Assembly (NCBI GenBank): GCA_049322615.1
Contig: JBMORX010000010.1
Coordinates: 25,416 to 89,415 of the forward strand
Length of the DNA stretch: 64,000 nucleotides
Source: Patescibacteria group bacterium
GTDB taxonomy: Bacteria > Patescibacteriota > Microgenomatia > CAYGWK01
Reading direction: 5' to 3'
In this document: positions 1-64,000 of the stretch, piece by piece
How positions within the stretch are numbered: position 1 is the first letter of the stretch
Layout: every line of letters begins with the position of its first letter
Translations under genes and position numbers: made by a program
Notes under the pieces: model-generated
Seen by the model: the letters and a program-made list of their open reading frames with translations, nothing else
What the model was told of the DNA's origin: nothing
Database searches by the model: none

Positions 1-79
1 CGAAAATAATTTTAAAAACCTTAGCTCAATTCAAAACGCCAAAGGTGGCGATTTGGTTTTTTAAAACTGCCTGGAATTT

Positions 80-997
80 TTGGAGGTGGACCAAATGAAA
101 GCAAGCGTGATTATTCCCGCTTACAATGCCCAAAAAACCATTAAAGACTTGCTTGCCTCGCTTGTTTCTCAAGATTATCCTCAAAAGGATTATGAGGTAA
201 TTGTCGTTGATGATGGCTCCAAAGATAATTTAAAATTGAAACTGGAAATTAAAAATTTAATTTTTCTGCAACAGAAACATCAGGGAGCGGGAGCGGCACG
301 GAATTTGGGGGCGAAAAAAGCCCAAGGTGAGATTTTGGTTTTTACGGATAGCGATTGTCTGATTCCCAAAGACTGGGTAAAAAATCACTTCAAAAGTCAG
401 GAAAAATATAAAGATTTTGGGATTATTGGTGGGGGAGTCAAAAAACCCAAGGAAGGAACTTATCTGGCTTGGGCTGATTTTCTCTCTTCTTGGTTTAATG
501 CCCATGAAGATTTGCCCAAACAGGAGGTTAAGGAATATCTTCCTAGCTTAAACATAAGTGTTAAAAAGGAGGTGTTTGAAGAACTTGGTGGTTTTTGGGA
601 GAAAAAATTAACTGGCGAAGATGTTGATTTTTGTTTTCGCGGCCGTCAAAGAGGAGTTAAAATTTTATTTGAGCCTGCCTTGGCTGTCTGGCATCAAGCC
701 CCAACTTTTCAGGGTTTCTTAAAACATAACTTCAATTGGGGTTATCACGCCTCATTTGTCCGCGGACAACATCAAGCTTTGAGTTTTCATTGGCTCCTTT
801 CTGGCGGTTTTTTTAAGGCTTTAATTTTATTTTTGCCCCTTGTTTGCGGGTATACTCTCTATTTGCTTATCCGTTGGTGGCGCTATCAACCCCTAAGATT
901 TATTCTCTGTTTGCCTTTAATTTTTTTCGGCAAGACAAGCTATGCTTTAGGTGTCTTGGTTGGTTCTTGGCAGAAATCATTGAAGAAAAATGATTAG
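80..997 (+). CDS. Glycosyltransferase family 2
   Basis: N-terminal VIIPAYNAQKTIKDLLASL...YEVIVVDDGSKDN is a classic GT2 (GT-A) motif; C-terminal TM helices. Confidence 0.8.
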   Translation: MEVDQMKASVIIPAYNAQKTIKDLLASLVSQDYPQKDYEVIVVDDGSKDNLKLKLEIKNLIFLQQKHQGAGAARNLGAKKAQGEILVFTDSDCLIPKDWVKNHFKSQEKYKDFGIIGGGVKKPKEGTYLAWADFLSSWFNAHEDLPKQEVKEYLPSLNISVKKEVFEELGGFWEKKLTGEDVDFCFRGRQRGVKILFEPALAVWHQAPTFQGFLKHNFNWGYHASFVRGQHQALSFHWLLSGGFFKALILFLPLVCGYTLYLLIRWWRYQPLRFILCLPLIFFGKTSYALGVLVGSWQKSLKKND

Positions 998-2072
998 TAA
1001 AGTCTTAAAAACAGCGCTTGTCAGCTCTCTTTTTGGCTGGCAACAACCGAAACATCTTATCTTCCATGTCACCAGTCGTTGTAATGCCCGCTGTGGAATG
1101 TGTTTTGTCTGGAAGAGATTGAACAAAAATAAGGATTTGACTCTTGAGGAAATTGAAAAAATTGCCAAAATCTTACCTGGTCTTATTTTTCTCGATATCT
1201 CCGGTGGCGAACCCTTTTTACGAGATGATTTAACCCAAATTCTGGCTATTTTTGAAAAAGAAAGCCCGGGTGTTTATGTTAATCTTCCCACCAATGGTCT
1301 AATGCCGGAAAGAATCGAAAAAGAAACCCGGAAAATTTTGCGGGAAACAGATCTATCAATTTCTCTTAATCTTTCTTTAGATGGACTGGAAAAGACTCAC
1401 GATGAAATAAGAGGAGTGAAGGGAAATTTTGAGAAGGTTTTGCAAACCTACCGTCGGCTGGCTCAAGTGAAGAAAGAAAATCCCCGCCTTTCTTTAAAAG
1501 TAGCCACCGTTGTCTCTAAACTAAACTTTCATGAGCTTGAGGGTCTGGCTGATTTTGTCAAAAGGGAAATGAAAGAGATTGATTTTCAAACCTTAATCTT
1601 AGTGAGGGGAGAACCAGCGGATAAAAGTTTTACTTTGCCTCCGCTTGAGGAGTTGAAAAAGCAACAATCAACCTTTTTTGAGATTTGGCAAAATTATGGT
1701 TATGGGAAAAATCTTGGTTGGTTTGGCTCAAAAGTGGCTAATTCCTCTCATCGTTTCCTTTTTCATCTTTATCTTAAAACCCTAAAAGAAAAGAAAATGT
1801 CCTTACCTTGTTTAGCCGGCAATGCCCATGTCGTTGTCTTTGCCAACGGAGATTTGTCTTTTTGCGAACTGCGCCAGCCAATCGGCAATTTGAGAAAAGT
1901 TAACTTTAACTTTTGGTCACTCTGGCAAGGAAAAGAGGCTCAAAAGCAACGCCAAGAAATTGCCCAAAACGCTTGTTTTTGTACCCATGGCTGTAACTGG
2001 ACAGATAACATTTTTTTCAGTCTCAAAACCTACCCGTTTCTTGTTCGAGAATTAATCAGAAGTTTTTGCTAA
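990..2072 (+). CDS. Radical SAM / SPASM-domain protein
   Basis: CNARCGMC (CxxxCxxC) 4Fe-4S motif near N-terminus; LSGGEPFLR; C-terminal Cys cluster CFCTHGCNW typical of an auxiliary SPASM cluster; paralog of 5710..6783. Confidence 0.75.
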   Translation: MISKVLKTALVSSLFGWQQPKHLIFHVTSRCNARCGMCFVWKRLNKNKDLTLEEIEKIAKILPGLIFLDISGGEPFLRDDLTQILAIFEKESPGVYVNLPTNGLMPERIEKETRKILRETDLSISLNLSLDGLEKTHDEIRGVKGNFEKVLQTYRRLAQVKKENPRLSLKVATVVSKLNFHELEGLADFVKREMKEIDFQTLILVRGEPADKSFTLPPLEELKKQQSTFFEIWQNYGYGKNLGWFGSKVANSSHRFLFHLYLKTLKEKKMSLPCLAGNAHVVVFANGDLSFCELRQPIGNLRKVNFNFWSLWQGKEAQKQRQEIAQNACFCTHGCNWTDNIFFSLKTYPFLVRELIRSFC

Positions 2073-2084
2073 AATGGTCTAAAA

Positions 2085-4835
2085 ATGAAAAGGATTTTGT
2101 CCATATTGGGACATTTATTGGCTTTAGGAGTGATTCTTTTATTTTGGTTTCCAATTGCCAAATCTTATTATCAGGCGGTACCGACCATTGGGGCTGATTT
2201 TTTACAATTCCCAACCTATGTCGCTTATATTAAAAACCATTTCCAGCTTCCCCCTGCTTCTTGGAAATACATTTGGTACTCTGGTTTTCCTTTAGTTTTC
2301 GATATGGCTTGGCTTCATATGTATTTGACCCTACCCCTGACTTTTTTTCTGAGTGTTGTTAATGCCTCTCGCGCTTATCTGATCTTGACGATGTTTGGAC
2401 AATTGGCTTTTTCTTATCTTTTGCTTTACGAGCTTTGCCGAAGTCGCTTTGTCTCCCTGGCGCTCACCCTCGCTCTTTCCTCCTCAGTTAATTTCTATCA
2501 TGGGCTTTGGGATGGGGGAACAGCCACTTTTTCGGCCACCCGAATGTTTCTTCCCTTAACCTTACTCTGGTTCGTCAAATATTTTAAAAGTAAAAATAAC
2601 AAATTTCTCCTTTTGTCAGGACTGATCATCGGCTTGGCGATCCTTGGCCACCCAGGCTCACTTTTTCTTATCATTCTCGGCCCGGCCGTCTTATTCTTTT
2701 TGTTTTGGCAAGATAAAGAAACTCCCCTTTTGAGCCTTAAGAAAATCTTAGGCACCATTGTTTTTACCTTAATCGGTTTTCTGATTGGCGGAGTCACTCT
2801 CTATCCAATTATCGAGCAGATTTTGACCCATCCTGGCTTTGCCCAATTCGGTCTGACGACTAAAATCCATGAAGATGCTTTAACCGGAATTTACAGCTTC
2901 AGCAATCCTTTTTTACTTTTTTTGTTTTTTCTTTTTAGCTTCTTAGTTTTCTTCAGAGGAAAGATTAGAAGAGTGCCTGAGGCGACTGCCTTTTTGATCC
3001 TTATCCTTTATGTTTTAGGTTCTTGCGTCCTTTATCTTATTGGCCATCATCCTTTATCTCAAGCTTTGGGACCGGGAAGAATTTGGTGGATTTTCTCTTT
3101 GGCTCTCGCGGGGGCAATTGCTCTTTTTTGGCAGGCTCTTTTTCCAAGTCGGGAGGGAAAATGGTGGGCGAAAAAAAATTTGCTTTCTTTTTTAAGCCTC
3201 TTGCTTTTTGTGCCTATTTTTGCTTCATTTTATCTTCCTAGCTTCAAAGAAAGACTAGATAAGATTACCGCTGAACATATGGGTTATCCTTCTAATGTTC
3301 AATTAGCAGTTATTAACGAAGACAGACAAGCAATCGAAAAAGCCATTGTTCCTTCATGGTTGAACACTCAATTAATTGATTACCGCTATTATGAAATCAG
3401 TCCCGGAGTAGAAACTTGGTGGAATTCAGTTTTTCCCCTACCCTTGGTTAAGGGTTATTATGGAATTTTTGGGGTCAAAGCGACTGACTGGCTTTATTGG
3501 GTTGATAATACGCTTTTGGGCGAGTATGTTTGGCATTTTGGCGTCCCTGAGGCGATTGCCAAAAAGCATGCTCTTTTTCTTATTGACTGGTATGCTATTC
3601 GCTATTTTGAGGGAGGAGGTTTGGCCTTGGCTGAGTATCTTGAGCAAGATCCAGGAGTGGTGGAAACCAAAACAGAAGTTAATATTGAAGCCAGTGAACC
3701 CCTCAAGCCCTATAAATTTTTTGATGAGATCACCTCGCCCATTATTCGCCCAACCAACTCACCAACGATTCTTATGGTGGGCGACACGGTCGCCTACGAT
3801 ACCTTCTTAAAGGTGTTGGCCACAGAAAACTTAAACTCGCGCTATCTTATTCCTCTTCATGGGCCGGAATATCTCGAGGATCTTTCTTCCTGGGACTTGG
3901 CAGATTTTGATGTTATTTTTCTTTACAGCTACAAATACCGTAACGAAAAAGATTTCCGTTCCCGACCTAATAGGGTTTGGGAAAAGCTTGAGGAGTATGT
4001 CCGAGCGGGGGGAAGGCTTCTGATTGAAACCGGGGAGGAGGTTATGGAATCTGATTCAAGCGCTCTTTCTTCTCGGGGTCAAGACATTCTTCCTGACGTT
4101 TTTCCGATAGAGAGAACCTTAAGAGGAGCCCTAGGAGAAAGTTGGGATTTGACCGTGACCGAGAGCCCAATTGTTGAGGGGATAGAATTTGGAAAATTTT
4201 CTCAACTTTTGTATGAAGGCTCTCCTTGGAAACTTTCTTATGCCTCAAATAGTGTTCGCCCCTGGGCGAAAACGATTTTATCTCAAGGAGGAAAGCCAAT
4301 TTTAGTTGAGGGCAAATTAGGGGAAGGGAAGGTTATCTGGAGCGGGATTAATCTTCCTTACCATTTTTTATATTATCTTAATCTAGAAGAGGGAGAATTA
4401 TTCAAAAATATTTTAGGAGAGATGGTTAGTTTAGGAAGGGAGGAAGATATTAAAACTGCTCGGGTTTGGCGAATCTCTCCGGAGAAAATTGAGGTTTCTG
4501 GAGAAAATTTTTCCGGGATAGTCTTTAAAGAGCAGGCCTATCCCGGCTGGCAAGGCAATCTTTTGGAGCCCCAAAACAAAAAACTTAAAGTTTATCGGGC
4601 TGGTCCCTATTTTATGTATTTTAAAATTCCCGAAGAGACAAAGGGAAAGATTAAAGCCAGTCTCACCTATAAAGGAGCCCCTTTGGGATGGTTATTATTT
4701 ATTATCAGCATGGAGACCATCATCTTTGTTTTCCTCGGTTTTATTTTTGAAAAAAGTCTTTCAAGGTTTATCTTAATCTTGAGCAGTAAGGTTGGAAGAA
4801 GGCTAAATACTTGGTGGGGGAAGGAGGAGGAATGA
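2085..4835 (+). CDS. Large polytopic membrane protein (916 aa); about 10 N-terminal TM helices and a large C-terminal soluble domain; possible glycosyl/oligosaccharyl-transferase-like role
   Basis: Long uninterrupted ORF with many hydrophobic stretches in the first 400 aa; sits between GT2 and rSAM genes. Confidence 0.55.
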   Translation: MKRILSILGHLLALGVILLFWFPIAKSYYQAVPTIGADFLQFPTYVAYIKNHFQLPPASWKYIWYSGFPLVFDMAWLHMYLTLPLTFFLSVVNASRAYLILTMFGQLAFSYLLLYELCRSRFVSLALTLALSSSVNFYHGLWDGGTATFSATRMFLPLTLLWFVKYFKSKNNKFLLLSGLIIGLAILGHPGSLFLIILGPAVLFFLFWQDKETPLLSLKKILGTIVFTLIGFLIGGVTLYPIIEQILTHPGFAQFGLTTKIHEDALTGIYSFSNPFLLFLFFLFSFLVFFRGKIRRVPEATAFLILILYVLGSCVLYLIGHHPLSQALGPGRIWWIFSLALAGAIALFWQALFPSREGKWWAKKNLLSFLSLLLFVPIFASFYLPSFKERLDKITAEHMGYPSNVQLAVINEDRQAIEKAIVPSWLNTQLIDYRYYEISPGVETWWNSVFPLPLVKGYYGIFGVKATDWLYWVDNTLLGEYVWHFGVPEAIAKKHALFLIDWYAIRYFEGGGLALAEYLEQDPGVVETKTEVNIEASEPLKPYKFFDEITSPIIRPTNSPTILMVGDTVAYDTFLKVLATENLNSRYLIPLHGPEYLEDLSSWDLADFDVIFLYSYKYRNEKDFRSRPNRVWEKLEEYVRAGGRLLIETGEEVMESDSSALSSRGQDILPDVFPIERTLRGALGESWDLTVTESPIVEGIEFGKFSQLLYEGSPWKLSYASNSVRPWAKTILSQGGKPILVEGKLGEGKVIWSGINLPYHFLYYLNLEEGELFKNILGEMVSLGREEDIKTARVWRISPEKIEVSGENFSGIVFKEQAYPGWQGNLLEPQNKKLKVYRAGPYFMYFKIPEETKGKIKASLTYKGAPLGWLLFIISMETIIFVFLGFIFEKSLSRFILILSSKVGRRLNTWWGKEEE

Positions 4836-5713
4836 TCAGCTGCAGCCTCGGGGTCATGGCTTACAATGAGGAAAAAAATATTGCCCGGGCCTTAGAGGCT
4901 CTTCTTTCCCAAAAACTGAAGAAAGTGAAAATAAAAGAAATCTATATCATTGCCTCAGGCTGCACTGACAGGACAATTCCGATCACTAAAAGAATCGCCA
5001 AAACCGACAAACGGATTAAACTCTTGATTCAAAAAAAACGGGAAGGAAAGTCGTCGGCCGTTAATCTATTTTTAAAGCACGCTCGGAGCAAAATTGTCGT
5101 TTTGGTCGGGGCGGATACGCTCCCTCAAGAGGATGTCGTCGAGAAATTAGTGACCCCTTTTTTAGATCCCCAGATAGGGATGACCGGGGCTCACCCCATT
5201 CCGGTTGATCCGGATAATACCTTTTTCGGTTTTGCGGCCCATCTTTTATGGGAACTGCATCATCAAGTTTCTTTAAGCTCACCTAAAATGGGGGAGATGG
5301 TGGCTTATCGGAAAGTTTTTGAGAGAATCCCTTATGCTTCGGTAGTCGATGAAGCCACGGTTGAACCCCTAATTGTGGGTCAAGGGTATAAACTTCTTTA
5401 TGTTCCTTCGGCGATTGTTTTTAACAAAGGAACAGAGAATTTAAGGGAATTTCTAAAACAACGCCGGAGAATTCATACCGGACATCTAGCTTTAATTAAA
5501 GTCCAAGGCTATAGCGTTTCTACCTTGAGCAAAAGGCGGCTGTTTTTGGCTTGGCTTAAAAGTTTTAGGTTTGAGCCAAGATTTATTTTTTGGTCACCAT
5601 TAGTGGCTTTTTTGGAGATTGTCGCCCGGCTCTTGGGGACTTATGATTTCTATTTTAAAAAAGATAAGCACACAATTTGGGAAGTCGCTTACTCAACTAA
5701 AAGATTGAAATGA
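4832..5713 (+). CDS. Glycosyltransferase family 2
   Basis: CSLGVMAYNEEKNIARALEALLSQ...IASGCTD, DXD-like VGADT; start chosen at MISCSL inside ORF 4811. Confidence 0.75.
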   Translation: MISCSLGVMAYNEEKNIARALEALLSQKLKKVKIKEIYIIASGCTDRTIPITKRIAKTDKRIKLLIQKKREGKSSAVNLFLKHARSKIVVLVGADTLPQEDVVEKLVTPFLDPQIGMTGAHPIPVDPDNTFFGFAAHLLWELHHQVSLSSPKMGEMVAYRKVFERIPYASVVDEATVEPLIVGQGYKLLYVPSAIVFNKGTENLREFLKQRRRIHTGHLALIKVQGYSVSTLSKRRLFLAWLKSFRFEPRFIFWSPLVAFLEIVARLLGTYDFYFKKDKHTIWEVAYSTKRLK

Positions 5714-6783
5714 GGCGAATACTTTTTAAAATTCCATTTTTCTGGTTTTTTTATTCTTTTGGCTGGCCCAAGGTTTTGCCGGCCAACTATACATTCAGTC
5801 TGACTTTTAAATGCAATTCTCGCTGTCTAACCTGCAATATTTGGCAAAAGAGTGAAGAGGGGGAATTAACCCAGGCAGAATGGCAGAAAATCTTTTTGGC
5901 TTTGGGTAAATCGCCTTACTGGGTAACTCTTTCTGGAGGGGAGCCATTTTTAAGAAAAGATTTAATTGAAATTGTTAAAAATCTTTGCCAAATTTGTCAG
6001 CCAAAAATAATTACTATCCCCACCAATGGAATTTCAACTGCTAAAATCCAAAAAGATGTTCAGGCAATTTTAAAAGGTTGCCCCAAGACGCGTTTAATTA
6101 TCAACCTTTCTCTAGATGGAATCGGGGAAAAACATGATCAAATAAGGGGGGTTAAAGGTAATTTTGATAAAGCAATGGCAACTTATAAAAAACTGAAAAG
6201 GATAAAATCAAGAAATTTTGTCTTAGGAATTCATACCGTTATTTCAAGAGAGAATGTTAAAGACTTTTCTGAAATCTGCGATTTTGTTTTGGACCAACTT
6301 AAGCCTGATTCATATGTGACAGAAATCGCTGAACAAAGGGTTGAACTTGAGACAATGGGTAAAGATATTACTCCTAGTCTTGAAAATTATCAAAGGGCAG
6401 TAGATTATTTAGAGCAGAAGATGAGAAGGCAAAAATTAAAGGGCTTTTTCAAATTAACTCAAGCCTTTAGATTTACTTATTATGATTTAGTTAAAAAAAT
6501 CATGGAAAAAAAAGCCCAAGTTATTCCTTGCTATGCTGGGATACTTTCTTGCCAGATAGCCTCCAATGGCGATGTTTGGCAGTGTTGTGTTCGCGCCGAT
6601 GTTTTAGGCAATTTAAAAAAAGAAAATTTTGATTTTTCAAAGATTTGGTTTTCAAAAAAAGCTGATAAAATAAGAAAATCAATCAAAAATAGAGAGTGTT
6701 ACTGCCCATTGGCTAATGCTTCCTATACTAATGTTTTAATGAGCCCAACCTCAATGACTAAAGTTATCTTTAATTTTTTTTAA
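5710..6783 (+). CDS. Radical SAM / SPASM-domain protein (paralog of 990..2072)
   Basis: CNSRCLTC motif; LSGGEPFLRKDL; PTNG; GVKGNF; C-terminal Cys-rich CQIASNGDVWQCC...CYCP. Confidence 0.75.
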   Translation: MRRILFKIPFFWFFYSFGWPKVLPANYTFSLTFKCNSRCLTCNIWQKSEEGELTQAEWQKIFLALGKSPYWVTLSGGEPFLRKDLIEIVKNLCQICQPKIITIPTNGISTAKIQKDVQAILKGCPKTRLIINLSLDGIGEKHDQIRGVKGNFDKAMATYKKLKRIKSRNFVLGIHTVISRENVKDFSEICDFVLDQLKPDSYVTEIAEQRVELETMGKDITPSLENYQRAVDYLEQKMRRQKLKGFFKLTQAFRFTYYDLVKKIMEKKAQVIPCYAGILSCQIASNGDVWQCCVRADVLGNLKKENFDFSKIWFSKKADKIRKSIKNRECYCPLANASYTNVLMSPTSMTKVIFNFF

Positions 6784-7706
6784 TGAATGTCTTAATTACC
6801 GGCGGGACAGGCTTTATTGGTAAGCATCTAGTTGATGCTTTAGTCAAAAAAGGGCACCTGGTGAAGGTTATTGCCAGAAATCCCCAAAAAGCAGAGCCAG
6901 TGAAAAAGTTGGGGGTTAGGGTTGTGATTGGCGATTTAGGAAATAAAGAGTTTTTGAAAAAAGAGCTTGAGGGAATTGAAATTGTTTATCATTTAGCGGC
7001 TATTCCAGGCCAAGCCTGGGGCATTCCTTGGGAGGAATATAAAAAGGTGAATGTTGATTTTACCAAGAATTTGCTTAAAGCAGCCGTTCAAAATAAAATT
7101 GAAAAATTTATCTTCTGCAGTTCGGTTCAAGCTGTTGATCCCTCGACTTTTTATGGCAAATCAAAACTTGAGGCAGAAAAAGAAGTTAAAAAAAGCAATT
7201 TGGAATACGTTATTGTCAGGCCTGGCGTAGTTTATGGACCAGGTGATAAGCAGGCAATTTTGCGGATTTGTCAGCTAGTTAAGAAGGGATTTTTCCCTTT
7301 GATTGGCGGAGGGAAGACAAAATTAGCGATTATTTTTATTGATGATTTAATTGATCTTTTTTTGCAATGTCTTACTTCGAAGGTAAAAAATAAAACAATT
7401 TGGGGAATTGGTGAAGAGATTACTTATAAAAACTTAGTCAAAATAATAGGCAAGGAGTTGGGCAAGCCCTGTTGGCAGGTTTTTTTACCGGCGCCATTGG
7501 TAAAAACAGTCGCTTTTCCTTTGGAGGCGATTTCCTCAATCACTGGGATTCGACCTTTGGTTACCCGAGCCCAGGTTGATTTTGTTACTTTTGGTTGGTA
7601 TTTTGCTGTTCCCAAGGAACAAAAACGAATTTGGCAGCCGAAGGCAAAGTTTGCCGAAGAAATTAAAAAAACAATTGAGTGGTATAAAGAAAATGGCTAT
7701 CTATAA
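6783..7706 (+). CDS. NAD-dependent epimerase/dehydratase (SDR family)
   Basis: MNVLITGGTGFIGKHLVDAL Rossmann GxxGxxG; YGKSK catalytic motif. Confidence 0.8.
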   Translation: MNVLITGGTGFIGKHLVDALVKKGHLVKVIARNPQKAEPVKKLGVRVVIGDLGNKEFLKKELEGIEIVYHLAAIPGQAWGIPWEEYKKVNVDFTKNLLKAAVQNKIEKFIFCSSVQAVDPSTFYGKSKLEAEKEVKKSNLEYVIVRPGVVYGPGDKQAILRICQLVKKGFFPLIGGGKTKLAIIFIDDLIDLFLQCLTSKVKNKTIWGIGEEITYKNLVKIIGKELGKPCWQVFLPAPLVKTVAFPLEAISSITGIRPLVTRAQVDFVTFGWYFAVPKEQKRIWQPKAKFAEEIKKTIEWYKENGYL

Positions 7707-8091
7707 AAAACTCCCGCTTTGGCAAAAATACAAACCCAAAATTTATGGTTTAGGAGAGGTTTATGAGCAGATTTCCGTAGAAAGAAAGAAAAAGAGATTA
7801 AAGGAAAAATTTGGGTCAGGAATTTTGTTTCTTTGTCCAAATAAAAAGCATTCTGGTAGGGGGTTAGCCCTAGAAGAACTGCAAGAAAAAGTCCGCCAGC
7901 AAAAATATCTAATTTTAACCAGTGGCTTTGTTGATTCACCACCGTGGCGATCTTCTCCTGGCAAAAGAAAAGGCTTGAAATTACCCCTTTTCTTGGCGAA
8001 AATAATTTTTTATGGCTTGAGTTTCTTGGAGTCTTTTTGGGAAGGAGAAGAAAATTCTCATATAGTTTATGTTTTAGGCAGAAAAAAGTAA
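7693..8091 (+). CDS. Hypothetical small basic protein
   Basis: ORF 7576..8091 overlaps the epimerase; internal Met at 7693 (MAIYKK) fits the gene spacing. Confidence 0.3.
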   Translation: MAIYKKLPLWQKYKPKIYGLGEVYEQISVERKKKRLKEKFGSGILFLCPNKKHSGRGLALEELQEKVRQQKYLILTSGFVDSPPWRSSPGKRKGLKLPLFLAKIIFYGLSFLESFWEGEENSHIVYVLGRKK

Positions 8092-8092
8092 G

Positions 8093-9467
8093 ATGAAAGT
8101 TTTATTGCTTCACCCCCAACTGAAAAAATATAAACAGCCCCGTCTTCCGCCTTTGGGACTTTTGTCAATTGCCGCCGTTTTGGAGAAAGAAGGACATCAG
8201 GTTTTTGTTTTGGATTTGAATGTTGAGCCTAATAACTTAGAAAGGTTTCTCAGAAAGAGATTTGATTTAGTTGGGATTACCGCAACCACTCCTTTAATCA
8301 AAGAAGCCTGGCGACTGACTAAGATTTGTAAGAGAAGAAAGTTGCCCGTAATTTTGGGCGGACCCCACCCTTCGGCTTTACCTGAAGAATCTTTAAAAAA
8401 GGGAATAGTTGATATTGTTGTTCGTCACGAGGGTGAGGAGACAATGAAAGAACTTTGTGCCAAATGGCCAAAATACCAAAAAATTGCGGGAATTTCTTAT
8501 ATTAAAAATGGGAAAGTTGTCCATAATCCTAATCGCCCCCTAATTCAAAACCTGGATAGTCTTCCTTTCCCTGCCCATCATCTTTTAGGCGATATTAGTC
8601 GCTATAGTCCCCCTCAACCTGTTTTAACTAAACAGAAAAAAACTTTGACCTTGATTTCTTCCCGCGGTTGTCCTTATCATTGTAATTACTGCTACAAGGG
8701 TGTTTTTGGCGATCGCTGGCGAGCCCACAGCCCGGAATATATTTTAAATCTTTGGGAATATTTGGTTAAGGAATTTGGGGTCGAAGAAATCGGAGTGGAA
8801 GACGATACTTTTAATCTAGACCCAAAAAGAGTCGAGGCAATTTGTGCTGGTTTGGGCAAAAGAAAAAATTAAAACTTCCTGGACCACCGCCCAGGGATTA
8901 AGGGCGGATAGAATCACCAAAGGCCTTTTAGTGAAAATGAAAAAAACTGGTTTTTATCGAACAGGCTTTGGGATTGAATCAGGCAGCCAAGAAATGGTTG
9001 ACAAAATCGGCAAAAATTTGAATTTAGCCAAGGTCCCCGAAGTCATTTCTTTCTGTAGAAACCTGGGGATAGAATCTATTGGTTATTTTATGATCGGTAA
9101 CGCTGGCGAAAACAAAAGGACGATGGAGGAAACGATTGATTACGCCATTAAGCTTGACCCAGATATTGCTCATTTTACTATTGCCACCCCCTTACCTGGT
9201 AGCCCCCTTTATGACCAGGTAAAAAAAGAAGGAAAACTGCTGATTACTGATTGGGATCTTTATGGTTATACCCAAGGCAGGTGTTATTTTGAGATGGGTG
9301 AGGTAAAAAAGGAGCTGGTGGAGAGGATGTGGCGAAAGGCTTATCGCCAATTCTACTTACGTCCTGCAGTGATTAAACGATTTTTAACCAGAAAAGAGAC
9401 GTGGCTTAACCTCCCCAAAATGGTTCAAGCTAGTCTTTCTTATCTGGGTATACGAAAGGAAACTTAA
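8093..9467 (+). pseudogene. B12-binding-domain radical SAM protein, split by a frameshift near 8840-8880 (two ORFs 8093..8872 and 8844..9467)
   Basis: N-terminal part has a B12-binding-like fold and SRGCPYHCNYC; the second ORF continues the homology (GFGIESGSQEM as in the two paralogs); the frameshift sits at the A-run gggcaaaagaaaaaatt. Confidence 0.6.
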
Positions 9468-10939
9468 TGGCGGATATCGTTTTAGTTCAACCAGTGGTGG
9501 GTCTTTTAGATAATATTAAGACGGCTCCTGGTTTGCCCCTCTCCCTTCTTTCGGCAGCTAAGTTGGTATCCAAGGAATTTAAGGTTAAGATTATTGACCA
9601 AAGGCTGGATTTTGCCTGGAGAGAAACCCTGAAAAAAGAATTGAAAAAGAAGCCTTTGTTGGTGGGGACAACGGCGATGCTTGGGCCGCAGGTTGAATTT
9701 GCCAGGATGGTTGGGGAGGAGGCAAAAAAGATAAATCCAGAAATCCCGGTAGTTTGGGGCGGACCCCATCCCTCTGTTTTGCCTGAGCAAACTCTTCAAG
9801 ATGAAACAGTGGATATCATTGTTGAGGGCGATGGGGAAGAGACGTTTTTAAAGCTGGCTCGGGGTTTGAAAAAAAAGAAATCTTTAAAAGCAATTCCTGG
9901 TCTTTATTTCAAAAAAGGAAACAAGGTGATTTACACCCGGCAGGCACCCCTAGTTGATTTAAATAAAATGCCGGATATTCCCTATGAGTTAGTTGATGTT
10001 TATCAATACTTGCCAAGAAGGGGAAAAGTGACGGCTTTGGATATGGAAACTTCTCGGGGTTGTCCTTATCGGTGTCGTTTTTGTTACAATCCCTTTTTTA
10101 ATCGCGGTCGCTGGCGGGCTTTAAAAGCGGAAATAGTTTTGGCAAGGATAAGGAAAATTGTTGAGAAATACAAAATTAAGGGGATTTGGTTTATTGATGA
10201 TGAATTTTTTATTGATCTTAAAAGAGCCAGAGAGATCATTGAGGGGTTGATAGAATTAAATCTTCACTGGACAATTCAGGGTGTAACTGCCAATTCGGTG
10301 CTAAGGATGGATGATAGTTTTTTGTCTTTGTTGGAGAAATCGGGTTGTGAACAATTAAATATTGGGGCTGAGTCAGGATCATTGCGGATTTTAAAAATGG
10401 TGGAAAAAGGCATTACTCCTCAAGATATTTTAAGGGTTAATCGCAAGCTTAAGCCCTACAAAATTATGCCCTGGTTTTATTTTATGATTGGCTTCCCTCA
10501 AGAAACGAAAACAGATGTTCACAAAACAATTAACCTCGTTCTTCGCTTACTTAAAGAAAACCCCAGGGCGAAAGTTTCCGGGATTGGCTGTTTTACTCCC
10601 TATCCGGGGACATCTCTTTTTGAGGAAGCGAAAAAAGAGGGTTTTGTGCCCCCCAAAGATCTTCTTGGTTGGCGGACTTTTTCGGTTGACCAAATTAATG
10701 TCCCTTGGTTAAAAGGGGAGAAAAAAGCAATGGTAGAAGCGGTTCAGTTCGCCTCCTTTTTTGTTGACGAAAAAGCCCGCGATGTGGCTTCTTCACTTTT
10801 GGTCAGACTGATTGCCGAGCTTTATCGACCCATCGCTCATTGGCGCCTAAAACGGAAGTTTTGGGGTTTACCTTTTGATGTTATGATTGGCAACCGGATT
10901 AAAAAAGAATTGGCTAAAAGGAGGATTTCCGTTTTTTAA
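9467..10939 (+). CDS. B12-binding-domain radical SAM protein (class B rSAM, methyltransferase-like)
   Basis: SRGCPYRCRFCYNP; N-terminal Rossmann-like B12-binding region; ATG overlaps the upstream stop (TAATG). Confidence 0.75.
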   Translation: MADIVLVQPVVGLLDNIKTAPGLPLSLLSAAKLVSKEFKVKIIDQRLDFAWRETLKKELKKKPLLVGTTAMLGPQVEFARMVGEEAKKINPEIPVVWGGPHPSVLPEQTLQDETVDIIVEGDGEETFLKLARGLKKKKSLKAIPGLYFKKGNKVIYTRQAPLVDLNKMPDIPYELVDVYQYLPRRGKVTALDMETSRGCPYRCRFCYNPFFNRGRWRALKAEIVLARIRKIVEKYKIKGIWFIDDEFFIDLKRAREIIEGLIELNLHWTIQGVTANSVLRMDDSFLSLLEKSGCEQLNIGAESGSLRILKMVEKGITPQDILRVNRKLKPYKIMPWFYFMIGFPQETKTDVHKTINLVLRLLKENPRAKVSGIGCFTPYPGTSLFEEAKKEGFVPPKDLLGWRTFSVDQINVPWLKGEKKAMVEAVQFASFFVDEKARDVASSLLVRLIAELYRPIAHWRLKRKFWGLPFDVMIGNRIKKELAKRRISVF

Positions 10940-10943
10940 AAAA

Positions 10944-12353
10944 ATGAAGTTCCTTTTTATTCAGAAAAGCGCTTTTCCTTTAGCTGGAGTGATGAGTCTT
11001 GGGGCGGTCATCAAAAAAACCGGCTGGCAAGTGGATCTAGTTTTAGCGGGAGAAGAGGATATTTTAAAAAAGGTTTGGGAGTTTCAGCCCCAGGTAGTGG
11101 CTTTTCCTGTTTTTACCGGTGAACATCAGTGGGTCCTTCGGCAGGCGCGGGTTTTAAAGAAAAAACATCCTCGTATTTTTATTCTTCTTGGTGGTTCCCA
11201 TCCCACTTATTATCCTGACATCGTTAAAGAAAAAGGAGTTGATGGCATTATTAGGGGAGAAGCCGAAGGAGCAGTTTTGGACTTATTGAAAGCTTTAGAA
11301 CAAAAAAAATCCTTAACTAAAATCAAGAATCTTTGGTTGAAGAAAGGAAAAAGGATTCATAAAAATCCCTTGCGTCCCCTGATTGAGGATTTGGATAGTT
11401 TGCCTGTTCCCTTAAGAGGAATTTATTATCAATATAATTTTTTAAAAAATGCCTCGGTCAAACAATTTTTAACCGGCAGGGGATGTCCTTATAATTGCAC
11501 TTTTTGCTCTAACCATCTTTTGCGCCAGATGTATCAGGGTAAGGGTAAATATCTTCGCCGACATTCTCCTTTAAGGGTTATTCAGGAGATAAAAGAAGTT
11601 TGGGAAAAATATGGCTTTAAGACAATTTCTTTTACTGACGATGTTTTTACTGTTGATAAAAATTGGTTAAAAGAATTTTTGCCTCTTTACCGAAAGAAGA
11701 TTGGGGTGCCTTTTATGGTGAATGTCACTGCCAACTCGTTGGATGAAGAATTAGCCAAGATGCTTAAAAAGGCTGGTTGTTACGGAATTGCCATGGGAAT
11801 TGAATCAGGAAGCCAAGAAATGAGGTTTAAAGTCCTTAAGAAATTTATCACCGATAAACAGATTTTTGAAGGAGGAAGATTGGCAAAAAAATACAATTTA
11901 GTTCTTAAGACCTACAATATTTTATCCTTGCCTGGCGAGACACTTCAAGATGCCATTAAGACGATTAAAATCAATGCTGCCCTTAAACCCTTATCAGCCA
12001 CGGCTTCCCTTCTTCAACCGTATCCAGATTACGAAATTACCCGCTACGCGGCCAGAAAAGGCTTTTTAGCGAAAAATTTTGGGATCGATGATGTCTTCGA
12101 AAGTATTTATCTGGCTTCCCCAATTAAGGGGAAAGAATCCCAAGAAATTGAAAACCTTCAGGCTTTTTTCCCTTTTTTGGTGGCCCATCCCAAATTTATT
12201 CCCCTCGTCAAACCATTGCTCAGGTTGCCATTCCGCTGGCTTTTTAGATTAGTGGCCAGAATTACTTACGGATTTTATATGAGCCGCGTCCATCGACTTT
12301 CTTTGCTAGATAAGATTCGATTCCTCCATCATATAGACCCTTTGAAGGTTTGA
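10944..12353 (+). CDS. B12-binding-domain radical SAM protein (third paralog)
   Basis: TGRGCPYNCTFCSNH; GIESGSQEM; start at MKFLFIQ just after the upstream stop. Confidence 0.75.
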   Translation: MKFLFIQKSAFPLAGVMSLGAVIKKTGWQVDLVLAGEEDILKKVWEFQPQVVAFPVFTGEHQWVLRQARVLKKKHPRIFILLGGSHPTYYPDIVKEKGVDGIIRGEAEGAVLDLLKALEQKKSLTKIKNLWLKKGKRIHKNPLRPLIEDLDSLPVPLRGIYYQYNFLKNASVKQFLTGRGCPYNCTFCSNHLLRQMYQGKGKYLRRHSPLRVIQEIKEVWEKYGFKTISFTDDVFTVDKNWLKEFLPLYRKKIGVPFMVNVTANSLDEELAKMLKKAGCYGIAMGIESGSQEMRFKVLKKFITDKQIFEGGRLAKKYNLVLKTYNILSLPGETLQDAIKTIKINAALKPLSATASLLQPYPDYEITRYAARKGFLAKNFGIDDVFESIYLASPIKGKESQEIENLQAFFPFLVAHPKFIPLVKPLLRLPFRWLFRLVARITYGFYMSRVHRLSLLDKIRFLHHIDPLKV

Positions 12354-12504
12354 AGACCTTGACCCGCCTAATCTTCCCTTGCGACTTTTCAGTTCTATTC
12401 GAACACGCCGCAAGGAGCGATTTATGTCGGGTCGGCGCCCCGCACCGAACTTTGTTCTGGTGCGGGGCTTGACTTTTCGATTTTTGGGATATAGGATAAA
12501 AGTA

Positions 12505-12753
12505 ATGAAGAAAAGATTGACTCCAGGGCAAATAGACCGCTGTTTTGGTGTTATCTTGGCGATTTTTTTGGCGTTTGCCGGATTTTTGTATTGGCAAGGC
12601 TATATCCAAGGGAGTGGTTTTTTACTTACGGCAATTGTTGTTTTATTAGCCGGAGCTTTCTGTGTTTTTAATACTCGAAGAGCCCAGAAAGATGGATTTT
12701 TAAATGGCTACGCTCGGGCAAAGGATGATTTTGAGAAAAAGAAAAAGGGTTAA
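12505..12753 (+). CDS. Small membrane protein (hypothetical)
   Basis: Two predicted TM helices (ILAIFLAFAGFLYW, LLTAIVVLLAGAFCVF); start picked at MKKRL after a purine-rich stretch. Confidence 0.35.
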   Translation: MKKRLTPGQIDRCFGVILAIFLAFAGFLYWQGYIQGSGFLLTAIVVLLAGAFCVFNTRRAQKDGFLNGYARAKDDFEKKKKG

Positions 12754-13085
12754 ATTTCTTCTAAAAGTTTTTCCGAAATATCCTTTCGACAGTGACCGCA
12801 GATAACCTCTTTTTCGTCTCCTTTAGCATAAGTTGGCTTTTCGCAAACATTACATTTAACAGATTTGTAGGGTGGGGGAACGACTAAACTTCTGGCAACT
12901 TCATCAAGAGTCAAAATCGTAAAGACAACCCCCAAGGGAATAATTATTAAGCCAAAAAACAAACTCCAGCCAGGAATTTTAGCAAGGAGAATGAGAATGC
13001 CGCCAAAGAAAAGACCTAAAGACAAGACAACCATTAAAACCTGTTTTGAGACAAGAGTCACCAGTTGGGAATTCTTAAACATCAC
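12750..13085 (-). CDS. Membrane protein with C-terminal zinc ribbon (CNVCEK...CGHCRK)
   Basis: Two N-terminal TM helices plus a CxxC...CxxC pair. Confidence 0.45.
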   Translation of the reverse strand: MMFKNSQLVTLVSKQVLMVVLSLGLFFGGILILLAKIPGWSLFFGLIIIPLGVVFTILTLDEVARSLVVPPPYKSVKCNVCEKPTYAKGDEKEVICGHCRKDISEKLLEEI

Positions 13086-13090
13086 TTAAT

Positions 13091-13182
13091 CATAGCAAGT
13101 GAAAAAGAAATTGTGAATGGTCAATTTTGAGTAGCATCATAGCAAGTGAAAAAGAAATTGTGAATGGTCAATTTTGAGTAGC
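13091..13182. repeat. Tandem direct repeat, 2 x about 46 bp (catagcaagtgaaaaagaaattgtgaatggtcaattttgagtagc)
   Basis: Two near-identical adjacent copies followed by the palindrome cctcgcaaggcgattccttgcgagg. Confidence 0.9.
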
Positions 13183-13976
13183 CTCGCAAGGCGATTCCTT
13201 GCGAGGCTAAAGGTCGTAATCGATTAAGGCAGTTTTGATTAAAGAAAAATCTTCTGTTTGTTTAACAAATGCTAGATAGTCTAATCGGGGATTCTTTTTA
13301 GAAAAATAAGAGAGTATTTCTTCTGGATGAACCCAGCTTGCTTGTCTTTGTCCTAAATATTCTGGCAACGAAGACGGTTGAGAAGTCCACCCACGAAAGG
13401 CATTGCCTTTTGAGGCTAATTCTTCAGGGTTGCGGTGAATATAACTAGTTAAATAAAGGAGTTGCTCTTCGGATTCAGCCATAACCGCTTTATATTGCGA
13501 TTGATACAGATGTCCAACGCGTTTATATTTTTTATTAAAAAACATGGTATATCTTGTCCCTAAAGAGTTCATAAATCTATCAATTGCATCTTTCGACTTT
13601 TGTTTTAAGAGAAAATGAAAATGGTTGGGCATTAAACAATAAGCGAGGAGAATTATTTCCCTCGAGAAGTTATTCAATCGCAAAAGTTTCAAAGCTTTGT
13701 CTTTCTCTTTGTAACTTGTTGATGGGCTAGAGAGTATTTCTCTAAGTTGCTTCTCGTTTTTGGGGAGGAGATATGTTTTAAGATATGAAAGAAAAACGGC
13801 ATAATCTTGTTCGTCAGAAAATATTTGGCGTTTTTCCACTCCCCGGTTATAAATATGATAGTAGCCATTTTCGATATATACTTTAAGAGCATTTTTAGCA
13901 GGCATAATTGCAGTCTTACACAAACGAAAGTATTTGTCAAGTTCACAAGGAGTTGCCTTGCGAGGCTAAAAGATCC
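13183..13976 (-). mobile_element. IS200/IS605-like (RAYT-like) HUH transposase element with flanking hairpins
   Basis: CDS 13207..13923 encodes YHIYNRGVEKRQIF and LMPNHFHFLL (HuH motif) plus a conserved Tyr region; a ccttgcgaggctaaa(g) motif flanks both ends (13191-13212 and 13953-13973). Confidence 0.65.
13207..13923 (-). CDS. IS200-like / REP-associated tyrosine transposase (Y1 HUH)
   Basis: HuH motif MPNHFHFLL; N-terminal YHIYNRG; 238 aa. Confidence 0.65.
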   Translation of the reverse strand: MCKTAIMPAKNALKVYIENGYYHIYNRGVEKRQIFSDEQDYAVFLSYLKTYLLPKNEKQLREILSSPSTSYKEKDKALKLLRLNNFSREIILLAYCLMPNHFHFLLKQKSKDAIDRFMNSLGTRYTMFFNKKYKRVGHLYQSQYKAVMAESEEQLLYLTSYIHRNPEELASKGNAFRGWTSQPSSLPEYLGQRQASWVHPEEILSYFSKKNPRLDYLAFVKQTEDFSLIKTALIDYDL

Positions 13977-14063
13977 GTTAGCGAAGGAGAGGAGGAAACT
14001 GGTGGGGAAGAGTAAGACTCGCCCGAAGTTTTTGAGCCCTTTTGAGAGAAATCTTGAAAGGGC

Positions 14064-14633
14064 TCATTTTTTGAGGTGTTCGACTATTTTATAAAGAATA
14101 ATTCCTGCCGAAACCATCACGTTTAAAGAACGGTTTATTCCTAACATTGGTAGTTCGACGATAACATCGGCTTTTTCTAAGACGCTTTTCGAGATACCAT
14201 ATGTTTCGTTGCCAACCACCACTGCTACAGGAAATTTTGGCTGTAAATCTTTATAGGAAATTGCTTCTTTTTTCTGCTCAACGCAAATTATTTGAACACT
14301 TTTTTTCTTCAGTGAATTGACAACTGAAAGAGCACTTTTTGAATATTCCCAAGGGACCCATTTCCAAGTGGAAACCGAAGCCTTTTTAATTTTTGGGTTA
14401 GGAGGGGTTTCGGTTTGACCACAAAGATAAATTTTTTCTGCCGCCACCGCATCAGCTAAGCGAAAAAGAGCGCCAACATTGTAGGTATCCAAAACATTAT
14501 CCAAAACAAGATAAATTGGATTGCGCTTGATTTTTTTAAGTTCTTCTTCGGTTGGTTCGGTCGTCCTTAGTTCTTTAGCGCCAAGTTTAAGCATCATGTT
14601 CATTTTAGCACAAAAATTTGCTATAATTAACAC
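14064..14633 (-). CDS. SpoU/TrmH-family RNA 2'-O-methyltransferase
   Basis: YLVLDNVLDTYNVGALFRLADA, VVGNETYGIS, LPMLGINRSLNVMVSAGIILYKI are SPOUT-family motifs. Confidence 0.8.
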   Translation of the reverse strand: MLIIANFCAKMNMMLKLGAKELRTTEPTEEELKKIKRNPIYLVLDNVLDTYNVGALFRLADAVAAEKIYLCGQTETPPNPKIKKASVSTWKWVPWEYSKSALSVVNSLKKKSVQIICVEQKKEAISYKDLQPKFPVAVVVGNETYGISKSVLEKADVIVELPMLGINRSLNVMVSAGIILYKIVEHLKK

Positions 14634-14701
14634 GGTTTTGGCCCCACCACGTCGGACGTGGTAGGGAGCCGCGTTTGACGCGGGAACGTCAGACGTTCCG
14701 C

Positions 14702-14774
14702 GGCCCCATCGTCTAGTGGTTTAGGACATGAGGTTTTCAGCCTTAAAACCAGGGTTCGAATCCCTGTGGGGTCA
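14702..14774 (+). tRNA. tRNA-Glu (UUC)
   Basis: Cloverleaf folded by hand: acceptor GGCCCCA/TGGGGTC, D-arm GTCT..GGAC, anticodon stem TGAGG/CCTTA with loop TTTTCAG, T-arm CAGGG TTCGAAT CCCTG; no encoded CCA. Confidence 0.8.
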
Positions 14775-16473
14775 CAGACAAGGATTTTGAGGTTTTAAAA
14801 TCGCTTTTTAGGGCGAAAAGACGGGCTAATTTAGGTGTTCGATTAACTAAATCATCATAAGTTGGCAACTCTTCGAAAAGTAACCCAAACATAGCTGCGT
14901 TTCTAAGGGGTTCGGAGCTTGAGAACAATAATTCTTCGGGGTGTTCGATGTAATATTTCAGGTATCCTAAGACTACCTGGACATCCACTTGTTGCTTTTC
15001 CTTTCGATCACGGATAAGAGTCGCTTGGGCTTTTTCTTGCTCCAAGTTGTCAATATCATCTTCTAAAAGCTTGATGGCTGCCACAGAAGTTAAGACTTTA
15101 ATCTTTTCTTTTAGGTTCTGAATTTCTTGTTCAATTTGGGTGACTCTTTGACCAAAGTTTATTGTATCATCAGATAAATTCTTCTCCCGCTTCTCCCACT
15201 CCTCCAAAACGATTTGCCTGAACCGAATAAAATACTCCTCACTAAACTTAACATCTTCTACGAAGGATTTAATTGTTTTATGAAACTCTGCAACTGGAAT
15301 CCCGATATATTTATGGTTCCTCCCACAGTTGCCGCAGTGATAATAACCATGACGTTCTCCGTTCTTGCTTCTGGAGAAAGAGGCTAAGAGAGACTTTCGA
15401 CAGATGGGACATAAAACATAGTGACGGTAAGGAAATAGGGGATTTTCCTTTAACTTCTTTTGCCCCCAAGGCGATTTTTGGTTTCTTAGAAGAGATACGG
15501 TTCCATCGGGATTTTCTACGATAACAATCTTGCCTCGGTTAGCTTTGTTAAACATGTCTATTGTAACTAAACCATCGAACCGTTCCTTAATTGGTTTACC
15601 TTCTGTCCAAAACTCATCGTTAATTCCAGCGTAGATGGGATTCTGAATATATCGTTGAAATTGTTTCACTGTTAATTTATTGCCACCGCCAAAACCTATT
15701 ATTTTCTTTTTATCGTTGGGGTCATGTCTTTTAAACTTTCTTGATCTAAAACCCATGTCGTTTATTTCCTTTACAATCTCTTTATCATCCAAATTTCCCT
15801 GAATCCTTAGCTCATACATGCGAATAAACCAAGGCGCTTCGGTAGGATCGCCTTCAAGAATTACTCTCATCCCACGCTCGGTTTCTATTTTTTGGTTGCG
15901 AAATCCCATCGGTGCCTGCCTAACATGGTATCCCATGCGAACATATCGAATTTCTGCCCCGATTAGTCTTGTCAAAATCGTTCTGACCTCCTCACGTGCC
16001 CGCTCTGCATCAAGAAGTTCAGTAATCCAGGTAGGGGAAAACTCTGACCAGTCGTATCGGACGTTTAGGTGTGCCAGGGTATTTATTTTTTGGGTGCCGA
16101 TAATTCCCATAACGTCTACAAGCTGGATTCCTAATTTTGAAAGTTGTGTTTTAAGAAGACCGTAGATGGTCGAACCACCTCTGGTAAATCTATCTATGCT
16201 TTTAGTGAAGAAGAACCTGATTTTGTTCGCGGGGTTTTTACAGTATTCTATAGCTTTTAAGACAGGTTGCGTGTCCAACTCGCCTGAAGCTGACTCAGTA
16301 AATTCGAATATCTTCCTAATTTCTATTCGGCAGTTAAGAAGTGTTCCTAATTGTTCTGCTCGAATTTTTATTTGTTCAAGCTGCTCTTCTGGAGAGTCAC
16401 CCGTCATCTCCTGCTTAAGAGAGCTTACCCGAATATCCGCAACCGCGTATTGAATTTCCCGCTCATCCTTCAT
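14743..16473 (-). CDS. Large serine recombinase (integrase); its 3' end overlaps the tRNA-Glu 3' half
   Basis: N-terminal resolvase domain YAVADIRVSSLKQ (catalytic Ser); recombinase domain; C-terminal zinc ribbon CPICRK...CGNCGRNH; coiled-coil tail; last residues PQGFEPWF are translated from the antisense of the tRNA T-arm. Confidence 0.8.
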   Translation of the reverse strand: MKDEREIQYAVADIRVSSLKQEMTGDSPEEQLEQIKIRAEQLGTLLNCRIEIRKIFEFTESASGELDTQPVLKAIEYCKNPANKIRFFFTKSIDRFTRGGSTIYGLLKTQLSKLGIQLVDVMGIIGTQKINTLAHLNVRYDWSEFSPTWITELLDAERAREEVRTILTRLIGAEIRYVRMGYHVRQAPMGFRNQKIETERGMRVILEGDPTEAPWFIRMYELRIQGNLDDKEIVKEINDMGFRSRKFKRHDPNDKKKIIGFGGGNKLTVKQFQRYIQNPIYAGINDEFWTEGKPIKERFDGLVTIDMFNKANRGKIVIVENPDGTVSLLRNQKSPWGQKKLKENPLFPYRHYVLCPICRKSLLASFSRSKNGERHGYYHCGNCGRNHKYIGIPVAEFHKTIKSFVEDVKFSEEYFIRFRQIVLEEWEKREKNLSDDTINFGQRVTQIEQEIQNLKEKIKVLTSVAAIKLLEDDIDNLEQEKAQATLIRDRKEKQQVDVQVVLGYLKYYIEHPEELLFSSSEPLRNAAMFGLLFEELPTYDDLVNRTPKLARLFALKSDFKTSKSLSVTPQGFEPWF

Positions 16474-16501
16474 GGTTTTATCCTCCTTCCATCTTACTAT
16501 T

Positions 16502-16750
16502 TTACGATATAAACCTCAAGGCTCCTTTCTCCTTATCCTCAAGAATCAAATCAATTAAACGATTAGCTAAAATTCTCATCCTGTCTTCTAGGTCTTGTTC
16601 TAATTGAACGCCTGAGATGGTAGTAATCCCCGACATAGTTGTATAGACCTCGGTAAATTTATCCAGAGTTGAATTAGTTTCTTGACCAAGAACTGTTTCT
16701 AATAAGACGTATGCCTGTGGTTCGCAGTAAACTGGCAGTAATTCAAGCAT
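16502..16750 (-). CDS. Hypothetical protein (82 aa), upstream of and co-oriented with the integrase; possible directionality factor
   Basis: ORF packed 29 bp from the integrase start. Confidence 0.35.
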   Translation of the reverse strand: MLELLPVYCEPQAYVLLETVLGQETNSTLDKFTEVYTTMSGITTISGVQLEQDLEDRMRILANRLIDLILEDKEKGALRFIS

Positions 16751-16752
16751 GG

Positions 16753-17001
16753 TTAGTAGTCCTCCAAAAAGGCAGACAAGACTTGGTTAAAATCTTTTTT
16801 GTTGGTATATTCACCATCGTTATAAGACCCACCGCCATAACTCACCCGCAGGTAAACTTTTAAAGGCCTATTTTGCCAATTAATCCTGCGTATTTTAGTG
16901 TAGAAACGGCGAATCGAGTGGGTCTCGTATCTTTCTACCAATTTACCGTTTTTGATAACCCGAAAAGTAAAATTTAGCCTGTTTTTGTTTTTCTTTTCCA
17001 T
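16753..17001 (-). CDS. Hypothetical protein (82 aa)
   Basis: ORF separated by 3 bp from the downstream gene; basic. Confidence 0.35.
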   Translation of the reverse strand: MEKKNKNRLNFTFRVIKNGKLVERYETHSIRRFYTKIRRINWQNRPLKVYLRVSYGGGSYNDGEYTNKKDFNQVLSAFLEDY

Positions 17002-17123
17002 ACTACCTCCTTAATCCTTATGTCATATATGTCATGTTTAGTGTCATATATGCTTTATTTCTTATAAGGGAGAAAAACATATTAGACTGAGAACATAGTC
17101 TTCTTACATATTCGGCTGATAAC

Positions 17124-17432
17124 TTAAAACATATCTTTTTCATAGCTTGGTTCTTCCATGGCTTCCTTCATCAAATATTCGTCATAACTTTTTAGAATTC
17201 CGTTTTTGATTGCTTGCCAGTCTTCAGGAGAATCTGTCTTGAAAATAGGCCTCCAACCATGGGGGGATAAATAACTAGGAGGGGTTACATAATTTGCTCC
17301 ACTCTCATCTCGGAGAACTTTGAAACCTTTGACCAAAAAACCGTCGAAGTGAATATCGGCACGGGCGATAACTTCACCTTTGTTAGCTTTGAAAATATCA
17401 ATCGAAAGAATTTTAAGTTTGGCTGCTTCCAT
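17124..17432 (-). CDS. spoVG: SpoVG-family nucleic-acid-binding protein
   Basis: KILSIDIFKANKGEVIARADIHFDGFLVKGFKVLRDESGANYVTPPS...GWRPIFKTDSPEDWQAIKNGIL matches the conserved SpoVG core. Confidence 0.6.
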   Translation of the reverse strand: MEAAKLKILSIDIFKANKGEVIARADIHFDGFLVKGFKVLRDESGANYVTPPSYLSPHGWRPIFKTDSPEDWQAIKNGILKSYDEYLMKEAMEEPSYEKDMF

Positions 17433-17685
17433 GATTTTTTCCTTTTTCCTTCATCTCAAAAACCATGTCTCGATAACTTTCTACCGAATCCAGTAAATCT
17501 TTTGCCTGAACTAAAGGGGCTTGTCTGCTTAGATAGGCGTTAACCAATTTCTCGCACCTATCTTTGGGGGCAAAAAGAAAATATATGGTCGTGCCAAGAA
17601 GTTTGGAACCAAGAAATTTAACATCAGGCTGAATCAGAAGATACGGCGTTAATTGTTTATCCTTTGTCTCAAATATATCGTTCAT
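17413..17685 (-). CDS. Hypothetical protein (90 aa)
   Basis: ORF overlapping the spoVG start by 20 nt (operon-like). Confidence 0.3.
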   Translation of the reverse strand: MNDIFETKDKQLTPYLLIQPDVKFLGSKLLGTTIYFLFAPKDRCEKLVNAYLSRQAPLVQAKDLLDSVESYRDMVFEMKEKGKNHGSSQT

Positions 17686-17977
17686 AATTTTTTCCCAACA
17701 AAAAAAGCCGCGAGCTTTTCACTCGTGGCTTAAACTTTTCCCACCTCGTTGTGGGATTTTAAACCCTTTATGATTTTATTTTACCCCTAAAATTTCGTTT
17801 GTCAATAGGCACTTGATGGACAACTTCAGAACCTATTTTACCTCAAATAAATCAATAAATTCCAACTTTCTTTATTTAGGAACCGATTTTTATCAAAACG
17901 ACTCCCAGAATCATATTGGGAAAACAGTAGCTTAAGGGAAAATTTGTTAAAGAAGACAATCCGTTCCTCAAAATAAG

Positions 17978-18016
17978 GAAATTCAATTCAATTCAATTCA
18001 AGTCAATTCAATTTAA
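17978..18016. repeat. Short satellite (aattcaattc)n
   Basis: aattcaattcaattcaattcaagtcaattcaattt. Confidence 0.8.
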
Positions 18017-18079
18017 GAAAAGATAATTCAAGTTAACATCGCTATTATACCAGAAAATTTGTATATTTTCAACTTCGTC

Positions 18080-18610
18080 TTACCCTCGCCAGCTCTCTAG
18101 TTTATCCTTGCAAGATAAGAGGGCTTCCTTAACTTCCTCTGCCGCCTTTAAAAGAGGCTGGTCTAAAAATCCTCCACCATAAGAAACTTTTCCTAAATCA
18201 TAATCAACTAAAACGTTATATCGATGAATTTTGGTGTAGGATTTTTGCAAATTTTCCTGTAGTTCCTCACTCAGAAAATAGATATCTCCCTTGGCGGTCG
18301 ACCAGGCTTCCGTTATAAACCGTATTTTTGCGTTATTAACCATAATATTTTCAGTTAACGCAAGATTTTCGTTAACTTCTGCCAATAATCGTTTTACCGT
18401 GCTTGCCCTGGCTTTTTCCTCTTCTTCTTTTCGCTTTTCTGACTCTTGTTCATAAACCGCTTTAATACTTTTCTCGGCGGCCTTAATCGAACCAAAATAT
18501 GATAACAATCCACCGATAACGGCTCCTATCAGACCGCTTAACAAATTACTTAGTTCCATGCTTAGACAATTATACTCCTCTCGGAGGCGATTACTAAAAG
18601 GGGGACTCAA
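18080..18610 (-). CDS. Hypothetical single-pass membrane protein (176 aa), translationally coupled to the upstream DUF4238-like gene
   Basis: TM helix LSNLLSGLIGAVIGGLLSYF followed by a charged/coiled segment; overlaps the upstream gene by 17 nt. Confidence 0.45.
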   Translation of the reverse strand: MSPPFSNRLREEYNCLSMELSNLLSGLIGAVIGGLLSYFGSIKAAEKSIKAVYEQESEKRKEEEEKARASTVKRLLAEVNENLALTENIMVNNAKIRFITEAWSTAKGDIYFLSEELQENLQKSYTKIHRYNVLVDYDLGKVSYGGGFLDQPLLKAAEEVKEALLSCKDKLESWRG

Positions 18611-19544
18611 TTTTTATACCTGGTTTTCTTGGCATCTTGTCAATCTTGCTCTTTTTAACCAGGTTCAAAAGTTGTTTTCTTTTCCTTGAGATGATAAACC
18701 TATCCGAAAAAAATATTGTCCTAAGGTTAAAATTGTTGATTATCTTATCATCTGCGTCCTGCCAAAAAGTCACCCCACCGTATTTGTGCATATATAGACA
18801 AATTCTAGAAGATAAAGGGAGGGTTAATTCGGCCAAACTGATATGATAAGGCTGAAGTGGGACGGCTCCAAATCTCATGACCGAAAAAGGGTTATCAGAG
18901 GTGAGGAAAAGATTATTTCTTGCTGACCTTACAAAAACCCAATTAAGACGAAAGAATATCCCGTAAAATTCTTTAAAGGACTCCAACATAAAGGTCAGAT
19001 GATATTCCTTCGGCACTTCTATCTTATATTTGTCTTCCTTAATAAATTTCATCGCCTCTTCTGGTGTTATATCGAATTTTTGGCCAGTGTTCCGCTCGAA
19101 ATTTTCAATAGTTTTCTGGGCCCGTTCCTCGTTAAAAAAGCTCATCCTTAACATAATTTTTGAAAATTGCTCGTAGGAATAACTCACATCTCGCCTGAAG
19201 GCTGTAGTTCGTAAGTATTGCGTGGTAACAAATTCACACAGGTCTCTTCTCTCTTCTGGCAAGTTAGGCAAAGTGCCCTTTTCAAGTTTTTCGATAACCC
19301 TGTTTGCCCTTTCTTCAATACTTTTTGCGAAAAGGTCAATTTCGATACTAAGGTTTTTGTCACCATCTTTAGTATGGAAAGTATAAAAATCCCTCTCGAT
19401 TGTCGTGTCTTTTGTAGGTTGTTTTCTCAACTCTTTCTTTTCCCTATCGTAAACCCAAACCATGGAATTGGTGTCGCTAAAACGCTTTAGGTAAAAATTG
19501 GGCATGGTGTGCTGTTTAACTGGTGCCCTTGGCTGGTTTTTCAT
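18594..19544 (-). CDS. DUF4238-like protein (316 aa)
   Basis: N-terminal HTMPNFYLKRFS resembles the hxxPxFYLKxF signature I associate with DUF4238; no catalytic motif recognised. Confidence 0.5.
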   Translation of the reverse strand: MKNQPRAPVKQHTMPNFYLKRFSDTNSMVWVYDREKKELRKQPTKDTTIERDFYTFHTKDGDKNLSIEIDLFAKSIEERANRVIEKLEKGTLPNLPEERRDLCEFVTTQYLRTTAFRRDVSYSYEQFSKIMLRMSFFNEERAQKTIENFERNTGQKFDITPEEAMKFIKEDKYKIEVPKEYHLTFMLESFKEFYGIFFRLNWVFVRSARNNLFLTSDNPFSVMRFGAVPLQPYHISLAELTLPLSSRICLYMHKYGGVTFWQDADDKIINNFNLRTIFFSDRFIISRKRKQLLNLVKKSKIDKMPRKPGIKIESPF

Positions 19545-19603
19545 AATTCACCCTTATATCGGATATTATACCGTTTATTGCCCAAAACAGTTAAAATATA
19601 AGT

Positions 19604-20137
19604 ATGGTTAGGAAGTATGATTGGCTTAAATTACAGCAAGAATTTATAACGGGTGGCTGGCTAACCGTCAGTGACTTCTTCAGGTCAAAGGGTGTCCCCT
19701 CCAACTCAAGAACACGCGCGAACGCTAAGGGATGGCGTGAGAAAAAAGTTGCCTACGGAAAAAGGGTGATTGCCGAGGTTAGAGAAAAAACAATCGAATC
19801 GGAAGCTGAAATACGGTTAAGACAACAACGGGCGGCAAAATATCTCCAGTATAAAGGCTTAAAGAAGCTGGAAGAACTGCCAGTCGAGAAACTTGATACG
19901 AAAGAGGCGAGAAAGTTGCTCGTGGATGGATTGCAACAAGAAAGGGAAGCTTTGGGTCTTGATAAGGACATAAAAGCCACGCAAATCAATATCAGTTATC
20001 CTTCTAGGACTGAATTAGATAAATTTATTGAGACCGCAACTTACGAACAAATTCTTGAGCTTATCGCCGAAGTTAAAAAGGAAAAGGCAAGAAGAAAATC
20101 AACTCTCGCATGCGAGAGTCTTCGAAACAAACTATAA
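19604..20137 (+). CDS. Hypothetical protein (177 aa); phage-like DNA-binding or terminase-small-subunit-like N-terminus
   Basis: YDWLKLQQEFITGGWLTVSDFFRSKGV then Lys/Arg/Glu-rich helices; divergent from the DUF4238 operon. Confidence 0.4.
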   Translation: MVRKYDWLKLQQEFITGGWLTVSDFFRSKGVPSNSRTRANAKGWREKKVAYGKRVIAEVREKTIESEAEIRLRQQRAAKYLQYKGLKKLEELPVEKLDTKEARKLLVDGLQQEREALGLDKDIKATQINISYPSRTELDKFIETATYEQILELIAEVKKEKARRKSTLACESLRNKL

Positions 20138-20361
20138 CAAATCGTGTCAATTCTAGTGACAAAATAGTGACTAACTCTTGCCTTAACTCGAGTAATATTT
20201 AAGCTTCTTAGCTTCTGACTGTTATAGACTGTTTCTTTCGCTAGCCAAAAATTTAAAAAAATCTCCCCTGTCAAAAAATTCTGTTCCTTACCAGGCTAAA
20301 ACGGCAGTCGTGGACTCTTCGTTGATAGGAGAAAATTTCTGAAAAATAACCTATATCATCC

Positions 20362-21171
20362 TTATAGATTGTCCTCAACAAAAGTGCGATTTGCTCTATC
20401 GGGCTCATCCCGACTGGTCTCTACATCTTTAAGCCAGGTGTAAAAGGGACTGGCACTAAAAGATTTCCAATCATCTTCAGTAAGGCTATTAGCTTGATTT
20501 TTCCCCAGAAAGGCTCTGAAATACTTCCCTATGCTTTTCGGAGAGTTAACCGTTATTCCTGCCTGCTTAATTGGATAGCCTGAGTGGTAAACTCCAGAGA
20601 TAAAATTTAACGCCCATAATTTAACAGTTGTTCCCGCAAATAGTTCAGGCCACTTGTTTACTATATTAACAACAACCCACTCACCATCTTCCTGTTGAAT
20701 CGCTGACACCATGGTCTCCTCTCCTCCCGCTTCTTCTCTGGCAATCTTAGAAAATATTTCTTGAGGGTCTGGTGTGGGGGTAGGAGTAGGCTTTTCCGTT
20801 GGTTTGGGGGTAGGCTCTATTGTGGGAGTTAGTGTGGGTGTGGGAGACGATACGGGCGCTGGAGTCGGCGAAGGCGACGGCGATGGACTGGGAGTAGGTG
20901 AAGGGGTGGCTAAAGTAACAGGTTTCGGTTTTGACTTATATGTCTCAGAAGAAGTAATAGCCATAACCCAGGCTGTTCCAAAAAGAATAGAAAAACCGAG
21001 AATTGGCAAAATCAAAAGCCACCTTAAAAGAAAATTCTTAATCTTGGTAGCTAAAAAATAGGACACTCCTCCGCCGATAACAAAAGGCCAAAAGAATAAT
21101 CCTAAACCAATTAAAATCAGCTTTGTCCACCACGCTTTTTGCCAAATATTTTTTATAATCTCAATTTTCAT
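20362..21171 (-). CDS. Membrane protein with a Pro/Thr/Ser-rich linker and a C-terminal extracellular domain
   Basis: 3 N-terminal TM helices; [45 protein letters not shown] linker. Confidence 0.5.
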
Positions 21172-21277
21172 CTTTTCCCCGTTTCGATACTAACGAAAAC
21201 TCATGTAAAAGTCAAGCTAAATCGCACACGCTCCGTCTGTAGACTGTCAGGGTGCTTCTTCATATCATCAGTTTGAT

Positions 21278-21499
21278 ATGGTTTTATCCAAACAAAACTT
21301 TCTTAAGCGTTTCGGCAAGAGAATAAAACAACTCCGCAAGAAGGGTAAAATTTCTCAGGAGGGATTAGCTTTTTCGGCGGGAGTTCATCGGACTTACATG
21401 GGAAGAATCGAAAGGGGAGAAAGTAACCCGCCGATTTATACGGTCTATAAGATTGCTAAAGCTTTAAAGATTAAATCTTCGGAACTTTCTCCTTTCTAG
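21278..21499 (+). CDS. XRE-family helix-turn-helix transcriptional regulator
   Basis: ISQEGLAFSAGVHRTYMGRIERGESNPPIYTVYKIAKALKI is a Cro/C1-type HTH. Confidence 0.7.
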   Translation: MVLSKQNFLKRFGKRIKQLRKKGKISQEGLAFSAGVHRTYMGRIERGESNPPIYTVYKIAKALKIKSSELSPF

Positions 21500-21637
21500 T
21501 TTAACTTGCGGCTTTATTGTGCGTAGGCATAAAGTGGAACGTCAATATTAAATCGGTTAAAAGTGTGGTATACTTTCTCCAGATAAGCAAAGAGAGAGTT
21601 CGTATCTAGGCTCTCTTGGCTCACTGATTCGGAGAAT

Positions 21638-21748
21638 CGGAATACTCGGAAAACTCGGAGTATCAGTGTATCAGATAATCTGATTATCAGATTTTTCTGA
21701 TTTCTCTGGCTCGCTGAGTATTCTGAGTTTTCTGATCCTCTGGAACTT
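21638..21748 (+). repeat. Repeat family A copy 1 (TCAGA/CTGA-rich, about 130 bp), immediately upstream of tRNA-Lys
   Basis: Aligns with 31119-31250 and 45040-45208: ctcggaaaactcggag..tcagat..ctgattatcagat..ctgagttttctgatYctctgRaac. Confidence 0.8.
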
Positions 21749-21823
21749 GGGCCCGTAGCTCAATGGCAGAGCGCCAGCCTTTTAAGCTGGGCGTTGGAGG
21801 TTCGACTCCTCCCGGGCTCACCA
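21749..21823 (+). tRNA. tRNA-Lys (UUU), CCA encoded
   Basis: GGGCCCG/CGGGCTC acceptor; anticodon stem CCAGC/GCTGG with loop CTTTTAA; T-loop TTCGACT. Confidence 0.85.
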
Positions 21824-21934
21824 TCCTTCGCTGAAGCTTCGGATGGCATGCCCTTAATAGCTCGGAGAGCGTCGGAGGGCAAGCCGAAGCGGATACGAAG
21901 ATATCCTCCGTAGCTTTATGCGAAGGAGGAACAA

Positions 21935-22171
21935 ATGCATTACGTTTATATTTTAAGATTAGAAAACGATACATTTTATACAGGTTATACAAACGATTTA
22001 AAGAGAAGACTTATTGATCACAAAGGTGGTAATACGCCACATACGAAAAAATTTAAGCCAGTAGAATTGGTTTATTATTCAGCCTTTAAAAACAAAACAA
22101 GAGCTTTAGGTTTTGAAAAATATCTAAAATCTGGATCAGGAATTGCTTTTAGAAATAAAAGGTTAATTTGA
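21935..22171 (+). CDS. GIY-YIG nuclease superfamily protein (UPF0213/YhbQ-like, 78 aa)
   Basis: YVYILRLENDTFYTGYTNDLKRRLIDH is the GIY-YIG core; RBS aaggagga upstream. Confidence 0.75.
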   Translation: MHYVYILRLENDTFYTGYTNDLKRRLIDHKGGNTPHTKKFKPVELVYYSAFKNKTRALGFEKYLKSGSGIAFRNKRLI

Positions 22172-22173
22172 AT

Positions 22174-22245
22174 TGCCGGGTGGTGTAATGGTTGCACGCC
22201 AGTCTTTGGAACTGGAAATTCTAGGTTCGAATCCTAGCCCGGCAG
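22174..22245 (+). tRNA. tRNA-Gln (UUG)
   Basis: U1-A72 acceptor TGCCGGG/CCCGGCA; anticodon stem CCAGT/ACTGG with loop CTTTGGA; T-loop TTCGAAT. Confidence 0.8.
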
Positions 22246-22308
22246 CTAACTTACCAGTTTCGCAAACCTATTCCGATCCAGGATCGGAAAACAGGAAAGA
22301 ACAGGCTC

Positions 22309-22337
22309 TTGACAAAATGTGCCCCTTTTGTTATTAT
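22309..22337 (+). promoter_or_regulatory. sigma70-like promoter (TTGACA-17-TATTAT) upstream of 16S
   Basis: cTTGACAaaatgtgccccttttgtTATTATatc. Confidence 0.6.
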
Positions 22338-22681
22338 ATCTTCGGTATGAGATAGAAGTTTTCGCCAAGCTTGCAACCACGGAAGCACAGAAGGTTGCAG
22401 AAGCACAGAAAGTGCCCCGCTTGGCGGGGCTTTTCAGTTTTACATACCTTGAAAAATGCACCTTAATAAGTGAATAGAAAATCTATTCACATCCTTGACA
22501 ACCGCGCTCAGCGCGGTTTAAGCCGAGCTCAGCTCGGCAATCAAGATGTGACAGGAAACGAACAAAAGTTCGATTTCTTGCCCGCCTAAATTTTCGCACT
22601 CGGCCTTTCAGTACTATTCGTACACGCCTCGTGCCAAAATTTTTGGCGGACTGCAAAAATTGAACTTCGTTCAATTTTTTT

Positions 22682-22724
<43 letters not shown>

Positions 22725-23478
22725 TAGGCATGCAAGTCGATCGGTCGTTCGTGTCTCACTTTCGTTCGACACTTACTCCCTCAATAGCAAATATTAAATA
22801 GTAAAAATCAAAAATACATAGTAAACATTAAAAATATTTAAATTTTGATATGTATATTTACTATTTAATTTTTAATATTTAATTTTGAGCGAGTGGTGAG
22901 CGGGAGCGAGACACGAGCGATAGAGGCAGACGGGTGAGTAATGCGTACCAACCTACCTCCAAGTGAAGCATAGCCATTCGAAAGGATGGGTAATACTGCA
23001 TACGGTGGGTGGAGTTCTAAGGGTAGAAATGAAAAATGAAAATAGAAAAAATAAGCAAGCTTGTTGCTAGCGCAATAAAAATGACAATTAAAAATTTTAA
23101 AATTTTACATTGTAATTTTTCATTTTTATTTTTTAGTTTTTAATTTTATCAGTTTATTTAGCAACTTTTACTTTTAGATCTCCATCCATCAAAGAGAGTA
23201 ACTTCTCGCTCGGAGATGGGGGTGCGTCCTATCAGCTTGTTGGTGGGGTAAAAGCCTACCAAGGCGATGACGGGTAGCTGGACTGAGAGGTCGGTCAGCC
23301 ACAAGGGGACTGAGAGACGGCCCCTACACCTACGGGTGGCAGCAACTAGGAATCGTTCGCAATGGGGGAAACCCTGACGACGCGACGCCGCGTGGAGGAT
23401 GAAGGCCTTCGGGTTGTAAACTCCTTAATCCCGAACGATAGCGAGGGAGGATTAAGCACCCACTAACTACGTGCCAGC

Positions 23479-23721
23479 CACGTACAATTTTTGCGATGGC
23501 TGGTGGCGCGTAGTCTAAATCCGACTATATGCTGGGAACTCTTTTGATGTCCGCAAACAGTGTTGTGGTTTTTATGACCCGCGTCAAAAGACAATCAGCA
23601 GGCAACCCGACGTTCAGTTTACATAAACGTGGGAAGTCCTCAGAGACTATACGTCGGATTCCGATAGAATCGGGAAAGATATAGTCCAAATGTTACGTAG
23701 CAAAAATGTTACGTGGCCAGC
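23479..23721 (+). mobile_element. Group I intron (no ORF) at the 16S 515-region
   Basis: Splits GTGCCAGC|..|AGTTGCGGTAA; contains the P7-type core cagagactatacgtcgg...gatatagtcc. Confidence 0.6.
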
Positions 23722-24548
23722 AGTTGCGGTAAGACGTAGGGTGCAAGCGTTATCCGGATTTATTGGGCGTAAGGCGTTTCGTAGGCGGTCCGATGAGTCC
23801 CGACTTAAATACCCCGACTCAATCGGGGAAGTGGTTGGGATACTATCGGACTTGAGGTTTTTGGGAGGTGCTGGAATTCGCGGTGAAGCAGTGAAATGCG
23901 TTGATATCGCGAGGAACACCAAGGGCGAAGGCAAACACCTAAAAAACATCCCGTAAATTGCCTTCGGCAATAACGGGACTCCCGTAAAGAGCAATCTTTA
24001 TGGGAATTCTGTATGCCAAAAGAATTGAGGGAACCCCGTTAGTCTTGAGCGTAAGCGAAAGACTTTACGGGGCCTGACGCTGAGGAACGAAAGCTAGGGG
24101 AGCGAAAGGGATTAGAGACCCCTGTAGTCCTAGCCGTAAACTATGCTCGCTAGATGCCCGGCTTGTGCTTCGCACAAGTTTCCGAATTAATCCGAATGCT
24201 TGGTTTTGGTTTAAAATTTATTCGGATAAATTCGGATGAAGAACTTGACCTAGAAGATCAGTCTCAACATCCGAATAAATCCAAATAAGAAAAGCAAACA
24301 AACACATTAGGATTAAATTCGGATATCTCGTGCGGAGCACGAGCTAGGTGTCGTAAGCTAACGCGTTAAGCGAGCCGCCTGGGAAGTACGGCCGCAAGGC
24401 TAAAACTTAAAGGAATTGACGGGGAGCTGCACAACCAGGGGAGCGTGTGGTTTAATTCGAGACGAAACGAAGGACCTTACCTGGGTTTGACATGCCGACG
24501 TTCTAGTCCGATGAAAATCGGACAAGTCCGCAAGGAGGTCGGCACAGC

Positions 24549-24579
<31 letters not shown>

Positions 24580-25015
24580 GGGTGTTGGCTTCAGTGCCAT
24601 AACGAGCGCAACCCCTATTGTCTGTTAAATTTTCAGACGAAACCGCCCCGCCTATTTTGTCGCGGTTGTTAACACTATTTATTCTTGAGTTACAACCTGA
24701 ATTTAGTTAATAATGGCGGCGCAAGGGCGAATAGCCCTGCCCTATTCGGGCACAGCGCCGCGATTGGAATCAACGGCGGCAAATATGGCGGGGAGGAAGG
24801 AGGGGACGACGTCAAGTCAGCACGGCGCTTATGTCCAGGGCAACACACACACTACAATGGACAAAAACAGCGAGTTGCAAGCACGTAAGTGTAAGCTAAT
24901 CTCGGAAATTTGTCCTCAGTTCAGATTGTGGGCTGCAACTCGCCCACATGAAGATGGACTTGGTAGTAATCGCGGGTCAGCAAACCGCGGTGAATACGTT
25001 CTCAGCTCTTGTACA

Positions 25016-26053
25016 AAAATTGCGCCTACCGGTTTGGTTTTCCATTCCGTTGAAATCGGAACCAAAAAGAATAATTTTTGGAAGCGAAATAACATCCTCC
25101 GATGGTGACATCGAAGCGAGAAGGGTTAAAGTAGCATTTTCTAGCTTGCAGTCGAGACGGTCCCGCCTATTTGATGACCTTTCGTACAAATAGGGAAATC
25201 ACTTATTCTAATTTTGCCTTTAAAAATAAGCAAAATAGGCGGGATATTTGGGCTCGAGATGGAAAAGAAAGGAAAACCAAATTACGTAGGGAGATCTGCC
25301 ATTGACCCACCAAAAAATTGCAGCATGAGCCGCAGTTGAAATCAACTAAGGCGAATGCTAAAATTTAGGCGGGTAGTTGTCGGTGTGAACTAACAACGTA
25401 AATGGTAGAAGTCTGCAGAGTGCGTAGTACCCCGCCGAAGCGCACCACGAGCCGTGTATGAATAATACTGAAAAGGCGAGTGGCAAGCGAATGGCTGGGG
25501 GAAGGCACGTAAACTATCCAAATGGGCGCATACAAAATCATCAGTCCTTGGTATATCGTTGGTTTTACCGAGGGAGAAGGTTGTTTTGCCATAATTCTTT
25601 CGAGACATAAAACAAAGAAGGCTAAAAGGGATGCCGGACTTTGTTTTGAAATTGAGCTTCGGGGGGACGACAAACCAATCCTTGAAAGAATTCAAAAGAG
25701 GCTGGGGTGTGGTCAAATTATTGATCTTGAGTACGAGCGTTATGGTTGGAAACCCCATGTGAAGTATGTCGTTAGAAAGCAAAAAGATCTTTTCTTTAAG
25801 GTGATTCCTTTTTTCAAACAGTTTCCGCTACAAGGCAAAAAACAAAAAGATTTTGAGCTTTTTTGCCAAGCCGCGGAAATTATAAAAAATAGGGAACACT
25901 TAAAAGATGATGGAATCAAAAAACTTGAAAAAATCAGGGAATTTATGAATGAGCGCCGACCGATGTTTGGATAGTCATTCGCGAGGGTGCGGGAAAACCG
26001 CGTGCCCCGTGAGAATAGAAAATATTTTGAGCAATCAGATATTTATCTATGAA
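25016..26053 (+). mobile_element. Intron at the 16S 1391-type site carrying a LAGLIDADG HEG
   Basis: Exon junction cttgtaca|cactgcccgtca reconstitutes CTTGTACACAC(C/T)GCCCGTCA. Confidence 0.65.
25522..25974 (+). CDS. LAGLIDADG homing endonuclease (single-motif, 150 aa)
   Basis: WYIVGFTEGEGCFAI motif; inside a 16S intron. Confidence 0.8.
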   Translation: MGAYKIISPWYIVGFTEGEGCFAIILSRHKTKKAKRDAGLCFEIELRGDDKPILERIQKRLGCGQIIDLEYERYGWKPHVKYVVRKQKDLFFKVIPFFKQFPLQGKKQKDFELFCQAAEIIKNREHLKDDGIKKLEKIREFMNERRPMFG

Positions 26054-26144
26054 CACTGCCCGTCAGATGAACAAAGTCAGGGGCACTTGAAGTCCCGATT
26101 TAATCGAGATTAAAGTGAACTTGGCGATGAGCATCAAGTCGTAA

Positions 26145-26920
26145 AAAAGTTGCGACTCCCGACGGTAACGTCGGGAAAAAATCTGGCTATATCGGGGAAG
26201 CCTAAATCTGCTAAAATTAAATTAGGGATATGGTAACCGCGAGGGAACCTCGATTTAATCGGGGACTCCGTAGAGACTATACGCCAGTTCCTGTCAGAAA
26301 ATGACGAAAGCATATTTGCTGGGAGCACTCCATGATGCTACCGAGCGAAAAACCACCTATCGCATTGCTCAAAAGAGCAAATCGTATATTGAATTTCTAG
26401 CCGAAGGGATTAGATCCTTGGGCCGAAAAGCCTGGATGTACAAGGAAGGAAAATCAAGAAATCTTTATGTAGTTGAATTTTCTAAATCCTTATTAAAAAA
26501 TACTAAAATTTCCTCTCGGCAAGAAAAAATTGACTATGTGCGTGGCTATTTTGATGCGGAGGGTGGAATTGCTCGAGATCCGAAAGTGAATTATTATTTG
26601 TATTTTGCTCAGAAAAATTTGGGAGATTTACAAAAAACTAAACATTTTTTGGAAGAATTAGGCATCAGTTGTGGAAGAATTCATAACCCAAGCAAAAGGG
26701 CGGATCCAGATTACTGGCGATTCTTTATAAGAGCAAAATCTTATGAAGATTTTGCCAGAATAATTGGTTCGGATCATCCAGAAAAAAGTCATTTTCTGAG
26801 AGGATAAAGAGATAGTCCATGCCTCTGGAAACAGAAGGAAGAACCCCGAATAATTTTACCGTTCGCCGGAGTATCATTCGAACTGCGGCTCACGGAGCAA
26901 TTCAACGGGGTGAACATGAA
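26145..26920 (+). mobile_element. Group I intron at the 16S 1506-type site carrying a LAGLIDADG HEG
   Basis: Splits GAAGTCGTAA|CAAGGTA; P7-type strands gtagagactatacgcc (26272) and agatagtcc (26812). Confidence 0.6.
26301..26807 (+). CDS. LAGLIDADG homing endonuclease (168 aa)
   Basis: RGYFDAEGGIA motif; second motif region LLGALHDATE; inside a 16S intron. Confidence 0.7.
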   Translation: MTKAYLLGALHDATERKTTYRIAQKSKSYIEFLAEGIRSLGRKAWMYKEGKSRNLYVVEFSKSLLKNTKISSRQEKIDYVRGYFDAEGGIARDPKVNYYLYFAQKNLGDLQKTKHFLEELGISCGRIHNPSKRADPDYWRFFIRAKSYEDFARIIGSDHPEKSHFLRG

Positions 26921-27156
26921 CAAGGTATCCCTACTGGAAGGTGGGGATGGATCACCTCCTTTCTAAGGAGTAATTCGGAGCGATTAAGCAACTAAGCAAT
27001 TGAGCTATTGAGTTTTTCTTAATAGCTTAGTAGCTGAATAGCTTAATAGCTAAAATACACCCGAGAAGGCGAACTCGTTAAAATCGCCAAATTTCCTGTC
27101 ACGTAAGAACGTTGATTTTGCTCTGCAAAATCTTACGTTCAACGTGACTAGGGACG

Positions 27157-27519
27157 TTAGACGTAATCCGCCTTTGGCGGAAACGTCTTTTCGTCCCTGT
27201 CACATCTTGGTTGTTGAGGAGCGAAGCGACGAAATCCGCCGAAAAGTAAGCTTAGGCGTTTTTGTACTATTGTAATAGGACAGTGATACAAGTTGGAAGT
27301 GTTTTTCAAATAGGAAACAAAAAACCCCGATTTAAATCGGGGTTTTTTGATAGAAGCCAGTGTTTGATTTCCCTTTTTGGGATTTCGCCCACTGTCGGTG
27401 GTCCAGCCGATCAGGTCCCCGGTCTCAAACCCGGGATTGACTGGTCCGTCGGCGAGAGCCACGGTCGGAACCATTGCTATCGCCAAAACGATAGACACTG
27501 CCAGCAAACGCCATTTCAT
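27157..27519 (-). CDS. Small secreted protein (signal peptide MKWRLLAVSIVLAIAMVPTVALA); the ORF probably reads through a terminator hairpin, so the true 3' end is uncertain
   Basis: Sec-type signal peptide; the downstream part of the ORF overlaps the bidirectional terminator at 27331-27364 and looks non-protein-like. Confidence 0.3.
   Translation of the reverse strand: MKWRLLAVSIVLAIAMVPTVALADGPVNPGFETGDLIGWTTDSGRNPKKGNQTLASIKKPRFKSGFFVSYLKNTSNLYHCPITIVQKRLSLLFGGFRRFAPQQPRCDRDEKTFPPKADYV
27331..27366. terminator. Bidirectional intrinsic terminator hairpin
   Basis: aaaaaaccccgatttaaatcggggttttttga: GC stem with U-runs on both strands. Confidence 0.6.
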
Positions 27520-27846
27520 CTGCTTTCTCCTACTTACTTATTTTTTCTGCCGCTACCTGTCAGCAGAACGCCATTTCTCTTTTCAAGGAGCAAAAGCACC
27601 GCGTTTGCGACGCAGACCTCGCCGAAGTCCGCCAGCAGGCGAGACGAAGGCGGGTCAAGCTGCGTTTTAAAACCAAAAAGTGGAACATAATTTACCACTT
27701 CCGATTTTAAACCCGAGAGAATTCTATTATAAACAAAGAGAAAAGTCAATATTATAGGGTTATAGGGTGAGAATGGAATGCGCCCAAGAAGATGAGATTT
27801 TGTCCCAAATCCTTGGGCGCGGTTTAACAAGTGAATGGCGTTGTTC

Positions 27847-28551
27847 TTAAGAGACTGGACCACCTGAATGATTTGGTGGTGGGATAGCCCGATAGATATG
27901 GACCTGGACGCCAAACGGCGGCCGCGGGCTGGTGTGAAGGTTTTCCCAGTTAAGGATAACCTGATCTGGGTTACAGACGAGTGAGGCAATGCTCACTCGG
28001 AGAGTCCACCCCCGATCCCCCCAGTCGAAGAGGTAAATCGTCTCACCCTTTCCGGGGTGGAACAGAATTACTTCCTCGAAGGAGTCCATTGCCATTCTCC
28101 CCGCTGGTTGTCCACCAATCTCCTTCCAGTAAAATTCGACGACTCTCCAATTAGGGTTATTCACCCTTATTTGAAGAGGCGGACATGAAGGGGGAGGAAC
28201 AGGAGGAGGTGGGACGGCCGTGGGCGGTGGTGGTGGAGGTGGTGGAGGAGGTGGGGGAGGTGGTGGACAATCCGGTTCGCCGTGCAGACACCCCTGAGGA
28301 GACGCATGGTTGTTGCCAGGATTTCCTGGACGACCATGCAGGTCACCATTACTGCTTCCGGTCTCCACCGGATTTCCTGGTCCGCCAGGCTGTCCGTGAC
28401 CATTTCCCTGGCTGTGAGGCGGAGGTCCTCCAGCCACCACAGTTGCTGGTGCTGCCAGTACCAGTACCAGCATGCAAATCGCGAGAATTCTTACCGCTCT
28501 CATTTCCTTCTCCTTCCCATTTTTATTTTTCGTACGCCATTCACTTGTCAA
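27847..28551 (-). CDS. Secreted Pro/Gly-rich protein with a 20-residue poly-Pro tract
   Basis: Signal peptide MRAVRILAICMLVLVLAAPATVVAG; GNGHGQPGGPGNP..; CPPPPPPPPPPPPPPPPTAVPPPPVPPP. Confidence 0.5.
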   Translation of the reverse strand: MTSEWRTKNKNGKEKEMRAVRILAICMLVLVLAAPATVVAGGPPPHSQGNGHGQPGGPGNPVETGSSNGDLHGRPGNPGNNHASPQGCLHGEPDCPPPPPPPPPPPPPPPTAVPPPPVPPPSCPPLQIRVNNPNWRVVEFYWKEIGGQPAGRMAMDSFEEVILFHPGKGETIYLFDWGDRGWTLRVSIASLVCNPDQVILNWENLHTSPRPPFGVQVHIYRAIPPPNHSGGPVS

Positions 28552-28764
28552 GGAACAAATGCGCCAACATTTGTGACGCAGACCTCGCCGAAGTCCGCCA
28601 GCAGGCGAGACGAAGGCGGGTCAAGGAACAATTAAAGAATTTGTCTTTAATAACCAAAAAAGAATGGACAGCAGAAATCGCCCATTCCTAGTTATTAAAT
28701 TGCGGCGATAGTAGCATAAGACTTGCCAAAAATCAAGTTTTTTAGTAAAATATTTTTAAGATTG

Positions 28765-28805
28765 GGCGATTAGCTCAGTTGGTTAGAGCAGCCCGCCAAA
28801 ATTTT
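28765..28805 (+). other. Orphan tRNA 5'-half fragment (tRNA-Ile-like acceptor, D-arm and 5' anticodon stem) directly upstream of tRNA-Ile
   Basis: GGGCGATTAGCTCAGTTGGTTAGAGCAGCCCGCCAAAATTTT; near-identical to 31294-31335. Confidence 0.6.
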
Positions 28806-28877
28806 GGGTCGGTAGTTCACCGGTAGAACGCTTACCTGATAAGTAAGAAGTAGATGGTTCGACTCCATCCCGACCCA
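28806..28877 (+). tRNA. tRNA-Ile (GAU)
   Basis: GGGTCGG/CCGACCC acceptor; anticodon stem CTTAC/GTAAG with loop CTGATAA; T-loop TTCGACT. Confidence 0.85.
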
Positions 28878-28923
28878 CAGTTTTGAAGAAGAAGGCGAAT
28901 CGGGAAGGGCGCTCCGCTCCAAA

Positions 28924-28952
28924 TTAGCCTCTTGACAAAAAATCGCACGTGC
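28924..28952 (+). promoter_or_regulatory. sigma70-like promoter (TTGACA-16/17-GATAAT) with an internal CGCACGTGCG palindrome
   Basis: cTTGACAaaaaatcgcacgtgcgATAATTtg, upstream of ORF 29209. Confidence 0.5.
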
Positions 28953-29208
28953 GATAATTTGTCAATAAATTAGCCTCAAAATTTAAAAGAAAAACCCAAA
29001 AATTCTAAAGAACAATGTTTAAAACTTTAAAGGCGCAACCGGTGGAGTCAACAAGAAATTGCTTTCCGTTGCCCGATTGCGCCATCAAAAAAAGCAATCT
29101 CCAAAATGTTGACTCCAATAACAATATACCAAAACTAAGAATAGAAAAACAAGTGGATTTCGGTACTTGAATTTTGAAAATATGATATACTTTTACTTGG
29201 AGGTAAAA

Positions 29209-29982
29209 ATGGAAAATCAAATAAGCATAGGTGATCAAAATAGCCAGCAAATTGGCCAAAATTCGATAAATCCACTTATCAGCAACAAACAGGACACAAA
29301 GCCCGTTTGGCAATCCGACGCCTTTATCATATTGACTCTATTATTATTTTGGCCAGTGGGCTTGTTTCTGATGTGGAAATATGGACCGTGGAGGAAGTTG
29401 GTAAAGTGGTTACTTACCGTATTTTTTACACTAGCGTGGTGGCCGGTCATTTTAATATTTTTGTTTATAGTTTTTCTCAAGGGGGTTGGAGTGGCCAATA
29501 AGGCTTATTACTCTCTGCCGATGGTAAAGAAAAACACTGATATTTTTTCTTGCAGTGCTGTTACCCAACCATGGGGCAAGTGTAAAAATACGGAAGTTGG
29601 TTTTTCATTCGAATATCCGGCTGACTGGTACTATAAAGTTGTAAATCCGCCAAAGGATATAGTATTTAGTGATAAGCAAGAAAAATTAGAAGAAGCTTAT
29701 ATTATTTCTCTTTACCATGATTTCTACGACACCGAAGAAAGAGCTAAAAGAAAAGAGGATGTAAACGATAAAGAACTAGTTGTAAATGGTTTATGGGCTA
29801 CTAGACATGATGTACGATCTAGTGGAATTTATGCTTCACGCGTAAAAATATTATATAATCGTACACTTTACACATTCCAAATAATGCTAACTCCCGGATT
29901 GGGAGGGAGGCAATATTCTGAAACAGAGCTGAAGAATTTTGACTCTATATTTGATCATATGTGGAACAGTTTTCAAATCTAG
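29209..29982 (+). CDS. Membrane protein (hypothetical), 2-3 TM helices plus a C-terminal domain
   Basis: RBS ggagg 8 nt upstream of MENQIS; hydrophobic FIILTLLLFWPVGLFLMW and WWPVILIFLFIVFL. Confidence 0.5.
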   Translation: MENQISIGDQNSQQIGQNSINPLISNKQDTKPVWQSDAFIILTLLLFWPVGLFLMWKYGPWRKLVKWLLTVFFTLAWWPVILIFLFIVFLKGVGVANKAYYSLPMVKKNTDIFSCSAVTQPWGKCKNTEVGFSFEYPADWYYKVVNPPKDIVFSDKQEKLEEAYIISLYHDFYDTEERAKRKEDVNDKELVVNGLWATRHDVRSSGIYASRVKILYNRTLYTFQIMLTPGLGGRQYSETELKNFDSIFDHMWNSFQI

Positions 29983-29991
29983 AAGTAATTT

Positions 29992-30210
29992 ATGAATGAC
30001 GATACACTGAAGAGCAAAGAAAAGATCATAGTTTGGATTGCAAATTTAATAAATCCTTTGATTGCCGGGTTTTTATTTTATTACTCGTGGAGGAAAAGAT
30101 TTCCAAATAAAGCAAAACAGGCAAATACAATTTCTTTTCTAGCTCTTGGGATTGACTTTATTATTTATATTTTGCTAACTAACTGGTTTAAACTAGGGAG
30201 AACGTTTTAA
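29992..30210 (+). CDS. Small membrane protein (72 aa, hypothetical)
   Basis: Two hydrophobic helices; 10 bp after the upstream stop. Confidence 0.3.
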   Translation: MNDDTLKSKEKIIVWIANLINPLIAGFLFYYSWRKRFPNKAKQANTISFLALGIDFIIYILLTNWFKLGRTF

Positions 30211-30413
30211 ATTTGCTCGGCGGAGCCGAGCAAAAATCGCGCGCGCGAAACATAAGCGAGGCCGAAGGCCGAGCCCTTCGACTGCGCTCAGGGTAAACTC
30301 CAAGATGGCGCGGCGAGTGGGCGGCGGCACTCGCGGCGCTACCCTTGAAATAAAGTCCGAATTTTTTCGTAAAGAGTCCACCGTTTCCCAAACTGCCCAA
30401 AGAGCAGTTTTTT

Positions 30414-30866
30414 ATGCGAGAAAGAGAAGACCTTAGTCAGCAAATAAGAGAAATAAAAAAAAGAGCCTTGCTCGTTCTTCAGGGGGAAAGGCGAGAGGTA
30501 ATTCTTTGGTCTTTTGGAGCACCTTTGCCCAAAGAGGTGGAAGAAGCAATTTTAGAGTTTGAAAGAGAGTATGAGGATCCTAGAAGAAATATTTTTTCCT
30601 CCGCCAGAGAAGAAGTTTATTCTGGTTTGCGAATTTGGGTTCAAACAAAAGACTATCCTCTAAAAGGTCTGTCTTCCCATCGGGATGCTGAAATTATCTT
30701 AAGACAAAAAGTTCGGAATTTTCCGGCTAGACCGCCCCATATTCCCCACCTTCCTTCCATGCCCCATCGATTTTCTCATCAAGAGGAATGGAGAGTAATT
30801 AATTTTAGTTGGCAGAGAATACTTGAACGAATTCGAGAAAAGTTGGCTTCGTTCCTTCGGGCTTAA
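30414..30866 (+). CDS. Hypothetical protein (150 aa)
   Basis: Charged N-terminus; no recognisable domain. Confidence 0.4.
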   Translation: MREREDLSQQIREIKKRALLVLQGERREVILWSFGAPLPKEVEEAILEFEREYEDPRRNIFSSAREEVYSGLRIWVQTKDYPLKGLSSHRDAEIILRQKVRNFPARPPHIPHLPSMPHRFSHQEEWRVINFSWQRILERIREKLASFLRA

Positions 30867-30932
30867 CCCTGTACAACACTTACCTGCTCCCGAATACTTC
30901 GTGTTCGCGTCGCAAGGGCGTGTATGCGGGGC

Positions 30933-30961
30933 TTGACAAGACAAAATGCCTTTGTTATAAT
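30933..30961 (+). promoter_or_regulatory. Consensus sigma70 promoter (TTGACA-17-TATAAT) upstream of the tRNA/23S/5S block
   Basis: gcTTGACAagacaaaatgcctttgtTATAATgc. Confidence 0.65.
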
Positions 30962-31118
30962 GCTTTTTAGTTAGGAGTCAGTCCTAAGTTTAATTCATGA
31001 GAAGCCTAAGAAATTTAATAAGTCGTTTAAGACAGTTTTTGCGTGGGAAATAGTTTGGGCTTTTCAAAGCACATTAAGCTGGCTCCGATAAGGAGCCATT
31101 TTGTTTCGGAGTAATCAG

Positions 31119-31244
31119 AAGACTCGGAAAACTCGGAGAATCAGGCGGTCAGATTGTCAGAAATTCTGATTATCAGATTTCTCTGATCTTTCCGACGCAC
31201 TGAGTTTTCTGATTCTCTGAAACGAGGGCCCGTAGTTCAACTGG
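31119..31244 (+). repeat. Repeat family A copy 2, followed by tRNA 5'-fragments
   Basis: Aligns with 21638-21767, including the GGGCCCGTAG(T/C)TCAA tRNA-Lys-like 5' end. Confidence 0.8.
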
Positions 31245-31293
31245 CCCCGTAAATCCGCCTTCGGCGGTAACGGGGTAAACAGAACATTTTGGG

Positions 31294-31458
31294 CCGTTAG
31301 CTCAACTGGCTAGAGCAGCCCGCCAAAAATTGTGAGAAGGGCCTATGGCGTAACGGTAGCGCATTTCGTTTGCAACGAAAAGGTTGGGAGTTCGATTCTC
31401 CCTAGGTCCACACAATTTAGGCGGGAGGTAGAGGGTTCGAATCCCTCACGGTCCACTA
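31294..31458 (+). other. tRNA-like split gene: 5' half (31294-31338) and 3' half (31411-31458) flanking a complete tRNA-Ala
   Basis: 5' half GGGCCGTTAGCTCAACTGGCTAGAGCAGCCCGCC; 3' half TAGGCGGGAGGTAGAGGGTTCGAATCCCTCACGGTCCA; the acceptor and CCCGCC/GGCGGG stems are complementary; 7-bp inverted repeat AATTGTG/CACAATT brackets the inner tRNA. Confidence 0.5.
31339..31410 (+). tRNA. tRNA-Ala (UGC)
   Basis: GGGCCTA/TAGGTCC acceptor; anticodon stem TTTCG/CGAAA with loop TTTGCAA; T-loop TTCGATT. Confidence 0.85.
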
Positions 31459-33116
31459 GCACCTTAACAATTGAAGAGAACCGCATTTATTCTAATTCAT
31501 GGCCTAATTTTTATTAAAGCAAATGGTGGATGCCTTGGTGGCAAGAGCCGAGGAAGGACGCGGCAGGTGGCGATACTCGTCGGGGAGAAACCTAGCATTC
31601 TTTGATCCGGCGGTTTCCGAATGGGGCAACCCGGCGCAGTGAAAACTGCGTCAAGCGCTGTTTCACTGCGATATTAAATAGTAAATAGTAAAAATCAAAA
31701 ATACATATTAAAATTCAAAAAGATTTTTCTCTTTAAAATTTTACTATCTATATTTACTATTTAATTTTTAATATTTGATATCGCTGCGAAGCAGCGTTGG
31801 GGAACCACCCGAACTGAAACATCTAAGTAGGGTGAGGAAAAGATAGAGCTTGTGCTTCGCACAAGTTTCCGAATGAATCCGAATGCTTTTCATTGGTCTA
31901 AAATCTATTCGGATAAATTCGGATGAAGAACTTGACTTGAAAGTTAGTTTCAACATCCGAATAAATCCGAATAAACAAAATCAAGAAAGCGTATTAGGAC
32001 TAAATTCGGATACTCGCGCGAAGCGCGAGCAGATTCCGCAAGTAGCGGTGAGCGAAAGCGGAAAAGCCTAAACTCGTGCGGAGCACGAGTTCGCTGAACT
32101 ACGCTGATTCATACGCTGAACTACGCTGAAACCTAATTTTCTTCTGCGTTAATCCGCGTCTTGATCTGCGTTTATCGGCGATCTCATGCTTCGCATGAGA
32201 GTTGGAGGACTCCAACGTGGGAGTGTCGAGGGTAGTCGAAGGACATGGAATTGTCCACCAGAGAAAGTGAAAGTCTTGTAGACGAAACCTGAAACACCCC
32301 TAGGAGCACCTAAGTACCATGGGGCAAATACCCTGTGAGAATCTGGCCGAACCATCGGCTAAGGCTAAATACTCTTGCTGACCGATAGTGTACCAGTACC
32401 GTGAGGGAAAGGTGAAAAGAAGGGTTTAAAACCTAGTGAAATAGAACCTGAAACCGTTTGCTTTCAAACAGATAGAGGCCCGGGAGTGAATTCTGTTTAC
32501 AATCTTCAGCGATTTTCAGCGTTTTGTTCAGCGTCAATCAGCGCTAATCGCTGATAAACGCGGATAACTACGCGGATTAACGCTGAAATAATTGTAGATA
32601 GTACTCACTTCCGAGCTAATATCGTGCCTATTGAAGAATGAACCGGCGAGTAACTATGTGTTGCGTTTTGGTTAATCCCATTTAAATGGGAGAAGCCGTA
32701 GCGAAAGCGAGTCTTAATAGGGCGTTAAGTAGCACATAATTGACCCGAAACCGGGCGAGCTAACCATGGGCAGGGTGAACCCGCCTAAATCGGCGAGGGG
32801 AGGCCCGAACCCGTTGCTGTTGCAATAGCATGGGATGACCGGTGGTTAGAGGTAATATGCCAAACGAGCCCGGAGATAGCTGGTTCTCCCCGAAATATAT
32901 ATAGGTATAGCCTTAATTTTAACTCCTCCTGAGGTAGAGCACTGGATGGTCTCGGCAGCGCAAGCTGTCGTGATCAACCAAACTCCGAATTCGGGGGCGA
33001 GAAATTGAGGAGTCAGAACGACCGGGCTAAGCTGGTCGCTCGAGAGGGAAACAACCCAGACTTTCGTCTAAGGTCTCAAAACTTTGGCTTAAGTGGAAAA
33101 GGAAGTATTTACCCTA

Positions 33117-33153
<37 letters not shown>

Positions 33154-34125
33154 AAAAGAAAGCGTAACAGCTCACTGGAAGACCCGTCTCGACTCAGTCG
33201 AGCCGAGGCGGATTGGGTGGGTGCGCCGAAAATTTACCGAGGCTAAAAGCCAATACCGAAGACAAAGGTTTCGTGCAGAGCACTGCTCTGCGCGAGGCAG
33301 TAGGGGAGCGTCCCGATAGCAGTGAAGTCCTTCCGCAAGGTCAGGATGGAGCTGTCGGGAGTGAGAATGCCGGTATGAGTAGCGAAAGTCCGATAAGAAT
33401 TCGGACCGCCGAAAACCCGAGGTTTCCCCCGCAATGTTCGTCAGCGGGGGGTTAGTCGGTCCTAAGCCAAGTCCCCGATTTAATCGGGGAGTAGGCGATG
33501 GAGGAGCCGTTTATATTCGGCTACAGGAAAGAAATCATTTTTAGTCGGGGATTGACAGAAATGGAAGAGCCAAGTCTCGAAATGACACGGGATTTAAGTT
33601 ATAAGGCAGTTCCGATAGGAAAATCCATCGGAACGTTTTAACCGAGTAACAAATAAGAGTCCAACCCGCAAGGGAAGGGCAATTTGGTAAGCTTTCAATT
33701 CTTGAAAAAAGATTCGCGACGAACCCGAATAGTCTTACCATTCGCCTTAGTACATTTGTACTGCGGCTTATGGAGCGACTTAACGGGTCTAGGATTTCTT
33801 TTTTACCGTACCGCAAACCGACACAGGTGGGTTGGACCAGAAGTCTAAGGCGAGCGGGAGAAGGAAGTTTGAGGAACTCGGCAAAAAATCTGGGCGTAAG
33901 CTATGCAAGATGCCCTCCCCCACACCAAATTTTGGTGTGGGGGTGCAACAAAAGATTGTTTGGCGACTGTTTAACTAAAACACAGGCCTCTGCAAAGGGT
34001 AATACCCAAGGTATAGGGGCTGAAGCCTGCCCAGTGCCGGAAGGTTATGGGGACTTGTCCTTCGGACATTTGCCCGGAGGGCGAGAAACTTAAGCCCCGG
34101 TGAACGGCAGCAGTAACTATAAACG

Positions 34126-34538
34126 AAAGTATTGTAGTTATAAAACTTGGCTATATGCTGGAAAGTCCGTCCTGAAAAAAGAATAGCATGCAGTGGTACC
34201 CTTGATACCGTGATGTTGTACTATTGTAATAGTACAGTGAAACAAAAGGCGATATAAAGGGTAAAAATCCACCTGCTGCGGACAATCAGCAGGAAAGACC
34301 AAGAAATATCAAATATAAAATATCAAAAAGTAAATATACAGATTAAAAATAAAATATTTTAATTTTGCTTTGTATTTTTGATATTTAATCTTTAATTTTT
34401 GATTTTCTTCGGAATCCTCAGAGACTATACGCCAAGGTCGCCGAATTGGCGACATGAGATAGTCCGACCTCCCAAGAGATTGGGAGAGCCGTAAACAATC
34501 GGTCTTAGGGACGTCAAACGTCCCGAGTAACAAAGTGA
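34126..34538 (+). mobile_element. Group I intron (no ORF) at the 23S 1917-type site
   Basis: Splits GTAACTATAAACG|..|GGTAGCGAAGTCCCTCGTCGGGTAAGTTCCGACC; P7 core cagagactatacgcc...gagatagtccgacc resembles the Tetrahymena CAGACUAAAUGUCGG...AUAUAGUCGGACC. Confidence 0.6.
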
Positions 34539-35137
34539 ACTGTTCGATGGTAGCGAAGTCCCTCGTCGGGTAAGTTCCGACCCGCACGAAAGGCTAAACG
34601 ACCAAACAACTGTCTTGAACTTTCACCCGGCGAAATTGAAATGGCTGTGAAGATGCGGCCTACATGCTCTTGGACAAAAAGACCCCGTGGAGCTTTACTA
34701 TAGCTTGGCATTGGGTTGGGTTTTGAAATTGTCTAGCGTAGGAGGGAGCTTGTGCGTAGCACAAGCACGCGGATAAACGCTGATTTTGACGCCGATTGAC
34801 GCTGATTTTTTTTCAGCGTTCTTCAGCGTTTTATTCAGCGTAATTCAGCGTGCTCGCGCTGCGCGCGAGCATTAATGTAACACCTCTCTTTTCAAGACTT
34901 CAATTCTTACCTATGGGCTTTGCAAACAAGCTCGGGAAAAGTGTCAGGTGGGTAGTTTGACTGGGGAAGTCGCTTGCTAAAAGGTAACGCGAGCGCACAA
35001 AGGTCGGCTTAGTCCGGATGGAAATCGGACCGAACGTGCAAAGGCGAAAGCCGGCTTGACAGTGAGACCGACAGGTCGAACTGGTGCGAAAGCAGGTCTT
35101 AGTGATCCCCCGCCTGTTCGTGGGAACGGCGGGGCTT

Positions 35138-35174
<37 letters not shown>

Positions 35175-35217
35175 GGACCCGAGAGTCCATATCGACGGTC
35201 CGGTTTGGCACCTCGAT

Positions 35218-36126
35218 AAACAAGAGTCGATTGTCGAGGTTAAACTCAGCTCATAACGGTGAAATCCTTATCATTTTAGAACCCAGCTTGAGAATGTTAA
35301 AATAAATGAGAGGACAATACCGTGGGAAGTTATTGGGAAAACAAAAACTTACAGAGACGATGGGTTCTTCTTAAGAAAGGCTTGCGATTGACACAAAAGC
35401 AGAGATCAGTGTTAATTGGTTCCTTACTTGGAGATGGAACATTGAGACGTGGCATAAGAGCAATCAATGTTAATTTTAAAGTTGAACACGGTTTGCGTCA
35501 GAAAGAATATGTTTTCTGGAAGTATCTGGTTTTCAGAAATTGGGTATTTACTGAACCTAAATTGAGTTACAGATATAGAGATAATGGGAAGAGATATTTA
35601 AAATCTTGGTGGTTTAGGACAGTTCGGCACCCTGTTTTAACCAAGTATTGGAAGCATTTTTACTCTGGCAGGAAAAAGATTATTCCAGATTTAATCGACA
35701 AACTGTTTGATTCATTGGTTTTGGCTGTTTGGGTCATGGATGACGGGTGTTATCAACACGGAAGAATTGATATTAGCACCTATGCTTTTACACTTAAAGA
35801 AATCCATCGTTTACAGGATGCATTAAGGACGGTGTTTGCTCTTGAATCTCACTATTTCAAGGATAGAGAAAAAGGTTATCGGATATATTTCTCTGTTTCG
35901 GAGACAAAGAAAGTTATAAATTTTATTCGTCCTTATATAATTCCTTCAATGCAGTATAAAATTGGTTTATCCCAACAACCCCGTAACGACTGATCCCTGA
36001 AGTATGCGCGCAAGTGCTTAATTTTGGGGTGAGATGGAAAGAATTCTTTCTTCCATCACACGCTGAGTCCTGGACTGTTTGGCCCAGGAAAGGTATAGTC
36101 TACACCATTAGTAATATTGGATTTTG
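35218..36126 (+). mobile_element. Intron with a LAGLIDADG HEG in 23S domain V (after GGCACCTCGAT)
   Basis: Exon CACCTCGAT|..|GTCGGCTCATCGCATCC. Confidence 0.65.
35322..35993 (+). CDS. LAGLIDADG homing endonuclease (double-motif, 223 aa), GTG start
   Basis: LIGSLLGDGTL and LAVWVMDDGCY motifs; RBS gagagga. Confidence 0.8.
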   Translation: MGSYWENKNLQRRWVLLKKGLRLTQKQRSVLIGSLLGDGTLRRGIRAINVNFKVEHGLRQKEYVFWKYLVFRNWVFTEPKLSYRYRDNGKRYLKSWWFRTVRHPVLTKYWKHFYSGRKKIIPDLIDKLFDSLVLAVWVMDDGCYQHGRIDISTYAFTLKEIHRLQDALRTVFALESHYFKDREKGYRIYFSVSETKKVINFIRPYIIPSMQYKIGLSQQPRND

Positions 36127-36723
36127 TGGTCGGCTCATCGCATCCTCCCGCTGAAGTAGGCGGGAAGGGTTGGACTGTTCGTCCATTAAAGCGGTACGTG
36201 AGCTGGGTTCAGAACGTCGTAAGACAGTTCGGACTCTATCCAGAGCATGCGTTGATTTCTGAGGGGAGCTCTCCTTAGTACGAGAGGACTAGGAGGGAGG
36301 AATCCCTGGTGTGTCGGCTGTTCCGTCAGGAGCATCGTCGAGTAGCCACATTCCTAGTGGATAACCGCTGAAAGCATCTCAAGTGGGAAGCCCACCCCAA
36401 GATTAGAAATCGTTAAAGACCCGTCGAAGATGACGACGTTTCCCCCTTCGCTGCTTTGCAGCTTCGGGGGGACCCCGCGTAGCTCGCAAGAGCGAAGTGG
36501 GGGATAGGCTGGAGGTTAAAGGGCAGTAATGCCTTAAGCTTACCAGTACTAATCGGTCAAAAGAATTAGGCCATGAACTAGAATAAATGAAGAGGCGTAA
36601 AAGTTTTTGCGCTTAAGCCTTTCGGTCTCCGGAGCGGACTGGAGCCACTCCTTCCCATTCCGAACAGGATAGTGAAACAGTCCAGCGACCCGTAAAATTT
36701 GCGCAATTTAAGATTTCAAAGTA

Positions 36724-36842
36724 TAATAAATATGCTTCGGTGATAAGAGCGCCGTCGAACTACTCCTTTCCATTCCGAACAGGATAGTAAAAGGCGGCAG
36801 CGGGGACGATAGTTAGACCTTGTGTTTAGCGAAAATACCTCA
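36724..36842 (+). rRNA. rrf: 5S rRNA (119 nt)
   Basis: Helix I GCTTCGG..CCGAAGC; loop C region CCATTCCGAACAGGATAGTAAAAG; followed by a T-run. Confidence 0.65.
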
Positions 36843-37187
36843 TTGCCGAAGCTTTTTTATTGCGCAAATTAACGGGTCAGGGACGTTACGAAGCTTTACG
36901 TCCCGCTGACGATAGTTCCCCGTCTAACGGGGGCGAAAATAGGTCGAGGCCGGAGGACTTGAGCGCAAAAACTTATCCCGTTGAACCGCGTGGTCACGCG
37001 GCATGGGACTTTGCGCGGCGCTTCAAAGACGTTATTCCGCTTACAGGGATATTGTTTTCCTCCCCCAAAAGGGGTAAAATTAAAAAAATCCTAAAAAGAA
37101 AGAAGGTTGAGATGGGTGGGAAAAACAAAAGTATCACAAGAAGCAAAAGTATCACGAGTATCACGGGCTAAAAAAGAACCCCAGACA

Positions 37188-38243
37188 ATGGCGGAACTCC
37201 TGGCATCCTCTTCTTATCAAATAAAAGGTTTGAAGCGTGGAGAAGAAAGAGAAGGGATTGTGACCGGGATTTCCTCAAAAGCAGTTTTTGTTGATATTGG
37301 TGCCAAAACCGAGGGACTGGTGGTTAACCGGGAGTTTGAAGCAGCGTGCGAATATATAAAAAATTTAAAAATTGGCGATAAAGTTTTAGTTTCCATAGTC
37401 TCTCCAGAAGACCATTTGGGTCAAATTCTTCTTTCCTTAAAAAGGGCGGCTTATACCTTGGCTTGGAAAAAATTTCTTGAGGCAGAGCATACCCAGGAAG
37501 AAGTCGAAGTTAAGGTATTAGAGGCAACCCCGGCTGGACTTTTAGTTGAAGCCTTTGGACTTTCAGGTTTTATTCCTCAATCACAAATCGGGAAAAGTTG
37601 CCAGGGGAAGGCAAAAGAGTTGATAGGTAAAAGACTTAAAGTAAAAGTCCTGGAGACAGACCAGCTTCAAAACCGCCTCGTCTTTTCCGAAAAGCAAGTG
37701 TCGGAGAAGGAAAAAATTGCCAAAGTAAAAAAATTTTTGGGAAAAGTGAAAATCGGACAAATTTTTGAAGGAGAAATAACTGGTTTTGTCCCTTTTGGAA
37801 TTTTTGTCCAAATAAAAGTTGACGGAGAAGAAATTGAAGGACTGGTTCATATTTCCGAAGTTTCTTGGGATAAGGTAGTTGACCCAACAGAACTTTTTAA
37901 GGAAGGAGAGAAAATCAAAGTTAAGGTGATTGGTAAGGACAAGGAGGGAGAAAGACTTTCTCTTTCACTTAAGCAAACAGTGCCTGATCCTTGGCAAGAG
38001 AAAGTTAAGAAATATCCGCCTGAGAGTATAATTTCCGGTAAAGTTTCTCGCCTTATTTCTTATGGAGCCTTTGTGGAGATAGAGGAGGGTTTAGAGGGAC
38101 TTTTACATATTTCAAAAATACCTCCGGAGACAAAAATTGATATTGGAGAGAAAATTACTTGTTTCGTTGAGAAAATTGAGCCTGAAAAAAGAAGACTTTC
38201 TTTGGGGTTGGTTTTAAAGGAAAAACCAGTAGGATATAAATAA
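37188..38243 (+). CDS. rpsA: 30S ribosomal protein S1 (4 S1 domains); an alternative TTG start at 37107 is possible
   Basis: Repeated S1 folds: GIVTGISSKAVFVDIGAKTEGLV; FEGEITGFVPFGIFVQI..GLVHISEVSW; GKVSRLISYGAFVEIEEGLEGLLHISK. Confidence 0.75.
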   Translation: MAELLASSSYQIKGLKRGEEREGIVTGISSKAVFVDIGAKTEGLVVNREFEAACEYIKNLKIGDKVLVSIVSPEDHLGQILLSLKRAAYTLAWKKFLEAEHTQEEVEVKVLEATPAGLLVEAFGLSGFIPQSQIGKSCQGKAKELIGKRLKVKVLETDQLQNRLVFSEKQVSEKEKIAKVKKFLGKVKIGQIFEGEITGFVPFGIFVQIKVDGEEIEGLVHISEVSWDKVVDPTELFKEGEKIKVKVIGKDKEGERLSLSLKQTVPDPWQEKVKKYPPESIISGKVSRLISYGAFVEIEEGLEGLLHISKIPPETKIDIGEKITCFVEKIEPEKRRLSLGLVLKEKPVGYK

Positions 38244-38354
38244 ATAAGTACCAATGTCAAATAAATACCAATAAATACAAATGACCAATAAAAAAATTGT
38301 GAATTTGACATTTGAAATTGGTATTATTTGAAATTACGAGGAGGAGCAAGCATT

Positions 38355-39779
38355 ATGCGAGCGACGACGAAGTTTGTCTGCCAGCAATGTGGATATGAGT
38401 CGGCTGGGTTTTTGGGCCGCTGTCCAAATTGCCAAACCTGGGGAAGTTTAGTTGAGACGTTGGTGCCAGGAGAAGAGACCCGCCTTCGCCAAGGCTTCGG
38501 CGGGCAAGGGGCGGAGGTAAAACCAGTGAGTCTTGGAGAAATTAAAGTTTCCACCCTTCAAAGAATTTCCACCAAAATCCAAGAGTTTGATCGGGTTTTG
38601 GGTGGAGGAATCGTCCCAGGCTCGGTTATTCTTTTGGCTGGCGACCCAGGAATTGGAAAATCAACCCTGCTTCTTCAGGTAGCAGCAGAAATAAGTGATA
38701 AGGGCGAAGGGCGAAGTGGGAAGCAGGGAAATTTAGTTCTCTACGTTTCGGGAGAGGAATCGCCGGAGCAGATAAAAATTCGAGCCGAAAGGCTGGGGAT
38801 TAAGAATAAAAATATTTTGTTTTTGACCGAGACGAATGTAGAAGCGGTAATTGAGGAGATAGAGAAATGGGAAATGAGAAATGGGTCGGGAAGTGGGGGT
38901 GGGAACTGGGAAAACAAAAATCATCTCACTTCTCACATCTCACCCCCACCCATTCTAGTTATTATCGATTCCATCCAAACCCTCTATACTTCCTCTTTAA
39001 CCGGAACCGCGGGGAGCGTTGGTCAGGTAAGAGAGTCTGCGGGAAAATTACTCAATTTTGCCAAAACGCACGGAATTCCCATGTTTTTTATTGGTCATGT
39101 AACCAAAGAAGGGGCGATTGCCGGACCAATGGTTTTGGCTCATTTAGTTGATACGGTTTTGTTTTTTGAAGGAGAGAGATTTCAGAGTTTAAGAATCCTT
39201 AGGAGTTTTAAAAATCGTTTTGGACCAACCGATGAAGTTGGCGTTTTTGAAATGGGAGAAAAGGGACTTGAGGAGGTCTCAAATCCTTCAAAATTATTTT
39301 TAGAAGAAAGAAGAGAAAAAGTTCCTGGATCAGTCGTTACTTGCCTAATGGAGGGTTCAAGACCCTTGCTTTGCGAAATTCAGGCGTTGACTGTTCCCAG
39401 CCAACTTGCCATTCCTCGCCGGGTTGGGCAGGGAATAGACTGGAATAGACTTCAGCTTTTGGTGGCGGTTTTATCAAAAAGAGCAGGCCTTCCCCTCTCT
39501 TCTTTTGATGTCTTTGTTAATGTCGCTGGCGGAATTAAGGTGGCAGAACCTGGAGTAGATTTAGCTGTCTGTCTTGCTATTGCCTCATCTTTTGCCGATA
39601 AGCCCTTGGACCCCAAAATCTGCGCCTTAGGCGAAGTTGGACTGTTAGGAGAAGTCAGACAGGTCGGAAATTTAGAAAAAAGAGCCAAAGAAGCCCGCCG
39701 ACTGGGATTCACAAAAATTTTAAGCCCCAGGGAAGTCAGAACCGTTTCTTCAGCCATCAAAACCTTCATCGGCAAATAA
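38355..39779 (+). CDS. radA: DNA repair protein RadA (Sms)
   Basis: N-terminal Zn finger CQQCGYESAGFLGRCPNCQTW; Walker A LLAGDPGIGKSTLLLQ; KNRFG; Lon-like C-terminal domain. Confidence 0.85.
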   Translation: MRATTKFVCQQCGYESAGFLGRCPNCQTWGSLVETLVPGEETRLRQGFGGQGAEVKPVSLGEIKVSTLQRISTKIQEFDRVLGGGIVPGSVILLAGDPGIGKSTLLLQVAAEISDKGEGRSGKQGNLVLYVSGEESPEQIKIRAERLGIKNKNILFLTETNVEAVIEEIEKWEMRNGSGSGGGNWENKNHLTSHISPPPILVIIDSIQTLYTSSLTGTAGSVGQVRESAGKLLNFAKTHGIPMFFIGHVTKEGAIAGPMVLAHLVDTVLFFEGERFQSLRILRSFKNRFGPTDEVGVFEMGEKGLEEVSNPSKLFLEERREKVPGSVVTCLMEGSRPLLCEIQALTVPSQLAIPRRVGQGIDWNRLQLLVAVLSKRAGLPLSSFDVFVNVAGGIKVAEPGVDLAVCLAIASSFADKPLDPKICALGEVGLLGEVRQVGNLEKRAKEARRLGFTKILSPREVRTVSSAIKTFIGK

Positions 39780-40884
39780 CTTTTGGGACCACAAAATCCA
39801 GCACAAAATCCAGGACTATCCTGGGTTGTCTCTGTAAACAATCGAATCACCATCGAATGACTACTGAATTACTACAGAATCACCTTCTTATTTAGAATTG
39901 TCAACCTTTTCCTCAATTTATCCACAAAATCCTAAAACTTCTAAAAATTAGTCAAAATTGAAGCTATTTCCCTGGAGAATTTTCTTATAAGACATAGCAT
40001 TTTTACTCATCTTTTTCTTATAGGATTGACAAACTTGACAACCTGTGATATATTTGGAAGTGTATGAGCAAGAGATTTTTGGGAAACTTCTTAAAAAGAA
40101 GAATCAAGGTAAAATTACCTAATTTAGGTAATGGAAAAACCATTCTAGGTCTTTGGGGAAGCGAGCAAATTAAAAAATTAGGGAGTCTGGGGCAGGATTT
40201 GGTAATAATGAGAATGTCCGCCTAATCTTACTTCTCGCCTTACCCCGTCTGACGGGGTGCGGCTCGAAGAGCGATTATCGGCGGATAAAGGATGAAGGTA
40301 GTAAGTAATTAGTAATTAGTAATTGGTAATTTGGATTAGTTCATTGAAATTTTTCGCGTTAATCAGCGCGCGACACAAGTAGACACTTAAGGTAATCAGA
40401 GGTTTGCGTGTCGCGTAATCTGCGTTAATCCAGGCCTATCAGCGGGGAAAGAGTTCCAGAATGAACAAAAGAGCATTGCTATCGCTGGTTTGATAGAGTC
40501 TTACCACGAGTAGCAATGCTCTTCGAACGGTTTTCAAGTTTGGACAGGAAACTTGTAAAACCGTATTGACAATAGCATATCCTAACAAGTCTGTCAAGGG
40601 GTAAACCAGAATAATATTCGGTTTACCCCGCAGACCCCGCGTATAGTGCGGCGTTGCCGCAACGCGGCTTTACGCCGTTAAAATCGCGCCATGAGTCGCG
40701 CTACGAATAGTAGATAAGACGAATGGCAAGATTATACGGGGTCAAGTGGATAAGTTGGTTGACTTTAATTTTGTTCGACCCTAGAGATGGCGGGTGGTAT
40801 GTAGGGCAGGCGTACCACCTGCCTTTTGTGGGGTCGAAAATTGTTTTACGTGCCAGGCGTACTCTGTTTTCATAATTTTGGGTC

Positions 40885-40913
40885 TTGACAAGAGTAGAAA
40901 TTTCGTTTAAATT
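40885..40913 (+). promoter_or_regulatory. sigma70-like promoter (TTGACA-17-TAAATT) upstream of rho
   Basis: tcTTGACAagagtagaaatttcgttTAAATTag. Confidence 0.5.
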
Positions 40914-40979
40914 AGAATTGGATCACGATTGAATCGTGGTGGATTTTCCCCAAATGTTTTCTTTTTTCCTCTAAATCTT

Positions 40980-42149
40980 ATGATTTCTAAAACAAAAGGC
41001 ATATCTGTTGACAATCGAGTGTTGCCTGACTCAAGCCTTCCGACGGAATACCTTGAGGGAATCCTGGATATTTCCGAAGAAGGTTCAGGAGTTTTGCGAC
41101 CGAAGTTTATTCCTTCTGAGAAGGATATTTATATTTCCGCCTCACAAATCCGCCGCTTTTCTTTGCGTCAGGGAGATTTAGTTGGTGGTCAAGCCCGGGC
41201 TCCGAAAGAAAATGAACGCTACTTTGGTTTACTTAAAGTCGAGAAAATTAACGGTCTTGAAGCCGAGGGAGAGGAAATCCAAAAAAGACCATTTATTGAT
41301 GACCTAACGCCAATTTTCCCCCAACCCCAAATCAAACTTGAAACGGAAAAAGATGTTTTAACTTGTCGGATGATTGATTTGGTCTCTCCAGTTGGTTTTG
41401 GTCAAAGGGGACTGATTGTCTCACCGCCCAAGGCTGGCAAAACTTGGTTACTCAAAGATATTGCTGCGGGAATTGCTAAAAACTATCCCAAAGTTCACCT
41501 AATGGCGGTTTTAATAGGGGAGCGACCGGAGGAGGTCACTGATATCTCTCGAAGCGTTAAGGGCGAAGTGGTGGCTTCAAATTTTGATGAACCCCCAACT
41601 CATCAAACCAAAACTGCGGAAATTGCCCTTGAGCGAGCCAAACGCTTAGTCGAACTAGGAAAAGATGTCTTTATTATTTTGGACTCAATCACCAGACTTG
41701 CTCGCGCCTATAATCTGGCGATGCCGACCTCGGGCAGGACTCTTTCTGGCGGGTTTGATCCGGCCGCCCTTTTTCCCGCCAAGCACTTTTTTGGGGCGGC
41801 TCGAAAAATTGAAAAAGGCGGCTCTTTGACGATTATTGGCACTTGTCTTGTCGATACTGGTTCGCGCATGGACGATTTAATTTATGAGGAGTTTAAAGGC
41901 ACCGGCAACATGGAACTTCATTTGGACCGTCGCCTGGCGGAACGCCGGGTCTTTCCCGCCATTGATATTCAAAGATCGGGCACTCGCCAGGAAGAGCTTT
42001 TATATGAGCCCAAAGTGTACGAAAAGATTGTCACCATGAGGAGAATGATCGACATGCTTTCCCCTGAAGAGAGAACCGATGTCTTTATTGAGAGACTTAA
42101 GAAAACCAAAAGTGATAAAGAATTTTTAGAAAGCCTGAATAAGGGTTAG
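40980..42149 (+). CDS. rho: Transcription termination factor Rho
   Basis: CSD-like RNA-binding domain (GILDISEEGSGVLR..DIYISASQIRRFSLRQGDLV); Walker A GQRGLIVSPPKAGKT; RecA-like core; start codon uncertain. Confidence 0.85.
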   Translation: MISKTKGISVDNRVLPDSSLPTEYLEGILDISEEGSGVLRPKFIPSEKDIYISASQIRRFSLRQGDLVGGQARAPKENERYFGLLKVEKINGLEAEGEEIQKRPFIDDLTPIFPQPQIKLETEKDVLTCRMIDLVSPVGFGQRGLIVSPPKAGKTWLLKDIAAGIAKNYPKVHLMAVLIGERPEEVTDISRSVKGEVVASNFDEPPTHQTKTAEIALERAKRLVELGKDVFIILDSITRLARAYNLAMPTSGRTLSGGFDPAALFPAKHFFGAARKIEKGGSLTIIGTCLVDTGSRMDDLIYEEFKGTGNMELHLDRRLAERRVFPAIDIQRSGTRQEELLYEPKVYEKIVTMRRMIDMLSPEERTDVFIERLKKTKSDKEFLESLNKG

Positions 42150-42270
42150 AGAATAAATACCAATTAACCAATTATCCAATCAACTAATTATCCAATTTAA
42201 GATTTGTTGATTTGCTGATTAGATGATTAGTTGATTTGTTCCCCTTTTTGTGTTATCAATTTAATACTGA

Positions 42271-43356
42271 ATGAAAGAGCTGATTTCGGATTTTGTTTTA
42301 TTCTTGCGTGCTTGGGGAAATTATCTTTCCAAAACAAGTTTTCGCACCTATGTTTATTTTGAAAAAGCCAAAGATGCCTTGGTGGAAAAATTAACCTTCG
42401 GGCGAGGTAGGCTGGTTCGGCCCTTTGTTCATTCGGGAATGGCGGCTTTAGTGATTTTGGGAATGGCTCTGGCACCAGTGATTGCCTCTTCTGGCTTTGC
42501 TCAAAAGTCTTGGCAGGAGGTCCCCTCTCCTTCGGCAGTTTTATCCTCGGCAACTACCGCTGATCCCCAAACCACGACCTTAATCTCGGAAAAACCAAGA
42601 AGCGAAATTATAAACTATACTGTCCAGAGCGGTGATACTGTTTCTGGGATTGCCCAAAAATTTGGAATTTCCATTGACACCATTCGTTGGGCAAATAATC
42701 TTGAGTCTATCTCGGCAATCAAGCCTGGTCAAACCCTGCGGATTCTTCCGGTCACTGGCGTTTCCCATAAAGTTAAAAAAGGCGAGACAATTTATTCAAT
42801 TGCTAAATATTATTCAACTGATCCCCAAGGGGTGGTTGATTTTCCCTTTAATACCTTTGTTAATGATGAAACTTTTGCTTTGGCCGTCGGTCAAGTCTTG
42901 ATTGTTCCAGATGCAGTGATGCCTAAAGTCACTCCTTGGGCACCAGGGGTTTATATTGCCCGGAAGACTCCAGATGCCGGAACGGTCGTTGCTTCAGGAG
43001 TCTTTGTCTGGCCAGCCGGAGGAACAATTTCCCAACCATTTAGGTGGTATCATAAAGGGATTGATATTGCCAACAAAGGGGGTCCGGCGATTTTGGCCGC
43101 CGATGCAGGGAAAATTATTATTGCTGGTTGGCCTGATGGCGGAGGATACGGAAACAGGGTTTTGATTGACCACGGTAATGGCTATCAAACTTTATATGCT
43201 CATCTTTCAAGGATTTATGTCACTTCCGGTCAGACTGTCAAAAGGGGAGACCAAATAGGGGTGATGGGTTCAACCGGTCGGTCAACCGGCATTCATCTTC
43301 ACTTTGAGGTTCACAAGGATGGCGTTTCAATTGACCCAATGGGGGTTTTGAGATAA
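42271..43356 (+). CDS. LysM-domain / M23 family metallopeptidase
   Basis: Two LysM repeats (YTVQSGDTVSGIAQKFGIS.., HKVKKGETIYSIAKYY); M23 motifs HKGIDIA.., DHGNGYQTLYAHL, GSTGRSTGIHLHFEV. Confidence 0.8.
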   Translation: MKELISDFVLFLRAWGNYLSKTSFRTYVYFEKAKDALVEKLTFGRGRLVRPFVHSGMAALVILGMALAPVIASSGFAQKSWQEVPSPSAVLSSATTADPQTTTLISEKPRSEIINYTVQSGDTVSGIAQKFGISIDTIRWANNLESISAIKPGQTLRILPVTGVSHKVKKGETIYSIAKYYSTDPQGVVDFPFNTFVNDETFALAVGQVLIVPDAVMPKVTPWAPGVYIARKTPDAGTVVASGVFVWPAGGTISQPFRWYHKGIDIANKGGPAILAADAGKIIIAGWPDGGGYGNRVLIDHGNGYQTLYAHLSRIYVTSGQTVKRGDQIGVMGSTGRSTGIHLHFEVHKDGVSIDPMGVLR

Positions 43357-43692
43357 AATTAGAGAAATAAGCAAATAAGCAAATAAGCAAATAAGCAAAT
43401 AAGCAAATGACAAATATCAAATTATAATTTGTAATATTTGTTTATCGCGAAGCGACAAGTTTTGCTTATTTGAGATTTGTAGTATTTGCTTATTCTTGTG
43501 GGGCCTATAGGTAAACGGTATACCGCACCCTTCGCATGGGTGAATTCCGAGTCCGATTCTCGGTAGGTCCACCACGTAATCCCGCCTCTGGCGGGAAACG
43601 TGGTAGGAACGTTTTCGCCAAAGGCGAATTACGTTCCACCCTTCGTCGGGGGCATGCCCCAGACATGCACCCTTAATTCTTGATTTTAATTC

Positions 43693-43721
43693 TTGACATT
43701 TTTCTGAGCCAATGTTATCCT
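43693..43721 (+). promoter_or_regulatory. sigma70-like promoter (TTGACA-17-TATCCT) followed by the palindrome CAGCGTTACGTAACGCTG
   Basis: tcTTGACAtttttctgagccaatgtTATCCTc; palindrome at 43728-43745. Confidence 0.5.
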
Positions 43722-43761
43722 CTTTGTATCAGCGTTACGTAACGCTGTAACAAGAGAGGGG

Positions 43762-44292
43762 GTGAAGAGAGTGAGGAGGAGTTTTGAACCAAGAGAAAAA
43801 AGATTAGAGAAATTATCAAAAGAGCAACAATTAGATTTAATCTTTGACCTTATCAATGCCTTTAGTTTAGTAAGAAATCCTTACGAGACGGCTCTTTTAA
43901 TGGAGGATCTTTTGACCGCTGATGAGGTAAAAGATTTGGGCAAGAGGTTGCGCATCGCTAAGTTATTGCTTTTGGGGAAAACCCAGAGAGAGATTTCCGA
44001 AGAACTTCATTGTAGTCTGGCGACGGTGGCTAAAGTAAATTTGTGGCTTAACCAGAAAGGGGAGGGTTTTAAAAGAATTATTGCCAAATTGCCCAAAAAA
44101 TATCAAATGCCAAAGTTGCCTAGCCGACCTTTGACTTATCATTTCCCAGAAACATTAATAAGTTTAGCTTCCCATGCATTAGCCGTAAGACAAAAAAGAC
44201 AACTAGAGAATTTTGCTGACAAGATGGCGGACAAGGCCGTTATGGACAAATCGTTTCAAGAAGCAGTTGACGAAAAGTACCGAAATTCTTAA
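43762..44292 (+). CDS. TrpR-like YerC/YecD family DNA-binding protein (with an extended C-terminus)
   Basis: LLTADEVKDLGKRLRIAKLLLLGKTQREISEELHCSLATVAKVNLWL matches the YerC/YecD helix-turn-helix core. Confidence 0.6.
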   Translation: MKRVRRSFEPREKRLEKLSKEQQLDLIFDLINAFSLVRNPYETALLMEDLLTADEVKDLGKRLRIAKLLLLGKTQREISEELHCSLATVAKVNLWLNQKGEGFKRIIAKLPKKYQMPKLPSRPLTYHFPETLISLASHALAVRQKRQLENFADKMADKAVMDKSFQEAVDEKYRNS

Positions 44293-44388
44293 AAGAATTT
44301 TTTAAAAGATAGTCAGTTACAGTGTTACGTAACACTGTAACAAAGAGAGGTGGCGTTTGTGGTATAATAAATTGTGGCAGAATAATTT

Positions 44389-44464
44389 GGGCCGTTAGCT
44401 CAGTTGGTAGAGCGTCCCGATGGCATCGGGAAGGTCACCAGTTCAAATCTGGTACGGTCCACCA
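44389..44464 (+). tRNA. tRNA-Ala (GGC), CCA encoded
   Basis: GGGCCGT/ACGGTCC acceptor; anticodon stem TCCCG/CGGGA with loop ATGGCAT; T-loop TTCAAAT. Confidence 0.75.
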
Positions 44465-44758
44465 CACTTCGTCCCGATTAAATCGGGACTACGCGTGGCG
44501 AGCCACGAGTCAAGAAGTGTGCCCCGCGTCGGGTTTTGCCTTTAGAAATAAAAGATTAATTTGATTTGTTAGTGAGTATTCTGAAATTTGCTTTTTAAGT
44601 TTAAAAAGAGTATAGTCTAACAAGGAGTCGCGGATCAGCGTGAATCAGCGTTGTCTGAAAAGCACCTTCTCCTGGACGCGGAAAAACGCGGATACAAGAA
44701 GGAATCTTTGAGCAACGGAAGTATCTGCGTTAATCTGCGTTTCCAGAGAGGAGGTGAG

Positions 44759-45040
44759 AAAATGCCATTTACTGATCAAACATTAAAATGCCGTGATTGC
44801 GGCAAGGATTTTGTTTGGACTGCCTCAGAGCAGGAGTTTTACCAACAAAAAGGTTTTACTAATGCTCCGGTTCGCTGTCCAGATTGCCGGCAGGCAAAAA
44901 AGCAACAGAGAATGGGAGAAAGACAAATGTTTACCATTACCTGTGCCCAATGCGGAAAAGAGGACCAAGTTCCCTTTGAACCAAAAGGAGACAGACCAGT
45001 TCTTTGTCGAGAGTGCTTTAGAAAATCAAGGGGAGCGTAA
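44759..45040 (+). CDS. Double zinc-ribbon protein (93 aa, hypothetical)
   Basis: Strong RBS gagaggaggtgag; CRDCGKDF..CPDCRQ and CAQCGKED..CRECF CxxC pairs. Confidence 0.55.
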   Translation, partial: KMPFTDQTLKCRDCGKDFVWTASEQEFYQQKGFTNAPVRCPDCRQAKKQQRMGERQMFTITCAQCGKEDQVPFEPKGDRPVLCRECFRKSRGA

Positions 45041-45208
45041 TTCGGAAAACTCAGAGAAATCGGTGTGTCAGAAAAATCAGATAAGTCAGACAGTCAGAGT
45101 GTCAGATTTTCTGAGTCTCTGGAATTCTGATTCACTGGCGCTCTGAGTATTCCGACCGCGTCTGACGCGGTTCCGAGTTTTCTGATCCTCTGACTCTCCG
45201 AATTAGGG
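45040..45208 (+). repeat. Repeat family A copy 3
   Basis: ttcggaaaactcagagaaatc..tcagaaaaatcagataagtcagacagtcagagtgtcagattttctgag..ttccgagttttctgatcctctga; contains the hairpin ccgcgtctgacgcgg. Confidence 0.75.
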
Positions 45209-47164
45209 TGTCGGGCTAACCTCTGGCTCGACTCCAGTTGGGAGGCTTAGAGGAGGCTTTATTCCTGGGGGAAGCGGCTGGGGTTGACTAAGGGTTTCTG
45301 ATGGTTTTTGCGATTCTTTTTCCGCCTTTTCTCCTAATTTTTTCTTTAGGGCTTCAAGTTCGGAATTTGCTTTAGTAAAGTCATCAGAGTCTTTAGGAAC
45401 CAGGGAAAGAGTTGTTTCCATTGCGGAAACTGCTTTCTCGTAGTCTTTCTTTTCCCTTAAGGCAGCCGAAAGATTATAATGACCGTTGGCAAAATTTGGT
45501 TTAAGGGAAACTGTCTGTTCAAATAATCTTTGCGCCTCATCCCAGTTCTGCAGACTAAAATAAACTCCACCTAGGGAAAGTCTCAATTGGGGATTTGCTG
45601 GGTCAAGGCTGATTGCCTGCTGATAGGCGGCGATGGTCCAAGAATCTGACCCTTGGGCAAAATTAATTAAGGAACGATAAATTCCCGCTAAGTTTTCCCA
45701 AGAAATTGAATTTCTTGGGTCTAAAGCGACGGCTCCCTTTCCCTCTCTGATTGCCTGCTGGACTAAAATTGAGATATTCTGCCTGTCTTGGTCTGATAGT
45801 CCGCCAGCTGGCGGATTTGCCGCCAGGGAATTGGCTAAAGCCAAGTTTGTTTGCGAATAGGTCAGCCGATAATTAACTCGATAAGGAGCAAGGGTGATGG
45901 CTTGAATTTGGAAATTATAAGTTTCTGTTCCCTTGTTTTGGGCTAAGGCATCCAAGGAGCGCTTAAAATAAACTTCGGCGGCATAGGCTCGACCGATAAA
46001 GTACAAAGTGGAGAGGGCGAAGAGTGAAGTGGGGACGAAGATCACCCAGGGCAGGATTTTTGATTCCTCGGAGTATTCTTTGGTTGGAAGGCTTGCGGCC
46101 AAAAGAGCAAGTAAAAAGTAAAAAGTAAAAAGTAAAAGAAAATTGGCAGGAAGGACAAAAAACAGGAGCAGAGAGACTAAGAGACTAAGATACAAAGTGC
46201 TCTTAATATCATAATATCTTAATATCTTAATCTCCTTTAATATTTGCCAGATTAACCAGAGAAACATTCCTAAACCAATTACACCAACTGTTGTCAAAAG
46301 TTGAAGATAGAAGTCCGAAGAGACCCCGAATTTAACTGCCCAAAAATCTGAAAGATTGAAAGCCAAAGGTCTTAGTTGATTGAAGGCGACAATAAAACTC
46401 GTTGGACCAACCCCAAAAAGGGGAGCAAATTTTAAGGTTTCAATGGCAATCTGCCAGCCGGTTTGGATTGGGAGAAGGAGGGGTCGGGCACTGGTAAGCA
46501 ATTGATAAAGAGAAACACCTAATCCACCTAAAATAAATACCAATAATACCAATAAATACCAATAAGTACCAATAGAGAATCGGCGTTGATCAGCTTTTAA
46601 ATCAGCGTAAATCCGCGTGATGGTAAGCACCAGCGCCACCACCAGAAAGGTCGCCAAAGGTAAAAGACCACCGGCTGGGGTAAAGGTTTTTTGAACAAGC
46701 CAGACGGGAAGATTCAAATTCCAGACCTTGGCAAATTCTAAGAAAGAGAAAATGCTAATAAGTGCCAGGATACTGGCACTAGCAATATAGCAATATAGCA
46801 ATTTAGCAATATAGTTTTCTTTGAGATTGTTAACAATGATGAAGTAGAGAAGAGTTAGCGCCAGAATCGTTCCCGCTCCCCCAGGGAGAATGAGGGCTTC
46901 GGCTTTATTTGGGCTGACCGCAAAGGTTGAGAGCAAAAAAGCGGCGGTAATGGCTAAAACTGGGAGATCAAATGGTGTTCTTCTGAAAACAACCTTCTTT
47001 TCAAGAACCATCTTCAAAAGCCAAACAATTAGCAATATAGCAACATAGCAATAAAGCAAGATATTTTTATTAAATTCATAAAATTCCGAAGTTATCGGCA
47101 GGAAAAACAAAGGCAAAAGAAAAACTAAGATAATAAGCCCCCAGTTTATGATTTTGTTAAGCAT
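45203..47164 (-). CDS. Polytopic membrane protein with C-terminal TPR repeats (O-antigen-ligase/Wzy-like + TPR architecture)
   Basis: About 12 TM helices over the N-terminal 400 aa; C-terminal TPR-like repeats (AIYRSLINFAQGSDSWTIAAYQQAISLDP.., AQRLFEQTVSLKPNFANGHYNLSAAL); Pro-rich tail. Confidence 0.55.
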   Translation of the reverse strand: MLNKIINWGLIILVFLLPLFFLPITSEFYEFNKNILLYCYVAILLIVWLLKMVLEKKVVFRRTPFDLPVLAITAAFLLSTFAVSPNKAEALILPGGAGTILALTLLYFIIVNNLKENYIAKLLYCYIASASILALISIFSFLEFAKVWNLNLPVWLVQKTFTPAGGLLPLATFLVVALVLTITRIYADLKADQRRFSIGTYWYLLVLLVFILGGLGVSLYQLLTSARPLLLPIQTGWQIAIETLKFAPLFGVGPTSFIVAFNQLRPLAFNLSDFWAVKFGVSSDFYLQLLTTVGVIGLGMFLWLIWQILKEIKILRYYDIKSTLYLSLLVSLLLFFVLPANFLLLFTFYFLLALLAASLPTKEYSEESKILPWVIFVPTSLFALSTLYFIGRAYAAEVYFKRSLDALAQNKGTETYNFQIQAITLAPYRVNYRLTYSQTNLALANSLAANPPAGGLSDQDRQNISILVQQAIREGKGAVALDPRNSISWENLAGIYRSLINFAQGSDSWTIAAYQQAISLDPANPQLRLSLGGVYFSLQNWDEAQRLFEQTVSLKPNFANGHYNLSAALREKKDYEKAVSAMETTLSLVPKDSDDFTKANSELEALKKKLGEKAEKESQKPSETLSQPQPLPPGIKPPLSLPTGVEPEVSPTP

Positions 47165-47468
47165 AGGTGGCTAGCTCCTTTTGGTGGATTTCTTCTAATT
47201 TTCTTAGGGTTTTAAACTCTTCTTTGGTTGGCATATCAGCCTTTAAGTCAGAAACATCTCTTTTGATATCTCTGACATCCGTTTCCACCCTTTCAAGTCT
47301 TTCTTCTACCATTTTTAGTTCCTTTTTGGTAGCTAAATTTTCAAGATCTTCTTTAGTCGCCACATTTTCCAAGGCTTTCGTTATGGCTCTTGAAATTTGG
47401 GCCACTGCCTCCTCAATTTGCCTTTTTATAAGTTCATTAATCTCTTGAAGGTCTTTTTTAGTTAGCAT
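47157..47468 (-). CDS. Coiled-coil protein (103 aa, hypothetical)
   Basis: Heptad-rich, charged sequence; overlaps the downstream gene by 8 nt. Confidence 0.4.
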   Translation of the reverse strand: MLTKKDLQEINELIKRQIEEAVAQISRAITKALENVATKEDLENLATKKELKMVEERLERVETDVRDIKRDVSDLKADMPTKEEFKTLRKLEEIHQKELATYA

Positions 47469-47530
47469 ATTAGTTTATCACCCACAAATTGAATTTTATC
47501 TCACGATCTATCGGCGTGTCAACCCCGACT

Positions 47531-50500
47531 TTATTTAATTGTCATCCCCTCGACCGTAACTCCGCTTATATTCATATCTCCAGTTGCCAGATTAACTGTT
47601 TGGGTCATACACCAATCAGAGCTGCCACCACTAACTTCTGCTCTAACTCGATATTGATAAGTATGACCTGAAGAAACGTTGGTATCAGTATGAGAAGTAC
47701 TGTCAATTGCCTTGTCTATCAAAAAAGTAAATCCTCCACTATCGGTATTCTTTTCAATTCGATAACCTGTCTCAACCGCGGTATTGTCCTGCCATTTAAC
47801 TATCAGCTGACTTGGTTGACCGCTATCATCAATCAAACAACCTGTTGGTGGGTAAAATGAAGCGGTGGTAAAAGAATAAACCGGAGACTGGGTGGTACTC
47901 CAGATATTTGAACCGCCTGGATCAATCGCATAAGAGCGCCAATAATAGGTTGTTAGGGGAGAGAGAGCCGATTGAACAGTATAAGTCGCTTGAGTGCCTG
48001 AAGTGTAAGCAGTTCCTCCTTGGGTATTCTGACCCGACCAGCCAGTTTGAGAAGAGGTTTGGTCAAAGGTTTGGCAATTTTGAGTCATTCCAGAGTCGGT
48101 ACAAACTTGAATTTTATATCTTAGGTAATCGCTTTCGGTATCAGTGGCGGTAGTTTTCAAAGCAGGAGTTAGACTAACATTGGTGGCAGCGTTAGTTGGT
48201 GAATCCAAACTTGGCGTATTCGGACGATTGTTGATCGTGTAGTTAATAGTGACACTGGTAAGTTGGGGAGAAACTTGAGTGTCATTGGTGGAAAGAATGG
48301 CGCGATATTGAATATAACGATTAGCTGTCGAGGAAATAGTTGAGCCTCCCGGCGTCGTGAGATAGTTGGTATTTGAGCGGAAATCATCAAGGTACATGGT
48401 AAAACCTTCGGAAGCATCCAAAATTCGCAACCCTAGCCTAACAATGGCATTCCTGTCGGCAACGGAAACATCACCAATATCCCAATATTCTCTTTGCCAT
48501 TTGAAAACATCGGCATCAGTAGAGTAGCCGCCAGAAGGGGCAGTTCCCGACCAGGAAGAAACGGTGACCAGTCCTGAAGAAATTGAACTTACCTCTCCTT
48601 GCATAATATAGAGAGTGCCATTGTAATTTTCTCGGACAATGACGGTGTCGCCTTTATAAAGCCCGGTGGTTGAATCAGGGGTGAATTGGGTGTCCGAAGT
48701 TGAAGTCGGACCATCGGAACCAGCGGTGGTGACAAAATCAACATTTACCTGATGCGTTCTCAAGCTATATTGATAAGCCAGGCGGATTTCCTCAGGCGTG
48801 CGGGCGGTATTAGAGATGCGGACTTCGTCAATAATTCCTTTATAAAATTGAGTCATACTCCCATTATTATTAGCCGCTCCTATAGAAGCATTTGTGACGA
48901 CGAGGGCATTTCTTGAGGTTGTATCACTACCGATTTGATTGCTATCCAGGTAGAGTTTTCTGTCGCTGGCACTTGATTGAACAAAAGCCACATGATGCCA
49001 TAGACCATCGGAGACACTTTGAGAATAGGTAATAATACTACCGCCTGTTCCGCCACTGTCTCGATACCAAACTCGAATCCCACCATTGGTTGAAGGATTG
49101 TCTCCGTAGTAAATAATAAAGAGGTTATTGGACCAGTTTGCCGGGGTTCCCTCTGAGTATACGACCGGAGCAGTGGTGAAGACGCCTAATTCCGCTTTTG
49201 CCCAAAACTCGACTGTATAAGCAGTGCCTTCGGTGACTCCAATATCAGGGAGTCCAATATAGTCATTTAATCCATTAAAATATCTTCCATTACCAATTTT
49301 TCCTTGGGTAATGGTATGCTCTGGACCAGCATAATTACCTAAAGAGGTTAAAGAGCCATTGCTAATTAAATGGTTAGCGTAGCTTAAGGAGCCGGCATTA
49401 TAAATTACCTTTCTTATTGTTCCCGAACCGTTGGTAATGGCGATAGCATCAAAATATCCAGTTCTCGTTGAAGTGGTATCGTCCTCACAGGCAACATCAA
49501 AATAAGTAATTGTTTTGCCAACGTGACCACTTGGTAAGGCGATTTTTCGGTGGTACCATTTCCCTAGAGCCTTGGCATCGAGATCGGTATTAGGATGGGC
49601 ATTCAAGTTATTTTGATCAACAACACCGGCATCTCGAAGAGTTGCTCCATCAGAGGTGGTGTAATCAAAGGCGATCTTGTCAAGCGAAGCTGTCCAATAA
49701 ATATCGTATTCAAGATAATCTCCTGACTGAATAACATAGTCGGCAACTCCAGTTAAATCAATATAAGCATAGGAGTTTCCCGAGGCAGTCATCGAATAAA
49801 CAGTTCTTAAAGAATTATAGGAAGTGCCGTCATTATTGTTTGCTGAACTGTCGTCAAGATTAGTGGATTGGTCATCTAAATGCCAAAGACCCCTAGTGTT
49901 GGTATCTGTTCCATAAACCGAATGGTCCGTTTCCCCAATATAGGTTTCGGCAATGGTTCCTTGACGGTCAGCAGCAAAATAAAAGGGAACTTTGGTTTTG
50001 CCTGAAAGATCGGTTGAGGAGATGGTTTTTTGTAATCGATGGTCTCTTCCTGCCCGATAGGCTTCGGCAATTTCCTCGGCGGTCATCGCCGTCGCTTTGA
50101 CAAATGGTTCATCGATAATGCCGTCGAAAAACGAGGCAGGGGTGGAGGTCATTGACGCCCCAATTCCAAAAGAACCAGTGTTGTCGAAGATACCTGAAGA
50201 ATAAGAAGTTGTTCCGATTAATGCCCCATCAAGATAAATTTTTAAGGCAGAACCATCATAAACTCCGACTGCCAAATGCCATTGGTAAGTGGGAACGGCC
50301 GAAGTGCCCGAGACGCCGGCGAGGGCTGTTCCGTTTGAGGAGACTAAAAAATCTAGAGAGCCGTCGGCTGAACCCGAACAGGCGCCACAAACATAAAGAT
50401 AGTAACCATATTGTCCAGAATCTCCACCTTTGGTGACAATCGAATGGTCGGCGTCAGTGTTGGCATGGGGGTAAACCCAAGCCCCGACTGTCCAGCCACC

Positions 50501-53386
50501 ACTACCGGTATAGTCGAGTTTGGTTGTTCCTCCGCAATTTCCATCGGTACAAGAAAGATATTGACTTGAACCGGAAAATTCCCTGGCGCTTGAGAAAAAT
50601 CCGCTGTTGGTGACGGTTGCCCCGGTTGGGGTGAGGTCATTATTTAAGGAAGTTTCATCTTGAATATAAGCACTCGACCCTCCTGTTTCTTCTAAGTGCC
50701 AAAGACCTCGGGTATTGGCGTCTGTTTGGGGAGCGCCGACAGTGGATTTTAAGGAACCTGTACCTTCCATTTTAATCGTTGATTCATCGGTTTTGGTAAG
50801 CATCGTTGTACTTGAGGTTGACCAATTAGTGGCATCTGAATCCATTGAGGCAATAGCAGTTTCATTGGTGATTGGTCTCCACTCTTCCCAAGTGGAATTG
50901 TCAGCCGAGGTTCGGGTCTGAAATTCCACATCCGCCCCAACCCCGGCAACAGGTTCGGGAGAGGAGTATTGGTGGACCCTTAAGTCATCAACATAAAAAG
51001 TCGTAGTTCCGCCCCAATAGCCCTGAACCCTTATTTGGGTAATGGTTGTAATTTGTCCCGTAAGAGTTCCTACTTGGTTTCCATCTATAAAAAATGTTAT
51101 CTCACCAGTAGATTTCATCCTAATAGCAAATTTATGCCAGCCAGTGGTTCTAGCAACCGTTGTGGCAGTATAAGTGAAAGCTGTATTGTGATATACATAG
51201 TTAGTAGAAGAGCTATCTGTCCAAACTCCAATCCCAACTGTATTGGTGCCATCATATAACCGAATCACCTTAAAGGCGGTGGTGTCCGAGTCATCATACA
51301 TATCAAAAGTAAGATAAATATTGGGAGTAGTAAATGCCTTATAAGCCGTTATTGAGGTATCCACTGAGTTTGTCTGGACGAGCTTGCCGCTATAGCTACC
51401 TCTTTTTGCCTGCTCGGTTGAAGCTGACCAAGTGCCGGCAGTTGGATTGAGAACAGTCCAATCGCTAACATCCCCATCCTCAAAATTATCCCAAAAAGGG
51501 AAAGTAGCCGAGCCATTACTTCCGGTGCTGGCTCCGGAATTTCCATACCACATAAAGATAGTCGTAAAGGAACTGGCGGTGATTGAGTCCACCTCCACCC
51601 AAACCTTTGCCCAGGCGCCATCGGCTTTATCTTCAATCCAATAATCAAGACTTGTTCCTGAAGAATTAGTAAAGCGCAAATCATCAAAGTCTGTTTGCAT
51701 ATTGGAGTCATAGTCAACGTTGACTTTGACTTGATAATTAGTCAAAGTGTTGGAATTTTGGGTATTATCAATAATCACCGGTTTGTAGTTGCTCCAGCCT
51801 GGAAGTGAAGCGCTTGAAGAAGCAGTATCACTCCAAGATAAAGAATCAAGACTGGTAACTTTTGAAGTGCCGGAGGTTAGGTCAATTGAATCAGAAGTGT
51901 GGATTCCATAAGGAAATCTTTGGGCATCCTGGCGAATTTCCTCAGGGGTGCGGGCGATGTCAGAGATGCGGACTTCGTCAATTACACCATTAAAATAATC
52001 GCCACTATACCAAGACGCTTTACCAATTGTCGGGGCAGTGGTGTCTTGAGACAAGGCAGACGCAGTTCCAGTACCTGTCAAAATTCCATTTATATAGATT
52101 TTTATACTTGAACCATCCCAAGTGCCAGCAAGATGGCTCCATGTTCCGCTTGGAAGGGCAACCGTACTTGTTGCAGATGGGCATGTTGATGGGGTGCAGA
52201 TATTAAAAAATGGAATACCGCTACTTGTTACTTCTAATTTATAACCTATCCAATTCCCGCCATACTTTGAAAAAATAGCACAATTGGTATCGGCCCCTGT
52301 ACAGGTAAAATTAGTTGGTTTTACCCAGGCTTCAACAGTAACCGCTGATGTAGGTTTTAGTGAAGAAGAGTCAGAGAAAGAAATATAATCACTTGAACCG
52401 TTAAAACTCCGGGCATTGCCGAATTTGCCGGTGGTGACATTAGTGCTACTTGCTGATGTGCCGGTGTTTGAGTTTCCAGAGCTATCGGCGACAGTGGTGG
52501 TTCCTGAACTTTCATTCATATGCCATAATCCTACGGTCCGAATATCGGCTGCAAGTTCATGGTAGGGAAGCTCAAGTTTTGGCGAGGAGCCGGAACCAGC
52601 ATCGCTAATTCGATTGAAGGTGCCGGTGGAGAATTCAGAAGAGGTATCGTGGACGACCGAAGGGTCAATAATAACCGGATATTGGCGAGCCGGATGAGAA
52701 AGCCAGTCTGAAGAAGGCGAGATGATAATCTCGTAAGACGTAGAACCAGAAAGACTTGAACGCGAAACAACGCGGAGTTCAACCTCGGTGCTTCTGGCGC
52801 CCGCCGCATCAACCATAAAAGGCTTGGGAATATGGAAGCGATATTGACCATCTTGGGTGTCAATAAAGTAAGTTGAAACTCTGCCATCTAAGGATTTCCT
52901 TGGCACCGCATTCTTTAAATTAAGCGCGAATCTAAATTGCTTAATTGCTAGATTGCTAGATTGCTGATTGCTGAGAATAATTTCTTCCTTAATGCCTTTA
53001 TCGTTAAGCGAATATTTAATATCAATTCCCGGCTGGATATCTTTATAAAGAAGTGAGCTACAGTTCACCTCCGAGGTGGAAGAGGCTCCGCCTTCGGCGG
53101 AGAGACACCTCGGAGGTGGATTTCCAAATTCGGCAGGAGAAAATTCTGCGGACGAGTCTTCTTGTTCAAATTTGACTTTGGGTTTGTTTTCTTGAAGCCT
53201 ATCTCCCAGATATACTGCGAAATCTTTAGATATATTTTGATAGAGATAAGAGGTGGTTGGGGGAGCAGGTGATAATTGGGGGACAGAGGCTTTTTTGGGA
53301 GAAGGCTTAATTACGGAAAAAGCTATAATAATTATAATTATTATAATTGTTATAAATTTTATAATCTTTATAATTTTTTTCTTCAT
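47531..53386 (-). CDS. Giant secreted/surface protein (1951 aa) with LamG/concanavalin-like and FN3-like domains
   Basis: N-terminal signal anchor MKKKIIKIIKFITIIIIIIIIAF; three copies of the LamG-type core (SIKIYINGILTG..FNGVIDEVRISDIARTPEEIRQ; LKIYLDGALIGT..FDGIIDEP; KLYLDSNQIGSD..YKGIIDEVRISNTARTPEEIR); Ser/Thr-rich; FN3-like region near the N-terminus. Confidence 0.7.
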   Translation of the reverse strand: MKKKIIKIIKFITIIIIIIIIAFSVIKPSPKKASVPQLSPAPPTTSYLYQNISKDFAVYLGDRLQENKPKVKFEQEDSSAEFSPAEFGNPPPRCLSAEGGASSTSEVNCSSLLYKDIQPGIDIKYSLNDKGIKEEIILSNQQSSNLAIKQFRFALNLKNAVPRKSLDGRVSTYFIDTQDGQYRFHIPKPFMVDAAGARSTEVELRVVSRSSLSGSTSYEIIISPSSDWLSHPARQYPVIIDPSVVHDTSSEFSTGTFNRISDAGSGSSPKLELPYHELAADIRTVGLWHMNESSGTTTVADSSGNSNTGTSASSTNVTTGKFGNARSFNGSSDYISFSDSSSLKPTSAVTVEAWVKPTNFTCTGADTNCAIFSKYGGNWIGYKLEVTSSGIPFFNICTPSTCPSATSTVALPSGTWSHLAGTWDGSSIKIYINGILTGTGTASALSQDTTAPTIGKASWYSGDYFNGVIDEVRISDIARTPEEIRQDAQRFPYGIHTSDSIDLTSGTSKVTSLDSLSWSDTASSSASLPGWSNYKPVIIDNTQNSNTLTNYQVKVNVDYDSNMQTDFDDLRFTNSSGTSLDYWIEDKADGAWAKVWVEVDSITASSFTTIFMWYGNSGASTGSNGSATFPFWDNFEDGDVSDWTVLNPTAGTWSASTEQAKRGSYSGKLVQTNSVDTSITAYKAFTTPNIYLTFDMYDDSDTTAFKVIRLYDGTNTVGIGVWTDSSSTNYVYHNTAFTYTATTVARTTGWHKFAIRMKSTGEITFFIDGNQVGTLTGQITTITQIRVQGYWGGTTTFYVDDLRVHQYSSPEPVAGVGADVEFQTRTSADNSTWEEWRPITNETAIASMDSDATNWSTSSTTMLTKTDESTIKMEGTGSLKSTVGAPQTDANTRGLWHLEETGGSSAYIQDETSLNNDLTPTGATVTNSGFFSSAREFSGSSQYLSCTDGNCGGTTKLDYTGSGGWTVGAWVYPHANTDADHSIVTKGGDSGQYGYYLYVCGACSGSADGSLDFLVSSNGTALAGVSGTSAVPTYQWHLAVGVYDGSALKIYLDGALIGTTSYSSGIFDNTGSFGIGASMTSTPASFFDGIIDEPFVKATAMTAEEIAEAYRAGRDHRLQKTISSTDLSGKTKVPFYFAADRQGTIAETYIGETDHSVYGTDTNTRGLWHLDDQSTNLDDSSANNNDGTSYNSLRTVYSMTASGNSYAYIDLTGVADYVIQSGDYLEYDIYWTASLDKIAFDYTTSDGATLRDAGVVDQNNLNAHPNTDLDAKALGKWYHRKIALPSGHVGKTITYFDVACEDDTTSTRTGYFDAIAITNGSGTIRKVIYNAGSLSYANHLISNGSLTSLGNYAGPEHTITQGKIGNGRYFNGLNDYIGLPDIGVTEGTAYTVEFWAKAELGVFTTAPVVYSEGTPANWSNNLFIIYYGDNPSTNGGIRVWYRDSGGTGGSIITYSQSVSDGLWHHVAFVQSSASDRKLYLDSNQIGSDTTSRNALVVTNASIGAANNNGSMTQFYKGIIDEVRISNTARTPEEIRLAYQYSLRTHQVNVDFVTTAGSDGPTSTSDTQFTPDSTTGLYKGDTVIVRENYNGTLYIMQGEVSSISSGLVTVSSWSGTAPSGGYSTDADVFKWQREYWDIGDVSVADRNAIVRLGLRILDASEGFTMYLDDFRSNTNYLTTPGGSTISSTANRYIQYRAILSTNDTQVSPQLTSVTINYTINNRPNTPSLDSPTNAATNVSLTPALKTTATDTESDYLRYKIQVCTDSGMTQNCQTFDQTSSQTGWSGQNTQGGTAYTSGTQATYTVQSALSPLTTYYWRSYAIDPGGSNIWSTTQSPVYSFTTASFYPPTGCLIDDSGQPSQLIVKWQDNTAVETGYRIEKNTDSGGFTFLIDKAIDSTSHTDTNVSSGHTYQYRVRAEVSGGSSDWCMTQTVNLATGDMNISGVTVEGMTIK

Positions 53387-53946
53387 CTTGATTTTCCTTT
53401 CTTAAACTCTAGTCTTTTTCTAAACAGGTTTTCTCTAAATCCGCCCTCTTTGATAAATCTTTCCTCGGTCCAGCGGAGTTTTTGGTCTAACAGAGAGTTG
53501 GTTTGGTTGATAAGACAGATTAGGGTGTTGGCGGCCGTCTCGGGAGATTTCTGAATATAAATTTTATAATCTTTATAACTTTTATAATTTTTATAGGCGA
53601 TTCTTCGAATCGCCAGGGATCGAGGATCGTCTTTCAGCCAAAGAGTAAGTCCTCTTTGTCTTAAAAAATCTAAGAAGTCGTTTAGAAGTTCTTCGTAGGA
53701 GCCCCGAGAAACTCCTAGCATCTTTAATCTCCCTTCAACGCTTTTTTGGAGGTAGCCCTCGGCAATGCACTGTTTGCCGGATCTTGCGGCTTGAGTCATT
53801 TGCTCTTTTTGGCGAAGAGAGCGGATATAGCGGTCGCAAAACTCAACCGTTCCATCGTAAACAATCTCCGCCTGTTGGAAGAAGGGAAGGGTTTTATAAC
53901 CGCTAGGTTTCAAACTCTGCTTATAACCTTTATAATTTTTATCCAT
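53383..53946 (-). CDS. Four-helix-bundle protein (TIGR02436-like, the '23S rRNA intervening-sequence protein' family) with an N-terminal Tyr/Lys-repeat extension
   Basis: MTQAARSGKQCIAEGYLQKSVEGRLKMLGVSRGSYEELLNDFLDFL matches the family's xQxxRAAxSxxxNIAEGyxR...ARGSxxEL pattern; N-terminal YKNYKSYKDYKIY repeats. Confidence 0.55.
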   Translation of the reverse strand: MDKNYKGYKQSLKPSGYKTLPFFQQAEIVYDGTVEFCDRYIRSLRQKEQMTQAARSGKQCIAEGYLQKSVEGRLKMLGVSRGSYEELLNDFLDFLRQRGLTLWLKDDPRSLAIRRIAYKNYKSYKDYKIYIQKSPETAANTLICLINQTNSLLDQKLRWTEERFIKEGGFRENLFRKRLEFKKGKSR

Positions 53947-53947
53947 C

Positions 53948-56900
53948 TTAATTTATTATCCACCAGTTAAACCTTATCTCTTGGTCAATTGGGGTATCAA
54001 TTCCAACCTTAAACCATTCGCCAGATTTCTTGGCCGAAACGTACAAGACCTTATTTTGAGTATCTGAAACTGGAGTAAGATAAACTAAAGTATTTTCGCT
54101 GACTTTTGGATTAAAAATTGTAAATTCAGTTGAGCCCGCAGGTAAAATTCCCAACCCCGAGGTGGCGTTAGTTCGGATTTCTGCCAGGCTTGCCGATTGG
54201 GTAGCCGAGTAATCGGCGGCAATGACCAGAGAGGCAAATTGGGCTGAACCCGAAGCATCGATTGAGGCGACGGTCTCCCCAAGCGGGTTTTGAATCGCCA
54301 AGAGCTTGCCAAAAGCAGATTCTTCTGGGGAGGTCGAACCTCCGGAGAGGTTCGACCTCTTAAGGACTAAACCAGAAGCCGAGATCTCACCGCCGACTGC
54401 CAGATTGCCGGCGACCTGAACATTGCCATCGGTATCAATCGTCATCTTTCCTGCCAGAATATCAACTGGTCCCCAACCAGAGGACTGAAGACGGAGGACA
54501 GAAGACGGAAGAGAGTTGATACCCGTGCTGTCGATAACAACTGCTCCATCAACCATTAATTGTCCAGCCACAGTCGTGTCAGCCAAAGAGGTTCGGCCTA
54601 AAACCTTTAAGTTTGCGGTGATTTTCAGGTCAGAAGAAGGATCGGTGATTGGCCAAGATTGAGTCTCAGCTAAAAGACTGCTTGCAGTTGCGGTTTCGTT
54701 GGCATATGATAGAGTTGGCGTGGGGTTGGCAGGTTGGCTGGATGGGCTTGTCAAGCCACGTCCATCGGGTTCAACTCCCGACAGCTCCACGCCCTCTTGA
54801 GATTGGGACTTGACAGGCGTGTTATTATCTGTTATATTATTGTCAAGCTTGACAGGCCCATCTATTAGCGAACTTGCTGGACTTACCAGAGCCGCTTCAT
54901 TTGAGGCGGTTTTTTGGTTCTCGAGATTTTCTAACCTTGCCAATAATTCTCCAAAGCTGCCCCTTAAGGCGCTTATTTCTTTAGTTTCTATCTTGTCCGC
55001 GTAGAGGGTGCCGGAAACCGTCGCATCTTGGGTTACTTGTAACGTCTCACTTGTCACCTGTCCGGCGAAGCTTGCTGAGCCGGAAGAATCTATACTCGCC
55101 ACCGTTTCTCCTTGCTCATTCTGAACCAGAAGCTTGCCGAAGCCAGATCCTTCGGAGGTCGAACCTCCTTGGAGGTTCGACCTCTTAAGGGAAATCACGA
55201 TTTCCGAAGAGTCTGGTAATGGTGAAATAATTCCAGTCTCAACCACCGGCGAGATAATCTTCTTCTCGGCGATTAATCTTTGTCCAAAAATCGTTCCTGC
55301 TTCGTCAATTGAGGCAATGGTTTTACCAAGAGAGTCTTTAATCTCAAGAACTTTTTCAGCTACATCAACTGCCTTCTTGGTGTTAATAACTACCTTATTT
55401 AAAGTGGCTACTCCCAATTCGTCAATTAACCAATTGCCGTCCGTTGATTTAATAGTCTTAGTCACTATTTCCTGGGCTTGTATTTGTTCCTCTGGTGGTG
55501 AGTCTTGGTTCCAAGAGAGATTGGCAAAGGCGGTAACTTCTCCTAGGGCATTGATGTCTCCATTGGTTTCAAAGGGAGAAAGGGCGATTCCGATAGTTCT
55601 TACTTTACCGGTCGCCTTCATTGCCCGACCCGGGACAGGTGAGGCCGTCAAGAAATCGCCTCTTTTGATCGAGCCGCCAATTCCAGAAACCTTAACTGGA
55701 ACACGACCCGCAAGAGCAAGAGGATATTTAAATTTAGCTTCGGGCATATCGCCGTCAAGAGTTATAGCGGGCGCAGTCGAAATAATACCCAAAACATCCC
55801 CTTGATTAGCCTTTGTAGTCCTTACCAGGTTTTCGTTGTTATTTGGGTCAACAGCAACTAGTTCTCCCGGTTCAAGGGGCATACTAGCGGGAAACATTTC
55901 TGCTAAATCAAAACCGTTAGATAGACGACAACATTGAGCATACCAACCCGGATTACAAGTTCCGGGGCAGGAGCCTCCCCCTGAAACAGAGGTACATTTA
56001 TAAGTGGTGGAAATATTACTACAAGCAGTATTCCCGGTTATACCATTGCAATCTGCGGAAGTTGTACATTCAATATTTAACGCCGTACCACTTTTTCTTA
56101 TTTGACCAGTAAAGTTAATATCTCCGGAAACATCTAATTTATAGGAGGGCCCCGTCGTCCCGATGCCGACGTTGCCGTTCATATAAATCTTACCTTCACT
56201 ATCTACAATTTCCCCATAACCCGCATGCTTATACATCTGAATGTATGCACCAGCAGTACCTTCGTACAATCTTAATTTCGCTTCGCTACCACTTGTAGAT
56301 GTTCCAGCAACAATGTCCCCTGCAACTGCCAATTTAAAATTTGAACCAAGATTATTCCAGATATTAGAACCAACTTGTGTGAGATACGCTGGACTCGTCG
56401 TCCCGATGCCGACATTGCTACCATCCAGAGTCATTACATTCGCAACACCGAGATTAGTGAAAGTCAATTTACTACTTAAATTTTCGATTCTCCAGGTTTT
56501 TCCTGCGGTAGAGTTTGTAAGGTCCAGTTGGACATCGCCAGCACGTTCAATATCTAAAGCAACTGTTGGACTTGTCGTCCCGATTCCGATATTGCCAGCG
56601 TTGGTAATTCTTAGCCTTTCTGTTGCTCCGGCGTCGCCTCCAACCGAGGTATAAAAAGCCAAATCGCCAGCGTTTAAGGTATAAATCTTGGAAAGTCCGG
56701 AAGTGGGGAGAAGAGTAAGATTGGGGGTGCCGGAAATTGAGGCAATTCCACCCATCGTTAAATTGCCAACATTAATTAAGTTGTCACTTGCAAGAGAAAT
56801 ATTATTTGAGGCAGCGTTAATGGTAATATCTCCTGAACTATTGCTAATTAAAGATTGGGCGCCGCCAACAGTCAAACTTCCACTTTGGGTGGAGGAACCG

Positions 56901-59900
56901 CCGGCATCCAAAGACCATTTAGAAACACCATTATTTTGAATATCAAAGAGTTTCCTGCCAGTAGAGAGAGTATTTGCGGTATTGAAAAGATAAGCAGTAT
57001 TTGAGCCGGTATCAGCCACCGTTGAAAGCAAGGTTAATTGTCCGCTTGCGCCAATGGTAAAAGAGGTATAATTTGAGGCATTGTAGGCAAGCCTTAATTG
57101 CTCGGTTGTCTTTAAGACCTCCAAAAGAGCGTTCGGTGAAGTCGTCCCGATGCCGACGTTGCCGGCGACTAAAAGGGAATTGGTGGAAGCGGCTGGGTCT
57201 AAGAAATAGGCAGTATTGGCGGTATCCACAAACCGAGCGGCATTAACATAGTTTGAAGAATCAATCGTCACTCCGCCGGAATTAAAAGAAGCGGTTCCGG
57301 TGGTAGTAATATTGCCGGCATTAGAAATTGTAAATCTGGGGGTGCCAGAGGAGGAGGCGGTAAAGATGTCATTTACTGTTCCGGTTTCATTTAGGATGGT
57401 CAAAGCCTTGCCGGTGGTAGTGCCATCAACATGAAGTTTGGTTAAAGGAGAGGTGGTGCCAATGCCGACGTTGCCAGAAATATACGTGTTGTGTGCCAAA
57501 ATCCCGTTACCGACAAAGTTATGAGTCCCCTCAACCTCTATGTCATAAACTTGTTCTTCTCCTACATACTTAATGGATTGGATTTTGTCCCACACCACAT
57601 ATGGTTCGGAGTTCGAAGAGCGAAGATCGGAGAAAGAAACGGTAGCGATAGAATCGCCAGGCTGGAGATAGATTACTTTTGACCAGAGGAGGTTTTGAGA
57701 TAATTGATGAGGCTGGTAATCATTTTGCGAATCTGATGGGTTTGTCCCAACAGAGGCTTGATTTGCTGTTCCGTCAGATAGCCTAATTCCACTGCCAGTC
57801 TGAGACAGGCTACTACCTCGAAGAGGCTGCCTCTGGCTTGATAGAGAAACTGGATAAACTCTGTCTTGTGATACCTGCCCGACCCCTCGGCTAGGTTGAG
57901 GAGAATCGAGACCACCGCTCTCCTTAACTGATCCGCCAGACCATACTGTTCGTGTTTGGGAAAATTCGTAATCAGTTGATAAACTGCCTTGACTAAGATC
58001 ATAGTCTTTTTCCAAACCTCCAGTTTCTCGAAGTTGAACTCTTCGTTGGTATTCATCATAAGTTAATTGTACCAGATAGGGATGGTTACCAGTAGTTCTA
58101 ATTTCTTTGCCGCTTTCAGTCTTGAGCTTAAAGACTGGTTTAATCCCCATGTCCAAAAGTTTGTTAATCTTCGCTGGTTGAACTTTACCTGTCTGCTCAT
58201 TCCTTGAGTAAACCAGTGTTCCTGGTTGAACATCTTTAATCTGAACTTCGCTCTTCGAACTTCGATCTTCAGAAACTTCACCTTGTTTATCTAGGTCTTG
58301 AGTAACAATAGAGAGGAGGGTATCACCGGTAACGCACTGACCTTCAACGTGAAGTTTCTGAACAGGCCCCGTCGTCCCGATGCCGACGTTGCCGCTTACA
58401 TATAAAATATTGTTCCCTGCCCCTGGACTTCCACCTACTCCAAACCCCCCGCTGGTATAGAATTGCCCCCACCCAGTCGAGTAAATAATACCCGCTTGAG
58501 TATTATCTGTACGAGTGCTTTCAATAAGAGCAGTATCTGAATCAGCCGCAAAATTCAATGCAGCATTATTAAACCCAGCGCCGATGATAACATTACCTCC
58601 ACTAACATGTAACTTCGCCCCCGGTCCCGTCGTCCCGATGCCGACGTTGCCGGAGGCTAATAACATCGTGTCACTGCTACGTCCACTCTCTCGAAATCCC
58701 AAACCGGCACTTGAGGTAATTCTTGCGTTATTGCTGTCAAAAGTCAGAATATTTCCATAGTTTAAGGTTTCAACACCTTGGGTAGTAACTGTCCAACGAT
58801 TAGCCGTCCCATCTGACAAAATCAGTGAGGGATTTGACGAAGAAGAATCCTGAACAACAAATCTCGCCCCCGGCCCCGTCGTCCCGATGCCGACGTTGCC
58901 GGCGTTAGTGATGGTCATTCTTGGAGTTAGTCCCGCATCTCCACCAACCGAGGTCTGGAAATCAAGCCTTGAGCCATTTAAGACATCAATCGTTCCTGGC
59001 GAGGTTCCTCGTAAAACCAAACTCCCTGAAGCCGAGGCATCTCCGACAATATCAAGCGAATCATCAGTCTTAAGCCAATTGGCGGCCGAGCGGTAAAGAT
59101 TAGTGTCAGTTCCAAAAGTAATTCCCGAGGCAGCGTCGCCATCAGTTGAGGCAAGTTGTAAAGAGTAAGTATCGGCATCAGCAATATAAAGACCAATATC
59201 AGTTGAGCCGCCAGCAGTTTGATTGCCAATGTAGATACCATAATTGTTGGAAAGGGTTCCGCCACCACTATTTATGGCATCACCAACATAAAAGCCGTAG
59301 GCGTTAGTTATTGTTCCGGTTGAGAGATTGGACCGACTGGTATAAAACGAATAGGCATTGTTAACTGTTCCATTAGAGGTGTTTTCTATCGAAGCATAAT
59401 TGCCGGCTGCTTGGGTAACAGTTCCCGAGCCGGCATGGATCGCCTTGGCGTTGGTTCCCCACAGGGCACCGATATTTTGCGCTCCCATTCCGTAAGCCTG
59501 TGCCTGGTGTCCATAGAAGTTGGCGGTTGAGGCGGAGGCTGGGTTGGCGACAGCTTCGGTGTAGAGAGCGGTTACCTCTCCACTGGTGTTTGTAAAAACT
59601 TCTCTAGACATTGTGGTTTTAGTTGTGTCAAAGAAACCGCCGGAGCCGAGGGCAACGTTGCTAGCAGCGAAAAATTGATCATCTGTTCCCAATCTGTTTG
59701 CCGCCGAGCGGTAAAGGTTGGTGTCAGGAGCCCCTGAACCTGAACCCCATCGAAGATAACCAGCACTTGCTCCGGTACCAATGACTTGAAAGTAGGCAGA
59801 ATTGGTGGCAGTTCCTCCAATTAAAAGATCATCAGTAATATTAGTGGGGGATAAAGCCCCGGCGTTTCTCTGCCAATATCCGGAGGTTCCTGTTCCCGGA

Positions 59901-62900
59901 GCGTAGATATTATTAACATAAAGATTATTCCAATATAAAGCAGAGGAGCCCAGATTGTAAGTAGAGGTAGCTGAAGGAAGAAGATTAGCCGTTAAGGAAA
60001 CATCTCCTCCTGAAGGAGCGATGGTTAAATCGCCCCCTGAAGAAACAGTAAAGGTTGTCTGATTTGAACCATCATATTCTAATTCTAGTTGAGTCGCTGT
60101 GCCACGCACCGACAGCTTGCTGTCTGGTGCTGTGGTCCCGATGCCGACGTTGCCGCCAGATTTTAAGTACACCTGATTTGCCGTTGTATCTGTCCCTAAA
60201 GCCACATCAGATCCGCTTGCAGTATTTCGTATTCTTGCAACTCCAGGACTTCCAGGATTTTCTATGGTAATGTCCCCATTGTAGATGTGAAGTTTAGTAC
60301 TTGGTCCCGTCGTCCCGATGCCGACATTGCCTACCGTATTTACCGTCAAAGCCGGTGTCCAAGAGTTAACTCCGGATTTGTAGTCAAGAGTAAGTATGCC
60401 ATTAGTTCTTGGTCTGACTGCTCCTCCCGAAGCAAGATACAGATTACTGGAAACAGAAGCATCGCCGGAGACATCAAGTGTAGCTAAAGGAGAGGTGGTC
60501 CCAATCCCAATCTGACTGCCAGTTTCGTAGATTATCGAATCAGTTAAAGATGAAGAAGTACTCCATTTCGGAATGTAATTTTGCGTTCCTGAACCCGAAA
60601 CCCCACTTGCTCCTGAAGCAACTGCCTTCCAAGAAGAACCATCACAATAGTAGTATTCATCTTGGGCATTGTCATAGTACATTTTCCCTTCAGAGGAAGC
60701 ATTACAAGTTCCGGCATATGCCTGAACTTGCGGACCAAGGGAAAGAGTACCGGAAATAGTCGCATCCTCGGCCAAAGTTAAATCATTGAGAATATAGGTA
60801 TTATGAGCGACAATCCCATTAGCGACAAAATTATGGGTTCCCTCAACCTCAATATCATAGACCTGCTCATGACCTACATACTCAATTGAGGCAATTTTTG
60901 CCCACTTGACTCGGCTGCCAATTCCTTCACCATCCGAGGAGTCCTTCGGCCACCTCGGAGGTGTTCCCTTGGCAGCCTCGTCCGAAGTGTCAGCAACGGC
61001 AATTTCCATTCCCGGCTTAAGGTAAATTACCTTAGTCCATTGTCCATTGACAGGAGAATGATTATCTGTTAGATTGTTTTTAATGGTTTTTGATTTAAAG
61101 CTAGCCAAATTGCTTTCTGATTTTTTCTTAGACATTGCCAAGGCATTTTTTATTGCAACTTTTGTAACACCATCCTTAACAGGAGTCTCTTCAACCCCTG
61201 AACTATTTTTAATATTGACAAAGGGATTAGGTAATGTTACGATGTTTTTAGTCCTTTCCTGGTATTTAGCTAAATTGGAGGAAAGATTATGAATCAAATC
61301 AACTGGCTTGATGTTTTCAACTCGGCGACTACCTTTGGTGTTTTGACTGTTATTGCCGTTGCCTTGTTGTTCTTGCTTTTCCGAAGAGATTTCGGCTCCA
61401 AATCCACCAAGCGATGAGAGTTTAACCAGATACGGATGGTTTCCGGTTGTTCTTATCTGTCTTCCGTCTTCAGTCGTCAGTCTATAGACTGGTTTGACCC
61501 CCATATCCAACAATCCCTTGATTTTCGCCGGCTCGATTTTACCAGTTTTTTCGTTTAAGGAAAGAACATATTCTCCACCTTTAATGTCCTTGATCTGGAC
61601 GAAGGAGATATTAGGTGATTTTTCTTTTTTGTTTTCGCTCTTAGTATCATAGTCTCTTAGTATCTTAGTATCTTCTGTTGCCACGATTGGTAAAAGACTG
61701 TCTCCTGTAACACATTGTCCTTCTACATGGAGCTTTTGGGTAGGACTCGTCGTCCCGATGCCGACGTTGCCGCTACTTCTTTGAATAAACATTCTCGGTG
61801 TCCCTGGATACGCCGCCGATTCATCAGAGATTTGAAAATCCCCATTGGTCGTTGTCATCTGCATACCCCATGAATATGAACCTCTCTGTATCAAGGCTAT
61901 TGCAGGCATGTAAGCCGTACTGCTAACCTCTGCCAAAATTTGACCCTCTGTAGTGGAATCCTTTTTTACATTGAGTGCCCAGCTTGGCCCCGTCGTCCCG
62001 ATGCCGACGTTGCCATCATTTCGGACATAAAGTAGGGAAGTCCCCGAGGAATTGTAAACCTGAAGTCCGGCTTTAGTTGAGTCGGCGGTTGAACCTTGGA
62101 TATAAGTATTGTGAGCCACAATCCCGTTAGCGACAAAGTTAGCCGTATTGGCAATTTGAAGATCATAGACATGCCTTGTACCGGTTTTTTTAATAGAAAC
62201 AATTTTCTCCCAGCCTAGGGTAGGAGACTTGACATCGCCACTTTCATTTATGCTAGAATGGGAATCGGTGAGGAAATTATCTTCAGACCAGCGGAGAGCA
62301 TTTACAGAATTTTGGGCTAATTTTGCCGTTGTTTGGTTAGCCGCAGGGGTTGTCCCCTCATTTGTGACCGGTAAAATTAGTGTTGAAGAAGTTAAATCAG
62401 TGGTCGCCTCTCTCGTTTGGGGTGGAGTTTCTTTATTGTTTATGCTATATTTTAGTAGAGGAGGCAAGAAATGAATTTCTGGCCGGCTTATGCCCTCGCC
62501 TCGGCGATGACGGCGGCGATTATTGTTTTCATTTATTTTCTTGTTAGAAAAGGATAAATTATGTCTGATACCACGGCCACGGTTGTCATCTTGTTGTCCA
62601 TGGTTATTGCTGTCTTTGTTCTCTGGCGTCTTTCCCGCGAGCGTTGAGGAGACCCCTTTAGTCAAGACGGCGATTTCCTGATTTTTATTAAGATAGACGA
62701 CCTTTTCCCAACCTTCTTTAGTTAAGTACGGATGATTTCCGGTGGTTTCGATTCTTTTTCCTGATTCGGTTTTTAGTTCATAGACTTCCTGAATACCTTT
62801 ATCCAGAGTTTTTTCCACTTTCTGCCATTCAAATTTGCCAGTTTGTTCGTTTAAAGAAAGGACTTGGTCGCCAGGTTTTATATCTTTAATCTTCTCTCTT

Positions 62901-63904
62901 CGCCCTTCTCTCTTCTCACTTCTCTCTTCGCCCTTCTCTCTTCTCACTTCTATTAAGGAATTCTCTTCCACACATTCGCCGATGACCTTAAGTTTATTTG
63001 TTCCCGGGTCGGTCGTTCCAATTCCGACATTCCCTAAATTATTAACCGTCAAGGCCGGTGTCCAGGAGTCGACTCCGGATTTATAGGAAAGAGAAAGACT
63101 ACCGCTGGTCCTTGGTCTGACTTCTCCTCCGGCGGCAAGATATAAGTTCCCGGAAACCGAAGCATCTCCAGAAACATCAAGTTTAGCCAGGGGAGAAGTT
63201 GTTCCAATTCCAATCTGGGAACCAGTCTCATAAATAATAGAGTCAGTCAAAGTCGAGGAAGTAGACCACTTGGGAATATAATTTTGTGTTCCCGAACCCG
63301 AGACGCCACTTGTTCCTGAAGCCACTGCTTTCCAAGAAGAACCATCACAGTAGTAGTATTCATTATTAGCATTGTCATAGTACATCTTTCCTTCAGAAGA
63401 AGCGTTACAAGTCCCAGCGTAAGCCTGAACCTGGGGTCCTAAAGCCAAAGTCCCAGAGATAGTGGCATTACCGGCAATATCGAGTTTCTGCGATGGAGAA
63501 GTTGTCCCGATGCCGACGTTGCCGCTATCAATGACCATTCTCGTGCCACCTTGATAGAAACTGAGTTTTCCTCCAGTATCAATATTTTTGCCAATTATCC
63601 ATTTGGTAGAATCTGCATCACCTGTAGCAAAGAAGCCGATTGAAGCTTCTGCATTGGCAGTTGAAGCAATTGCCTGAATTTGGCCATAACTAGTTGTACC
63701 GTACACTGACAGTTTTGCGCTTGGTCCCGTCGTCCCGATGCCGACGTTGCCATTCGTTATCGTCATTGTCTCTGTTCCACCGGCTACTAGACCTAATTTA
63801 TCTGCCGCAGTGCTGTAAAGACCGGTATTTGTATCACCTGTAAATGTTAAAGATGGCGTTGCCGCCGCCCCTGCTGGTAAGAGAGCATATCCAGAAGAAT
63901 TCAC
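53948..63904 (-). CDS. Giant repeat-containing surface protein (>3318 aa), interrupted by three inteins; the N-terminus runs off the window (the same frame stays open to 64000)
   Basis: More than 25 copies of G-N-V-G-I-G-T-T-(S/G)-P modules (DNA motif gtcgtcccgatgccgacgttgcc on the + strand); Ser/Thr/Gly/Asn-rich beta-type repeats; Cys-rich segment TGNTACSNISTTYKCTSVSGGGSCPGTCNPGWYAQCC near the C-terminus. Confidence 0.7.
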   Translation of the reverse strand: MNSSGYALLPAGAAATPSLTFTGDTNTGLYSTAADKLGLVAGGTETMTITNGNVGIGTTGPSAKLSVYGTTSYGQIQAIASTANAEASIGFFATGDADSTKWIIGKNIDTGGKLSFYQGGTRMVIDSGNVGIGTTSPSQKLDIAGNATISGTLALGPQVQAYAGTCNASSEGKMYYDNANNEYYYCDGSSWKAVASGTSGVSGSGTQNYIPKWSTSSTLTDSIIYETGSQIGIGTTSPLAKLDVSGDASVSGNLYLAAGGEVRPRTSGSLSLSYKSGVDSWTPALTVNNLGNVGIGTTDPGTNKLKVIGECVEENSLIEVRREKGEERSEKREGRREKIKDIKPGDQVLSLNEQTGKFEWQKVEKTLDKGIQEVYELKTESGKRIETTGNHPYLTKEGWEKVVYLNKNQEIAVLTKGVSSTLAGKTPENKDSNNHGQQDDNRGRGIRHNLSFSNKKINENNNRRRHRRGEGISRPEIHFLPPLLKYSINNKETPPQTREATTDLTSSTLILPVTNEGTTPAANQTTAKLAQNSVNALRWSEDNFLTDSHSSINESGDVKSPTLGWEKIVSIKKTGTRHVYDLQIANTANFVANGIVAHNTYIQGSTADSTKAGLQVYNSSGTSLLYVRNDGNVGIGTTGPSWALNVKKDSTTEGQILAEVSSTAYMPAIALIQRGSYSWGMQMTTTNGDFQISDESAAYPGTPRMFIQRSSGNVGIGTTSPTQKLHVEGQCVTGDSLLPIVATEDTKILRDYDTKSENKKEKSPNISFVQIKDIKGGEYVLSLNEKTGKIEPAKIKGLLDMGVKPVYRLTTEDGRQIRTTGNHPYLVKLSSLGGFGAEISSEKQEQQGNGNNSQNTKGSRRVENIKPVDLIHNLSSNLAKYQERTKNIVTLPNPFVNIKNSSGVEETPVKDGVTKVAIKNALAMSKKKSESNLASFKSKTIKNNLTDNHSPVNGQWTKVIYLKPGMEIAVADTSDEAAKGTPPRWPKDSSDGEGIGSRVKWAKIASIEYVGHEQVYDIEVEGTHNFVANGIVAHNTYILNDLTLAEDATISGTLSLGPQVQAYAGTCNASSEGKMYYDNAQDEYYYCDGSSWKAVASGASGVSGSGTQNYIPKWSTSSSLTDSIIYETGSQIGIGTTSPLATLDVSGDASVSSNLYLASGGAVRPRTNGILTLDYKSGVNSWTPALTVNTVGNVGIGTTGPSTKLHIYNGDITIENPGSPGVARIRNTASGSDVALGTDTTANQVYLKSGGNVGIGTTAPDSKLSVRGTATQLELEYDGSNQTTFTVSSGGDLTIAPSGGDVSLTANLLPSATSTYNLGSSALYWNNLYVNNIYAPGTGTSGYWQRNAGALSPTNITDDLLIGGTATNSAYFQVIGTGASAGYLRWGSGSGAPDTNLYRSAANRLGTDDQFFAASNVALGSGGFFDTTKTTMSREVFTNTSGEVTALYTEAVANPASASTANFYGHQAQAYGMGAQNIGALWGTNAKAIHAGSGTVTQAAGNYASIENTSNGTVNNAYSFYTSRSNLSTGTITNAYGFYVGDAINSGGGTLSNNYGIYIGNQTAGGSTDIGLYIADADTYSLQLASTDGDAASGITFGTDTNLYRSAANWLKTDDSLDIVGDASASGSLVLRGTSPGTIDVLNGSRLDFQTSVGGDAGLTPRMTITNAGNVGIGTTGPGARFVVQDSSSSNPSLILSDGTANRWTVTTQGVETLNYGNILTFDSNNARITSSAGLGFRESGRSSDTMLLASGNVGIGTTGPGAKLHVSGGNVIIGAGFNNAALNFAADSDTALIESTRTDNTQAGIIYSTGWGQFYTSGGFGVGGSPGAGNNILYVSGNVGIGTTGPVQKLHVEGQCVTGDTLLSIVTQDLDKQGEVSEDRSSKSEVQIKDVQPGTLVYSRNEQTGKVQPAKINKLLDMGIKPVFKLKTESGKEIRTTGNHPYLVQLTYDEYQRRVQLRETGGLEKDYDLSQGSLSTDYEFSQTRTVWSGGSVKESGGLDSPQPSRGVGQVSQDRVYPVSLSSQRQPLRGSSLSQTGSGIRLSDGTANQASVGTNPSDSQNDYQPHQLSQNLLWSKVIYLQPGDSIATVSFSDLRSSNSEPYVVWDKIQSIKYVGEEQVYDIEVEGTHNFVGNGILAHNTYISGNVGIGTTSPLTKLHVDGTTTGKALTILNETGTVNDIFTASSSGTPRFTISNAGNITTTGTASFNSGGVTIDSSNYVNAARFVDTANTAYFLDPAASTNSLLVAGNVGIGTTSPNALLEVLKTTEQLRLAYNASNYTSFTIGASGQLTLLSTVADTGSNTAYLFNTANTLSTGRKLFDIQNNGVSKWSLDAGGSSTQSGSLTVGGAQSLISNSSGDITINAASNNISLASDNLINVGNLTMGGIASISGTPNLTLLPTSGLSKIYTLNAGDLAFYTSVGGDAGATERLRITNAGNIGIGTTSPTVALDIERAGDVQLDLTNSTAGKTWRIENLSSKLTFTNLGVANVMTLDGSNVGIGTTSPAYLTQVGSNIWNNLGSNFKLAVAGDIVAGTSTSGSEAKLRLYEGTAGAYIQMYKHAGYGEIVDSEGKIYMNGNVGIGTTGPSYKLDVSGDINFTGQIRKSGTALNIECTTSADCNGITGNTACSNISTTYKCTSVSGGGSCPGTCNPGWYAQCCRLSNGFDLAEMFPASMPLEPGELVAVDPNNNENLVRTTKANQGDVLGIISTAPAITLDGDMPEAKFKYPLALAGRVPVKVSGIGGSIKRGDFLTASPVPGRAMKATGKVRTIGIALSPFETNGDINALGEVTAFANLSWNQDSPPEEQIQAQEIVTKTIKSTDGNWLIDELGVATLNKVVINTKKAVDVAEKVLEIKDSLGKTIASIDEAGTIFGQRLIAEKKIISPVVETGIISPLPDSSEIVISLKRSNLQGGSTSEGSGFGKLLVQNEQGETVASIDSSGSASFAGQVTSETLQVTQDATVSGTLYADKIETKEISALRGSFGELLARLENLENQKTASNEAALVSPASSLIDGPVKLDNNITDNNTPVKSQSQEGVELSGVEPDGRGLTSPSSQPANPTPTLSYANETATASSLLAETQSWPITDPSSDLKITANLKVLGRTSLADTTVAGQLMVDGAVVIDSTGINSLPSSVLRLQSSGWGPVDILAGKMTIDTDGNVQVAGNLAVGGEISASGLVLKRSNLSGGSTSPEESAFGKLLAIQNPLGETVASIDASGSAQFASLVIAADYSATQSASLAEIRTNATSGLGILPAGSTEFTIFNPKVSENTLVYLTPVSDTQNKVLYVSAKKSGEWFKVGIDTPIDQEIRFNWWIIN
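57488..58336 (-). mobile_element. Intein C (283 aa) with an embedded alternative-frame four-helix-bundle ORF
   Basis: ..KLHVEGQ|CVTGDTLLSIV...TTGNHPYLVQL...THNFVGNGILAHN|TYIS; the central about 400 nt encodes a TIGR02436-like protein in a different frame. Confidence 0.7.
57673..58059 (-). CDS. Four-helix-bundle protein (TIGR02436-like, 128 aa) encoded inside intein C in an alternative frame
   Basis: FEKLEVWKKTMILVKAVYQLITNFPKHEQYGLADQLRRAVVSILLNLAEGSGRYHKTEFIQFLYQARGSLFEVVACLRLAVELGYL matches the family consensus closely. Confidence 0.6.
   Translation of the reverse strand: MMNTNEEFNFEKLEVWKKTMILVKAVYQLITNFPKHEQYGLADQLRRAVVSILLNLAEGSGRYHKTEFIQFLYQARGSLFEVVACLRLAVELGYLTEQQIKPLLGQTHQIRKMITSLINYLKTSSGQK
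60800..61714 (-). mobile_element. Intein B (mini-intein, 305 aa)
   Basis: ..KLHVEGQ|CVTGDSLLPIV...TTGNHPYLVKL...THNFVANGIVAHN|TYIL. Confidence 0.7.
62108..62974 (-). mobile_element. Intein A (mini-intein, 289 aa) in the giant protein
   Basis: ..KLKVIGE|CVEENSLIEV...TTGNHPYL...FVANGIVAHN|TYIQ: Cys1, block B TxxH, terminal HN, +1 Thr; low-complexity linker instead of an endonuclease domain. Confidence 0.7.
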
Positions 63905-64000
63905 TCCAAACAGATCACCAGAACCAACGGTGAGGAGATAGGCAGGTGAAGCATCCCCGATGCCGACGTTGCCGGTTGTATCTATGACTACTTTGCCCCT

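Follow-up and report, generated by a model that had tools for sequence, protein, structure and literature searches.

[quoted passage not shown] The window analyzed here, by which we mean the entire 64-kb stretch of DNA, contains an rRNA operon that is typical of CPR/Patescibacteria (Table 1): six insertions, the group I intron among them, lie between positions 22676 and 25051 of the 16S rRNA gene, and a LAGLIDADG-bearing insertion follows further 3'. Inspection of this operon had led to the proposal that one and the same structured element of about 185 bp resides in both the 16S and the 23S rRNA gene, and that it is a mobile insertion and not the product of vertical helix expansion. How can two different rRNA genes come to carry the same sequence, and does this also happen elsewhere? 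Our data lead us to consider it moderately probable that the window holds two copies of a single member of a large, non-coding family of "clamped rods" that is restricted to rRNA operons.

Table 1. Features of the rRNA operon and of the clamped-rod elements in the window.
Feature	Position	Strand	Remarks
Host 16S rRNA gene	22676..26965	+	True 3' end GGATCACCTCCTTTCT at 26965
Group I intron in 16S	23474-23703		Rfam
Clamped-rod insertion, CCGAAT type (16S copy)	24161..24344	+	16S helix 26 terminal loop; Rfam block and rod fold
5' clamp module CTTGTGC-TTC-GCACAAG, 16S copy	24162..24178	+	Motif match; pairs with 3' module
3' clamp module CTCGTGC-GGA-GCACGAG, 16S copy	24327..24343	+	Motif match; loop pairing
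Insertion of ~1.9 kb with LAGLIDADG ORFs in 16S	25016-26918	
Host 23S rRNA gene	31503..36600	+	3' end approximate; at least 8 insertions
Second copy of the same element (23S copy)	31848..32030	+	23S domain I, LSU model ~224-232; in place of a 10-11-nt loop
5' clamp module, 23S copy	31849..31865	+	Identical to 5' module of 16S copy
3' clamp module CTCGCGC-GAA-GCGCGAG, 23S copy	32013..32029	+	Differences from 16S copy keep pairing
Third family member, variant clamp CTCGTGCGGAGCACGAG ... CTCATGCTTCGCATGAG	32073..32199	+	23S, LSU model ~283; CGCTGA-unit interior
Fourth family member, canonical clamp CTTGTGCGTAGCACAAG ... CTCGCGCTGCGCGCGAG	34749..34869	+	23S helix 78 region; CGCTGA/TCAGCG-unit interior
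23S insertion with LAGLIDADG ORF	35218-36128	
5S rRNA	36736-36851		Rfam

One element in two rRNA genes

That the two genes share the element was borne out by blastn, which aligns the copies at 85.4% identity over 185 nt (E=2e-54); the mean column identity of an alignment that includes the flanks amounts to 88%, and overall the different measures yield values of 84-89%. Rfam models resolve the 16S copy as an unaligned block of 175 nt in the terminal loop of helix 26 (SSU model position ~832), and the 23S copy as an unaligned block of 186 nt in domain I (LSU model ~224-232). The four CCGAAT/ATTCGG inverted-repeat arms that had been predicted are present in the element, and clusters of these hexamers occur nowhere else in the window. 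A third copy was not found by blastn elsewhere in the 64 kb, and the sequence nearest to the 23S copy is the 16S copy of the same genome.

The copies differ at about 25 positions, and all of these differences either preserve pairing or are located in loops. When the 61 predicted pairs were compared between the copies, three had changed in a compensatory manner and four on one side only, with pairing kept via G.U, and none was broken. These data bear on the trivial possibility that an assembly chimera or misjoin placed a single repeat into both genes. While rRNA operons are hard to assemble from metagenomes and the contigs of relatives break at the rRNA operon, the extent of divergence between the copies (~16% of positions), with its compensatory changes, the correct rRNA flanks on either side of both copies, and the recurrence of the same phenomenon in independent assemblies make such an artifact extremely improbable.

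Relatives of the bacterium were found via homologues of the S1 gene adjoining the 5S gene; the S1 protein of the window itself is identical to a protein that NCBI labels "Patescibacteria group bacterium". The 23S rRNA genes of two of them (L057 and L058; S1 63% identical) possess none of the insertions present in the window, and a third (L056; S1 70% identical) lacks the three 5'-proximal 23S insertions. In all three, the site of the 23S copy is occupied by a loop of 10-11 nt, e.g., GGAAAAGAAAACAAAACCAATTCCGCAAG; hence, the 23S copy is a gain in the lineage of the window. A stem-loop that takes the place of a helix's terminal loop and that relatives lack is what is expected of an rRNA intervening sequence (IVS). 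The third family member of the window is missing in L056 and L057, and the fourth in L057 and L058. The 16S helix 26 of L056 carries a clamp element of its own, CTTGTCCGTAGGACAAG ... CTCGCCCTGCGGGCGAG, with a different interior built from GAAATTC/GGATTTC units, and the element in helix 78 of L056 has the same type of interior and the same clamp variant.

Fold of the element and covariation of its clamp

The element can be aligned to its reverse complement with 67-71% identity and is thus an imperfect palindrome over its full length. In the predicted MFE folds, each copy forms a single rod that prolongs its host helix coaxially, with -82.4 kcal/mol for the 16S copy (z = -9.1) and -81.1 kcal/mol for the 23S copy (z = -9.3); shuffled sequences reach about -42 kcal/mol, and for either copy 0 of 200 shuffles were as stable. 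This fold requires a revision of the original prediction, which had described terminal GC hairpins with tetraloops. Considered locally, these modules have 7-bp stems and 3-nt loops (CTTGTGC-TTC-GCACAAG), and not UUCG-type tetraloops. Within the rod, the "GC hairpins" are the two halves of a 17-bp basal clamp in which CTTGTGCnnnGCACAAG pairs with CTCGYGCn'n'n'GCRCGAG. The consensus of the 3' modules in the window, CTCGYGC-GRA-GCRCGAG, is complementary to the 5' module, and together they form the base of the rod; in the 16S copy, the loop GGA of the 3' module is complementary to the TTC of the 5' module with one G.U pair. Read as DNA, the 5' module and the reverse-complemented 3' module agree at 15 of 17 positions, so that the two modules constitute terminal inverted repeats. 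RNA folding did not support separate hairpins, and folds with two or four of them were rejected on the grounds of the MFE rod and of compensatory changes in a homologous element of locus L067. There, the units have changed to TACGAAT/ATTCGTA and TGCGAAT/ATTCGCA, between arm 1 and arm 4 and between arm 2 and arm 3, a pattern that favors the rod over two hairpins side by side.

Across the family, elements are 120-185 nt in length. The 5' CUUGUGC-nnn-GCACAAG and the 3' CUCGYGC-n'n'n'-GCRCGAG of the clamp together form a pseudo-dyad-symmetric duplex of 17 bp with fixed U.G and A.C positions, usually extended by ~10 further bp, and the interior is an AT-rich, fast-evolving rod of short periodic units, here ATCCGAAT/ATTCGGAT with a spacing of ~10 nt. 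Rfam detected no group I or group II ribozyme core in the element (the sole group I intron is that listed in Table 1) and assigned it to no family at gathering score; at E<=10, only generic long-hairpin models (plant miRNA precursors) appeared, far below threshold.

Seven matches to the clamp motif CTYGYNCNNNGNRCRAG are present in the window, where shuffles predict 0.03, and all seven lie in rRNA insertions. They bound the two main copies as well as the third and the fourth family member; in the latter two, CGCTGA/TCAGCG units take the place that CCGAAT has in the interiors of the two main copies; the 5' module of the third member is the same as the 3' module of the 16S copy. In helix H45 of the window, the sequence TTCGTGC...GCGCGAG (33271-33296) resembles the footprint of a "solo clamp"; the helix has its native length in relatives, and we left this as a possible chance similarity.

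For the analysis of covariation, we relied on 78 distinct elements among the matches listed in the metagenome scan described below, whose pattern leaves the loop triplets unconstrained. These triplets are fully complementary in 72 of the 78 elements, as compared with a mean of 23 and a maximum of 37 when partners were shuffled. In an alignment of the element ends of 77 sequences, a long-range stem of 27 bp is paired to 89.5%, and 15 of its pairs show changes in both partners. The stem reaches a covariation score of 0.424 as against 0.126 for shuffled alignments, with 0 of 500 shuffles as high, and the score drops to 0.04-0.12 when the stem partner is slid by 1-3 columns. The covariation supports the predicted clamp duplex. 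Taken together, the folds and the 27-bp stem of the 77 elements thus reveal complementary termini that form a long basal stem, another hallmark of IVSs. U.G occupies pairs 3, 5, and 9 of the clamp duplex, and A.C occupies pairs 13 and 15. The scan pattern prescribed pairs 3 and 15; pair 13, left free on its 3' side, is A.C in 77% and A-U in 23% of the elements.

Taken on its own, either clamp module likewise forms a near-perfect palindrome (99% paired), and local covariation links positions 5 and 13 within the 3' module. Folds other than the long-range duplex may thus be relevant as well: the clamp modules may adopt a second, local fold or provide a dyad-symmetric recognition surface. In one element (L141_573), both local hairpins are broken and the long-range pairs are kept.

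The two strands of the elements are not equivalent. On average, the sense RNA is predicted to be more stable than the antisense RNA by 10.2 kcal/mol, with the same sign in 94 of 102 elements (p = 3e-16) and ~7.5 G.U pairs per element. In these modeled folds, the excess stability of the sense strand is a signature of selection at the RNA level. Both window copies are exceptions: the antisense fold of the 16S copy is the more stable one, and both strands of the 23S copy are equal.

Sites, orientation, and copying within rRNA operons

We scanned metagenomes with the clamp pattern CTTGTNCNNNGNACAAG-N{120,150}-CTCGNNCNNNGNNCGAG, which fixes many clamp positions and an interior of 120-150 nt, so that the conservation of these features is partly built in and one size class is covered. 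At least 120 loci (L064-L183) matched, with 129 elements among the matches listed, where by a rough estimate a few would be expected by chance. The rRNA genes of these loci look CPR-like and contain several insertions. The same pattern yielded no match in 2.9 million viral contigs and none in 63 other loci. By BLAST against the rRNA of the window, 16S or 23S sequence was detected no more than 600 nt away from 122 of the 129 listed elements, be it on one side or on both. Rfam placed four more in rRNA operons, three of them adjoining the 5' end of the 23S rRNA within 0-3 nt and one between 23S and 5S; the other three are situated at contig ends and cannot be placed. Further listed elements were located by Rfam 23 nt past the 3' end of the 16S rRNA, at the 3' end of the 23S rRNA, and in the 23S-5S spacer. 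Hence, every interpretable listed element resides in an rRNA operon in rRNA sense; among the 129, we found none outside such an operon and none in antisense orientation. Two apparent antisense matches were rejected, as each spans two successive sense elements and combines the 3' module of the first with the 5' module of the second.

About 17 sites are occupied among the listed elements, and they comprise helix tips (including h26, H25, H45, H63, H78, and H98), leaders, trailers, and spacers. The most common are H45 (38 elements), H25 (22), and H63 (16) of the 23S rRNA, h6 of the 16S rRNA (14), and the H98 region of the 23S rRNA (7). IVSs usually reside in helices 9, 25, or 45 of the 23S rRNA. 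H25 or H45 accommodates 60 of the 129 listed elements; the window copies are found in 16S h26 and 23S domain I.

This distribution bears on the proposal that we are dealing with a generic MITE, a REP sequence, or a palindromic element of the IS200/IS605 type that was mobilized in trans and came to reside in rRNA genes by chance. Such an origin would fit the architecture of the clamps as imperfect terminal inverted repeats, each of which can form a hairpin as at the ends of IS200/IS605 elements. A Y1_Tnp ORF that could serve as the transposase is present in the window (13207-13923), and another one in a relative; strand-specific transposition of single-stranded DNA could yield a uniform orientation, and clamp-less hairpins with CCGAAT units are dispersed in other CPR genomes. 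Nevertheless, the copies scattered over non-rRNA DNA that a generic MITE should produce were not encountered: no clamp-bearing element was found outside rRNA operons among the 129 listed, in 450 kb of other CPR DNA, or in the non-rRNA part of the window. The flanks of the two window copies and of 85 tabulated elements contain no target-site duplication, and the tabulated elements share no target motif, their left flanks lacking a common tetranucleotide. The Y1 gene of the window is flanked by a different repeat, CCTTGCGAGGCTAAA, which is unlike the clamp, and we consequently rejected a link between this gene and the element. Complementarity of the clamp loops is likewise not a feature of transposase-end hairpins. 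Of the properties that define a MITE, the window element and the listed elements thus display the terminal inverted repeats and neither target-site duplications nor dispersal independent of gene type; the association of a Y1 gene with the same hairpins and a conserved target, as in REP/RAYT or IS200/IS605 systems, was not found either. We regard a derivation from such a transposon as very unlikely.

Expansion segments as known from eukaryotes and Asgard archaea are long extensions of helix tips, e.g., of h26, H25, H63, and H98, that are retained and vertically inherited at one fixed helix. If the rods were of this kind, they would have grown in place and would persist as long helices on the surface of the mature ribosome. 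Their helix-tip sites (h26, H25, H45, H63, H78, and H98) are indeed all surface loops that tolerate expansion, and the rods are stable in the predicted folds. However, the same sequence is present at unrelated 16S and 23S sites and the 23S copy is absent in relatives, which speaks for insertion and not for growth in place. Clamped rods are copied between helices, and family members are also situated in leaders, trailers, and spacers that are discarded on maturation. Insertions in the rRNA of CPR bacteria have, moreover, been reported to be removed from transcripts (PMC11270868). Retained expansion segments are therefore quite unlikely to account for the element.

The comparison of interiors provides insight into how the elements are related to each other. 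Between loci, interior identity among the listed elements has a median of 59%, and only 0.3-3% of the pairs exceed 80%. In contrast, when pairs from the same operon but different sites were considered (listed elements and window), 7 of 13 were identical to at least 78%. Such near-identical pairs are exemplified by locus L178 (99% identity between H25 and a site near nt 1500) and locus L064 (94% between H63 and domain V), followed by L141 (89%), L091 (88%), and the window itself (84%). Judged by these sequences, the sharing between 16S and 23S in the window is one instance of a general behavior and the clearest 16S-23S case in our sample. Full-length homologues of the window element were detected in 23S helix 45 of locus L137 and in the 23S-5S spacer of locus L067, both with the same four arms and the same apex. 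Together with the two window copies, this amounts to one type of element at four pre-rRNA sites in at least three organisms. With the empty 23S site, these homologues elsewhere, and the near-identical pairs in four other operons, the idea that the structured insertion is mobile, and not a vertical helix expansion, is upheld in the sense of a copied insertion.

[quoted passage not shown] Modules are clearly shuffled: the interiors of the two L064 copies are 94% identical and their clamps differ by a G/C swap at four positions, which points to recombination between elements, and the identity between the 5' module of the third window member and the 3' module of the 16S copy is of the same nature. 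The common type of the h26 and H78 elements in L056 can be cited in its favor as well. Since the 23S site is empty in three relatives, an insertion in the lineage of the window is needed anyway, and we judge concerted evolution to be rather unlikely as the only explanation. Some of the similarity of copies is probably owed to gene conversion between elements that share clamps; this process complements our preferred reading of copied members of one family and does not displace it.

Possible processing and relation to known rRNA insertions

Our preferred reading of the clamped rods as copied, rRNA-restricted insertions lends itself to a model of their fate. As an insertion in rRNA sense that occupies a surface helix tip, a leader, a trailer, or a spacer, the rod is transcribed within the pre-rRNA; it would then act as a classical IVS. 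A double-strand-specific endoribonuclease, most likely RNase III, may cut in or just above the clamp and thereby remove the rod, and the residual clamp might tether the rRNA pieces on either side. For the Coxiella IVS, whose terminal stem is formed by inverted repeats, RNase III cleavage takes place midway along this stem, and the retained stem may hold the rRNA fragments together (PMC4990558). As noted above, removal of insertions from CPR rRNA transcripts has been reported, and the short ORF-less non-intron insertions, listed as uncharacterised, are presumed to represent IVSs (PMC11270868). A dimeric double-strand RNase could plausibly act on a GC-rich, pseudo-symmetric duplex of 17-27 bp such as that predicted for the clamp. 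A motif of an RNase III gene was not found in the 64-kb window, which is too small to be informative about the genome. The elements that directly adjoin the mature ends of the 23S rRNA suggest that cleavage at the clamp can also set those ends. At the DNA level, elements would be copied or exchanged between the rRNA sites of one genome, and the 23S copy would be a lineage-specific copy of an element now also present at 16S helix 26.

A bolder version of this model would make the family a hitherto unrecognized class of rRNA-restricted selfish element, for which the clamp serves as a sequence-specific signal for both processing and mobility. Rods excised at the dyad-symmetric clamp would re-enter the exposed tips of other pre-rRNA helices, either through ligation at the RNA level followed by reverse transcription and recombination or with the aid of a clamp-specific enzyme, and some copies at mature 23S ends might have been co-opted as sites for end processing. 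This scenario would explain the confinement to pre-rRNA and the sense orientation of the 129 listed elements; we nonetheless deem it unlikely.

Clamped rods have much in common with the IVSs of Salmonella, Leptospira, Coxiella, Campylobacter, and alpha-proteobacteria (PMC4990558). In both cases, a surface helix bears an extended stem-loop in place of its terminal loop, complementary termini form a basal stem, the occurrence among relatives is sporadic, and no ribozyme is involved. H25 and H45, the classical IVS sites (PMC4990558), are also the most common sites of the clamped-rod family among the matches listed. The stems of those bacterial IVSs are cut by RNase III, whereas for clamped rods excision is inferred. 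Clamped rods further differ in that they represent one sequence family with a conserved 17-bp clamp, occupy ~17 sites including 16S helices, leader, trailer, and spacer, occur several to an operon and near-identical at different sites, have an interior of periodic units, and lack an ORF in the size class that was scanned.

[quoted passage not shown] (2024; PMC11270868), after Brown et al. (2015). This catalogue concerns the same organisms and includes non-intron insertions of 16S and 23S that are short (<200 bp) and lack an ORF, some of them at the IVS sites 23IS2 and 23IS4. The class is left uncharacterised there, and shared termini, structure, sharing between sites or between 16S and 23S, and specificity for orientation and operon are not part of it. 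With MITEs, REP sequences, and elements derived from IS200/IS605, clamped rods share their shortness, the lack of coding capacity, terminal inverted repeats or hairpins, multiple copies, and folding into long hairpins. They differ from these by having neither target-site duplications nor dispersed copies nor a matching autonomous element, by being confined to pre-rRNA in sense orientation, and by an RNA-type covariation with G.U pairs. Collectively, we view the clamped rods as a new, well-defined family within the known kind of rRNA intervening sequences. In the accessible literature and in Rfam, we found no description of the clamp, its covariation, the sharing of elements between multiple 16S and 23S sites, or the specificity for operon and orientation.

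A large share of the short ORF-less insertions in CPR rRNA would consequently be attributable to one family with a recognizable signature and a structure supported by covariation. Its confinement to rRNA operons, its single orientation, and its repeated copying between sites turn these insertions into a testable system, and pose the questions of how IVS-type elements spread, which enzyme recognizes the clamp, and whether the rRNA of CPR bacteria is fragmented at many positions. On the practical side, such insertions now confound primers, classifiers, and the annotation of rRNA, and the clamp motif would permit their automatic detection and masking in 16S and 23S sequences from CPR bacteria.

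The interior of the element has a distribution of its own. A scan of a genome collection with the interior pattern ATCCGAATN{15,45}ATTCGGATNNATTCGG did not return the window or any rRNA copy, and viral contigs contained no match to it. It did detect 53 loci in named genomes with the arrangement ATCCGAAT ... ATTCGGATNNATTCGG, where we estimate that about two would be expected. None of these loci is located in an rRNA gene, and none aligns to the element over its full length; they were rejected as copies of the element. The occurrence of the 8-mer units in these dispersed hairpins indicates that the interior of the window element makes use of a building block dispersed in CPR bacteria, and that it is the clamp-bearing element that is specific for rRNA. 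The loci stem mostly from CPR bacteria (Levyi-, Curtiss-, Roizman-, Collier-, Woese-, and Saccharibacteria, among others). They represent short, clamp-less hairpins with the same 8-mer units ATCCGAAT at a spacing of 10-11 nt; most of them are intergenic, and in one genome they are found on up to seven contigs.

Clamp elements in relatives and at 23S ends

In L056, the closest of the relatives with rRNA sequence, elements lie in 16S helix 26 (399-548) and in 23S helix 78 (5783-5894), and both have in common an interior type of their own (GAAATTCGAAG...) together with a C-variant of the clamp. This pair is a second case of an element shared between 16S and 23S. Among the metagenome matches listed, several clamp elements adjoin the mature 5' end of the 23S rRNA, at a distance of 0-3 nt, or its 3' end (see table); such elements may now serve, by co-option, as places where the ends are processed. 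In the window, helix 45 (33271-33296) reads TTCGTGC-AGAGCACTGCTCT-GCGCGAG and resembles the outer halves of a clamp placed around a minimal hairpin. The length of helix 45 is native in the relatives, and its likeness to the clamp may be either a footprint or a matter of chance.

Palindromes outside and inside the rRNA genes

The 53 loci of the genome collection that match the interior-unit pattern (L001-L053) are short palindromes without a clamp, present in named genomes, mostly of the CPR. They consist of 8-mer units (ATCCGAAT, ACGAAT, TCCTAAT) repeated every 10-11 nt and then followed by inverted units; most of them are located in intergenic gaps, and up to seven contigs of one Levyibacteriota genome carry them. 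These palindromes look like a dispersed, REP-like family whose unit is that of the interior of the window element. Two hairpin-like intergenic stretches of the window (40355-40440 and 44625-44700) are built from CAGCG / ACGCGGA units. Three 23S insertions have similar interiors (32092-32180, 32484-32610 and 34766-34852), and the two stretches may represent a second interior type in dispersed form.

A second palindromic core, AT-rich and about 100 nt long, is common to three rRNA insertions of the window with 80-82% identity, and part of it recurs in a further 16S insertion. A Levyibacteriota genome (L011, 2568-2670) carries a similar sequence outside its rRNA genes.

Features of the window, its relatives and the matching loci
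Feature	Locus	Coordinates	Strand	Remark
Clamp element at mature 23S end	L097	532-714		
Clamp element at mature 23S end	L111	322-484		
Clamp element at mature 23S end	L138	557-720		
Clamp element at mature 23S end	L109	~2573		
Clamp element at mature 23S end	L064	~3001		
Clamp-less palindrome (example)	L005	1864-1927		
Clamp-less palindrome (example)	L012	804-867		
Clamp-less palindrome (example)	L022	7409-7474		
Second core	Window	22780-22895		16S helix 6 insertion
Second core	Window	31676-31779		23S domain I insertion
Second core	Window	34305-34406		418-nt 23S insertion near E. coli position ~1917
Second core, part only	Window	23087-23147		Further 16S insertion
LAGLIDADG ORF	Window	25522-25974		~1.9-kb 16S insertion
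LAGLIDADG ORF	Window	26301-26807		~1.9-kb 16S insertion
23S insertion	Window	35218-36128		LAGLIDADG_2 ORF, 35322-35993
Y1 (IS200/RAYT-like) transposase ORF	Window	13207-13923	-	Within 13087-13972
B12-binding radical SAM gene cluster	Window	8093-12353		Upstream of the two very large ORFs
Very large ORF	Window	47531-53386	-	1951 aa
Very large ORF	Window	53948-63904	-	3318 aa

Large insertions and gene ends

In the region 25016-26965, the 16S gene is interrupted after about E. coli position 1396 by an insertion of approximately 1.9 kb, and the true 3' end of the gene (GGATCACCTCCTTTCT) lies at 26965; the end that Rfam places at 25051 was rejected as an alignment artefact. The 23S gene extends to about 36600. 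Its 418-nt insertion (34123-34537) occupies the classical 1917-type intron site and was not recognised as an intron by Rfam. A partial 5S rRNA copy (36634-36686; model positions 14-66) precedes the complete 5S gene by about 50 nt. In the more distant relative L061, the S1 gene is closely preceded by a 23S_rRNA_IVP ORF (PF05635, bAvd-like; 92-463), which presumably lies within an intervening sequence of the 23S rRNA.

The Y1 transposase locus

The Y1 transposase ORF of the window has CCTTGCGAGGCTAAA on either side and a hairpin at 13183-13205, and is adjoined by a 46-nt tandem duplication (13087-13180). The relative L054 encodes a Y1 transposase as well (6936-7622).

What the first reader, a model, noticed from the sequence alone, without database searches (positions are those of the whole stretch)
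28765..28877. tRNA half-fragments: an orphan 5' half precedes tRNA-Ile, and tRNA-Ala(UGC) is nested between the two halves of a second tRNA-like gene
A 41-nt tRNA-Ile-like 5' half (acceptor, D-arm and 5' anticodon stem GCCCGCC+AAAA) sits immediately before an intact tRNA-Ile at 28765-28805. An almost identical 5' half (31294-31338) is followed by 14 nt, the complete tRNA-Ala(UGC) (31339-31410), then CACAATT and a matching 3' half (TAGGCGGG..GGTTCGAATCC..ACGGTCCA) whose acceptor and anticodon-stem strands pair with the 5' half. The 7-bp inverted repeat AATTGTG/CACAATT brackets the inner tRNA. Possible readings: a tRNA with a 100-nt anticodon-loop insertion that hosts another tRNA, a remnant of tRNA gene conversion, or a processing/regulatory tRNA-like structure. 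A hairpin-interrupted third 5' fragment lies at 31245-31293, and a GGCCCCA-initiated partial duplicate lies 60 nt upstream of tRNA-Glu at 14641.
Basis: seen in the sequence. Interest (0 to 1): 0.65.

Follow-up and report, generated by a model that had tools for sequence, protein, structure and literature searches.

The report
tRNA genes nested inside dead tRNA genes
The "half tRNAs" are the remains of the resident tRNA-Ile and tRNA-Ala genes, each split by a roughly 105-base palindrome-bounded cassette carrying a complete replacement tRNA; the same gene-inside-its-own-dead-copy arrangement recurs in dozens of metagenome contigs that look like they come from small-genome (candidate phyla radiation) bacteria, and in this window's 5S rRNA gene, and I found no description of it in the literature.

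Summary
It is the end helix of a conserved palindromic element, here called E: CCCGCC-A-AAA-TTT...[cargo]...AAA-TTT-A-GGCGGG.

- Of 116 distinct copies, 51 carry a tRNA (13 amino acids).
- Almost every tRNA-carrying copy sits inside the two halves of a second tRNA (the "shell") of the same amino acid.
- Where the shell can be rebuilt it usually has the same anticodon as the cargo.
- The rest are dispersed intergenic repeats, for example four in one ribosomal-protein operon.

In a distant relative (L024) the tRNA-Ile nest has a complete shell, and tRNA-Ala is un-nested and matches the window's Ala shell. This is a presence/absence polymorphism. Shells of seven identities share one junction, so they cannot be spliced into decoders. 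Multi-level nests exist, including three layers at the window's Ala locus. The window's 5S gene is nested the same way.

Best reading: the shells are dead resident genes, overwritten by a small inverted-repeat (MITE-like) cassette that supplies the working copy. How the cassette moves, and how the RNA is processed, are inferred and not shown.

The parts
28723..28751 (+). Promoter-like site (TTGCCA-17-TAAAAT) 12 nt upstream of the tRNA-Ile shell. The shell 5' half would then be the 5' leader of the pre-tRNA-Ile transcript.
   Evidence: 10 of 12 consensus matches; a consensus match only
28764..28791 (+). Shell of tRNA-Ile, 5' part only: positions 1-26 of a canonical tRNA-Ile-like gene plus one G. 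The 3' half has been lost.
   Evidence: With the left arm it is 39/42 identical to the complete shell in L024. Rfam tRNA model 1-32, 13.8 bits in truncated mode.
28792..28805 (+). Left arm of the palindromic element E (CCCGCC-A-AAA-TTTT).
28806..28877 (+). Cargo tRNA-Ile(GAU), no encoded CCA. Presumed to be the working gene.
   Evidence: 67.9 bits
28879..28899 (+). Degenerate right arm. AGTTTTG still pairs with CAAAATT of the left arm; ..AAGGCGAA.. is all that remains of TTTAGGCGGG.
31226..31290 (+). Outermost (third-layer) tRNA 5' fragment: GGGCCCG TA GTTC ..[31-nt GC hairpin 31245-31275].. GAAC A TTTT. No 3' partner.
31291..31318 (+). Shell of tRNA-Ala, 5' part (positions 1-26 plus G; acceptor GGGCCGT).
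31319..31338 (+). Left arm of E (CCCGCC-A-AAA-A-TTGTG) plus the AGAA linker.
31339..31410 (+). Cargo tRNA-Ala(UGC), G3:U70, no encoded CCA. Presumed to be the working gene.
   Evidence: 70.3 bits
31411..31425 (+). Right arm of E (CACAA-TTT-A-GGCGGG).
31426..31455 (+). Shell of tRNA-Ala, 3' part: variable loop, T arm, acceptor 3' strand ACGGTCC, discriminator A.
36620..36688 (+). Outer 5S rRNA shell, 5' part. It aligns to positions 1-67 of the inner 5S.
   Evidence: (5S model 14-66, 39.3 bits)
36689..36876 (+). Palindrome-bounded 5S cassette: left arm CCCGTAAAATTTGCGCAA, promoter-like TTGCGC-17-TATAAT, complete inner 5S (36736-36851), a T run, and right arm TTGCGCAAATTAACGGG.
   Evidence: 63.5 bits; z = -6.76
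36877..36960 (+). Outer 5S shell, 3' part. It aligns to inner 5S positions 70-116 and carries an extra small hairpin at about 36879-36905.

Best explanation
The half tRNAs are the shells of the tRNA-Ile and tRNA-Ala genes that originally sat in this rRNA operon. Each was broken by a roughly 105-bp cassette bounded by a conserved imperfect palindrome, here called E (CCCGCC-A-AAA-TTT...AAA-TTT-A-GGCGGG). The cassette carries a complete tRNA gene of the same identity.

In this window the cassette takes the place of the shell's whole anticodon arm (positions 27-43). That is why its GC clamp looked like an anticodon stem.

The cargo tRNA is the working gene. It is transcribed from the old gene's promoter as part of a precursor in which the two E arms form a 16-20-bp stalk, holding the cargo cloverleaf apart from the shell. 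I infer that RNase P and a CCA-independent 3' nuclease such as RNase Z release it, and that CCA is added afterwards. The shell halves are non-decoding by-products that then decay. At the Ile locus the 3' half has been lost. At the Ala locus an older outermost fragment carries a hairpin insertion.

E belongs to a family of small non-autonomous palindromic repeats, like miniature inverted-repeat transposable elements (MITEs), found in many metagenome contigs that appear to come from Patescibacteria. Copies whose cargo matches the gene they disrupt persist, because once the resident gene is broken the cargo becomes indispensable. Re-insertion into a cargo copy gives multi-level nests.

Shown: the anatomy, the element family, the identity match between shell and cargo, the presence/absence polymorphism, the impossibility of splicing the shell back to a decoder, and the decay of shells.

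Inferred: that the cassette moves (no enzyme was found), how it is targeted, and the RNA processing steps.
For: (1) E is a family, not a tRNA stem. Among 116 distinct elements, 51 carry a tRNA and 65 do not. Beyond the searched 10-mers the arms pair for 5.07 bp on average, against 3.60 (sd 0.11) with shuffled partners. There are compensatory variants, such as AAAACTTTGC/GCAAAGTTT.

(2) Repeat-like behaviour. Four copies sit in the spacers between L4, L23, L2, S19 and S3 on one contig. Their cargo is 62-88% identical against a 48% background.

(3) Shell and cargo share identity.
- Flanks score 50.7 on average against their own cargo and 27.6 against cargo of other amino acids.
- All Ala shells checked keep G3:U70.
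- After replacing CTTG-E-TGAA by TG, or TTCA-E-CA[AG]G by CA, ARAGORN recovers a shell tRNA across the junction in 13 of 25 cases. Of those, 12 have the cargo's amino acid and 10 its anticodon.

(4) Presence/absence. L024 (titled Patescibacteria; 23S 5' part 75% identical to the window) has tRNA-Ile nested in a complete shell. Its tRNA-Ala is un-nested and matches the window's Ala shell at 49 of 58 comparable positions. The window's Ala cargo matches it at only 68%.

(5) Cargo and shell are different lineages.
- The Ile shell plus left arm is 93% identical between the window and L024, but the Ile cargo only 69%.
- Near-identical Pro(GGG) cargo sits in dissimilar shells and flanks in L113 and L139.
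- Pro cargo mostly starts CGGAG, and Pro shells CGGGG or CGGGC.

(6) Shells cannot decode. One junction..GCAG|E|AGGT.., serves Ala, Ile, Val, Thr, Lys, Pro and Cys.

(7) Shells decay. There are truncations, broken T-stem pairs (L159 against L109), and GC-hairpin insertions (window 31245-31275; L107 against L142; L073, L161).

(8) Recursion. In L102 the shell has the cargo's sequence and is repeated twice. L128, L050/L108 and the window have three layers.

(9) The same architecture holds for the window's 5S gene. Nests with other palindromic arms also exist: L117, L123, L147.

(10) The nested fold is strongly favoured (z = -5.45).
Against: - No transposase, recombinase or nuclease was linked to E. 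No E-bounded element large enough to encode a protein was found in 780 kb of related loci.
- The junctions do not look like a simple target-site duplication. In classes B and C the host TG/CA dinucleotide appears on both sides of E, but with an extra CT and AA outside it, which no mechanism I know explains.
- In class A, the window's class, exactly 17 nt are replaced in seven tRNA types. That is hard to obtain by independent random insertions.
- The Ile shell 5' half is better conserved between two distant genomes (93%) than the working cargo (69%). That could mean the shell is under selection rather than dead.
- tRNA cargo is almost never seen outside a cognate shell. Survivorship alone may not explain this.
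- No expression data exist, so the processing steps and the claim that the cargo is the only working copy are inferences.
- The scan pattern fixed the A.A mismatch and the 70-100 nt cargo length, so the proportions are biased.
Confidence: 0.55

Rival explanations
1. Selected processing scaffold. The shell plus E stalk is kept because it helps maturation. The outer acceptor/T-arm minihelix gives RNase P and RNase Z cutting sites that trim the rRNA-operon spacer. The stalk, possibly an RNase III site, insulates the folding of the inner tRNA. On this view the nest is a functional pre-tRNA architecture and not a relic.
For: - Class A shells keep 7/7 acceptor pairs and mostly intact T stems across many loci.
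- The Ile shell 5' half is 93% identical between genomes whose 23S 5' parts are 75% identical, which is more than the cargo at 69%.
- The nested fold is very stable.
- E copies also sit exactly at cistron boundaries in a ribosomal-protein operon, where a processing hairpin would make sense.
- The stalk is about two helical turns long, the size of an RNase III substrate (established knowledge of RNase III; not tested here).
Against: - Shells are often truncated or riddled with extra hairpins. The window's Ile nest has lost its whole 3' half, yet the cargo is intact.
- In the related pair L109/L159 the shells diverged more than the cargo, and one shell T-stem pair is broken.
- The insertion point in the shell varies (D loop, position 31/32, anticodon loop, before the T stem), which does not fit one processing design.
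- L024 matures its tRNA-Ala without any nest.
Confidence: 0.17
2. Local rearrangement debris without a mobile element. Palindromes near highly structured RNA genes provoke replication slippage or template switching, which duplicates the gene inside itself. E is only a common hairpin motif of these genomes, for example an operon punctuation signal.
For: - In L102 and L050 the shell and cargo are nearly identical and the units repeat in tandem-like fashion, as expected from local duplication.
- No mobility enzyme was found.
- Arms of several different sequences give the same architecture.
Against: - In the window and many other loci the cargo is only about 60-70% identical to its shell and belongs to a different sequence lineage.
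- The same 14-18-nt arms are conserved across very different contigs and contexts.
- Near-identical cargo occurs in unrelated shells (L113 against L139).
- Four diverged copies of one non-tRNA element sit in four separate spacers.
Confidence: 0.15
3. A working interrupted tRNA. The outer halves are exons of an intron-containing or split tRNA, joined after removal of the insert (group I, archaeal-type bulge-helix-bulge, or a new nuclease/ligase pathway). The inner tRNA is a passenger in the intron.
For: - The outer halves form a full cloverleaf apart from the anticodon loop.
- Patescibacteria are known to carry group I introns in tRNA anticodon loops (PMC13011429).
- Functional RNAs inside tRNA introns are known in archaea (my own knowledge: the C/D box RNA in the tRNA-Trp intron).
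Against: - The 107-nt insert gives no Rfam match to the group I intron family (RF00028) and is too short for a ribozyme core.
- There is no 3-nt bulge / 4-bp helix / 3-nt bulge motif at the junction (sequence inspection).
- The sequences next to the stem are the same (AAAAATT.. / ..AATTTA) for seven amino-acid identities, so no specific anticodon can result.
- In classes B and C no single contiguous excision restores the native 7-nt loop.
Confidence: 0.04
4. Attachment-site duplicates left by an integrase-driven island or prophage that used the tRNA gene as its integration site.
For: Partial tRNA copies next to intact tRNA genes are the classic signature of such integrations (bioRxiv 10.1101/2022.07.05.498093).
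Against: - The insert is about 105 bp with no integrase.
- The fragments are 5' halves lying directly upstream, not 3' fragments at the far end of an island.
- The inner gene is a complete, different tRNA, not a chimera of host 5' part and element 3' part.
- The pattern gave no hit in viral contigs.
Confidence: 0.03

Closest known systems
Miniature inverted-repeat elements of bacteria, e.g. the Correia/NEMIS elements of Neisseria (comparison from my own knowledge)
   Same: About 100-150 bp, no ORF, terminal inverted repeats that fold into a long hairpin when transcribed, many dispersed copies next to genes, some carrying promoter-like sequences.
   Different: - The cargo here can be a complete structural RNA gene (tRNA or 5S).
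- Such copies lie inside a broken copy of the same gene.
- No clean target-site duplication and no partner transposase were identified.
- The arms are conserved across what appears to be a whole phylum-level group rather than one genus.
Intervening sequences (IVS) of 23S rRNA in Salmonella, Leptospira, Campylobacter and others (my own knowledge)
   Same: An extended stem-loop of about 100 nt replaces the loop of a helix in a structural RNA gene. Distribution is sporadic. In those cases RNase III removes it without religation.
   Different: An IVS leaves a fragmented but working rRNA. Here the host tRNA cannot work in pieces, and function is supplied by a gene inside the insert.
Genomic islands and prophages integrated in tRNA genes
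   Same: A mobile element disrupts a tRNA gene yet carries sequence that keeps tRNA function, and partial tRNA copies remain.
   Different: Islands bring only the 3' part, rebuild a chimeric gene, are kilobases long and encode an integrase. Here a whole independent tRNA sits between inverted repeats within about 105 bp.
[quoted passage not shown]
   Same: Same organisms, same kind of target (tRNA anticodon loop), and selfish insertions tolerated in essential RNA genes. The same window has group I introns with LAGLIDADG genes in 16S and 23S.
   Different: Introns restore the host gene by self-splicing. E has no ribozyme and the host gene stays broken. Function is rescued by replacement, not by splicing.
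Archaeal disrupted tRNA genes: non-canonical bulge-helix-bulge introns, split and permuted tRNAs (PMC4033280, PMC3978253)
   Same: tRNA genes are interrupted at many positions (D loop, anticodon loop, T arm), and helices formed by flanking sequence bring the pieces together.
   Different: There is no bulge-helix-bulge motif and the exons cannot be joined into a decoder. The organisms are bacteria, and the insert is itself a tRNA.
Dada DNA transposons of fish, which target multicopy small RNA genes (PMC8869645)
   Same: Insertions lie specifically inside tRNA, snRNA and other small RNA genes.
   Different: Dada elements are eukaryotic, autonomous and protein-coding, and rely on target redundancy. 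Here the target is probably single-copy and the element brings its own replacement.

Membership tests
MITE-like palindromic repeat | Terminal inverted repeats bounding a short ORF-less segment | tested here: met
   The arms CCCGCC-A-AAA-TTT.. / ..AAA-TTT-A-GGCGGG pair further than shuffled partners (5.07 against 3.60 bp beyond the searched part). Elements are 90-120 bp.
MITE-like palindromic repeat | Several diverged copies at different sites in one genome | tested here: met
   Four copies lie in four spacers of one ribosomal-protein operon, with cargo 62-88% identical. The window has E or E-like pairs at 22581-22650, 25162-25243, 25306-25373, 28792-28899 (right arm degenerate), 31319-31425 and 36689-36876.
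MITE-like palindromic repeat | Target-site duplication of fixed length | tested here: inconclusive
   The host TG (or CA) dinucleotide is present on both sides of E in classes C and B, but with an extra CT..AA outside it. Class A shows replacement of 17 nt with no duplication.
MITE-like palindromic repeat | A partner transposase with the same ends | tested here: not met
   No E-bounded segment of gene size was found in 780 kb of loci or in the window. ORFs near the nests are LAGLIDADG endonucleases or have no Pfam match above the curated cutoff. Whole genomes were not searched.
Group I intron in tRNA | Catalytic core recognised by the Rfam group I intron model (RF00028) | tested here: not met
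   No RF00028 match in 28500-31520 even at E up to 10. The insert is 107 nt.
Group I intron in tRNA | Excision restores a 7-nt anticodon loop with a specific anticodon | tested here: not met
   The junction sequence is identical for seven amino-acid identities. Joined halves give only AAA-type loops.
Archaeal-type bulge-helix-bulge intron or split tRNA | Two 3-nt bulges separated by a 4-bp helix at the exon-intron borders | tested here: not met
   The predicted structure is a continuous helix with one A.A mismatch and a single bulged A (sequence inspection).
Archaeal-type bulge-helix-bulge intron or split tRNA | Splicing endonuclease and ligase present and acting on the site | not testable with these tools
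   No expression data, and no whole genome at hand.
Integrative-element attachment-site duplicate | Direct repeat of the tRNA 3' part at the far end of an integrase-bearing island | tested here: not met
   The fragments are 5' halves adjacent to the gene, and the insert is about 105 bp with no ORF.
rRNA-type intervening sequence | Extended stem-loop replacing a hairpin loop of a structural RNA gene | tested here: met
   E replaces the anticodon arm (class A) or sits in D, anticodon or T loops.
rRNA-type intervening sequence | Excision by RNase III, leaving a working fragmented RNA | not testable with these tools
   This needs RNA end mapping. A tRNA fragmented at the anticodon arm could not decode (inference).
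tmRNA or two-piece tmRNA | tRNA-Ala-like domain joined to a tag-coding reading frame | tested here: not met
   ARAGORN finds no tmRNA. The Rfam tmRNA model matches only the 3' end, at 11.3 bits against a 47-bit threshold.

The most novel reading that the evidence does not exclude
E cassettes are a class of selfish "overwrite" elements for structural RNA genes. A tiny palindrome-bounded cassette carries a complete tRNA or 5S gene, enters (or is copied by recombination into) the loop regions of its cognate chromosomal gene, destroys that gene, and becomes indispensable because it now holds the only working copy. This would be homing without splicing. Cargo that still resembles the target is invaded again, giving multi-level nests. 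Cargo that has diverged is immune. Over time this would replace vertically inherited tRNA and 5S genes across Patescibacteria with element-borne lineages.
Probability: 0.35. Interest if true: 0.9.

Novelty: new variant of a known kind. Interest (0 to 1): 0.8.

Why it matters
- Annotation. tRNA-finding tools report only the inner genes, so the architecture is invisible in current annotation. In the full-text libraries I could search, nine searches found no description of it.
- Biology. If the reading holds, essential single-copy RNA genes in very small bacterial genomes can be taken over by small cassettes that rescue function by replacement rather than by splicing. That is a third way, besides introns and integrases that rebuild the gene, for a selfish element to live inside an essential gene.
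- Evolution. It would also mean that some tRNA and 5S sequences in these organisms do not follow the organismal tree, which matters for phylogeny and for tRNA-based inference.
- RNA processing. The strongly conserved stalk (GC clamp, A.A or U.U mismatch, A/T tract) is a candidate recognition site for an unknown nuclease or recombinase. It also occurs at cistron boundaries, so it may bear on operon RNA processing in a group with no genetic system.
- Engineering. A natural "RNA inside a tRNA scaffold" design parallels the engineered tRNA scaffolds used to express recombinant RNA.

Tried and rejected
- Splicing the outer halves in silico. All junction choices give cloverleaves, but only with A-rich pseudo-anticodons (AAA, AAAA, TTT). 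I rejected the outer tRNA as a decoder.
- Rfam on the whole window and on the locus at E up to 10. There is no family for the halves or for E. In truncated mode the halves score weakly or not at all.
- Genome-collection scan with the 18-mer. Of 41 hits, 38 were chance matches inside unrelated coding sequence. Only L023, L024 and L041 were relevant.
- Viral contigs. No hit for the two-arm pattern, so I did not pursue a phage origin. L041 does have a 13-tRNA array that includes a CTA-anticodon tRNA.
- Deleting exactly CCCGCC..GGCGGG plus 0-12 flanking bases restored shells in only some cases. The working rule (keep one TG or CA) came later.
- Search for long E-bounded elements that could encode a transposase: none. 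Pfam on ORFs between 16S, tRNA-Ile and tRNA-Ala gave LAGLIDADG endonucleases or nothing above the curated cutoffs.
- Integron attC analogy (TTTAGGC resembles the GTTRRRY core site). I rejected it because the L133 elements lie between ribosomal-protein genes, not between cassettes.
- IS200/IS605-style model, in which CTTG would be a native target tetranucleotide. I rejected it because only TG is native.
- Two matches inside 23S (L071, L120) are native rRNA helices that happen to fit the pattern. I did not count them as elements.
- Looking up the source genome by exact protein failed. The window's taxon therefore rests on L024's title, on the 0.65-0.86 Mb contigs among the hits, and on the intron-rich rRNA genes.
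- Nine literature searches found no description of tRNA-in-tRNA nests.
Full report
**What is in the window.**

The window holds an rRNA operon of the intron-rich kind described for Patescibacteria (PMC13011429).
- The 16S gene runs from 22676 to the exact 3' end GGATCACCTCCTT at 26949-26961. It is interrupted by group I introns and LAGLIDADG genes.
- The 23S gene runs from 31503 to about 36573, with another LAGLIDADG gene.
- The 5S gene is at 36736-36851.
- tRNA-Ile(GAU) at 28806-28877 and tRNA-Ala(UGC) at 31339-31410 lie between 16S and 23S.

- A 27-nt tRNA 5' part (28764-28790) plus G and CCCGCCAAAATTTT runs straight into tRNA-Ile.
- A 33/38-identical 5' part (31291-31317) plus G and CCCGCCAAAAATTGTG precedes tRNA-Ala.
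- After tRNA-Ala come CACAATTTAGGCGGG and a 30-nt 3' part (31426-31455). Its acceptor strand pairs 7/7 with the 5' part, including G3:U70.
- The stretch 31291-31458 folds as a cloverleaf inside a cloverleaf (-70.8 kcal/mol, z = -5.45).
- ARAGORN accepts the joined halves as a tRNA.
- The Ile locus has no 3' half, and its fold is not significant (z = -1.4).
- 31226-31290 is a third, outermost 5' fragment (positions 1-26 of a tRNA) with a 31-nt GC hairpin in its D loop and no 3' partner.

**The "anticodon stem" is the end of a repeat element.**

The shared 18-mer TAGAGCAGCCCGCCAAAA occurs in three relevant genome contigs.
- L024 is titled Patescibacteria. Its 23S 5' part is 75% identical to the window's. 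The same 5' half, stalk and a tRNA-Ile are followed by AAAATTTAGGCGGG and a complete matching 3' half (GGGCGAC/GTCGCCC). Its tRNA-Ala is ordinary.
- In L041 the arrangement surrounds tRNA-Val(UAC).
- In L023 it surrounds tRNA-Thr(UGU), and there is a Trp-in-Trp case with a related clamp.

I then scanned metagenome contigs for CCCGCCAAAA-N70-100-TTTAGGCGGG. Hits include contigs of 649 and 864 kb, the size of whole small genomes.

Of 116 distinct elements, 51 enclose a tRNA and 65 enclose about 75 nt of poorly conserved sequence. Counting distinct loci (element plus flanks) gives 54 tRNA-bearing cases, and these are the set analysed below. I call the element E.
- Its arms are a 6-bp GC clamp, an A.A mismatch (U.U when the tRNA is on the other strand: 13 of the 54 loci), AAA/TTT, and then a variable helix.
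- That helix is longer than with shuffled partners (5.07 against 3.60 bp, sd 0.11) and shows compensatory variants.

Non-tRNA copies behave like a dispersed repeat. One contig has four copies, with cargo 62-88% identical against a 48% background. They sit exactly in the spacers between the L4, L23, L2, S19 and S3 genes, each ending 3 nt before the next start codon.

**Every tRNA-bearing copy is nested in its own kind.**

I oriented the 54 distinct tRNA-bearing loci by their cargo. Nearly all are flanked by pieces of a second tRNA of the same amino acid. Thirteen amino acids are represented.
- Flanks score 50.7 on average against their own cargo and 27.6 against cargo of other amino acids. The best match among other cases is usually the same amino acid.

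Four junction types recur.
- Class A: ..TAGAGCAG|E|AGGTC... E replaces the whole anticodon arm. This is the window's type and is also seen for Ile, Val, Thr, Lys, Pro and Cys.
- Class B: X-TTCA|E|CAAG-Y. Seen for Ala, Ile, Glu and Met.
- Class C: X-CTTG|E|TGAA-Y, the reverse complement of B. Seen in Pro anticodon loops and in the D loops of Arg, Leu and Val.
- Class D: E replaces the segment from the D-stem 3' strand to the anticodon. Seen for Arg-CCG and Leu-CAA.

For classes B and C, putting back a single CA or TG in place of the insert lets ARAGORN recover a shell tRNA across the junction in 13 of 25 cases. Twelve have the cargo's amino acid and ten its anticodon. The failures are truncated shells or shells with further insertions.

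**Why the shells are dead genes and not exons.**

In class A the bases next to the clamp are the same for seven identities. No anticodon can be produced, and joined halves give only A-rich loops. In classes B and C no single excision restores the 7-nt loop. There is no group I core and no bulge-helix-bulge motif.

Shells decay.
- The window's Ile shell lost its 3' half.
- Small GC hairpins are inserted in D or T loops (window 31245-31275; L107 against L142; L073; L161).
- T-stem pairs are broken (L159).
- In the related pair L109/L159 the shells differ far more than the cargo.

**Evidence for invasion rather than in-place duplication.**

- L024's free tRNA-Ala matches the window's Ala shell at 49 of 58 comparable positions, but the window's cargo at only 68%. 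The shell is therefore the orthologue of a normal gene, and the cargo is a different lineage.
- The Ile shell plus left arm is 93% identical between the two genomes, while the two Ile cargoes are 69% identical.
- Almost the same Pro(GGG) cargo sits in unlike shells and unlike flanks (L113, L139). Pro cargo mostly begins CGGAG, and Pro shells CGGGG or CGGGC.
- Multi-level nests occur. In L102 the shell has the cargo's own sequence and is repeated twice. L128, L050/L108 and the window's Ala locus have three layers.
- Nests with other palindromic arms exist among tRNAs that were not selected by the pattern: L117, L123, L147.
- In the window, the outer 5S halves align to positions 1-67 and 70-116 of a complete inner 5S. 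The inner copy has its own promoter-like site and T run, between arms CCCGTAAAATTTGCGCAA and TTGCGCAAATTAACGGG. The fold has z = -6.76.

**Most likely mechanism.**

Shown: a conserved palindrome-bounded cassette with a complete RNA gene sits inside a broken gene of the same kind, repeatedly and in many contigs. The broken gene is orthologous to a normal gene in a relative.

Inferred:
- The cassette is, or was, a non-autonomous mobile element, or it spreads by recombination using the shell halves as homology arms.
- Insertions into the cognate gene survive because the cargo replaces the lost function, and they are then locked in.
- Cargo that still resembles the target can be hit again, which gives the multi-level nests.
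- At the RNA level, the old promoter (TTGCCA-17-TAAAAT, 12 nt upstream of the Ile shell) drives a precursor in which the stalk isolates the cargo.
- RNase P and a 3' nuclease release the cargo, and CCA is added. Neither cargo gene in the window encodes CCA, although three other tRNAs in the window do.

Open problems.
- No enzyme was found.
- The extra CT..AA outside the repeated TG is unexplained.
- Class A involves an exact 17-nt replacement in seven tRNA types.
- The shell 5' half is conserved more highly than the cargo. This keeps a functional-scaffold reading alive.

**Comparison with known systems.**

E resembles bacterial miniature inverted-repeat elements and the RNase III-excised intervening sequences of 23S rRNA. 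The rescue logic resembles islands that rebuild the tRNA gene they integrate into, and introns that splice out of it. The combination is not in the papers I could search, including the recent survey of tRNA introns in Patescibacteria (PMC13011429). That combination is a whole replacement gene inside a 100-bp palindrome, nested in its own dead copy, for both tRNAs and 5S.

I file it as a new variant of a known kind (a small inverted-repeat element). There is a substantial chance that it is a distinct class of gene-overwriting element.

**Caveats.**

- The pattern fixed the mismatch type and the cargo length, so the proportions are biased.
- Taxonomic assignment of the metagenome loci is indirect.
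- There is no expression evidence.
- The tRNA-Glu "partial duplicate" at 14641 is only a 7-mer plus hairpins and remains undecided.

Noticed in passing
window 36620-36960: The 5S rRNA gene is nested like the tRNAs. A complete inner 5S (36736-36851) has its own promoter-like site and T run, lies between palindromic arms CCCGTAAAATTTGCGCAA / TTGCGCAAATTAACGGG, and sits inside an outer 5S split at about position 67-69. The outer 3' part carries an extra small hairpin.
   Followed up: yes
window 22676-26961 and 31503-36573: The rRNA genes are longer than the first Rfam table suggests. The exact 16S 3' end GGATCACCTCCTT is at 26949-26961, after insertions holding two LAGLIDADG genes (25522-25974, 26301-26807) and a weak second group I hit (26133-26838, 29.4 bits, below threshold). 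The 23S 3' end is at about 36573, after a LAGLIDADG gene (35322-35993).
   Followed up: partly
window 22581-22650, 25162-25243, 25306-25373: Further E-like palindromes with short cargo. One lies 25 nt upstream of the 16S 5' end (CCCGCC-T-AAATTTT..AAAATTT-TT-GGCGGA, flanked by CTTG). Two lie inside the 16S insertions (CCCGCCTATTTG..CAAAATAGGCGGG and CCCACCAAAAAATT..AAAATTTAGGCGGG).
   Followed up: partly
window 21610-21748 and 31150-31225: A similar block rich in ctgattatcagattt..tctgat..ctgagt..ttctga motifs lies upstream of tRNA-Lys and upstream of the tRNA-Ala nest. It may be a shared promoter or upstream element. A perfect TTGACA-17-TATAAT with a TG extension lies at 30933-30961.
   Followed up: no
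window 14641-14701: The tRNA-Glu leader starts with the same 7-mer as the tRNA (GGCCCCA), followed by three small GC hairpins. In the minimum-energy fold this upstream copy pairs with the tRNA's 3' acceptor strand. It may be a heavily decayed shell or chance.
   Followed up: partly
L133 3836-7700: Four diverged copies of one non-tRNA E element occupy the spacers between the L4, L23, L2, S19 and S3 genes. Each starts a few bases after the stop codon and ends 3 nt before the next ATG (..GGCGGGtaaATG). No L22 gene lies between S19 and S3.
   Followed up: partly
window 31245-31275; L107, L073, L161, L154, L024 (about 860-890): A second recurrent small insertion: GC hairpins such as CCCCG..ATCCGCC-TTCG-GGCGG..CGGGG, or the double hairpin TTCCGCC-NNNG-GGCGGATC-AGCC-TTGG-GCTGA. 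They sit in D or T loops of tRNA shells and also in spacers.
   Followed up: no
L046, L113, L107, L122, L139, L054, L150, L077 (class C); L102, L140, L091, L134, L050, L073 (class B): An unexplained junction rule. Host X-TG-Y becomes X-CT-TG-[E]-TG-AA-Y (or its reverse complement). A 2-bp repeat carries two extra bases outside it on each side, which fits no transposition or recombination scheme I know.
   Followed up: partly
L041 2100-4480 (minus strand): A dense array of 13 tRNA genes. It includes one with a CTA anticodon (called Pyl by ARAGORN; possibly an amber suppressor) and one nested tRNA-Val. The contig is labelled Gammaproteobacteria, which may be a binning error.
   Followed up: no
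L123 about 8800-9000; L117 about 10090-10320; L147 about 5630-5860: Nests with other palindromic arms. tRNA-Ile(UAU) sits inside an Ile shell with arms CCCGCCTGCCAGA/..GCGGCGGG. tRNA-Ile(GAU) has arms CCCCAGTACTAAAATT/AAATTTAGTACGGGG. tRNA-Pro(GGG) has arms GCCCGGCACTAAATTTT/AAAAATTAGTGCCGGGT.
   Followed up: partly
window 43501-43574 and 44389-44464: Two further tRNA-Ala genes (CGC, GGC) are not nested and encode CCA. The GGC gene has the same acceptor stem (GGGCCGT/ACGGTCC) as the dead UGC shell.
   Followed up: no

Follow-up and report, generated by a model that had tools for sequence, protein, structure and literature searches.

A four-helix-bundle suffix gene with 9-nt repeat arrays between two giant genes of a Patescibacteria group bacterium: a candidate mobile cassette

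Two giant surface-protein genes of a Patescibacteria group bacterium, found in a stretch of 64,000 nt (hereafter the window), hold between them a small gene for a four-helix-bundle (4HB) protein, and the same tataa-type DNA repeats occur in this gene and at the start of one of the giants. Does the small gene serve the giants, or is it an accessory element that resides beside them? The genes concerned are as follows.

45203..47164, minus strand: O-antigen-ligase-like membrane protein with a C-terminal TPR
47531..53386, minus strand: downstream LamG giant gene, 1951 aa
53383..53946, minus strand: 4HB-suffix gene, 187 aa, pI 9.8
53948..63904, minus strand: upstream giant ORF, 3318 aa (N-terminal limit uncertain), with GNVGIGTT repeats
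62974-62105, 61714-60797 and 58354-57485: three mini-inteins of the upstream giant ORF
57673..58059, minus strand: canonical TIGR02436 4HB ORF, 128 aa

The 4HB-suffix gene is, as the initial annotation had it, free-standing and 0-3 nt from both giants: its ATG (53946) lies 1 nt past the TAA of the upstream giant ORF, and its TGA shares 4 nt (ATGA) with the ATG of the LamG giant, whose Shine-Dalgarno-like AGGA falls within the last codons of the 4HB-suffix gene. The LamG giant itself carries three Laminin_G_3 stretches, DUF2341, Laminin_G_2 and fn3. The label "TIGR02436-like" stands as regards the 4HB family but not as regards TIGR02436 itself. The protein passes the NCBIfam model TIGR04258 (4helix_suffix, "four helix bundle suffix"; 60 bits, cut-off 40), a subfamily of the PF05635 superfamily, and falls below the curated cut-offs of TIGR02436 (22.3 vs 24) and PF05635 (23.7 vs 33.8). 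An identical sequence in NCBI is named [quoted passage not shown]; the gene is already named, and its TIGR04258 membership is known.

The gene is functional, and purifying selection on it is strong. It has 2160 homologues, the best 120 of which are 64-90% identical (several of these carry a TIGR04258-type name in their sources), and 284 clusters match the family at E <= 1e-30. Invariant core residues include Y118, Y124, Y127, K128 and Y130, and at the protein level the window protein departs from the family solely in N60C of the NIAEG motif and in a short N-terminal Y/K tail; the tails of homologues vary in length and are built from the same 9-nt unit described below. The family (median pI 9.4) combines an S23p/IVP/Avd-type bundle with an insert of ~35 aa and a basic C-terminal helix, and the AF2 model of the window protein (pLDDT 85.6; best Foldseek matches 2GSC and 2RLD) is laid out as follows.

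Residues 1-14: disordered N-terminal tail
Helices 21-40, 44-66 and 70-97: helical-bundle core
Residues 100-134: insert with the Tyr motif
Residues 135-185: helix 4 and basic C-terminal helix

The Tyr/Lys repeat YKNYKSYKDYKIY, which had been assigned to the N-terminus, is misplaced there: it spans residues 118-130, between helices 3 and 4, and the N-terminal end has only NYKGYK (residues 4-9).

A second 4HB copy had been reported within an intein of the upstream giant, and we recover it as the ORF 57673..58059 (125 bits on TIGR02436), which lies within intein 3 but is read in the +1 frame. Its start comes right after intein block B (TGNHPY), at the usual seat of a homing endonuclease domain, and an intein-nested 4HB copy is also kept in a Roizmanbacteria contig. 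In the loci L007, L037 and L095, canonical 4HB genes directly follow LamG genes. The two 4HB proteins of the locus proved unrelated to each other beyond family level: BLASTP between them gives E = 3.3, and the suffix-family profile reaches the intein copy only at E = 0.018. As far as their sequences tell, the two genes are related at the superfamily level only and do not share a recent origin.

The repeats of the locus are organized in three arrays of a 9-nt unit.

53921..53935, minus strand: 5' array, two TTATAA-NNN units, read as N-Y-K-G-Y-K (codons 4-9)
53894-53899, minus strand: extra single unit, G16-Y17-K18
53556..53595, minus strand: internal array, period 9, 4.4 copies (TRF), read as A-Y-K-N-Y-K-S-Y-K-D-Y-K-I-Y (residues 117-130)
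53324..53375, minus strand: 3' array, period 9, 5.8 copies (TRF)

The 3' array begins 8 nt past the stop codon of the 4HB-suffix gene and so falls inside the LamG giant, which reads it in a different frame as codons 5-21 (IIKIIKFITIIIIIIII) of its signal anchor. That the 4HB gene and the LamG giant start have tataa-type repeats in common is borne out well past what chance allows: 23 nt, TTATAAAGATTATAAAATTTATA, are repeated exactly at 53556-53578 in the internal array and at 53351-53373 in the 3' array (0 matches in 100 shuffles). For TTATAA-N3-TTATAA, 0.01 matches would be expected in the 64-kb window; there are seven, which all fall at three spots (53921-35, 53564-87 and 53332-73).

The same layout recurs well beyond this locus. 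In 87 loci from many phyla, arrays mark the 5' edge of the ORF, lie within it and follow its stop by 0-30 nt, with period-9 repeats at all three positions in nearly every locus and an array density 50-150 times background. The consensus is NAT-RRG-WCN (TTATAA-NNN in the lineage of the window), a quasi-palindromic unit made of two short palindromes, TATA and GGWCC; Planctomycetota, Verrucomicrobiota, Desulfobacterota and other phyla have the three arrays with a G+C-richer unit. In the 5' edge and the 3' flank, a locus's own internal motif is matched 1.8-2.1 times per kb, vs 0.004-0.02 times per kb farther off. With a generic unit, a flank array is found in 50 of the 87 loci and an array in the suffix-coding body in none of the 87; with a strict unit, 37 of the 87 have neither flank array, and several filled cas4 junctions likewise have none. 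Since copies without flank arrays exist, the arrays are not indispensable.

Inside the ORF, the array is read as Y-x-S/T across the family and as Y-K-x in the window, and the DNA unit is kept even in variants such as HETHETH, where Tyr is not. We compared codons in the motif with those in the rest of the same genes, in 69 loci with GC >= 42%. Tyr TAT:TAC stood at 210:23 in the motif vs 206:193 elsewhere (OR 8.6, p = 4e-25) and Arg AGG:other at 69:23 vs 122:1058 (OR 26, p = 2e-42), p-values that overstate independence because the counts pool related sequences. Ser, Asn, Asp, His and Glu codons of the motif are skewed likewise. The internal unit is thus conserved at synonymous sites, as a family-wide dual-coding motif. 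The flanking arrays are often non-coding or read in other frames by neighbouring genes: the first 3' unit frequently supplies the 4HB stop codon with its TAG/TAA/TGA, the cas4 start "MTYK" lies within the array in L012, L016 and L035, and in L037 both the stop of the upstream giant and the 4HB ATG lie inside an array. We found no paper that mentions the TIGR04258 family or its DNA repeats, and no published description of an array-bearing single-gene cassette.

We favor, with moderate confidence, the reading that the gene and its arrays form a mobile, array-bounded accessory cassette, in which the role of the arrays is conjectural. 4HB-suffix genes occupy at least 586 loci in species-level genomes of CPR, Planctomycetota, Verrucomicrobiota, Desulfobacterota, Nitrospirota, Bacteroidota, Chloroflexota and Acidobacteriota, and one Bathyarchaeia contig. 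Arrays are present at 9 of 26 filled vs 1 of 40 empty cas7-cas4 junctions (p = 6e-4; background 1.5%), and the position of the cassette also changes along a conserved backbone, which in the window is as follows.

40929..44464, plus strand: conserved backbone, Rho to tRNA-Ala
40929-42149: Rho
42271-43356: LysM-M23 peptidase
43501-43574: tRNA-Ala(CGC)
44389-44464: tRNA-Ala(GGC)

On this backbone the cassette stands before the tRNAs in L022 and between them in L044 and L050, and the tRNA slots are without it in L047 and the window. The O-antigen-ligase-like gene is part of a block of conserved gene order that accompanies the cassette in the CPR loci L007, L010, L032 and L047. No recombinase, nuclease or other mobility motif was found in the cassette, and among phage records the family is without a match, among plasmid records it has a single one. 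Of the functional or mobility link to the giants that had been proposed, mobility is supported by the varying backbone slots and by the lack of arrays at empty sites; a link specific to giant proteins is not, given the PBP, ArgRS, Pth, S20 and YfhO genes that adjoin close homologues.

Could the protein nevertheless be dedicated to the giants, made from their operon to serve in the cytoplasm as chaperone, as assembly factor or as regulator, with the repeats at the LamG start incidental? The gene is tightly coupled to both giants, and 4HB-suffix genes lie beside giant-gene homologues in seven CPR loci: the order g2-like gene, 4HB-suffix gene, LamG g1-like gene is found in L097 and L007, and a g1- or g2-like gene adjoins in L037, L010, L032, L046 and L027. 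Between L097 and the window the 4HB protein stays 90% identical while the giants fall to 48%. A product of at least 1300 aa is encoded right next to the gene in 6 of 69 loci, vs 6 of 784 genes farther away, and surface or glycosylation genes (LamG/DUF2341, NPCBM, YfhO) adjoin in L095, L096 and L098. On the cassette reading, too, residence beside the giants is old and conserved in CPR relatives; the synteny could reflect a locus-specific role. However, the position of the cassette within the CPR block varies, members 45-70% identical sit in type I-C and type I R-M systems, between tRNAs and beside housekeeping genes, and the basic character and Avd/S23p-like fold of the protein suggest a partner that is nucleic acid, not a secreted giant. 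Giant-protein loci are not the only ones that the family serves, and we consider a dedicated partnership unlikely.

Equally unlikely, in our judgment, is a defense accessory factor acting in CRISPR adaptation or restriction, of which the window copy would be a stray or an exapted member in a variable genomic island. Gene neighborhoods are strongly biased, toward defense as well as toward the CPR giants: the 4HB-suffix gene separates cas7 from cas4 in the type I-C CRISPR-Cas systems of ~15 of 80 genome loci, and is found directly upstream of cas4 in 26 of 66 metagenomic I-C loci, and in type I R-M operons in ~6 of 80 genome loci. Fic genes fill the same slot in other loci, and the literature already counts 23S_rRNA_IVP genes among those linked to cas loci and to adaptation (PMC3936711; PMC10910872, Fig. 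6B legend). Against this, no CRISPR or R-M genes are found among the scanned ORFs of the window, many copies occupy housekeeping contexts, and a hitch-hiking cassette would likewise associate with defense islands.

That the repeats are functionless low-complexity noise, born of A+T-rich codon bias and local replication slippage, is very improbable and is already contradicted by the array enrichment and the synonymous-site skew. Other short tandem repeats, with periods of 7-10, are indeed numerous in the window, coding regions included, and array copy number varies among close relatives (5.8 units in the window vs ~3 in L097). At 42.7% G+C, though, its A+T-richness is not extreme, the TTATAA-N3-TTATAA matches are confined to the three arrays of the 4HB-suffix gene, and the layout recurs in other phyla with a G+C-richer unit. 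An Avd gene of a diversity-generating retroelement, for which the giants would be plausible targets, can be set aside as scarcely credible even though Avd and the 4HB protein belong to one fold superfamily (PMC10053308), since the scanned window ORFs include no reverse transcriptase, a search for a template/variable repeat pair was negative, the suffix protein does not hit the Avd model, and the intein copy reaches only 39.5 bits on NF033474 (DivGenRetAVD), under its 80-bit cut-off.

Returning to the mobile cassette, we propose that the arrays are its cis-elements. Because stop and start codons of neighbors lie inside the arrays, a cassette at an operon junction could leave translational coupling intact; in the window, the initiation region of the LamG giant would then be tied to the cassette, and the 3' array is read there as MKKKIIKIIKF, vs MRYNYKSHKFY in L097. 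One way in which they may act is mutual pairing: in the window, a long A-U helix is predicted between the internal and the 3' array, and it would loop out the suffix-coding segment and the LamG start. For the internal-3' duplex of the window z = -8.2, and these two arrays are paired in the MFE structure of 53310-53610 as well as in the centroid; the overall fold of the region is no stabler than shuffles (z = -0.88). Internal-3' or 5'-internal pairing reaches z < -3 in 21-22% of loci, and 5'-3' pairing, the geometry of a classical intervening sequence (IVS), is not general (median z = 0.13). The arrays may also be bound by the basic, ring-forming protein, conceivably one unit per subunit; with a palindromic unit, direct-repeat (protein-binding) and inverted-repeat (stem) readings look alike in sequence.

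How does such a cassette compare with known systems? Like homing endonuclease genes, whether free-standing or borne by introns and inteins, it is a single-gene, patchy and well-conserved unit, and its fold, like those genes, is met in "safe" sites: rRNA insertions, the intein linker (57673..58059), tRNA spacers and gene junctions. Unlike them, the 4HB proteins have no detectable nuclease motif, and the intein copy is in a reading frame other than that of its intein; we know of no demonstration of cleavage or homing for the 4HB fold. In its way of working, it may be compared with TRAP and HutP, RNA-binding regulators whose rings recognize short repeats set at even intervals: their folds are unrelated, the periods differ (9 nt vs 5 and 7 nt) and ring-repeat binding is putative for the cassette, but a ring oligomer and three to six or more evenly spaced transcript repeats overlapping the initiation region of the regulated gene would be common to both.

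Avd, a basic helical-bundle protein of the same superfamily (PMC10053308), is a pentamer that binds RNA encoded adjacent to its own gene (PMC6182149; bioRxiv 10.1101/2023.10.23.563531); the 4HB-suffix protein has in addition the insert and the C-terminal suffix domain, and the scan of the window ORFs gave no reverse transcriptase, nor was the repeat pair found. The 23S rRNA IVS elements of Leptospira, Coxiella and Xanthomonas encode S23p/IVP proteins of the same fold. There, PF05635 ORFs are the cargo of elements excised by RNase III, tandem heptamers of variable copy number stand just before the Coxiella ORF, and the element is regarded as selfish and sited where harm is small (PMC4990558). 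The cassette differs in residing at mRNA operon junctions rather than in rRNA, in a 9-nt unit that doubles as coding sequence inside the ORF, and in its lack of a general 5'-3' stem, with RNase III processing putative. In both, the ORF is bracketed by short repeated, self-complementary sequence, and canonical 4HB genes of CPR have IVS-like inverted arrays of period 7/8 on both sides. The cassette may thus be a relative of the 23S rRNA intervening-sequence elements, apparently spread by horizontal mobility.

The 4HB-suffix gene, a four-helix-bundle gene of the TIGR04258 family, sits tightly between two giant genes, the upstream one (g2) with a second four-helix-bundle (4HB) gene nested in it:

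53948..63904, minus strand: g2, upstream giant ORF, 3318 aa, three intein splicing domains
57673..58059, minus strand: intein copy, 4HB ORF of 128 aa inside intein 3 of g2
53383..53946, minus strand: 4HB-suffix ORF, 187 aa
47531..53386, minus strand: g1, downstream LamG giant gene, 1951 aa, three Laminin_G_3 stretches, DUF2341, Laminin_G_2 and fn3

A single nucleotide separates the TAA of g2 from the ATG of the 4HB-suffix gene, whose own TGA overlaps the start of g1 as ATGA, in agreement with the gaps of 0-3 nt to both giants reported in the initial annotation. The gene had also been called TIGR02436-like. Its product passes the NCBIfam model TIGR04258 '4helix_suffix' (60 bits, cut-off 40, residues 135-180), and sub-threshold alignments and a structure model place this suffix domain C-terminal to a TIGR02436/PF05635-type bundle. 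It falls below the cut-offs of TIGR02436 (22.3 bits against 24, aligned residues 44-99) and PF05635 (23.7 bits against 33.8, aligned residues 29-97). Judged by these scores, the protein is a relative of the canonical TIGR02436/PF05635 families (23S_rRNA_IVP, S23p) at superfamily level only. An identical protein has an NCBI entry under the name 'four helix bundle suffix domain-containing protein [Patescibacteria group bacterium]'; as a gene it is an ordinary one with an existing name.

An AlphaFold2 monomer model built with 25 homologues (pLDDT 85.6) predicts helices at residues 21-40, 44-66, 70-97, 108-120, 125-133, 135-166 and 169-185, and its top structural matches in the PDB are the pentameric S23p-family structures 2GSC and 2RLD, the former also matched by sequence profile (E = 0.004). 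Helix 2 of canonical 23S_rRNA_IVP/S23p proteins carries the motif R-x3-S-x3-N-x2-E (PMC3936711). Three of these positions line up in the window protein, S56, C60 (where most family members have N) and E63, while the Arg is shifted; Q52 is invariant and R55 adjoins S56. The protein is basic (pI 9.8; family median 9.4). Its Tyr/Lys motif, YKNYKSYKDYKIY, had been placed at the N-terminus but occupies residues 118-130, within the insert that separates helices 3 and 4, and the N-terminus contains NYKGYK only. Across the 25 homologues (64-90% identity), the motif consensus is AYNxYKSYNDYKIYI, with Y118, Y124, Y127, K128 and Y130 invariant and Y121 almost so, and some homologues carry an N-terminal tail of N/Y/K triplets of variable length.

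The DNA behind this motif is repeated nearby. The suggestion that 'tataa' repeats recur at the start of the LamG giant was borne out by a 23-nt exact repeat shared between the internal motif (53556-53578) and the first LamG codons of g1 (53351-53373), with 0 matches in 100 shuffles. Period-9 arrays called by TRF lie at 53556-53595 (4.4 copies) and 53324-53375 (5.8 copies). Of the pattern TTATAA-N3-TTATAA the window has 7 copies where 0.01 would be expected, and all 7 are confined to three places:

53921-35: 5' array, codons 4-9 of the 4HB-suffix gene
53564-87: internal array, inside the 4HB-suffix gene
53332-73: 3' array, LamG codons 5-21 of g1

Because the window has a G+C content of 42.7%, this excess does not reflect mere A+T richness.

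The same arrangement extends across the family. In nearly all loci, TRF detected period-9 repeats at the 5' edge, at codons ~120-135 and 0-30 nt past the stop, and in many unrelated loci the internal-motif DNA reappears just beyond the ORF, so that gene and flanks have sequence in common. The consensus unit is NAT-RRG-WCN and differs by lineage: TTATAA-NNN in Microgenomates, TATAAGACC or ATAGGACCT in most phyla, and CATGAGACC or ATGGGACG in some Verrucomicrobiota and Lentisphaerota. As it consists of two short palindromes, TATA and GGWCC, direct arrays of it are also self-complementary. Among 87 non-redundant loci, windows matching the locus's own internal motif (>=20/27 identical) reach a density of 1.8-2.1 per kb in the 5' zone and 3' flank, compared to 0.004-0.02 per kb beyond 500 nt. 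The generic unit forms a 5' array in 37/87 loci, a 3' array in 23/87 and either in 50/87, and arrays of it in the suffix-coding body were found in 0/87. The 9-nt arrays are a cross-phylum signature of the family, of which our literature search found no published description; searches on TIGR02436, TIGR04258 and 'four helix bundle suffix' found no paper.

Codon usage shows conservation of the DNA itself. For 69 loci with G+C >= 42%, codons of the internal motif were set against those elsewhere in the same genes.

Synonymous codon usage in the internal motif and in the rest of the same genes; the p-values overstate independence because the pooled sequences are related
Tyr, TAT:TAC: motif 210:23; rest 206:193; odds ratio 8.6; p = 4e-25
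Arg, AGG:other: motif 69:23; rest 122:1058; odds ratio 26; p = 2e-42

The same enrichment within the motif holds for TCN Ser, AAT Asn, GAT Asp, CAT His and GAG Glu. In some proteins (L071 and L076) the unit is read as H-E-T or H-E-S in place of Y-x-T with the DNA pattern retained, and motifs of lengths other than 14 aa are mostly longer by whole 3-aa (9-nt) steps (17, 26, 29 and 32 aa). By these comparisons, selection acts on the nucleotides of the internal motif. In the window the 3' array encodes MKKKIIKIIKFITIIIIIIII of the LamG signal anchor, whereas the homologous array of the closest informative relative, L097, is read in another frame as MRYNYKSHKFY, which argues that the DNA rather than the peptide is kept. 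An origin of the repeats by chance or slippage is contradicted by the flank enrichment, the synonymous skew, the generic-unit counts and the clustering in the window.

The arrays also reach into neighbouring genes. The first 3' unit often supplies the stop codon of the 4HB-suffix gene (TAG/TAA/TGA), the cas4 start M-T-Y-K lies inside the array in type I-C loci L012, L016 and L035, and in L037 the stop of the upstream giant and the 4HB-suffix ATG overlap within the 5' array. In the Saccharibacteria locus L032, 9-nt arrays at 2700-3020 and 3628-3760 run through the 3' part of the upstream giant and the start of the downstream gene, and are translated as (I-S/G-P)n linkers. By a relaxed two-unit pattern with a background of 11/741 random windows, arrays are present at 9/26 filled cas7-cas4 junctions versus 1/40 empty ones (Fisher p = 6e-4). 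By this comparison the arrays come with the gene, and the reading of them as pre-existing target sites is rejected, given that just 1/40 empty junctions has one.

Relatives of the gene are widespread, with at least 586 loci in species-representative genomes of many phyla, one archaeal contig among them, and 284 clusters at E <= 1e-30 in a library of 50%-identity representatives. We clustered the neighbour genes of 80 loci and scanned representatives of the recurrent clusters. About 15/80 loci have the type I-C order cas3-cas5c-cas8c-cas7-[4HB-suffix]-cas4-cas1-cas2, and ~6/80 are type I R-M operons. In a separate Cas4-seeded scan, 26 of 66 informative metagenomic I-C loci had the gene directly upstream of cas4 and 40 lacked it. 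In type I-C loci without the gene (L119, L124, L125, L133, L134, L136 and L137), the slot directly upstream of cas4 is filled by a Fic-family gene, followed by its own AATTAGGTAATAA-type repeats, and L126 retains an 84-aa remnant of a 4HB-suffix gene. An association with cas genes has been reported for the wider PF05635 family (PMC3936711; PMC10910872, Fig. 6B legend), which is homologous to DGR Avd (PMC10053308) and is found in 23S rRNA intervening sequences (PMC4990558). It is possible, at a lower probability than the reading we favour below, that the protein is an accessory factor of defence systems; the cas and R-M neighbourhoods agree with this. As for homing endonuclease genes, presence is polymorphic at otherwise conserved sites: at the cas7-cas4 junction (26 filled vs 40 empty) and in the varying slots of a conserved backbone of other genes.

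This backbone, Rho / LysM-M23 / tRNA-Ala(CGC) / tRNA-Ala(GGC) (window 40929-44464), is common to L022, L044, L047 and L050. In L022 the cassette, i.e., the 4HB-suffix gene with its 9-nt arrays, precedes the tRNAs; in L044 and L050 it sits between the two, and L047 and the window lack it in this stretch. The tRNA spacer is empty in L047 and in the window holds a TrpR-like HTH gene (ORF 43762-44292, between tRNA-Ala(CGC) and tRNA-Ala(GGC)) flanked by ~30-nt direct repeats (43731-43765 and 44321-44355) with the palindrome CAGCGTTACGTAACGCTG. A general tRNA association is rejected, as tRNA neighbours occur only within this block. Carriage on phages or plasmids likewise finds no support, with zero phage records matching the family and a single plasmid record, a Prevotella megaplasmid. 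Prevotella nigrescens FDAARGOS_1486 is a cultured carrier of a homologue (K8O81_RS09930).

A dedicated partnership with the giant proteins is also possible, again with lower probability. In L097 the gene order is that of the window (g2-like / 4HB / LamG g1-like), with the 4HB-suffix protein 90% identical and the giants only 48% identical to the window's. The gene adjoins homologues of g2 or g1 in L007, L037, L010, L032, L046 and L027, the O-antigen-ligase-like TPR protein (window 45203..47164) also recurs in CPR loci, and LamG genes are followed by canonical 4HB genes in L007, L037 and L095. Close homologues also lie between a pair of PBP genes (L081), ahead of ArgRS with a further two 4HB genes <6 kb away (L084), next to Pth (L085) or S20 (L092), and between NPCBM and YfhO genes (L095, L096 and L098). 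A neighbourhood bias of the kind raised in the initial annotation therefore exists, at cas7-cas4 junctions, in R-M operons and beside giant-gene homologues in CPR loci, yet recurrence by giants together with copies in unrelated contexts indicates that the gene is not dedicated to giant-protein loci.

The intein-embedded 4HB copy is indeed present (125 bits on TIGR02436, above the cut-off). It lies within the third intein (58354-57485), in the +1 frame relative to g2, and starts directly after intein block B (TGNHPY), at a position that in inteins is normally taken by a homing endonuclease domain. The kinship implied for the two 4HB genes of the window goes no further than the superfamily: BLASTP between them gives E = 3.3, which rules out a recent duplication, and against the suffix-family profile the intein copy reaches E = 0.018. 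With this profile no further 4HB gene of the window was identified, and decayed 4HB remnants are absent, in every frame, from inteins 1 and 2. A Roizmanbacteria contig (L180) encodes a g2-like ORF, 60% identical across the same intein region, with a nested 4HB ORF (434-817) 72% identical to the intein copy. Substitutions between the two fall 32/23/54 by 4HB codon position, so selection follows the 4HB frame and the giant frame is there merely kept open. This closest homologue lies inside the g2-like ORF and has no Rfam match, which excludes a location inside rRNA. The giant surface-type protein is an unusual intein host, interrupted by three paralogous mini-inteins (60797-61714, 62105-62974 and 57485-58354), two of which come after the same repeated motif, GNVGIGTT...KLHVEGQ|C, and all of which end AHN|T.

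Other parts of the window are also rich in repeats. The O-antigen-ligase-like/TPR gene (45203-47164, minus strand) contains non-triplet tandem repeats of period 7, 8 and 10 (46109-46137, 46201-46231, 46532-46574, 46780-46814 and 47026-47063), whose translations are hydrophobic stretches of the N-terminal part that presumably spans the membrane; CAATATAG x4.9, for instance, yields NILLYCYVAILLIV, and TAGCAATA x4.4 yields NYIAKLLYCYIAS. After the M23 peptidase gene, a AAATAAGC x6.6 array (43365-43416) has an inverted partner (GCTTATTT...) ~50 nt downstream, at about 43463-43495, making a long repeat-built hairpin, and many more intergenic arrays of period 7-10 occur, e.g., at 42159-42240, 21629-21735 and 26978-27051. 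The rRNA operon (features at 22676-25051, 23474-23703, 31503-35313, 35322-35993 and 36634-36851) contains a 16S gene interrupted by a group I intron and a 23S gene of enlarged size, with an ORF for a LAGLIDADG endonuclease at its 3' end; the full 5S is preceded by an additional, partial 5S copy, and repeat families D8, D10 and D12 connect the flanks of the 16S and 23S genes. Elsewhere are a cluster of glycosyltransferase family 2, radical SAM/SPASM, B12-binding radical SAM (three paralogues) and NAD-epimerase genes (80-12353), an IS200-like Y1 transposase (13207-13923) and a DUF4238 gene (18594-19544).

A general stem between 5' and 3' arrays, like that of 23S rRNA intervening sequences (IVS), is not supported: the complementarity has a median z of 0.13 and is strong in only about 6 loci. 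Pairing of internal with 3' or of 5' with internal arrays at z < -3 occurs in 21-22% of loci. For the window, the internal-3' duplex has z = -8.2, and folding of 53310-53610 pairs these arrays in both the MFE and centroid structures, which places the suffix-coding part and the start of LamG in a loop; in overall energy this fold does not surpass shuffled sequences (z = -0.88). The related protein Avd forms a positively charged pentamer, and the RNA it binds is encoded adjacent to its own gene (10.1101/2023.10.23.563531; PMC6182149). A DGR reading of the locus is rejected, as no RT domain was detected among the scanned ORFs (5 of the locus and 20 others, mostly >= 250 aa) and the direct-repeat survey of the window gave no TR/VR pair with adenine-specific mismatches. 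Neither 4HB protein has a LAGLIDADG, GIY-YIG, HNH, His-Cys box or PD-(D/E)XK match in Pfam and NCBIfam, where 4HB families alone were hit. On the pairing data, the basic pI, the Avd precedent and the IVS-like arrays of canonical 4HB genes, we favour an interpretation of the arrays as cis-elements belonging to a mobile accessory cassette related to IVS elements; the arrays may act by pairing and/or as evenly spaced putative binding sites for the predicted ring protein.

A broader and rather improbable extension is that S23p/IVP/Avd superfamily genes are autonomous selfish cassettes, comparable to homing endonuclease genes, with DGR Avd as a domesticated member. Each subfamily would carry its own arrays (suffix 9-mers, inverted 7/8-mers of canonical CPR genes, heptamers of the Coxiella IVS), which a putative ring protein would recognise to promote insertion, maintenance or excision at the RNA level, in places that do no harm: rRNA helices, intein linkers (57673..58059, conserved in the Roizmanbacteria relative), tRNA spacers and operon junctions.

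The 4HB-suffix family is large, ranging from CPR bacteria to Planctomycetota and Bacteroidota, and recurs in CRISPR adaptation modules and restriction operons. A conserved, gene-linked and dual-coding 9-nt signature at its borders and centre, from whose units neighbours' start and stop codons are made, turns a 'hypothetical helical protein' into a testable unit with a defined protein, a nucleic-acid motif and junction effects, which would touch cas4-cas1-cas2 or, in the window, a giant surface-protein gene. For annotation, it accounts for odd Tyr/Lys/Asn tails and Ile- or Pro-rich stretches in neighbours as translated pieces of arrays. It also connects free-standing 4HB genes with DGR Avd and with the intervening sequences of 23S rRNA, which have long lacked an explanation, and thereby offers one common logic for the superfamily.

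In comparison with known systems, 23S rRNA IVS elements lie inside a 23S rRNA helix, whereas the 4HB-suffix gene lies between two protein genes and on the other strand than the window's 23S rRNA (31503-35313). Canonical CPR 4HB genes have inverted 7-8-nt tandem-repeat arrays on both sides, the 5' array being the reverse complement of the 3' array:

L095, 10834-11226: canonical 4HB gene with inverted arrays, duplex z = -7.6
L087, 6331-6720: canonical 4HB gene with inverted arrays, duplex z = -5.4
L084, 2915-3322 and 8324-8722: canonical 4HB genes with inverted arrays
L007, 14586-14999: canonical 4HB gene with inverted arrays

These arrays recall both the IVS stem around its ORF and the heptamer repeats before the Coxiella S23p ORF (PMC4990558).
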